Shown here one piece after another: positions 1 to 20,968 of a stretch of 20,968 nt of DNA. The stretch covers positions 1-20,968 of the forward strand of contig JAWXAY010000017.1 of assembly GCA_034439715.1 (NCBI GenBank), written 5' to 3'. The DNA comes from Pseudomonadota bacterium. GTDB taxonomy: Bacteria > Bdellovibrionota > Bdellovibrionia > Bdellovibrionales > SG-bin7. The notes below the pieces were generated by a model. The model did not search any database. It had not been told where the DNA came from and saw only the letters and a list, made by a program, of their open reading frames with translations. Every line of letters starts with the position of its first letter. Positions within the stretch are counted from its first letter, which is position 1. The translations under genes were made by a program, and so were the position numbers.

Positions 1-103
1 AATCAAGATAAGTCTAAAAATATTCGGAAAAGTGAAGTTATTCCGGACCTCTCGGCAATTAAATCTCACCCGGTATACCCAACAAAGGGTATCAGTTTAA
101 TAG

Positions 104-1177
104 CTAATGTATTTTTTTAAAAAGTGTCGCGGTAAATACCAGAATAAAAGGCCCAATAAAAAGTCCCGCAAATCCAAATATAAATAACGAACCGATAAGG
201 GCAAAAAAACTTAAAAATGGATTTAAATTGGTTTTATTGTTTGAAATCAAAATTGGGCGTAAAAAGTTATCTATTATTGAAGCACTTAAACCAAAAATGC
301 CCACGATTATTGCCCTTTGAGTACCGAACTCCGACAGAGCGTAAACAGTGCAGGCAATGGTAATAGGTAGCACACCAACAATGGGAATCATTGCTGAAAA
401 AAAAGAGAATATAAATACAATCGGCCAGCCAGCAATTCCAATAACAATTGAACCTATGGTTAAGATAGAGGCCTGGGCTAATGCTGTCACAATTGTCGTG
501 GTAACTGACTGATAGGCGCTCCGTTTGGCTGTTGAAATCAGAAAAGACAGCGTGGCGTTATTTTTTGGTGAAAAAAAAGCAAATCCAAAATGTTCAATTG
601 TCTTAATTTTGTGAATTAAAAATACAAATAGAAAAAAAAAGAAAAATATCTGAATGGCATTGCTAGGAACTCGCGTGAGACCTTGCAGCCCAAAGGCAAA
701 GATAGAATCGAAAATAGTGCTTGCGGACTCTGAGAGTTTGGACTCAATTGTTCCCGTATTGTCAAACTGATGCCAAACTTTTGTAATCTGCTCTTTTAGA
801 ATCCGTAGCATCGGCAAAAATAATTCAGAAATTTTTATTTTAATTTTTGCAAGGGACGTGGGATCAGACACTGAACTCATGGCCGACAACATCATTTTTA
901 TTGTCGACATAGAGAGAGAGATAAATGCGAGACTTGCCACCCCGAGAGATCCATATAGTAATAGTTGTTTTTGTTTCGAAAGTTGCGCTATTCGGTCCTT
1001 CACCCCGATGACCGCAAAAGAAAATATTATGGCCAGCGTTGCTGATTTAGCAAAGGGCAAGAACAGGGTTGTAAGGGCCAATATAGAGATAATGAGTACG
1101 ATTCGGAGAAGTTGAAACCTCGAACCAAAGGAAAATAAATTTCCTTTGGCTAAACTTAATCCAGTAAGCTGCTTCAT
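104..1177 (-). CDS. AI-2E family transporter (PerM/YtvI-like, UPF0118)
   Basis: 357-aa multi-TM protein. The C-terminal half has the family motifs 'FSAMIPIVG', 'IIDNFLRPILI' and 'LIGSLFIFGFAGLFIGPFIL'. The start codon is uncertain (weak RBS). Confidence 0.85.
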   Translation of the reverse strand: MKQLTGLSLAKGNLFSFGSRFQLLRIVLIISILALTTLFLPFAKSATLAIIFSFAVIGVKDRIAQLSKQKQLLLYGSLGVASLAFISLSMSTIKMMLSAMSSVSDPTSLAKIKIKISELFLPMLRILKEQITKVWHQFDNTGTIESKLSESASTIFDSIFAFGLQGLTRVPSNAIQIFFFFFLFVFLIHKIKTIEHFGFAFFSPKNNATLSFLISTAKRSAYQSVTTTIVTALAQASILTIGSIVIGIAGWPIVFIFSFFSAMIPIVGVLPITIACTVYALSEFGTQRAIIVGIFGLSASIIDNFLRPILISNNKTNLNPFLSFFALIGSLFIFGFAGLFIGPFILVFTATLFKKIH

Positions 1178-1202
1178 TTTATCGTCCGAACTGTCGTGTA
1201 GA

Positions 1203-1841
1203 CTAGAGTTCTAGCGGAAAGGATAAGCTGGCCAACCAAGTCTTACTCTCTAGTTCGACGCTATCTATTGTAGAACCAGGTGCAAATGAAAATGTGCCGA
1301 CTTGCTCGAGGTTAGATTGTCCGTATTTTTGTTCTTGATACTCAAGGTTTAGACTCACAGCTGCCAATCTAAAACCTGCGCCCACTCGGTATCCCGAGGC
1401 GTCCCGAAATCTGACGTCAAAGCCTTCACTTTCTTCAGGATTTAGGTCGCCACCGAGAATATATGATCCCCACAACCTGAGTCCAACAATGGGCATTTGC
1501 ACGCCAACAACTGGTCCGTAATTTGTCGAAACAGCCCTGGCATCATAATTAACGGACGAATCCTTAAACTGGGGCATCGAGTACCGACCATCAACGCCTA
1601 GAAAAAAAGCTTCACTTAAATGAAAGCCAATTCTCGCACCCAATCCAAAGCCTTCTGAATTGCCCGAAGAGTTCGAAAGGGGGGTAGGATAGCTGACGGA
1701 ATTTTGGCCCGTCTCACTATTTATCGAGGGTTCGACAAAAAGCCCACCTTCGGGTTCTTCGGCCCTCACCTGTGGTGCCACGATCCAAATTAAACTAAAT
1801 ACTATAATGAGTTTTTTTAAGGTCAAAATAACTGTGTTCAT
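1203..1841 (-). CDS. Exported outer-membrane beta-barrel protein (small OMP_b-brl-like)
   Basis: Start reassigned from 1985 to ATG 1841: an AAAGGA RBS lies upstream and this avoids overlap with the hemerythrin gene. Signal peptide ending VRA-EE, then alternating amphipathic strands (GFGLGARIGF, FFLGVDGRY, GYRVGAGF, LNLEYQ, WLASLSFPL). Confidence 0.75.
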   Translation of the reverse strand: MNTVILTLKKLIIVFSLIWIVAPQVRAEEPEGGLFVEPSINSETGQNSVSYPTPLSNSSGNSEGFGLGARIGFHLSEAFFLGVDGRYSMPQFKDSSVNYDARAVSTNYGPVVGVQMPIVGLRLWGSYILGGDLNPEESEGFDVRFRDASGYRVGAGFRLAAVSLNLEYQEQKYGQSNLEQVGTFSFAPGSTIDSVELESKTWLASLSFPLEL

Positions 1842-1869
1842 AACGGCATAGTCCTTTCTATTTTGTTTG

Positions 1870-2376
1870 TTAGGAATGAAGAGCTGTCGTCCGGGGCACA
1901 GAGCTTCTTGTTTTTCTACCATTGGCATTTCTGTTTCCCATTGGATTTTCATATTTCTCGCAGAGATCGGCATCGGTACTGTCATCGAGTTGTTTTTTCA
2001 GTTTGGGAAAGACTTCAGTTTCTTCTTCGTCAACGTGATGCTCGATGAGCTCGGCCAGTACTTTACCTTTGGCCGACCAGTCTTCTGGTGAGATTTTCTC
2101 TGATTTCATTTCCTTCACTAACTGATCAACAAGCCGGTGCTCTTCTTCTCCCTCAAGTGCCATAGGCTTGAGATCCTCGGCATCTGCCGATTTCATATAG
2201 GAGTAAACTGCACTCTCTTCTCGCTTGGTGTGCGACACGAGATTAGGAATCAGTCTCGCAAAAGAATTTCGTCTTTCTCTCATTGAGAGTTCGGTATCCT
2301 TAAGATTCCTAATATCTTCTCGTAGTTCGTCATGATCTCTTACTAACGCATTTACTGTTTGAGATGAAAAAAACAT
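1870..2376 (-). CDS. Hemerythrin/HHE cation-binding domain protein
   Basis: Di-iron ligand pattern 'DHDEL', 'HTKREE..VY', 'EEEHRLV', 'EHHVDEEETEVFP'; strong AAGGAGGAG RBS. Confidence 0.9.
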   Translation of the reverse strand: MFFSSQTVNALVRDHDELREDIRNLKDTELSMRERRNSFARLIPNLVSHTKREESAVYSYMKSADAEDLKPMALEGEEEHRLVDQLVKEMKSEKISPEDWSAKGKVLAELIEHHVDEEETEVFPKLKKQLDDSTDADLCEKYENPMGNRNANGRKTRSSVPRTTALHS

Positions 2377-2402
2377 AGCTCCTCCTTTAATTTATTTTGT
2401 TA

Positions 2403-2585
2403 CTAGGGAAGTTGTCTGGGACTTCTTCCGGAAATCAATGAACCTGTAAACGAAATTGCTGCAAGAATTAGAAATACTACTAATAGTACTCTACCAATCT
2501 CCATTGACAGCCCAGCCACTCCGCTGGCTCCAAGTACAAAGGCAATAAGGGCCAGTACAAAAAAAGCTATTGCTGCACGTATCAT
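2403..2585 (-). CDS. ytjA: DUF1328 / UPF0391 small membrane protein (YtjA-like)
   Basis: 60 aa, 'AIAFFVLALIAFVLGASGVAGLSMEIGRVLLVVFLILAAIS' matches the two-helix DUF1328 pattern; AGGAGG RBS. Confidence 0.9.
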   Translation of the reverse strand: MIRAAIAFFVLALIAFVLGASGVAGLSMEIGRVLLVVFLILAAISFTGSLISGRSPRQLP

Positions 2586-2598
2586 AAATTCCTCCTAG

Positions 2599-2790
2599 TT
2601 AGTCTTCGTGTTCTTTTTGAATAAATTCTTTGTTCTTGATGGTTTCTTCTTCAGGGTGTCGCTCAGTATCCAAACTTTTTTTATCGTGGTTTTTTTTGGG
2701 CTGTTTTTTTTCATTTTTGTTATTAATATAGGGATAAGGTATGGAGTTTGCCTGATTGTTTTTAGGTGGCTTTGCATCTTTGTTATACAT
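2599..2790 (-). CDS. Small hydrophilic, Lys/Glu/Asn-rich hypothetical protein (first gene of the stress-type cluster)
   Basis: 63 aa; strong RBS (GCAGGAGGATTA-ATG); stop 13 nt before the next gene; lies just downstream of the sigma54-type promoter. Confidence 0.6.
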   Translation of the reverse strand: MYNKDAKPPKNNQANSIPYPYINNKNEKKQPKKNHDKKSLDTERHPEEETIKNKEFIQKEHED

Positions 2791-2848
2791 TAATCCTCCT
2801 GCGTCAGTTGTTTATTTAAACGGCTGCTAAACCTCTGGCTACTCAGGG

Positions 2849-2866
2849 TTGCAAAACGCTGGCCAA
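2849..2866 (-). promoter_or_regulatory. Sigma54 (RpoN) -24/-12 promoter
   Basis: Minus strand reads TTGGCCAGCGTTTTGCAA = TGGC-N7-TTGCA with exact GG-N10-GC spacing, about 60 nt upstream of ATG 2790. Confidence 0.7.
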
Positions 2867-2956
2867 TCTTAAAATATAGTAAAAGTGATTTAGAATCGCC
2901 TACGGGGCGTTGTTCTCCTAAGAGAACGATAACGTGAACCAATTATACCCGCGAAG

Positions 2957-3313
2957 CTAAAAGGGTGCTCCACGAGAAATCCAAAGGAGGAGTCGCGCTT
3001 TAGGTTCCGCGGGTAAAGGTGGCGCTTCACTGGGCGGCATATCCCCAAATTCAATTTGGGTCCTAATACTTTCAAGTACACCAACGACGTTATCGTAGTT
3101 TTCCAAATTTACTAGACCCTTGTTGCCGCCAGCCTGGCTGTGACATTCAAAGCAAAAAGGACTAAAGACTTGCGTGGTTATGTTTTCAAAACCGTCCGAA
3201 GTCGCTTTGTCGATGGGGTCTTCAAGCACCGGAGAATGCTCTGGGTTTGTAAAGCCACAGGCCCCTAACAAGCAAACATAAATTATAAGGCTATCACGCA
3301 GAATTTTTTTCAT
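2957..3313 (-). CDS. Mono-heme cytochrome c lipoprotein (planctomycete cytochrome C-like)
   Basis: Lipobox LLGA-C; heme motif CFECH (3140-3154); 'DMPP' candidate distal Met and C-terminal 'LLLWISRGAP', typical of this domain; GGAG RBS. Confidence 0.85.
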   Translation of the reverse strand: MKKILRDSLIIYVCLLGACGFTNPEHSPVLEDPIDKATSDGFENITTQVFSPFCFECHSQAGGNKGLVNLENYDNVVGVLESIRTQIEFGDMPPSEAPPLPAEPKARLLLWISRGAPF

Positions 3314-3325
3314 GGCTCCAACATC

Positions 3326-3352
3326 CTATCGGTGCCTCGCTTTAGATTTTAA
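3326..3352 (-). promoter_or_regulatory. Sigma28 (FliA)-like promoter
   Basis: TTAA-N15-ACCGATAG on the minus strand, 12 nt upstream of ATG 3313. Confidence 0.5.
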
Positions 3353-3376
3353 CTAGCCATTGGCCTCAAATTAAGA

Positions 3377-4870
3377 TCAAAGTCCAAAATTAACCGCATT
3401 GATGTAAAGGCGTTGAATGCCAGCTGTCCCAAGGCAAGTATCGTTTAGAAAGGCGCAGGTAAAATAGAAGCCCACTACAGTGCCACTGCCAAAGCGCCTC
3501 ACGGCGACAGCATCGTTGCCAGCTTGATCCTTCATGATTGTCTCAGATTGCTCGCTGCCAAATTGACGTAGTCCTCCAATGGAATGACCGGCCTCCAGAG
3601 GTATATCAGTAGTGACTCCATCTAGCATAGGATGGCTTTTTTTCTCAGGCAGAGGTATCAAAGAAAAAGTGCCACTGTTTGAAGTTGTAAATAAAAATAG
3701 AACGAGGTCAGGCATTTCTTGGAGAAATCTCTCACTATCGAAAGCATAAGAAGTCCACTCAGAAGTAATAAAAGTACCGCCAGCCTTTACGAACTTCACT
3801 AGCGCTTTTTGTCCTGATACATTCATGTCAATTCCATAATTCATTCCATTAAAATAAATAACAGTACTAAAATTCGACAGTCCGACCCCATCGAAGGAGT
3901 TGGAAGTGTCTTTATAAAACGTTATAGTGGCACCTTCTTTTTCGAGTGCCTTTGTCAATGATACCAAGGGCTCAAGTTTTTGGTCCCATAGTACTAAAAT
4001 TTCGGCGCCTTTTTTAAAGATCATCCCGAGCTCTTGAGCCTTGTCTTTTGAAATCGGAAGAATTGTTTTTTGATTGAATATCACCTTGCTAAAGTTGGCG
4101 TCTGCGAAATTTATCTTGCTAAGATCAGCGCCACGAACATCAGAGGATTCAAAGTTGCTACCAGTGAGATCGGCACCCTTTAGTTGAGCTCGTTTTAGCG
4201 AAGACGAAGTAATTGAGGCCAGAGATAAGTTCGCTTTTACTAGAATAGTACTATTAAATATTACTTTTTCGCCATGAACCTTAGATAGATTTGCCTCTTC
4301 AAGGTTAGCACCCGTAAAATCGGCGCCAGAGAGTTTACTGCTTGCAATAGAAGCGCTGTCTAACGTGGTCTCGATAAATTTGGTATTTGTAAAATTACAA
4401 GACTCGCAGTTAAAATAACTAAGCAGCCCTTTTGAAAGATCTGCTTGCGAAAAATCTGCCTGAACAATGCTAGCCTCATTAAACACTACATTTTTTAAAA
4501 TGGATTTTTTAAAATTGGCATTCTGAATTTTTGCATTTGCGAACTCAACACCCGAAAGATTCGCTCCCTCAAAGTTCACGTCGATTAAAATGGTTTTGTT
4601 GAGTGACGATAATTGCAGGTCCGAACCCATAAATTGAGTGCCACTAAAATCTATGTCATCGAGATTAAAGCGACCAAGAATAACTCCGCGTAAATCAGAG
4701 CATTGGCCAAAGTAACCCTTGTTAAGGCCCGCTTGGCCCTGCTCATTGATACATTTTCCATCTTTGTATCTAAAGCCCATATCGCCAGTGATAACCGCGC
4801 TTGTGCTCAAAAATAAAGTGCCGATAAAAAATAGTCCTTGTCCTAACATTTTTTTGTTCAGTTTATTCAT
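3377..4870 (-). CDS. Exported pentapeptide-repeat protein with C-terminal class I glutamine amidotransferase-like (flavodoxin-like alpha/beta) domain
   Basis: N-terminal hydrophobic signal; about 40 A(D/N)(L/F)xx repeats (ANLSG, ADFSQ ADLSK, ADFTG ANLEE ANLSK, ADLTG); C-terminal 'ALVKFVKAGGTFITSEW...HPMLDGV...AVRRFGSGTVV' resembles GATase1-like/ThuA-like domains. ATGA overlap with the upstream gene. Confidence 0.8.
   Translation of the reverse strand: MNKLNKKMLGQGLFFIGTLFLSTSAVITGDMGFRYKDGKCINEQGQAGLNKGYFGQCSDLRGVILGRFNLDDIDFSGTQFMGSDLQLSSLNKTILIDVNFEGANLSGVEFANAKIQNANFKKSILKNVVFNEASIVQADFSQADLSKGLLSYFNCESCNFTNTKFIETTLDSASIASSKLSGADFTGANLEEANLSKVHGEKVIFNSTILVKANLSLASITSSSLKRAQLKGADLTGSNFESSDVRGADLSKINFADANFSKVIFNQKTILPISKDKAQELGMIFKKGAEILVLWDQKLEPLVSLTKALEKEGATITFYKDTSNSFDGVGLSNFSTVIYFNGMNYGIDMNVSGQKALVKFVKAGGTFITSEWTSYAFDSERFLQEMPDLVLFLFTTSNSGTFSLIPLPEKKSHPMLDGVTTDIPLEAGHSIGGLRQFGSEQSETIMKDQAGNDAVAVRRFGSGTVVGFYFTCAFLNDTCLGTAGIQRLYINAVNFGL
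4060..4700 (-). repeat. Pentapeptide (Rfr beta-helix) repeat tract within CDS; boundaries approximate
   Basis: Tandem 5-residue repeats with L/F at the central position in the translated ORF. Confidence 0.8.
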
Positions 4871-5295
4871 TTGGGATCCCCGTTGGTGCTTTGTGTAAAA
4901 ATGGCGTGAGCTTCTTTTCGTGTTTCTTTCAGCTTTTTGATTTGTCGTAATGACTCTTGCAATAATTGATCTACGACTGTGCTCTCGAGACCTTCAGCGA
5001 GAGTTATAATTTGATTCATAATAGCTTGGTATTGAGCCAATAGTTCCTTTTGTTTAATCGGGTCATTGGTAATGTGGTCCAAGTTAGGGACCTGTGATCT
5101 TGCCTGACGAAAGAGAGCGGTCAATTCGCGACAGTCCGTCAAAGTGTCACTTCCTAAATCTCCCTCTGAGATGACGGCTGTTTGAATGCTATTAAAGATC
5201 TCGCCCGTACGAATCATTGTTTGTTTGAGGTCTTCGGCATGAGAATTTGACCACAGTAATAATCCCAAGAAGAGTGTTAAAAACCATTTAGTCAT
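4867..5295 (-). CDS. cybC: Cytochrome b562-like four-helix-bundle periplasmic protein
   Basis: Start reassigned to ATG 5295 (CAGGAG RBS). Signal peptide ending SHA. The mature N-terminus 'AEDLKQTM' parallels E. coli b562 'ADLEDNM' (Met ligand), and 'LKETRKEAHAIF' parallels 'LKTTRNAYHQKYR' (His ligand). No CxxCH. Confidence 0.75.
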   Translation of the reverse strand: MTKWFLTLFLGLLLWSNSHAEDLKQTMIRTGEIFNSIQTAVISEGDLGSDTLTDCRELTALFRQARSQVPNLDHITNDPIKQKELLAQYQAIMNQIITLAEGLESTVVDQLLQESLRQIKKLKETRKEAHAIFTQSTNGDPK

Positions 5296-6394
5296 GTTGT
5301 CGCTCCTGTCCTTCGGCCAGCCAAAACCTGACAGCATCAATAAGCTCCTGCTGCTCTGATTCCGATAACTGTTTGTGATTAGAGGTGCCTTTAACAGGGA
5401 ATGATACTAGGGGAGAGGTCATTGGATATTGTGCATTGACGAGAGCGCTGGTGGATTTGCATAAATCAGATTCTGAATCATCAATGTTTAGCATTCGAGT
5501 CCCAATTGCCTGGCCTTCAGAATTATGGCAAGTGTCGCAGCGCACGCGGTTAAAAATCGGTAGCATGTATTTTTTGAATCGATTCCTACCAAAGCAGTCA
5601 GCTTGCTCGACCTTTTGAATTTCAACAAATGAAATCGAAAGTTTAGGATTAGCTAGGCCGTCCTTGAGTATTATAATGGCTTGGGCTGATAGCAGGGGAG
5701 TAGCAGTCTCTACTCCGGCAACGTCTATGGGAACAAATGGTACAGATTTGGAAATATCAGTAAAGGCATTTGCGACTTGGTCGTATTTTCCATTGAGAAG
5801 TACTTTTATGTCTTTAACAAGTAAGGCGCCAGACCCATTTATGAATCGAGGAAAGCGCACTCGGTAAGCGCCCTTGGTATCAGGAGAAGTAGGTATAAAA
5901 TCTTGAACTTCAATCTGAAAGCGTACTCCGTCGAGATCTTTTTCAAGGTCTTTTAAATTAAATGTCAGGCTCGTAAATTCGTTCTCAGATTTGGGTAACT
6001 CTTTTGGTAGGGGTATTTCTGCTGTAAAATATTTTCCATTTCGAAGACAGATTTTTTCTCCGCTCTCCCACCAAGTGCGAGCTTTTTCTGCCATGTCCAA
6101 ACCTGATTCAAACTCGCACGATTCTTCTTTACAATGTCCATTGCCCGCTCTAATCACAAGCAGAGATTCTTCTATTTTTGAAAAATTCATGTAGTTTAAA
6201 AGGTGTTGATAACTTTTGAAAGGATCGCTCGTAGCAAATGGGGGAGCTTCAGCTTTTCGGCCGTCATGGCACTTCACGCAGTCTTTTCTGACTTTGACAT
6301 AAACGGACTCTTGAAAGGACTTAAGGCCCTCATCGCAAGCGCTTACAAATTCGGGAGATCCCAGGAACAACGAAATTACAAATATTAACATCAT
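5288..6394 (-). CDS. Exported di-heme c-type cytochrome of unknown function
   Basis: Signal peptide; two heme motifs CVKCH (6266-6280) and CDTCH (5525-5539) flanking a beta-rich middle domain; candidate distal His in 'GNGHC' and 'SNHKQ'; several additional Cys. Confidence 0.8.
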   Translation of the reverse strand: MMLIFVISLFLGSPEFVSACDEGLKSFQESVYVKVRKDCVKCHDGRKAEAPPFATSDPFKSYQHLLNYMNFSKIEESLLVIRAGNGHCKEESCEFESGLDMAEKARTWWESGEKICLRNGKYFTAEIPLPKELPKSENEFTSLTFNLKDLEKDLDGVRFQIEVQDFIPTSPDTKGAYRVRFPRFINGSGALLVKDIKVLLNGKYDQVANAFTDISKSVPFVPIDVAGVETATPLLSAQAIIILKDGLANPKLSISFVEIQKVEQADCFGRNRFKKYMLPIFNRVRCDTCHNSEGQAIGTRMLNIDDSESDLCKSTSALVNAQYPMTSPLVSFPVKGTSNHKQLSESEQQELIDAVRFWLAEGQERQHD

Positions 6395-6397
6395 GCT

Positions 6398-7789
6398 TTA
6401 AACCTTTCCTTCAAAGATCAGTACGCTTTTTAACTGTCCCGCTTCGGTAAAAATACCTGGCGCGTGAGTTGGAAATTCGTCAATTTTGCCGCAAATATTA
6501 AGATAATTTGCGAACACAGCATAGCCAACAAGTGAGGGGTCTCGACCAAGAAGGGTATTTCGATCAGCACCTTGGCCTTCGGTAAAGTGGCCAACCTGAG
6601 TTCTTATCATTTTTGGCGGTCCACTCGGTGAGTAGTACCCTATCACAGTCATACACTTGTCTTCGCTATCGCCCGACCACATGCGTGTGCCTTCAATGTT
6701 TTCGTTACCACCATCTGTTAAGAGCTGAAAGAAAAATGGTTTTTTTAAGCGATGTGCCAGCTCGATGGCGCGGCCTATTTGCACTCCCATTTCTAAATCT
6801 TTGGCGTCACCTGTAGTTTGTGTTCCATCATGATAGTCGCAGTCACCGAGAGTCCAAACCGCTGGACCACTTTGCCCTTTCAACGTGTTCATCACCAGAG
6901 CTGCAGCTACTGCGTTTGCTGTGCTCGGTGTTGTATTTTGATCGATTTGGTAAACGGCCTGTACCTCAGGATCAGTTCGAGGATCGAGGCCGGCCACACC
7001 CTCTAAAAAATCGAGACTTTTTTCGTAAGCACACTTTGATAATTCACCTAATACTTTACCGTCAGGCAAATCAAGGTAGTCATTTTTTTGAATTCGACTT
7101 ATTTCAATGGCACTCTGTGCGAGCGTTTTTAATTGCGGCAGCTTTAAATTTCCGAGCGAGCTGCCACCGAAGCTTGAAGATCCCAAAATATCGTCGATGC
7201 TCATTACGAAAATGGGTTTTAGCACCACACTGTCGATGACGGACGAACTATTGCCGCCAGAGGGTGAGCTTACAACTCCAACACCGTTTGAAATATAGGT
7301 CCCACGAAAGCCAGCACGAAGAGCCAAGGTGGCAGCATTGGTTTTATTAGCAGTGGTATCAAAGGGAGCCGCATGACAGATGCTTCCCATTCTGAAATTT
7401 TTTCGAGCCTCATTGCTACTATTGGAAAGAATGCCCTCTAATATTTTGCTGACACCAGCAGCCATGGGCAGCCCAAAGTCTTTATTTAACGCCTTGCTTT
7501 TATGTGGGTTCCATCCCAATAAGCTATAAGATTTAAGTAAATCTTCTGGCCCACCTTTTTTACCGACTAAAAAGTTTCCCGGAAAGGACGCGCCGCCTGC
7601 CATGTCAAATGCCATAAACGGAACAAGCGATGGGCCATCAACTCCGCCGCCACATTCTTCGAGTGCCTTTCTAAGGCCCATGCCAAAAGCACTCGGTAAC
7701 GAAGCCATTCCGGCAAATGCAATTAAACCGTGAGCTAAGAAATCTCTTCGTGTAATTAATTTATGTTTAAAATCTTTTAACGGCTTCAT
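6398..7789 (-). CDS. Tat-exported protein, DUF1501-like family (homologues are often auto-labelled 'general secretion pathway protein GspF')
   Basis: Twin-arginine signal 'ITRRDFLAHG' followed by a hydrophobic stretch; motifs 'FDMAGGAS', 'GDCDYHDGT' and 'LLTDGG' recall DUF1501/alkaline-phosphatase-superfamily metal-site motifs. No PilC/GspF transmembrane topology. Confidence 0.7.
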   Translation of the reverse strand: MKPLKDFKHKLITRRDFLAHGLIAFAGMASLPSAFGMGLRKALEECGGGVDGPSLVPFMAFDMAGGASFPGNFLVGKKGGPEDLLKSYSLLGWNPHKSKALNKDFGLPMAAGVSKILEGILSNSSNEARKNFRMGSICHAAPFDTTANKTNAATLALRAGFRGTYISNGVGVVSSPSGGNSSSVIDSVVLKPIFVMSIDDILGSSSFGGSSLGNLKLPQLKTLAQSAIEISRIQKNDYLDLPDGKVLGELSKCAYEKSLDFLEGVAGLDPRTDPEVQAVYQIDQNTTPSTANAVAAALVMNTLKGQSGPAVWTLGDCDYHDGTQTTGDAKDLEMGVQIGRAIELAHRLKKPFFFQLLTDGGNENIEGTRMWSGDSEDKCMTVIGYYSPSGPPKMIRTQVGHFTEGQGADRNTLLGRDPSLVGYAVFANYLNICGKIDEFPTHAPGIFTEAGQLKSVLIFEGKV

Positions 7790-7798
7790 AAATGTACC

Positions 7799-8341
7799 TC
7801 ATTTTACTAAGAAGGCCAAACTAGTGGCGTAGGTTGTGCAAAGTATATGTAAAACATTTTCTGTTTCTATTTTTGAGTATTGGTTGGCAGCTCCAGCTTC
7901 GGACACTAGCTTTACCATTACTGTTGCCTCTTGGGGGTTGATGTCGCGATTCCAAAAGAGTCGAGAAAGGTGATTGGAAATTCTTTCGACAAGATAGTCG
8001 CTGAACTGTATGGGTCCAAGTTCAAAGTCGATATCTAAAAATAAAATTCGCTCACCTTTCGTGAGAATTTTTTCTCGGTCAATAGCTTTTTTACAAAACG
8101 CTCCAGACAACTCAGTCATTGCTAATACCGCAGGAGAATTGAGCTCGTCCGCCGTTCCGTTACGGGGTAAGCGTTCTTTACTTAGGCGAAAGATCTCTTG
8201 CAATGTACCATCCTTACCGTCGACACGGGTTACGCTTTCATAAGAGGCGTAGATTTCTCTGAAGTTTTTTAAGCGAATAGGATCTTGGGCACTTGAAATC
8301 TCTAACTGGAATAGACCTAAAATAATAAAAAAAGTTTTCAT
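7799..8341 (-). CDS. Exported helical hypothetical protein, part of the cytochrome operon
   Basis: Start reassigned to ATG 8341 (ATGA overlap with the upstream stop, GGAG RBS). Signal peptide ending SSA-QD; motif 'IRLKNFREIYASYESVT...LAMTELSGAFC'. Confidence 0.7.
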   Translation of the reverse strand: MKTFFIILGLFQLEISSAQDPIRLKNFREIYASYESVTRVDGKDGTLQEIFRLSKERLPRNGTADELNSPAVLAMTELSGAFCKKAIDREKILTKGERILFLDIDFELGPIQFSDYLVERISNHLSRLFWNRDINPQEATVMVKLVSEAGAANQYSKIETENVLHILCTTYATSLAFLVK

Positions 8342-9585
8342 AAAGACTCCGATTCTTGTTGGGGATAAGAAAGGCACTCATTTCGCGAAGCCACATTTGC
8401 AAATAACTTTTTTAGATTATAGCCAGAATTTTCGAGTTCAGCGGTTAGGGGTTCTAACAGCTCAGGGGCCGTGTCCTTAATGACCTTGCCGCAGACTTCT
8501 TTAAAGACCTTAGTTACTAAGCAACGACTATAGGCCGAAGAGTTTGCGAGCATTTCGCCAAAAGCTTTGATTCCCACACCTTCGAGAGGCGTTCGCCAAC
8601 CAAAGTCGGCGCTGGGATTAAAATTTAATAAATTGTACCAACTATCATCGACAGTAACAAATCCAGCTGGGTAGATGTGACCATTCTGATTCATTTTTGG
8701 TTGCACACCTTTTTTTTGATAAACTAAGGTGAGATCCTTAAAATCTATTTTGGCAAAGGCGCCACCCATGGCATCCATAAAGCCATGACAGTTTCTGCAA
8801 CGATTCTGGTATTCAGATCCTTCATTGCCAGCGGCACGCGGGACATCTCTTCTCACAAACATATCGGGCACGGCCCGCATTTTCCAACTATCGATAGGTG
8901 CGCATAAGAAAACATTAAAAGCATTAGTTACACCTAGTCGATTTGTGTCTCCCGTATCATAATTGATTTTAGACCAGGCTCGAGACGTTAGAGCGCCTGC
9001 AGCAACATCTAATTCTTTCCACTGGTCTTGAACGAGTTCAAGGTCGTCATGAAAGCTGTAGTGTTGATTTTCAAATGTTAGGTAATGATCATTGTTAGAC
9101 AGCGATACTTCCGGCAGGCTAAGAGAATTTTGTCCACTGTAGCGAATGTCTCCGGTTAAGATAAGTCGCGCGTCTAATTCGTCGCGGGTTACACCTAAAA
9201 TTAAAGCTTGAAGGTCATTTAAAGCTTCGTGCGGCGAGCCATCCTTGCTAGAAAAAGGCGCCACAAAGTTTTTCATTCGAACATTCAGAAAGTTTTTTTC
9301 TTTGACGATTAAGTTAGCTGCCTCTAGGTGCTTTTTTTCTGCCAAGAGTCTTAGAACTTTCACAAAGTGGGGGTGTTTATCGGGAATAGTGCTGCCAGTT
9401 AGGATAGTGAATAGCCGTTGGGCATAGGCCATCTCAGTGGAAGCGTTGTTAAAAAGGGGTAGATTCAGAATTTTTTCGGACTTTATTTCGACTTTAGTCC
9501 CGCTGCAAATGGGTGCTGATGTCGCCATTGCCAACTGTACGCAGGCGGTTAATGGTAAAATAATTTTGGCTAGGTTTAGGAACAT
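8338..9585 (-). CDS. Exported mono-heme c protein related to the PSD/DUF1588-DUF1585 families
   Basis: Start reassigned to ATG 9585 (GGGAG RBS). Signal peptide; 'AGALTSRAW', 'TNR...FLC', 'CRNCHGFMDAMG' (CxxCH at 8785-8799); C-terminal 'FGEMLANS..YSRCLVTKVF...GYNLKKLF' resembles DUF1585. Confidence 0.75.
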   Translation of the reverse strand: MFLNLAKIILPLTACVQLAMATSAPICSGTKVEIKSEKILNLPLFNNASTEMAYAQRLFTILTGSTIPDKHPHFVKVLRLLAEKKHLEAANLIVKEKNFLNVRMKNFVAPFSSKDGSPHEALNDLQALILGVTRDELDARLILTGDIRYSGQNSLSLPEVSLSNNDHYLTFENQHYSFHDDLELVQDQWKELDVAAGALTSRAWSKINYDTGDTNRLGVTNAFNVFLCAPIDSWKMRAVPDMFVRRDVPRAAGNEGSEYQNRCRNCHGFMDAMGGAFAKIDFKDLTLVYQKKGVQPKMNQNGHIYPAGFVTVDDSWYNLLNFNPSADFGWRTPLEGVGIKAFGEMLANSSAYSRCLVTKVFKEVCGKVIKDTAPELLEPLTAELENSGYNLKKLFANVASRNECLSYPQQESESL

Positions 9586-9782
9586 TTTTACTCCCGGCTG
9601 TTGATTCAAAAATATAGGTGTTGTGCTAAGATTTTATCTAATGAGACGACATATGTGCAACAGAAACCTGATTGATTAATTTACCTAGGACCACGACTTT
9701 AGTAGCGTGAAATTAAGTGGTGATTGATTTGATTTAAAATCATCCCTACGATCAATTTTGAAAACTAAAAAAAGGGGAGAAC

Positions 9783-10136
9783 ATGAATAGATTTTTAGTG
9801 GCAATATTTTTAGGTTTTTTTTGTAATCAAGCGAGCGCCAACCAAGAGTTAATTTTTGAGTTTCATATTAAAGCCGGGACCCAGAGTGGTCCATGGAATG
9901 CTCCCGAAGATATGATCGAAGCAAAAATAGGCGACGTGGTTAGAATATTCAATGACGACTCAATAGATCATCAGTTACATACCGGCGGTGCACCATGTGC
10001 CCATAGTCCGGTGATAGCTCCCGGAAGAAGTTGGGATTGCGAAATTAGTAATGAGTACAACGCCAAATCCTCGGGCGCTCTTTATGATCATTCTTATGGT
10101 CCTGATGCTGCCTTTTGGCTAAGTGCCTCAAGATAG
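9783..10136 (+). CDS. Exported cupredoxin-like protein
   Basis: GGGGAG RBS; signal peptide ending ASA; 'IEAKIGDVVRIFNDDSIDHQLH...IAPGRSW...LYDH' follows the cupredoxin strand pattern. Confidence 0.7.
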   Translation: MNRFLVAIFLGFFCNQASANQELIFEFHIKAGTQSGPWNAPEDMIEAKIGDVVRIFNDDSIDHQLHTGGAPCAHSPVIAPGRSWDCEISNEYNAKSSGALYDHSYGPDAAFWLSASR

Positions 10137-10215
10137 ATTTATAATCAGATGCTCTTTGTTGGGTAAGCTTTAGTCTAGGCTCCAAAATTCCAAACCGGGC
10201 TGTACTAAATCATTT

Positions 10216-10242
10216 TAATCTTTAATGTTAATTTTCCGATAA
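10216..10242 (+). promoter_or_regulatory. Sigma28 (FliA)-like promoter
   Basis: TAAT-N15-TCCGATAA, 15 nt upstream of ATG 10258. Confidence 0.6.
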
Positions 10243-10257
10243 TTAAATGGGTAAATC

Positions 10258-11439
10258 ATGTATTTAGACTATAGCGTGTTTGATTCATTTTTGGATGGAA
10301 TTTTTATCGTAGATAAAAATTTAAACCTCATTTATTGCAACGAAATTGCCGCTAATCTCAGCGGTAATTCTTACCGACGTCTCAAATACAACTATGGAAA
10401 AGCCTTTACCAAATTCATTAAATTTGAAAACGAGTGGTTTACCGATAAAAAAATTCTGGCAAATGTCAAAGAGGCAACGCCCTACCTCCAGTTGCAAATG
10501 CTATTACAACATGGGGCGCCCAACAATGTTTTGGTAAGCATTCAAAAAATTCCACGGGAGTTACAAGGGTCAGATCACTGGATACTCATTATAAAGGACC
10601 AGACCGTTGAACAGATTCTTCACAAAAAGTACCGGCGGCAGCTAAAGCTTAAAGAGGATAACATTCGGGCACTCAAAGATCTAGATCACGCCAAAGATCG
10701 ATTTATGATTTTGATAACGCATGAACTTCGAACGCCGCTGTCAGCAATTCTTGGCACCTGTGATGTTTTGATAAATAAGCTTTATGACGATGAGTCGCAG
10801 CGAGATGCCTTTACTAAAACTATCTTTGAGCAATCAAAACATCTCTTAGAAATGGCCAACAACATATTGGATTACACGAAAATTCAAGCTGGTAAAATGG
10901 AGTATTACATTGAACACTTGGATATCCTGCCTCTAGTGAAAAGCTGTTTGGGTGCTTATGAATTGTGGGCTAAAGAAGAAAAAGTAAATCTGGAACTTAA
11001 AGCGAATATCGTTGAAAAATTTGCTTGTTACTATGATGCCGAGAGGTTACGACACGTTCTTAGGAGCGTTATTCACAATGCCGTCAGGTTTAACAAAAGA
11101 AACGGAAAAGTCGTTGTTGAAGTTTCGAGCGACCAGAGGTCCGATTCTACTCTAGTGACAATAAGTGATACCGGAGTGGGAATTCCTCATGAAAAACTCA
11201 GCATTGTTTTCAATGATTTTGAAGTGGGTATGGGAATGAATAATCACCAAAAGGGTACTGGCCTTAGTATGCCAATCTCAAAGAGAATTATTGAAAGTCT
11301 TGGAGGAAGAATTCTTTTGAGTAGCCAAGAAGGCGTAGGTACTAAGATAAAGATCTTTATTCCTAATGAAAAAGTTCTCGAAGATGAAGTTTACAGAACT
11401 CCACCCTTAAAAAATAATTCTGGCGATCTCGCTGCCTAA
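10258..11439 (+). CDS. Cytoplasmic PAS-domain sensor histidine kinase
   Basis: N-terminal PAS ('DGIFIVDKNLNLIYCNEIA'); H-box 'THELRTPL'; N-box 'IHNAVRF'; G1 'DTGVGI'; G2 'GTGLSMPI'; no TM segments. Confidence 0.92.
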   Translation: MYLDYSVFDSFLDGIFIVDKNLNLIYCNEIAANLSGNSYRRLKYNYGKAFTKFIKFENEWFTDKKILANVKEATPYLQLQMLLQHGAPNNVLVSIQKIPRELQGSDHWILIIKDQTVEQILHKKYRRQLKLKEDNIRALKDLDHAKDRFMILITHELRTPLSAILGTCDVLINKLYDDESQRDAFTKTIFEQSKHLLEMANNILDYTKIQAGKMEYYIEHLDILPLVKSCLGAYELWAKEEKVNLELKANIVEKFACYYDAERLRHVLRSVIHNAVRFNKRNGKVVVEVSSDQRSDSTLVTISDTGVGIPHEKLSIVFNDFEVGMGMNNHQKGTGLSMPISKRIIESLGGRILLSSQEGVGTKIKIFIPNEKVLEDEVYRTPPLKNNSGDLAA

Positions 11440-12009
11440 TTAGTTCAAACAATCGGTATTGACAAATGCCGCGCCGGCTTTTCGATAAACTTTAAACCAA
11501 CTTTCGTTGACTTCTTCAACCCAAATTTTAGATTTTGTTTTTGCCTTACCTACTTCTTTTGAGGCGGAATTAGCTCCTTCACGCATTGCGCACGCAGTTT
11601 TTACGGTCTTAAAGCCCACGTATTTTTTTATTCCCACTGGTTTTTTTGGCGAAGGTTTGGGTGCTAGTTTGGGCGAGCTCACTATTTTGGGCGTTTTAAA
11701 GGGTGCTGAGGGAGCTGAAAGCGCCGAGGTCCCAGCCGATACTGGAGGAGGGACTAGAGCAGGCTCTGGTTGCATTTCAGTTGTTTCTACTGGTGATGGA
11801 GCGACAGGCGGAATTTTTTCTCCCTCTTGAACAATGTTTAGAGGAGCATCATCACCCTCTTCGTCTTCTCCTTCGTCATCTCCTTCGTCTCCCATGTCAT
11901 CTGAAGCCGCCGACTCATCCTCTGGAGAATCTGGCGCTGTGTATCCGGGGTAAGAATAAAGAGTTATCGCCAATATAGCTGTCAGTAGTATATGAATAGT
12001 ATTTGCCAT
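11440..12009 (-). CDS. Secreted protein with acidic and Pro-rich linker and C-terminal SH3b-like domain
   Basis: Start reassigned to ATG 12009 (AAGGA RBS). Signal peptide, Asp/Glu tract, Pro/Lys tract, then 'CAMREGANSASKEVG...IWVEEVNESWFKV...AAFV', which is SH3b-like. Confidence 0.75.
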   Translation of the reverse strand: MANTIHILLTAILAITLYSYPGYTAPDSPEDESAASDDMGDEGDDEGEDEEGDDAPLNIVQEGEKIPPVAPSPVETTEMQPEPALVPPPVSAGTSALSAPSAPFKTPKIVSSPKLAPKPSPKKPVGIKKYVGFKTVKTACAMREGANSASKEVGKAKTKSKIWVEEVNESWFKVYRKAGAAFVNTDCLN

Positions 12010-12057
12010 GTGTACGTCCTTGTCGGATTCATTTTTATTAAAGGTTCCCAATGGTCC

Positions 12058-12084
12058 TTATCGGTACAATAGTTTTTTGTTTGA
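12058..12084 (-). promoter_or_regulatory. Sigma28 (FliA)-like promoter
   Basis: TCAA-N15-ACCGATAA on the minus strand, 48 nt upstream of ATG 12009; near-consensus. Confidence 0.7.
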
Positions 12085-12139
12085 CTGGACTTTTGCCTTT
12101 AATTCGCGCGACAATGTAACTTATAGTCCAGGAGTTGGG

Positions 12140-13063
12140 ATGCCAGATTCTCGTAGTCGAAGAATTCTTTGCGTTGATGACCAAAGCGAAAACCTCAAAC
12201 TTTTGCGTGAGGCTCTTGAGAAAGAATCCTACTCAGTCAATACCGCGAGCTCGGGCCCAGAGGCTGTCGAAAAAATCAATCAATGGATGCCAGATCTAGT
12301 TTTACTGGATCGAAACATGCCTGGCTTAAGTGGCTTAGAAGTTTTGCGACAACTCCGACAAAAAAGAAATTATACAGCAGTAATTTTTTTATCGGCGGAT
12401 TCACGCCCTACGATGGTTTCAGAATGTCTACTTGAGGGCGCAGATGATTATATTAGAAAACCCTTTTCATTTGTCGAACTCATTGCTCGTGTCGAGGTGA
12501 GATTTCGATTTAAAGATTTACAAGAAGAAAAAAACGAAGCGATTTTTCAGCTTCAGGAGCAAGCAGAAAGGGACCATCTGACAGGTTTGTTTAATATGCG
12601 GAGCATGTACGACAAAATTGACTTTGAGCTAAAGCGGGTTAAGCGCTATGGAGGTCAAATTGCTTGTATTATGATGGATATGGATTTTTTTAAACGGGTT
12701 AATGACGAACATGATCATCTTTTTGGAAGCTACGTTTTAAAAGAAGTTGGCCAAATTATTAAGGGCAATATTCGTGATACTGATTTGGCTGCTAGGTATG
12801 GAGGCGATGAATATTTGATCGTACTTACTCAAACCAATGCTGATGGAGTCAGGAATCTGTGTGAGCGCATTCGCCAAAAAATTGAAAGTACAAATTTTCG
12901 TAGCGGCAGCGATTCAATCAACCTTACAGCTAGTCTAGGTTACTGCATTGTGGGCAATGAAACCAAACTAGATGCCAGAAAACAAGTGCGTAACGCCGAT
13001 CACGCTTTATATGAGGCCAAAGGAAAAGGCCGAAATCGCGTGATAGGATTTTCCTCGACCTAA
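12140..13063 (+). CDS. dgcA: REC-GGDEF response regulator dinucleotide cyclase with Hypr signature (Bd0367/DgcA, GacA-like)
   Basis: Start reassigned to ATG 12140 (AGGAG RBS). REC domain ('CVDD', 'LDRNMP', 'KPF'). GGDEF domain with 'DHLTGLFNMRS', 'DMDFFKRVNDEHDHLFGS' (Ser where canonical enzymes have Asp), RxxD I-site 'RDTD' and active site 'GGDEY'. Confidence 0.9.
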   Translation: MPDSRSRRILCVDDQSENLKLLREALEKESYSVNTASSGPEAVEKINQWMPDLVLLDRNMPGLSGLEVLRQLRQKRNYTAVIFLSADSRPTMVSECLLEGADDYIRKPFSFVELIARVEVRFRFKDLQEEKNEAIFQLQEQAERDHLTGLFNMRSMYDKIDFELKRVKRYGGQIACIMMDMDFFKRVNDEHDHLFGSYVLKEVGQIIKGNIRDTDLAARYGGDEYLIVLTQTNADGVRNLCERIRQKIESTNFRSGSDSINLTASLGYCIVGNETKLDARKQVRNADHALYEAKGKGRNRVIGFSST

Positions 13064-13075
13064 GGACGAATAAAT

Positions 13076-13102
13076 TTACAGAATCGTTAGGAATTCCGAT
13101 AA
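13076..13102 (+). promoter_or_regulatory. Sigma28 (FliA)-like promoter, probably giving a leaderless mRNA
   Basis: TTAC-N15-TCCGATAA ending 6 nt before GTG 13109; no clear SD. Confidence 0.5.
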
Positions 13103-13108
13103 AGTAGA

Positions 13109-15517
13109 GTGGACCGCTATTTATTTATTATTACATTTATATTGTTGATTTTAGAAGCCGGCTGGTTTCTTGGGGATTTAGGGTTTATAGATCTTAAGTT
13201 TTTTTCAGGCAATTCAATTTCCAAAGTCGAAAGAAGCGTCGGGAAATTGACCCAAACAAAACGAAACGTGCGCCGAAGAATAAAAGACAGTATTGTCTGG
13301 GAGGAATCTGCCCCGGAAGACTCGGTTTACAACCATGATTCGATTTTAACACTTTCACAAAGTTCAGCAACGCTTGAGCTCGGCAATCTAAGTAGAATTT
13401 CTCTCTCTGAAAACACTTTGATAATGGTGGAGTTACCTGACATTCAAGGAGACTCTCGAATTCGTCTTAAATTTTCAAAAGGAGACATCAAAACGAGGAC
13501 CACCGCGAGAAAAATGCAGATTACTACTAAGTCATTTACGATCGATGCCAGCGAAGGGGCAGAGCTAAATTTACGATCAGTGGGGCTAGACAATGTGGAG
13601 GTCGAAATTCTTAAGGGGAGTGCAAGTTTAAAAAATGAGAATACCAATCAAAATCTCGTTCAAGGGGATTTGGCTCTGCTGAATAAAGAATTGGTCACTT
13701 CTACTGTTAAACTTAAAGAAGACTTGAAGTGGATCACTCCCGATGGGGGCAGAGCTTACACTCACACAGTTCCGGTAGGCGTTCTTTTAAAATGGGAGGG
13801 TGAGGCCGATACACTTTGGCATCTATCACCCGCCGGGGCGACGAATGAAAAACCGATTTCAGGCCAAAGCACAGCCTTAATATTAGGCCCGGGCTCACAT
13901 AGTTTTCGTTTAAAGACAAAGGATAGCACTTCAAAAACTCTGCTGTTAAGCGTGTGGAAGGCTCCCGTCATTCATTTGCTTTCTCCGTTGCCTCGAGACC
14001 GCCTGTCGCTCTCTTCAAACCAACTTTTTAGTTGGGTTTCTACCAATATGGCTAAAGAGTACCGAGTACAACTTAGTCTCGATCCAAATTTTACCAACGT
14101 CGTTTACGATAAAAAAACTTCGAAGCCAAATCAGGAATTGGTTTTGGTTGATGAAGGAAATTACTATTGGCGCGTTGAAGGCATCGATGACTTAGGTTAT
14201 GTTATTCCGCCGCCTTATAAAAACCAGATATATAATTATCAGGATTTATTGGAAGCTCCGACACTTAAGTCTCCTCGAGCCAGAGAGCCGGCTAACGAAC
14301 CTGCCCAAGAAAAAGACGGTGCTTTTTATAGGTTTATTCAAAAAATATTTGGGCTGGCCATTAACAAAGCTTACGCAGAAACTCCGAAATACGATGTGGA
14401 ATTTGAGTGGGAAGTTGTTCCTGGTGCAGATCATTATGTTGTCGAAATCGACCGCGAAGGAAATTTTCAAAAACCCATGACGGTGGTAAAAGTTGAAGGC
14501 CAGTCATTTTTGTGGAGAGGCTCCGAACTAGGCAGTTATTTCTGGCGGGTGGCTGCAGGTCGTGGCCCAAAGATGGGTAAATTTTCGCGGGCCTCAGTAC
14601 TGGATATGAACAAGGCGATCAGGGATTCCAAGGTGGCCAAAGAAATGGGTGTGAAAATAAAAAAATCGGAGGTGGCTACTCCGGCAGCTCTACCTTTGCC
14701 AGTCGCAAAAACTGAAAAAAAAATCAAACTTGTTAAAGTTGCAAAGTCGCTGCCACCACCCCAGCCAGCACCATCGCCCTCACCGCCAGATCTAAAGGTT
14801 CCCATTTCTGTAACTATTGCTGCCGAACAAGAGCAAAAAACTTTGAAGGAAGAAAAACCACCCCCAGTGCCAACCCCACTGGCAGAACCAAAACCCGCCA
14901 AATTGGCGTGGTCAAAAACTAAAGTTTCCGGGAAATTTTTTCTGGGAACCGCTTATGAGTCTACCACAATCAGCGCCCCTCAATCACTACAGTCGGAATT
15001 TAATGGTTTGGCTGCCTATTACGGACATTTAGAGGTCGAGTTGGCACATTCTGAAAAGCCAAACTTTCTGGTTCACTCCAGTTTCAGTCGTAGCGACTGG
15101 CAGCCAGAATCGAAAATACTTTATCCCTTTCAAGGAGAAGTTAGCACGAGCGCGCTAAGAAACTCCTTTTTGATTTCTCGAGAAAAATATTATATTGGCC
15201 TTGCACTGTCACAGGTGTCCATTATTGAACGAGCCACTTACGATGCGCTATTGACCAAAGAGATTTGGCTTTATGGCCTAGCGGCATTTTGTCGCTTTAA
15301 CCTTCGACCGAATCTGCTGGCCGCGCATGAATTGACACTTACTGGTGGCAGCGCTGTTATAGAGTTATATTTGAAAAATAGTTTAAATTATTTATTTCCG
15401 ACAGGACAATCAATAGGTCTTATCTTAGGAGCCGATCTCAATCTCGGCTTTCAAAATGGTCAGGATCGCGACGGCATCCAAGGCAGTTTGGGTGCCACCT
15501 TGGGATTGAGTTGGTAA
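13109..15517 (+). CDS. Membrane-anchored FecR-domain protein with Ig/FN3-like repeats, Pro-rich linker and C-terminal beta-strand-rich domain
   Basis: N-terminal TM; FecR-like 'VYNHDSILTLSQSSATLEL...ISLSENTLI...VEVEILKGSASL'; FN3-like 'FSW...YRVQLSLDPNF...GNYYWRVEG' and 'FEWEVVPGADHYVVEID...GSYFWRVAA'; Pro-rich tract; amphipathic strands ending 'GATLGLSW'. Confidence 0.8.
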   Translation: MDRYLFIITFILLILEAGWFLGDLGFIDLKFFSGNSISKVERSVGKLTQTKRNVRRRIKDSIVWEESAPEDSVYNHDSILTLSQSSATLELGNLSRISLSENTLIMVELPDIQGDSRIRLKFSKGDIKTRTTARKMQITTKSFTIDASEGAELNLRSVGLDNVEVEILKGSASLKNENTNQNLVQGDLALLNKELVTSTVKLKEDLKWITPDGGRAYTHTVPVGVLLKWEGEADTLWHLSPAGATNEKPISGQSTALILGPGSHSFRLKTKDSTSKTLLLSVWKAPVIHLLSPLPRDRLSLSSNQLFSWVSTNMAKEYRVQLSLDPNFTNVVYDKKTSKPNQELVLVDEGNYYWRVEGIDDLGYVIPPPYKNQIYNYQDLLEAPTLKSPRAREPANEPAQEKDGAFYRFIQKIFGLAINKAYAETPKYDVEFEWEVVPGADHYVVEIDREGNFQKPMTVVKVEGQSFLWRGSELGSYFWRVAAGRGPKMGKFSRASVLDMNKAIRDSKVAKEMGVKIKKSEVATPAALPLPVAKTEKKIKLVKVAKSLPPPQPAPSPSPPDLKVPISVTIAAEQEQKTLKEEKPPPVPTPLAEPKPAKLAWSKTKVSGKFFLGTAYESTTISAPQSLQSEFNGLAAYYGHLEVELAHSEKPNFLVHSSFSRSDWQPESKILYPFQGEVSTSALRNSFLISREKYYIGLALSQVSIIERATYDALLTKEIWLYGLAAFCRFNLRPNLLAAHELTLTGGSAVIELYLKNSLNYLFPTGQSIGLILGADLNLGFQNGQDRDGIQGSLGATLGLSW

Positions 15518-15534
15518 AAAATATAAAGACAGGA

Positions 15535-15966
15535 TTAGCCTGTTTTTTTATTGGCAGGATTCGGTAAGGGCATGCGAAAGCCTAGGACTTCCTCTACTTT
15601 TTCTTTAAAGGCCTGACCGCGGAATGGTTTAATCAAGTAGGCGTCGACCTTCCACTTTGCGGCGCGAGAAATCTTAATTCGCTCCATCGAGTTTTGGCTA
15701 GTGACCATCATAAACTTTAAATCTTTTCTTTCTACATTTTTTCGAACCGCTTGCAACACCGAAAGTCCGTCACCGCCTGGCATTTCCCAGTCTGAAATAA
15801 TAAAGTCGAGTCTTTGTTTGGTGTCTTGGACCACATTAATAGCTGTTTGAGCATTTCGGGCAGAAATAATTTTTTGAAAACCAAAACTTTTCAGATATTC
15901 GATGAGAATGTCTCTGACCATGGCGTCGTCGTCTATAACAAGAACTACGGTTTCGCTAATATCCAT
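15535..15966 (-). CDS. Single-domain CheY-like response regulator
   Basis: 'VLVIDDD', phospho-Asp 'SDWEMP', 'MVTS', 'YLIKPF'. Start placed at ATG 15966 (AGGA RBS, 1 nt after the upstream TAA); the ORF track start is 15981. Confidence 0.9.
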   Translation of the reverse strand: MDISETVVLVIDDDAMVRDILIEYLKSFGFQKIISARNAQTAINVVQDTKQRLDFIISDWEMPGGDGLSVLQAVRKNVERKDLKFMMVTSQNSMERIKISRAAKWKVDAYLIKPFRGQAFKEKVEEVLGFRMPLPNPANKKTG

Positions 15967-15967
15967 A

Positions 15968-17272
15968 TTATTCTTCCTCATTCGCGGCGTCGTTTAAAGG
16001 CAAGCGAATAATGAATTCAGCTCCCTTGTGAGGATTGTTCTGCACGCGAATTTGTCCGCCGTGTTCGATTTCGACAATTTCGCGGCTAATGGCAAGGCCA
16101 AGGCCAGTACCCTTAGATCCCTTTGTTGTAAAAAATGGTTCCATGATTTTTGCGAGATGTTCTTTAGGAATTCCAGGTCCGTAGTCGCGAACGATTAATT
16201 CAACCCAATTGCCTACATGGGCCACAGAAAAATCGATTTGTCCCCCGTTACCCATGGCGTGAAGAGCGTTGATGATGAGATTAACAAAAACCTGAACCAA
16301 CGAGGCCGATGCCGCCATCACTTGAATTTTATCGCTCTTAATGCGGCACACTTTAGTTTTGGTAAGCTTAAGTTGGTAATCCATCAACTGAATAGATTCT
16401 TCTAGCGGCTGAACTGCCCATATCAGCTCTCTTTTGATGTGTTCATCCTTCGTGCCTAGATGCTTGAAGCGATCTAAAACCTTGGTGGCGATATCCGAAG
16501 CTTGAAGAATACCCGTCAGCGCCTTTCGCATATCATCGGGAGGGCTGTCCATATTGAGTTCTGCCTGGCCGACAATCTGCATCAGTATATTTCCAAATTC
16601 ATGAGCTACACCTCGAGCTACAACGGCAACGGAATTCAAGCGTTCACCATCCTGTAGTCTTTTGTGAGCCTCAGCAAGATCAATATCCTTTTGTTCTTTC
16701 TCTTTTCGCAAATTCCATAGCGCAATGTAGTTGCGGGCTTTTTGAATAATTTCGCCTTCAGAAAAGGGTTTGGTCAAGTAATCCCAACGATCAGTTTTAT
16801 CGGTGCCCAAAAATTTTCCGATAGTGTCGACACTTCTGTCTTGATAGGCCGTTACAAATACGGCGTAGAGTTCGGGATCAAGTTTATGAACTTCTTTAAC
16901 GAGCTCGATTCCATCCATACCTGCGCCGAGGCGTACATCAAAAAATCCCATGGCAAAAGGTTTTCCAGCAGCGTGAGCCCGCCGTACTTGTATGAGTGCA
17001 TCCTGGGCGTTGTGTGTGACAACAATTTCGTATTGATTAAAACGAGCGGGGTCAGTCGGTGGTAGCGCCACGGGAGCTGGCGTGGAACGGCTGGAGCGCG
17101 CAATAGGTGTCACATTTGCTGGTGCATTTAAAATTTGAACATAAGAGTTAGCGATTTCGACTTCATCATCTACGATCAGTATTCTTTTGTTCCATTCCTT
17201 TGTCGATGCAGTCTGAATATCAGAAGGTAGAGTGGACTCGGGTTTTAAAATTTTGGCGGTATTTTGGCTCAT
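15968..17272 (-). CDS. Hybrid response regulator-histidine kinase (REC + HisKA + HATPase, NtrB-like)
   Basis: REC 'ILIVDDE...FFDVRLG...VTAYQD...YLTKPF'; H-box 'VAHEFGNIL'; N-box 'NLIINALHAM'; 'DYGPGIP', 'PFFTTK', 'GTGLGLAI'. ATGA overlap with the upstream gene. Confidence 0.92.
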   Translation of the reverse strand: MSQNTAKILKPESTLPSDIQTASTKEWNKRILIVDDEVEIANSYVQILNAPANVTPIARSSRSTPAPVALPPTDPARFNQYEIVVTHNAQDALIQVRRAHAAGKPFAMGFFDVRLGAGMDGIELVKEVHKLDPELYAVFVTAYQDRSVDTIGKFLGTDKTDRWDYLTKPFSEGEIIQKARNYIALWNLRKEKEQKDIDLAEAHKRLQDGERLNSVAVVARGVAHEFGNILMQIVGQAELNMDSPPDDMRKALTGILQASDIATKVLDRFKHLGTKDEHIKRELIWAVQPLEESIQLMDYQLKLTKTKVCRIKSDKIQVMAASASLVQVFVNLIINALHAMGNGGQIDFSVAHVGNWVELIVRDYGPGIPKEHLAKIMEPFFTTKGSKGTGLGLAISREIVEIEHGGQIRVQNNPHKGAEFIIRLPLNDAANEEE

Positions 17273-19389
17273 GCAACGGCCCCCTCGCTCGAAACTTGTA
17301 AAGGCAATCGGATTCTAAAAGTAGTTAGAACACTAGGCGTAGAACTGACAAACTCTAAATCGCCGCCAAAGGCGCGCATGAACCGGCGACTGATACCTAG
17401 TCCAAGTCCGGTGCCTTCTTCTTTGGATTTTGTTGTGAATTGAGTTCTCAATAATTTTGTTTGATTTTCTAAGCTGATACCGCTGCCGTTGTCCGAAATG
17501 TCAATTATCAGTTGTCGGTTTTCTTGCAGGGTTTTGATCATCACCTTACCAGTTACATTTGAGGCAGTTTTAATGGCTTGCTGCGAATTTCGCAAAAGGT
17601 TTGTCACACTTTGAATAAACTCATCTTTATCTACTAAAACTTCATCATGATCTGTTTGGGTTTCCAAAACGATATTGATTTGAGCCTGATTGTAAAGGTC
17701 GCCCATGATATTAATACATTCCTTTAGTAATTGATGGGCGGAGTGCTCCTTTAGTTCAGTTCGCACGGTGCTTAGCGTCCTCATTCCAGAAACAATTTTA
17801 TTAATTCTCTGTGCCTCATTAATAACAAAATCTGTATCTTGTAGAAGTACAACGATTTCAGATTCCCACTGCGCCACGACGGATTTTACATTTTGAATGT
17901 CTTCTTCCCAGAGTGACTTACTGGGATCAATTGTTGAGGGAGCCTTCCAATTAGTAATTAACGTTTCAAAGCCCCCTTTTGTATAGTCGGTTGACCAGGC
18001 TGACCAAATTTCTCTAAGCACTGTGGTGTCTCTTCGCGCTTCTTTTCCAAAGCGGTTCTGAACTTTTTTTACTCGAGTCAGCAGACTTGTGAGTGGATTT
18101 AGAACTTCGTGAGCCGCATTACCCGCAATTTCTCCAATTGCCGCCAAGCGGGAAGTGCGGATGAGCGCCTCCTGAGTCTCTTTGATAGCGCGATTTTGCT
18201 CGGCTAATTTTTGAGTGCGGTCGAGTACTTTTTTTTCTAGATCACGATTAATTTCTTCAAGCTGGTTTCGTGAACTTTTTAAATCTTTTATCATCGTATT
18301 AAAGGAATTGGCCAAAACTGAAATTTCATCACTTGTTGAAACTGTAATATTTGTGGTGAGATCTCCCTCTGAGACTTTCGCCATGCCCTCCATTAGGACC
18401 TCTAATGGCTGCGTGAGTGAGCGCGAAAAGATGAGCGAGCATAAAAATGCAAGAGTTACTACAAACAGACTTACAACAAGAGAGCGAATCAGTAATGTGT
18501 CGACAGCTTCAAAGGCTCGCTTGCGGGGCATTTGAGACAGTACAATCATTCTGTCGCTAAATGTTTTGGAAAAGCCACCAAAAACTTCTGAGTTTTCGGA
18601 CTTAAAACTTCCAATTGAAAGTTTGGTGGGAGAGGTGATGGCTTTGGCTATGAGTGGCCAGGTGATGGATTCTTTATATTTCAGAAGCTCAGAATTTTTG
18701 GGATGGGCCAAAAGTTCACCCTTATGGTTTGTCAGAAAAACTTCGTTGGAGCGAACATCGCTTATCATTTTTAATAAACTGTCGATTCTAATATAACTCA
18801 CGACAGCCCAGCGTTGAACAACACTGCCATCTTTGGCCTCTTGAATCACACTACGGCCAAAACCTATGAGGGGAGGCCCATTGGGAATAGTAGCGTTCCA
18901 AATTTCTTGTCCCGATTGTTGAATCAAGCCGAACGGAATGGGGCGGGCAGCTGCGAGATCATTTTCAAAAAAATCTTTTTGTATACCGTATGTTTCTAAA
19001 AACTCGTCGTTAAAATAGGCTCTGTAGGTTTTGTCGGGAGTTGACGAAAACGCCAGAGAAACAAAGGCAATATTTTTATCTGTTTTAAGGAGATCTTGAA
19101 CGGTGGCGTTGACGTCATCAGACTTATCGTGGAGCAATGCAAAAAGTGTCAGTTTGTCAGAATAGCTCTTAAATTGAGTTTCAATTTCTGAGGCTAAATT
19201 TAGAACCATGTTTTTATTAAGGTCGTATACCAGACGTTCTTTGTCTTCACGAAAAGTAATTGTAGCGATGCTTAAATATATAAGTACACAAATTCCGAGC
19301 AGAAGCGACATGACCGCCAAAAACTTATAGCGAATTGAAAACTTGGGTTTAAGCCTTAGTGCCAACTGTAAATTCCTCTTTGCTTTCAT
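17269..19389 (-). CDS. Membrane sensor histidine kinase (2 TM, periplasmic Cache-like domain, HAMP, HisKA, HATPase)
   Basis: Two TM helices flanking an approximately 250-aa periplasmic region; HAMP 'LTQPL...GDL...DEISVLANSFNTM'; H-box 'AAHEVLNPL'; 'NLLRNS', 'DNGSGI', 'FTTK', 'GTGLGL'. Start 19389 preferred because the ATG at 19398 lies inside the -10 element. Confidence 0.92.
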   Translation of the reverse strand: MKAKRNLQLALRLKPKFSIRYKFLAVMSLLLGICVLIYLSIATITFREDKERLVYDLNKNMVLNLASEIETQFKSYSDKLTLFALLHDKSDDVNATVQDLLKTDKNIAFVSLAFSSTPDKTYRAYFNDEFLETYGIQKDFFENDLAAARPIPFGLIQQSGQEIWNATIPNGPPLIGFGRSVIQEAKDGSVVQRWAVVSYIRIDSLLKMISDVRSNEVFLTNHKGELLAHPKNSELLKYKESITWPLIAKAITSPTKLSIGSFKSENSEVFGGFSKTFSDRMIVLSQMPRKRAFEAVDTLLIRSLVVSLFVVTLAFLCSLIFSRSLTQPLEVLMEGMAKVSEGDLTTNITVSTSDEISVLANSFNTMIKDLKSSRNQLEEINRDLEKKVLDRTQKLAEQNRAIKETQEALIRTSRLAAIGEIAGNAAHEVLNPLTSLLTRVKKVQNRFGKEARRDTTVLREIWSAWSTDYTKGGFETLITNWKAPSTIDPSKSLWEEDIQNVKSVVAQWESEIVVLLQDTDFVINEAQRINKIVSGMRTLSTVRTELKEHSAHQLLKECINIMGDLYNQAQINIVLETQTDHDEVLVDKDEFIQSVTNLLRNSQQAIKTASNVTGKVMIKTLQENRQLIIDISDNGSGISLENQTKLLRTQFTTKSKEEGTGLGLGISRRFMRAFGGDLEFVSSTPSVLTTFRIRLPLQVSSEGAVA

Positions 19390-19394
19390 TAACT

Positions 19395-19422
19395 TCATCG
19401 GCAGTTTAAGGGCGAAAGGTTA
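19395..19422 (-). promoter_or_regulatory. Sigma28 (FliA)-like promoter, probably giving a leaderless mRNA
   Basis: TAAC-N16-GCCGATGA ending 5 nt before ATG 19389; no SD. Confidence 0.5.
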
Positions 19423-19440
19423 GATTTTTTGGAGGAGACT

Positions 19441-19851
19441 TTAGTCGAGAGTGCATTTATTTTGAACGCACTTGATGTTTTGCGGGGGCATTAGGTATTC
19501 ACAAGTGCTGATGGCACCGCTAAACTCGTTGAGTTCAGCTTCGATCGAATTATATTCCTCTACCAAAGTTTGGAGTTCGCTGCCGCGATTGTTCACGGAA
19601 TTAACGATATAGGACTTAGGTCCGCCGCAGGCTTTTGAACCAAATGGGTAAGCTTCACAGTCTCCCGCAATTGAGCAATAGTCTTGAACTAAAATGTCAT
19701 TAATTTTTTCTTCAAGTTTGTATAGTTTTTCTATGTTGGCGGCGGCGCTACTTCCGTCCGTTAAGGTAATTTGGGAGGGAATGCAGCCCTGAAAAGTCAT
19801 CAGGGCGCCCAAACAAAATAGCCATACTGGGTTGTACGATTTACTGAGCAA
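19441..19851 (-). CDS. Small disulfide-rich lipoprotein of unknown function
   Basis: Probable lipobox FQG-C; six further Cys in the pattern 'CSIAGDC...GSKACGGP.SY...ISTC...C...KC'. TTG start overlaps the upstream stop; exact start uncertain. Confidence 0.7.
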   Translation of the reverse strand: MLSKSYNPVWLFCLGALMTFQGCIPSQITLTDGSSAAANIEKLYKLEEKINDILVQDYCSIAGDCEAYPFGSKACGGPKSYIVNSVNNRGSELQTLVEEYNSIEAELNEFSGAISTCEYLMPPQNIKCVQNKCTLD

Positions 19852-20677
19852 CGTTAAATCTCAGTCGTCGATCGGCAGCTGCGTGAATATGGCAGTGATA
19901 GGAGACTGGAAAATTAACAGCGGTTTCGGTGACCCTTATGTCGTAGATCTGTCCGTTAACACCCAGGTTTGTGGGCTCGTGGTACTTACCGGGAGCAATG
20001 TGAACCCGGTGGACGACGAGTGGGTCTATATTGACATAACGAATTGTCACGCCTCCAACATGCGGGCTAAAATCAACAGTAGCTCCGGGTGGGGGAGAAC
20101 TCCAGACCATGAGGTTTCCGTTAGGTGGCCCTGAAAGGTTTATTTGATAAAGGGCGTTTACTATAACTACGGCGTTCCCTATAATTTGGCCTGTATAAAT
20201 TCCGCTGGTCGGGGTTACAACAAACTTAAATTGCCCTGTGCCAGAATTGGCCATAGATCTTGTAGTGACCAAAAATTCTTGCGATTTGGATTCACCTTCC
20301 ACAAGGATTATTGAAACTTCACTAGGTGTGATAACAATGTTTTGTGCGGGATCGAAGGTATTAAGCAAAGTTCTGTCAATGGCGACTCTGAGGCTACCAT
20401 TAAAACCTTTCTGAGCAGTTACTGTCGCCGTTATCCTTCGTTGGTCGGCGAGGTTAACATTTGCGGTCTCGGTAAAAGCAAGCCCTACGGGAAAGCCCGG
20501 TGGTGCCGGTACTACTGTAGGAGGCACTGCAGGAGGAGTGGTATTATTAGTGCCTAAATTTGCCGATTCGTTCACTTTGCCGAGTTCTGCACTGAACTTA
20601 GCGCATCCATTAAACGATAAGCTCACGAACAACAATAATAGCGAAAAAATCCCAAGCATTTTAAATTTTTTTATCAC
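19841..20677 (-). CDS. Lipoprotein with Pro-rich linker, Ig-like middle domain and His-rich cupredoxin-like C-terminus
   Basis: GTG start with G-rich RBS; lipobox 'FNG-C'; 'TTPPAVPPTVVPAPP' linker; beta-rich middle; C-terminal 'TIRYVNIDPLVVHRVH...YHE...YHCHIH'. Confidence 0.7.
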   Translation of the reverse strand: MIKKFKMLGIFSLLLLFVSLSFNGCAKFSAELGKVNESANLGTNNTTPPAVPPTVVPAPPGFPVGLAFTETANVNLADQRRITATVTAQKGFNGSLRVAIDRTLLNTFDPAQNIVITPSEVSIILVEGESKSQEFLVTTRSMANSGTGQFKFVVTPTSGIYTGQIIGNAVVIVNALYQINLSGPPNGNLMVWSSPPPGATVDFSPHVGGVTIRYVNIDPLVVHRVHIAPGKYHEPTNLGVNGQIYDIRVTETAVNFPVSYHCHIHAAADRRLRFNVAQ

Positions 20678-20968
20678 TTATACCCCCCGGCCATATTGAT
20701 TATTAGTGCAAAATCAGGGTCACGTTATGCCGACTATATCCTACGTCGACCTAATAAATCGTATGGGACGTAGACGCCTGTCAAAATAGTGGATGATTAT
20801 AGTATCATTTCGGGTTTTTGTCTCAAATCGAGATCCATTATGCACAAAGAGGCCTCTTTCCTTTTTTAATGGGAGCTCAATTAAGTTTAGCTGGTTGAAT
20901 TAACCACTCGGCTCAGGTTTCAGGCTGATTCTCCAGCGTGCGTAATAGTCGCGCCGCTTAGTGTATTC

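What the first reader, a model, noticed from the sequence alone, without database searches (positions are those of the whole stretch)
2957..10136. Candidate undescribed envelope redox/metal system: Tat-exported DUF1501-like protein embedded in an operon of c- and b-type cytochromes, with a divergent cupredoxin
Seen: six genes from 9585 to 3377 are translationally coupled or nearly so (overlaps of 4, 8 and 4 nt; gaps of 9 and 3 nt), and all carry export signals. With the downstream lipoprotein they encode four CxxCH motifs (8785-8799, 6266-6280, 5525-5539, 3140-3154), a b562-type heme bundle and one twin-arginine substrate. A cupredoxin-like gene is transcribed divergently. Known: Tat export usually indicates a folded or cofactor-loaded protein, and DUF1501/DUF1552 genes recur next to PSD-type (DUF1549/1553/1588/1585) CxxCH proteins in planctomycetes and myxobacteria without an assigned function. 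Inference: the Tat protein is a metalloenzyme subunit wired to a dedicated periplasmic electron-transfer chain. The added b562, di-heme and pentapeptide partners look like an expanded version I do not recognise as described.
Basis: partly seen in the sequence, partly recalled or inferred. Interest (0 to 1): 0.85.

Follow-up and report, generated by a model that had tools for sequence, protein, structure and literature searches.

The report
Bdellovibrionota heme–metalloenzyme envelope module
Four tightly packed genes, conserved across the phylum of predatory Bdellovibrio-like bacteria, encode heme-motif proteins and an exported protein predicted to fold like a phosphatase, which likely act together as a redox enzyme outside the cytoplasm; this is an unnamed branch of a long-unexplained gene system, here with extra heme and copper-fold partners, and its reaction is still unknown.

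Summary
In detail: gene spacing, four CxxCH motifs, the twin-arginine signal, b562 ligands and the divergent cupredoxin-fold gene. The core is four genes. A is a monoheme PSD-type cytochrome. B resembles the other half of a DUF1592-type protein, so A+B look like a split, permuted form. C is a Tat protein predicted to have the alkaline-phosphatase fold, with invariant Asp/His/Asn/Tyr but no conserved Ser/Thr/Cys nucleophile. D is a diheme cytochrome. A and B adjoin C in 33 of 34 loci, D follows in 33 of 38, and C relatives occur in 55 of 121 phylum genomes. C is homologous to DUF1501 (HHalign 90-94%) but matches no Pfam family. Its proteobacterial relatives carry the automatic name 'GspF'. The b562, pentapeptide, lipoprotein cytochrome and cupredoxin genes are accessory; the cupredoxin lacks the blue-copper Cys but is fused to A in one genome. 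In 20 of 55 genomes a heme-motif, barrel-like gene lies within 10 kb of C, but none flanks this locus. Verdict: a new variant of the published, functionally unassigned PSCyt/PSD-DUF1501/DUF1552 module. Most likely a periplasmic heme-metal oxidoreductase (about 50%); substrate and subunit binding are untested.

The parts
8338..9585 (-). A (P0001, 415 aa): exported monoheme PSD-type cytochrome c scaffold, corresponding to the PSCyt3-PSD2 half of DUF1592-type proteins; core
   Evidence: Of 71 family members, 53 hit PSD2 and 34 hit PSCyt3 at E<=0.05. HHalign to four DUF1592-type paralogs of this genome: 96.7%, E 4.5e-10, 229 columns. Atlas TM 0.60 to a DUF1592 cluster. AF2 pLDDT 90.5. Invariant in 41 of 41: G212 R216 C228 D247 CxxCH D271 K297 C355 C365.
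8785..8799 (-). CxxCH heme-attachment motif of A (C263, C266, H267)
   Evidence: invariant in 71 of 71.
7799..8341 (-). B (P0002, 180 aa): exported protein without heme motif, weakly similar to the N-terminal half of DUF1592-type proteins; core
   Evidence: HHalign 32%, E 5e-4, 151 columns (weak). C83 and C168 invariant in 30 of 30. Fused to A in 4 loci and to D in L145 and L163.
6398..7789 (-). C (P0003, 463 aa): Tat-signal protein with predicted alkaline-phosphatase-superfamily fold, DUF1501-related but outside that Pfam family; predicted carboxylate-rich metal site; core
   Evidence: AF2 pLDDT 90.0. Foldseek TAB5 alkaline phosphatase E 3.1e-4. VIA-align Z 11.7, rmsd 4.2, 217 aligned to Xac NPP. 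In 126 members: D144 126, N148 124, D318 126, Y319 125, H320 126, D359 122, D374 123, D62 86 (N 25).
5288..6394 (-). D (P0004, 368 aa): exported diheme cytochrome c, predicted bis-His hemes; core
   Evidence: First CxxCH and H87 invariant in 24 of 24; two motifs in 19 of 24; H340 in 19 of 24. Directly follows C in 33 of 38 loci.
6266..6280 (-). First CxxCH of D
5525..5539 (-). Second CxxCH of D
4867..5295 (-). E (P0005, 142 aa): cytochrome b562-like protein with Met27 and His132; accessory
   Evidence: PF07361 E 3.2e-6. Follows D in L024 and L039. In L168 a b562 gene heads a b562-YceI-like-heme barrel-cytochrome lipoprotein run.
3377..4870 (-). F (P0006, 497 aa): exported pentapeptide-repeat protein with a ThuA-like C-terminal domain; occupant of a variable slot
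   Evidence: PF00805 E 2e-34. Homolog L021 hits ThuA at E 8e-7. Other loci carry RCC1, Kelch, FG-GAP or FGE-fold proteins beside the core.
2957..3313 (-). G (P0007, 118 aa): monoheme cytochrome c lipoprotein (lipobox LGAC; CxxCH at 3140-3154), PSCyt1-like; accessory
   Evidence: PSCyt1 E 7.9e-4; weak LIC11213-family match, E 0.059. Homologs kept beside the module in L022 and L024 in changed positions.
9783..10136 (+). H (P0008, 117 aa): divergent cupredoxin-fold protein with a predicted non-blue His/Asp metal site; accessory but linked by fusion
   Evidence: Plastocyanin E 6e-4. In 119 members: H63 117, H66 119, H74 119, D102 117, H103 119, D59 119. Fused to the C terminus of A in L164; fused to a cytochrome c beside the module in L049 and L058.

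Best explanation
The four conserved genes A-B-C-D likely encode one periplasmic heme-and-metal oxidoreductase, in which the Tat protein C is predicted to hold a substrate at a carboxylate-rich metal site while the heme of A and the two hemes of D would carry the electrons. Shown: operon anatomy, motifs, conservation, homology of A to PSD cytochromes and of C to DUF1501, and gene fusions A-B, B-D and A-H in relatives. Predicted: the phosphatase-superfamily fold of C. Inferred: (1) C folds and loads metal in the cytoplasm and leaves by Tat; (2) A and B rebuild a split PSD scaffold that docks C near a c-type heme whose invariant Arg/Asp/Lys residues may make it catalytic; (3) D relays electrons to G and b562 here, or to a heme-motif outer-membrane barrel in many relatives; (4) the variable repeat, propeller or lectin-fold neighbour (F here) supplies substrate or partner recognition; (5) H adds a non-blue copper or other metal site. 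The substrate is most likely an anionic (phosphate-, sulfate- or carboxylate-bearing) organic molecule, which is a guess from the fold.
For: Co-conservation: A and B next to C in 33 of 34 loci with enough upstream DNA; D directly downstream in 33 of 38 and nearby in 35 of 38. Fusions tie A, B, D and H together. The C fold is alkaline-phosphatase superfamily, and D62, D144, D318, H320, D359 and D374 lie in or just after strands of the model, matching the DTH, SEF and DH metal motifs of DUF1501. The usual nucleophile position (residue 150) is not conserved: L 49, F 16, T 13, M 11, H 9 of 126, and a sulfatase C/S-x-P-x-R motif is found in 0 of 126 (4 of 117 in the closer set), so ordinary hydrolysis is unlikely. 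The heme motif of A is invariant, as is the first heme of D. A heme-motif barrel-like gene lies within 10 kb of C in 20 of 55 genomes with C, from 6 families. Variable neighbours are binding-type folds, as carbohydrate- and protein-binding domains are on PSCyt proteins (PMC5615132, PMC3542564, passages).
Against: No activity, metal, heme or expression data exist. Spatial clustering of the metal ligands is inferred from secondary structure and homology; coordinates were not inspected. C has lost two of the conserved His residues of DUF1501 (at the nucleophile position and in the DH motif), and D62 varies (86 of 126), so the site could be structural or degenerate. The B homology is weak (32%). 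E, F and H are rare (1, 3 and 3 of 16 loci), D's second heme motif is missing or altered in 5 of 24, and 1 of 34 loci (L062) has C without A or B. This genome had no match to the barrel profile (one weak, unlinked candidate on C43), so an outer-membrane exit is not shown here. The barrel profile was seeded with 4 of 5 sequences taken from module neighbours, and related genomes are not independent.
Confidence: 0.5

Rival explanations
1. The module handles metals rather than organic substrates: C binds a hard metal ion (Mn, Fe, Ca or a lanthanide), and the heme chain oxidises or reduces it, exchanging electrons with the outside through a cytochrome-porin-like barrel.
For: Carboxylate-rich invariant set in C. 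Heme-motif barrel-like gene within 10 kb in 20 of 55 genomes, and near DUF1501-like genes in 6 of 36. His/Asp cupredoxin fused to A. DUF1800 proteins were found in a metal-mineralising vesicle fraction (PMC12981691, passages).
Against: The barrels lack the defining Cyc2 motif (0 of 5; motif from 10.1101/228056, passages). No barrel flanks this locus. At least nine paralogous modules in one genome and the variable binding-type neighbours fit many substrates better than one metal. No metal transporter recurs among the 57 neighbours scanned.
Confidence: 0.2
2. A protein-modification machine: the hemes of A and D act like MauG or MbnH (recalled) to build a cofactor inside C, for instance on the invariant Tyr319, or to modify the co-encoded secreted repeat proteins.
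For: Invariant polar residues near the heme motif of A, including K297 in 41 of 41. Invariant Y319 between two predicted metal ligands. Each module keeps its own A-C pair (identity correlation rho 0.68 over 26 loci, which shared descent alone also gives).
Against: Neither A nor D matches diheme peroxidase models. DUF1501 has Thr at the Tyr319 position.
Confidence: 0.12
3. A non-catalytic envelope scaffold or sensor: C is a degenerate phosphatase fold that binds lipid or glycan phosphate, and the hemes sense redox state or gas.
For: Loss of the nucleophile and of two His ligands relative to DUF1501. The best, weak structural match of A is a phycobilisome linker domain (Z 5.5, rmsd 3.2, 117 aligned), a scaffold fold.
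Against: D144, D318 and H320 are invariant and N148, Y319, D359 and D374 nearly so across a family of about 1,020 clusters at 50% identity. No regulator is conserved beside the module.
Confidence: 0.12
4. C is an ordinary phosphatase, phosphodiesterase or sulfatase, and the cytochromes are unrelated neighbours.
For: All 50 listed structural matches of C are alkaline-phosphatase-superfamily members. This copy has Thr at position 150.
Against: Thr at 150 in only 13 of 126; no sulfatase motif; near-obligate linkage to A, B and D.
Confidence: 0.06

Closest known systems
DUF1501 (PF07394) + PSCyt1/PSCyt2/PSD1 modules of Planctomycetes, Verrucomicrobia and Lentisphaerae (PMC3542564, passages read)
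   Same: Tat-signal protein homologous to DUF1501 (HHalign 90.4% local, 94.4% global) next to exported PSD-type CxxCH proteins; many paralogous modules per genome; variable binding domains; function unassigned, electron transfer proposed.
   Different: C misses PF07394, lacks its conserved His at the nucleophile position and in the DH motif, and has invariant D144, N148 and Y319 instead. The cytochrome is split into A and B, a separate diheme D is core, and the host phylum is Bdellovibrionota.
DUF1592-type cytochromes (PSCyt3/PSD2/PSD4/PSD5) paired with DUF1552 (HXXSHH, PF07586)
   Same: A aligns with the C-terminal half (96.7%) and B weakly with the N-terminal half (32%) of this genome's DUF1592-type proteins; four DUF1552 modules are in the same genome.
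   Different: Here the halves are separate genes or fused in reverse order (A then B), and in local alignment C matches DUF1552 only in the Tat signal (global 68%).
Proteobacterial proteins with the automatic name 'general secretion pathway protein GspF' (Atlas cluster of 631 members)
   Same: Nearest named clusters to C (feature score 0.97; TM 0.77-0.79). Metagenome locus L163 shows an A / D-B fusion / C order.
   Different: The name looks wrong: C has a soluble phosphatase-type predicted fold and no match to a secretion family. No functional study was found.
Alkaline phosphatase superfamily (NPP, AP, sulfatases, EptA)
   Same: Predicted fold: Z 11.7, rmsd 4.2, 217 aligned; Asp/His at the expected strand ends.
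   Different: No conserved Ser/Thr/Cys nucleophile, about 10% identity, and obligate heme-protein partners.
Sox system, SoxB with SoxAX (recalled, not tested)
   Same: A Tat-exported dimetal hydrolase-fold protein working with c-type cytochromes in the periplasm: an analogy for how it may work.
   Different: Different folds; no Sox family matched any protein here.
Cyc2 cytochrome-porin (10.1101/228056, passages read)
   Same: The neighbour gene in relatives has a signal peptide, one N-terminal CxxCH and a 360-390 aa barrel-like remainder.
   Different: The defining PxFAR[QK][TY] motif is absent in 5 of 5; the barrel was not folded; the gene is not beside this locus.

Membership tests
DUF1501 (PF07394) | Match to the Pfam model over its cut-off | tested here: not met
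   No hit for P0003 at E<=0.1 or for 100 distant members; the genome search with PF07394 finds three other loci, not this one.
DUF1501 (PF07394) | Twin-arginine signal | tested here: met
   TRRDFL; R14 and R15 invariant in 117 of 117.
DUF1501 (PF07394) | Core D-x-H and S-E-F metal motifs | tested here: met
   D318-Y-H320 and T-D359-G align with D276-T-H278 and S-E320-F.
DUF1501 (PF07394) | Invariant His at the nucleophile position and in the late D-H motif | tested here: not met
   H120 and H335 are invariant in 15 of 15 DUF1501 sequences. C has His at position 150 in 9 of 126 (position assigned by distance to the following Gly), and no His among the five commonest residues at 375.
DUF1552 (HXXSHH, PF07586) | Match to the Pfam model and His-rich motif | tested here: not met
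   No hit; local HHalign covers only the signal peptide.
PSD/PSCyt cytochromes (PSCyt3, PSD2) | CxxCH followed by Asp in a PSCyt3-like domain, then PSD2 | tested here: met
   53 and 34 of 71 members hit PSD2 and PSCyt3 at E<=0.05; HHalign 96.7%. P0001 itself is below both cut-offs.
PSD/PSCyt cytochromes (PSCyt3, PSD2) | N-terminal half on the same chain | tested here: inconclusive
   It appears to be the separate gene B (32%, E 5e-4), fused behind A in 4 loci.
Alkaline phosphatase superfamily | Core alpha/beta fold | tested here: met
   Predicted model.
Alkaline phosphatase superfamily | Conserved Ser, Thr or Cys/formylglycine nucleophile | tested here: not met
   Position 150 is variable; C/S-x-P-x-R in 0 of 126. 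The position was assigned by sequence spacing, not coordinates.
Alkaline phosphatase superfamily | Bound metals and hydrolase or transferase activity | not testable with these tools
   Needs purified protein.
Cytochrome b562 (PF07361) | Pfam match with Met/His heme ligands | tested here: inconclusive
   28.1 bits against a cut-off of 30; Met27 and His132 present (ligand positions recalled); heme binding untested.
Type-1 blue copper cupredoxins | Cupredoxin fold | tested here: met
   Profile match to plastocyanin E 6e-4, followed by further plastocyanins and amicyanins; not folded.
Type-1 blue copper cupredoxins | Cys ligand in the C-terminal loop | tested here: not met
   D102-H103 in 117 and 119 of 119; no Cys there.
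Cyc2 (neighbour gene in relatives only) | PxFAR[QK][TY] upstream of CxxCH | tested here: not met
   0 of 5; motif from 10.1101/228056.

The most novel reading that the evidence does not exclude
A modular, envelope-spanning redox machine of predatory bacteria: an alkaline-phosphatase fold repurposed for redox chemistry at a carboxylate-rich dimetal site, a catalytic heme in the structurally unsolved PSD scaffold, a non-blue cupredoxin, and a heme wire (D, G, b562, and in many relatives an outer-membrane heme barrel), with swappable repeat or propeller subunits choosing the target, possibly prey envelope material.
Probability: 0.25. Interest if true: 0.85.

Novelty: new variant of a known kind. 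Interest (0 to 1): 0.5.

Why it matters
The PSCyt/PSD-DUF1501/DUF1552 modules are very common and have had no assigned reaction since they were described. This branch has no Pfam or NCBIfam model, spans about 1,020 clusters at 50% identity, occurs in 55 of 121 sampled genomes of the phylum, and its proteobacterial relatives carry a misleading 'GspF' name. Its split cytochrome, changed metal ligands, fusions with a non-blue cupredoxin and frequent linkage to a heme-barrel gene give specific residues and partners to test. Five single-contig genomes of one genus in the same order each gave one match for this branch, which suits clean deletion. If the redox reading holds, it would add a new reaction type to the alkaline-phosphatase superfamily.

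Tried and rejected
Complex prediction of A(42-408)+B(19-180)+C(50-463)+heme, partner C: verdict 'no answer'. RNA runs: no RNA holder was listed; no evidence either way. Fold search of A: no Foldseek match at E<=0.001 and best VIA Z 5.5, which shows neither a known nor a new fold. Promoter and terminator scan: 15 and 11 sites against 13.5 and 8.1 expected, not informative. Plasmid searches with P0003 and P0308: no match. Viral contigs: no relative among 80 pattern hits. Cluster-member names could not be looked up. Solved-structure searches with single P0008, single P0005 and the D profile gave nothing significant. H is not detectably similar to the protein at 19841-20677. The A-C identity correlation is expected from shared descent and is not used as proof of binding. 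FGE-fold neighbours were considered as sulfatase-activating enzymes and set aside: by eye they lack the catalytic Cys pair (motif recalled), and C lacks the sulfatase motif. Qnr, PipB2 and HalA matches of F are far below their cut-offs and reflect pentapeptide repeats only. Literature: seven full-text searches found no functional study of this branch. The library lacks most subscription papers, and no supplements were read, so transcriptome or fitness tables may hold data I did not see.
Full report
Observation. The window is a whole contig (C17) of a 3.26 Mb genome, 95.7% complete. The relatives with named records are mostly Bdellovibrionota. Seven genes run on the minus strand: A 9585-8338, B 8341-7799, C 7789-6398, D 6394-5288, E 5295-4867, F 4870-3377 and G 3313-2957. 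H (9783-10136) is divergent. Junctions are -4, +9, +3, -8, -4 and +63 nt, and all starts have a plausible ribosome-binding stretch. The four CxxCH motifs are at the stated places; 10,000 shuffles of the 2,300 residues gave a mean of 0.013 and never more than one. The genome encodes TatC and a cytochrome c assembly protein. Signal peptides were judged by eye and by hydrophobicity only.

Protein C. It has no Pfam or NCBIfam match at E<=0.1, and none of 100 distant members matches DUF1501 or DUF1552. A profile finds 1,020 clusters at 50% identity at E<=0.001, 482 of them at 1e-30. The AlphaFold model (pLDDT 90.0) matches the alkaline-phosphatase superfamily: Foldseek E 3.1e-4 to TAB5 phosphatase, and VIA Z 11.7, rmsd 4.2, 217 aligned to a nucleotide pyrophosphatase. 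Against 15 DUF1501 proteins from the same phylum, HHalign gives 90.4% locally (69 columns, E 1.4e-6) and 94.4% globally. Against 26 DUF1552 proteins only the signal peptide aligns locally. In 126 aligned members (P0003 plus the 125 of 141 new hits that were 430-545 aa long), D144, D318 and H320 are invariant, N148, Y319, D359 and D374 nearly so, and D62 is Asp in 86 and Asn in 25. DUF1501's invariant His ten residues before a conserved Gly, the superfamily's nucleophile position (recalled), corresponds to residue 150, which is variable here (L 49, F 16, T 13, M 11, H 9). Its late D-H motif keeps only the Asp. So C is a DUF1501 homolog with a more carboxylate-rich predicted site and no conserved nucleophile. 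The Atlas places it next to Bdellovibrionota hypothetical clusters and Pseudomonadota clusters automatically named 'GspF', with DUF1501-bearing clusters further out (TM 0.58/0.66).

Proteins A and B. Of 71 A-family members, 53 hit PSD2 and 34 hit PSCyt3 weakly. A aligns over 229 columns with the C-terminal half of four DUF1592-type paralogs of this genome (96.7%), and B aligns weakly with their N-terminal half (32%, E 5e-4). A and B are fused, A first, in 4 loci. I read them as a split and permuted PSD cytochrome. Besides CxxCH, G212, R216, C228, D247, D271, K297, C355 and C365 are invariant in 41 of 41; the Met and His candidates for a distal ligand are not (M270 32, H167 24, M298 17 of 41). 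This leaves open a polar, possibly catalytic heme pocket (inference).

Proteins D to H. D keeps its first CxxCH and H87 in 24 of 24 and two motifs in 19 of 24. E is b562-like, just under the Pfam cut-off. F is a pentapeptide-repeat protein with a ThuA-like tail. G is a PSCyt1-like lipoprotein. H has a cupredoxin-type profile (plastocyanin E 6e-4), but an Asp-His pair replaces the blue-copper Cys, and H63, H66, H74, D102 and H103 are kept in 117-119 of 119.

Conservation. Among 45 C genes in 43 loci, A and B adjoin C in 33 of the 34 with at least 1.5 kb upstream, and D follows directly in 33 of the 38 with at least 0.9 kb downstream (35 nearby). The exception without A or B is L062. In the 16 loci with wide flanks E, F and H occur in 1, 3 and 3. 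Some loci are near-duplicates (L049 and L058; L054 and L055), and kin are not independent. Sixteen metagenome loci mostly show the same order, though several are short contigs and two (L161, L162) gave no called core gene. The C profile matches 55 of 121 phylum genomes, against 39 for PF07394 and 15 for PF07586. This genome has a second copy of the branch on C93, three DUF1501-like and four DUF1552 modules. Fusions link the parts: B-D in L145 and L163, A-H in L164, and H-cytochrome c beside the module in L049 and L058. H also occurs away from C: of the 4 other genomes with an H match, only G051 has it next to C. I scanned 57 selected neighbours and D variants against Pfam. The slot beside the core holds pentapeptide, RCC1, Kelch, FG-GAP or FGE-fold proteins, and Calx-beta domains are built into the B-D fusions of L145.

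The barrel link. Several relatives carry, beside the core, a gene for a 360-390 aa exported protein with one N-terminal CxxCH and a barrel-like remainder, often with YceI and a G-like lipoprotein. In L168 a b562 gene heads such a run. A 5-sequence profile matched 74 of 121 genomes. It lies within 10 kb of C in 20 of the 55 genomes with C (20 of the 40 that have both; 6 families) and of a DUF1501-like gene in 6 of 36 (weak hits above E 1e-13 and three genomes with DUF1501 hits were left out). Four of the five seed sequences were module neighbours, which favours the count. The barrels lack the Cyc2 motif, were not folded, and this genome gave no match (one weak unlinked candidate on C43). E and G here may be recruits from that second unit.

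How it most likely works. I put about 50% on a periplasmic heme-metal oxidoreductase: C binds an anionic substrate at its metal site, the A-B scaffold brings a heme close, D relays electrons onward, and the variable neighbour selects the target. The rivals are metal redox or handling (20%), a cofactor- or protein-modifying machine (12%), a non-catalytic scaffold or sensor (12%) and a plain hydrolase (6%). Anatomy, conservation, homology and fusions are shown; folds are predicted; binding, metals, hemes and chemistry are inferred.

Comparison with what is known. PMC3542564 (passages) describes DUF1501 with PSCyt/PSD modules, Tat signals, and a proposal of electron transfer with unknown function. 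PMC5615132 (passages) says nothing is known of their function and notes carbohydrate-binding fusions. PMC5122149 (passages) links DUF1501-DUF1800 to chitin synthase operons. PMC12981691 (passages) finds DUF1800 proteins in a mineralising vesicle fraction and notes a likeness to ApcE. PMC2754498 (passages) reports stress regulation of related genes. 10.1101/228056 (passages) gave the Cyc2 motif. Other papers were seen as search listings only. Seven searches found no study of this branch. Earlier notes of this scan list 108 findings with these key words, so the general system is common. Alkaline-phosphatase, b562, Sox and MauG details are recalled.

Verdict. The feature is real and conserved. 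It works like the known PSD-cytochrome plus Tat-metalloprotein modules, but it fails membership of DUF1501 and DUF1552: a new variant of a known, unexplained kind. Interest 0.5.

Noticed in passing
G000 contig C27:12176-31979; also C93:46392-52694, C111:979-4082, C16:3854-7337: Five PSD-cytochrome plus Tat-protein modules (two DUF1552, three DUF1501-like) lie in tandem within 20 kb on C27; the genome has at least nine such modules in all.
   Followed up: partly
L142:4272-5417, L147:11027-12190, L059:2800-3891, L141, L168:5994-8635: An unnamed monoheme barrel-like protein family (no Pfam or NCBIfam match) in 74 of 121 phylum genomes, often with YceI, a cytochrome c lipoprotein and sometimes b562; Cyc2-like in layout but without the Cyc2 motif.
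   Followed up: partly
L142:5504-6346 and L147:4891-5733: A lipoprotein signal peptidase II gene directly follows D in two genomes whose B and D look like lipoproteins.
   Followed up: no
proteins P0418-P0459: The non-blue cupredoxin domain of H also occurs fused behind PF17206 domains, without a signal peptide in those inspected, suggesting a cytoplasmic metal-sensing regulator family.
   Followed up: partly
window 19841-20677 (-): A 278-aa lipoprotein-like ORF with a His-rich C-terminal part and no Pfam or NCBIfam match; not detectably similar to H.
   Followed up: partly
window 1870-2376 (-) and 1203-1985 (-): A hemerythrin (HHE) gene and an outer-membrane beta-barrel gene lie downstream of G on the same strand; not noticed beside the module in other loci.
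   Followed up: no
window 10258-19398: A signalling cluster: histidine kinases, response regulators, a GGDEF response regulator (read from the translations) and a FecR-domain exported protein.
   Followed up: no
L170:3958-6201: b562, a cytochrome c lipoprotein and a diheme peroxidase/Rox-like gene lie together in another genome.
   Followed up: no
L145:7280-19849: Two tandem modules whose B-D fusions carry many Calx-beta repeats (916 and at least 1,623 aa).
   Followed up: partly
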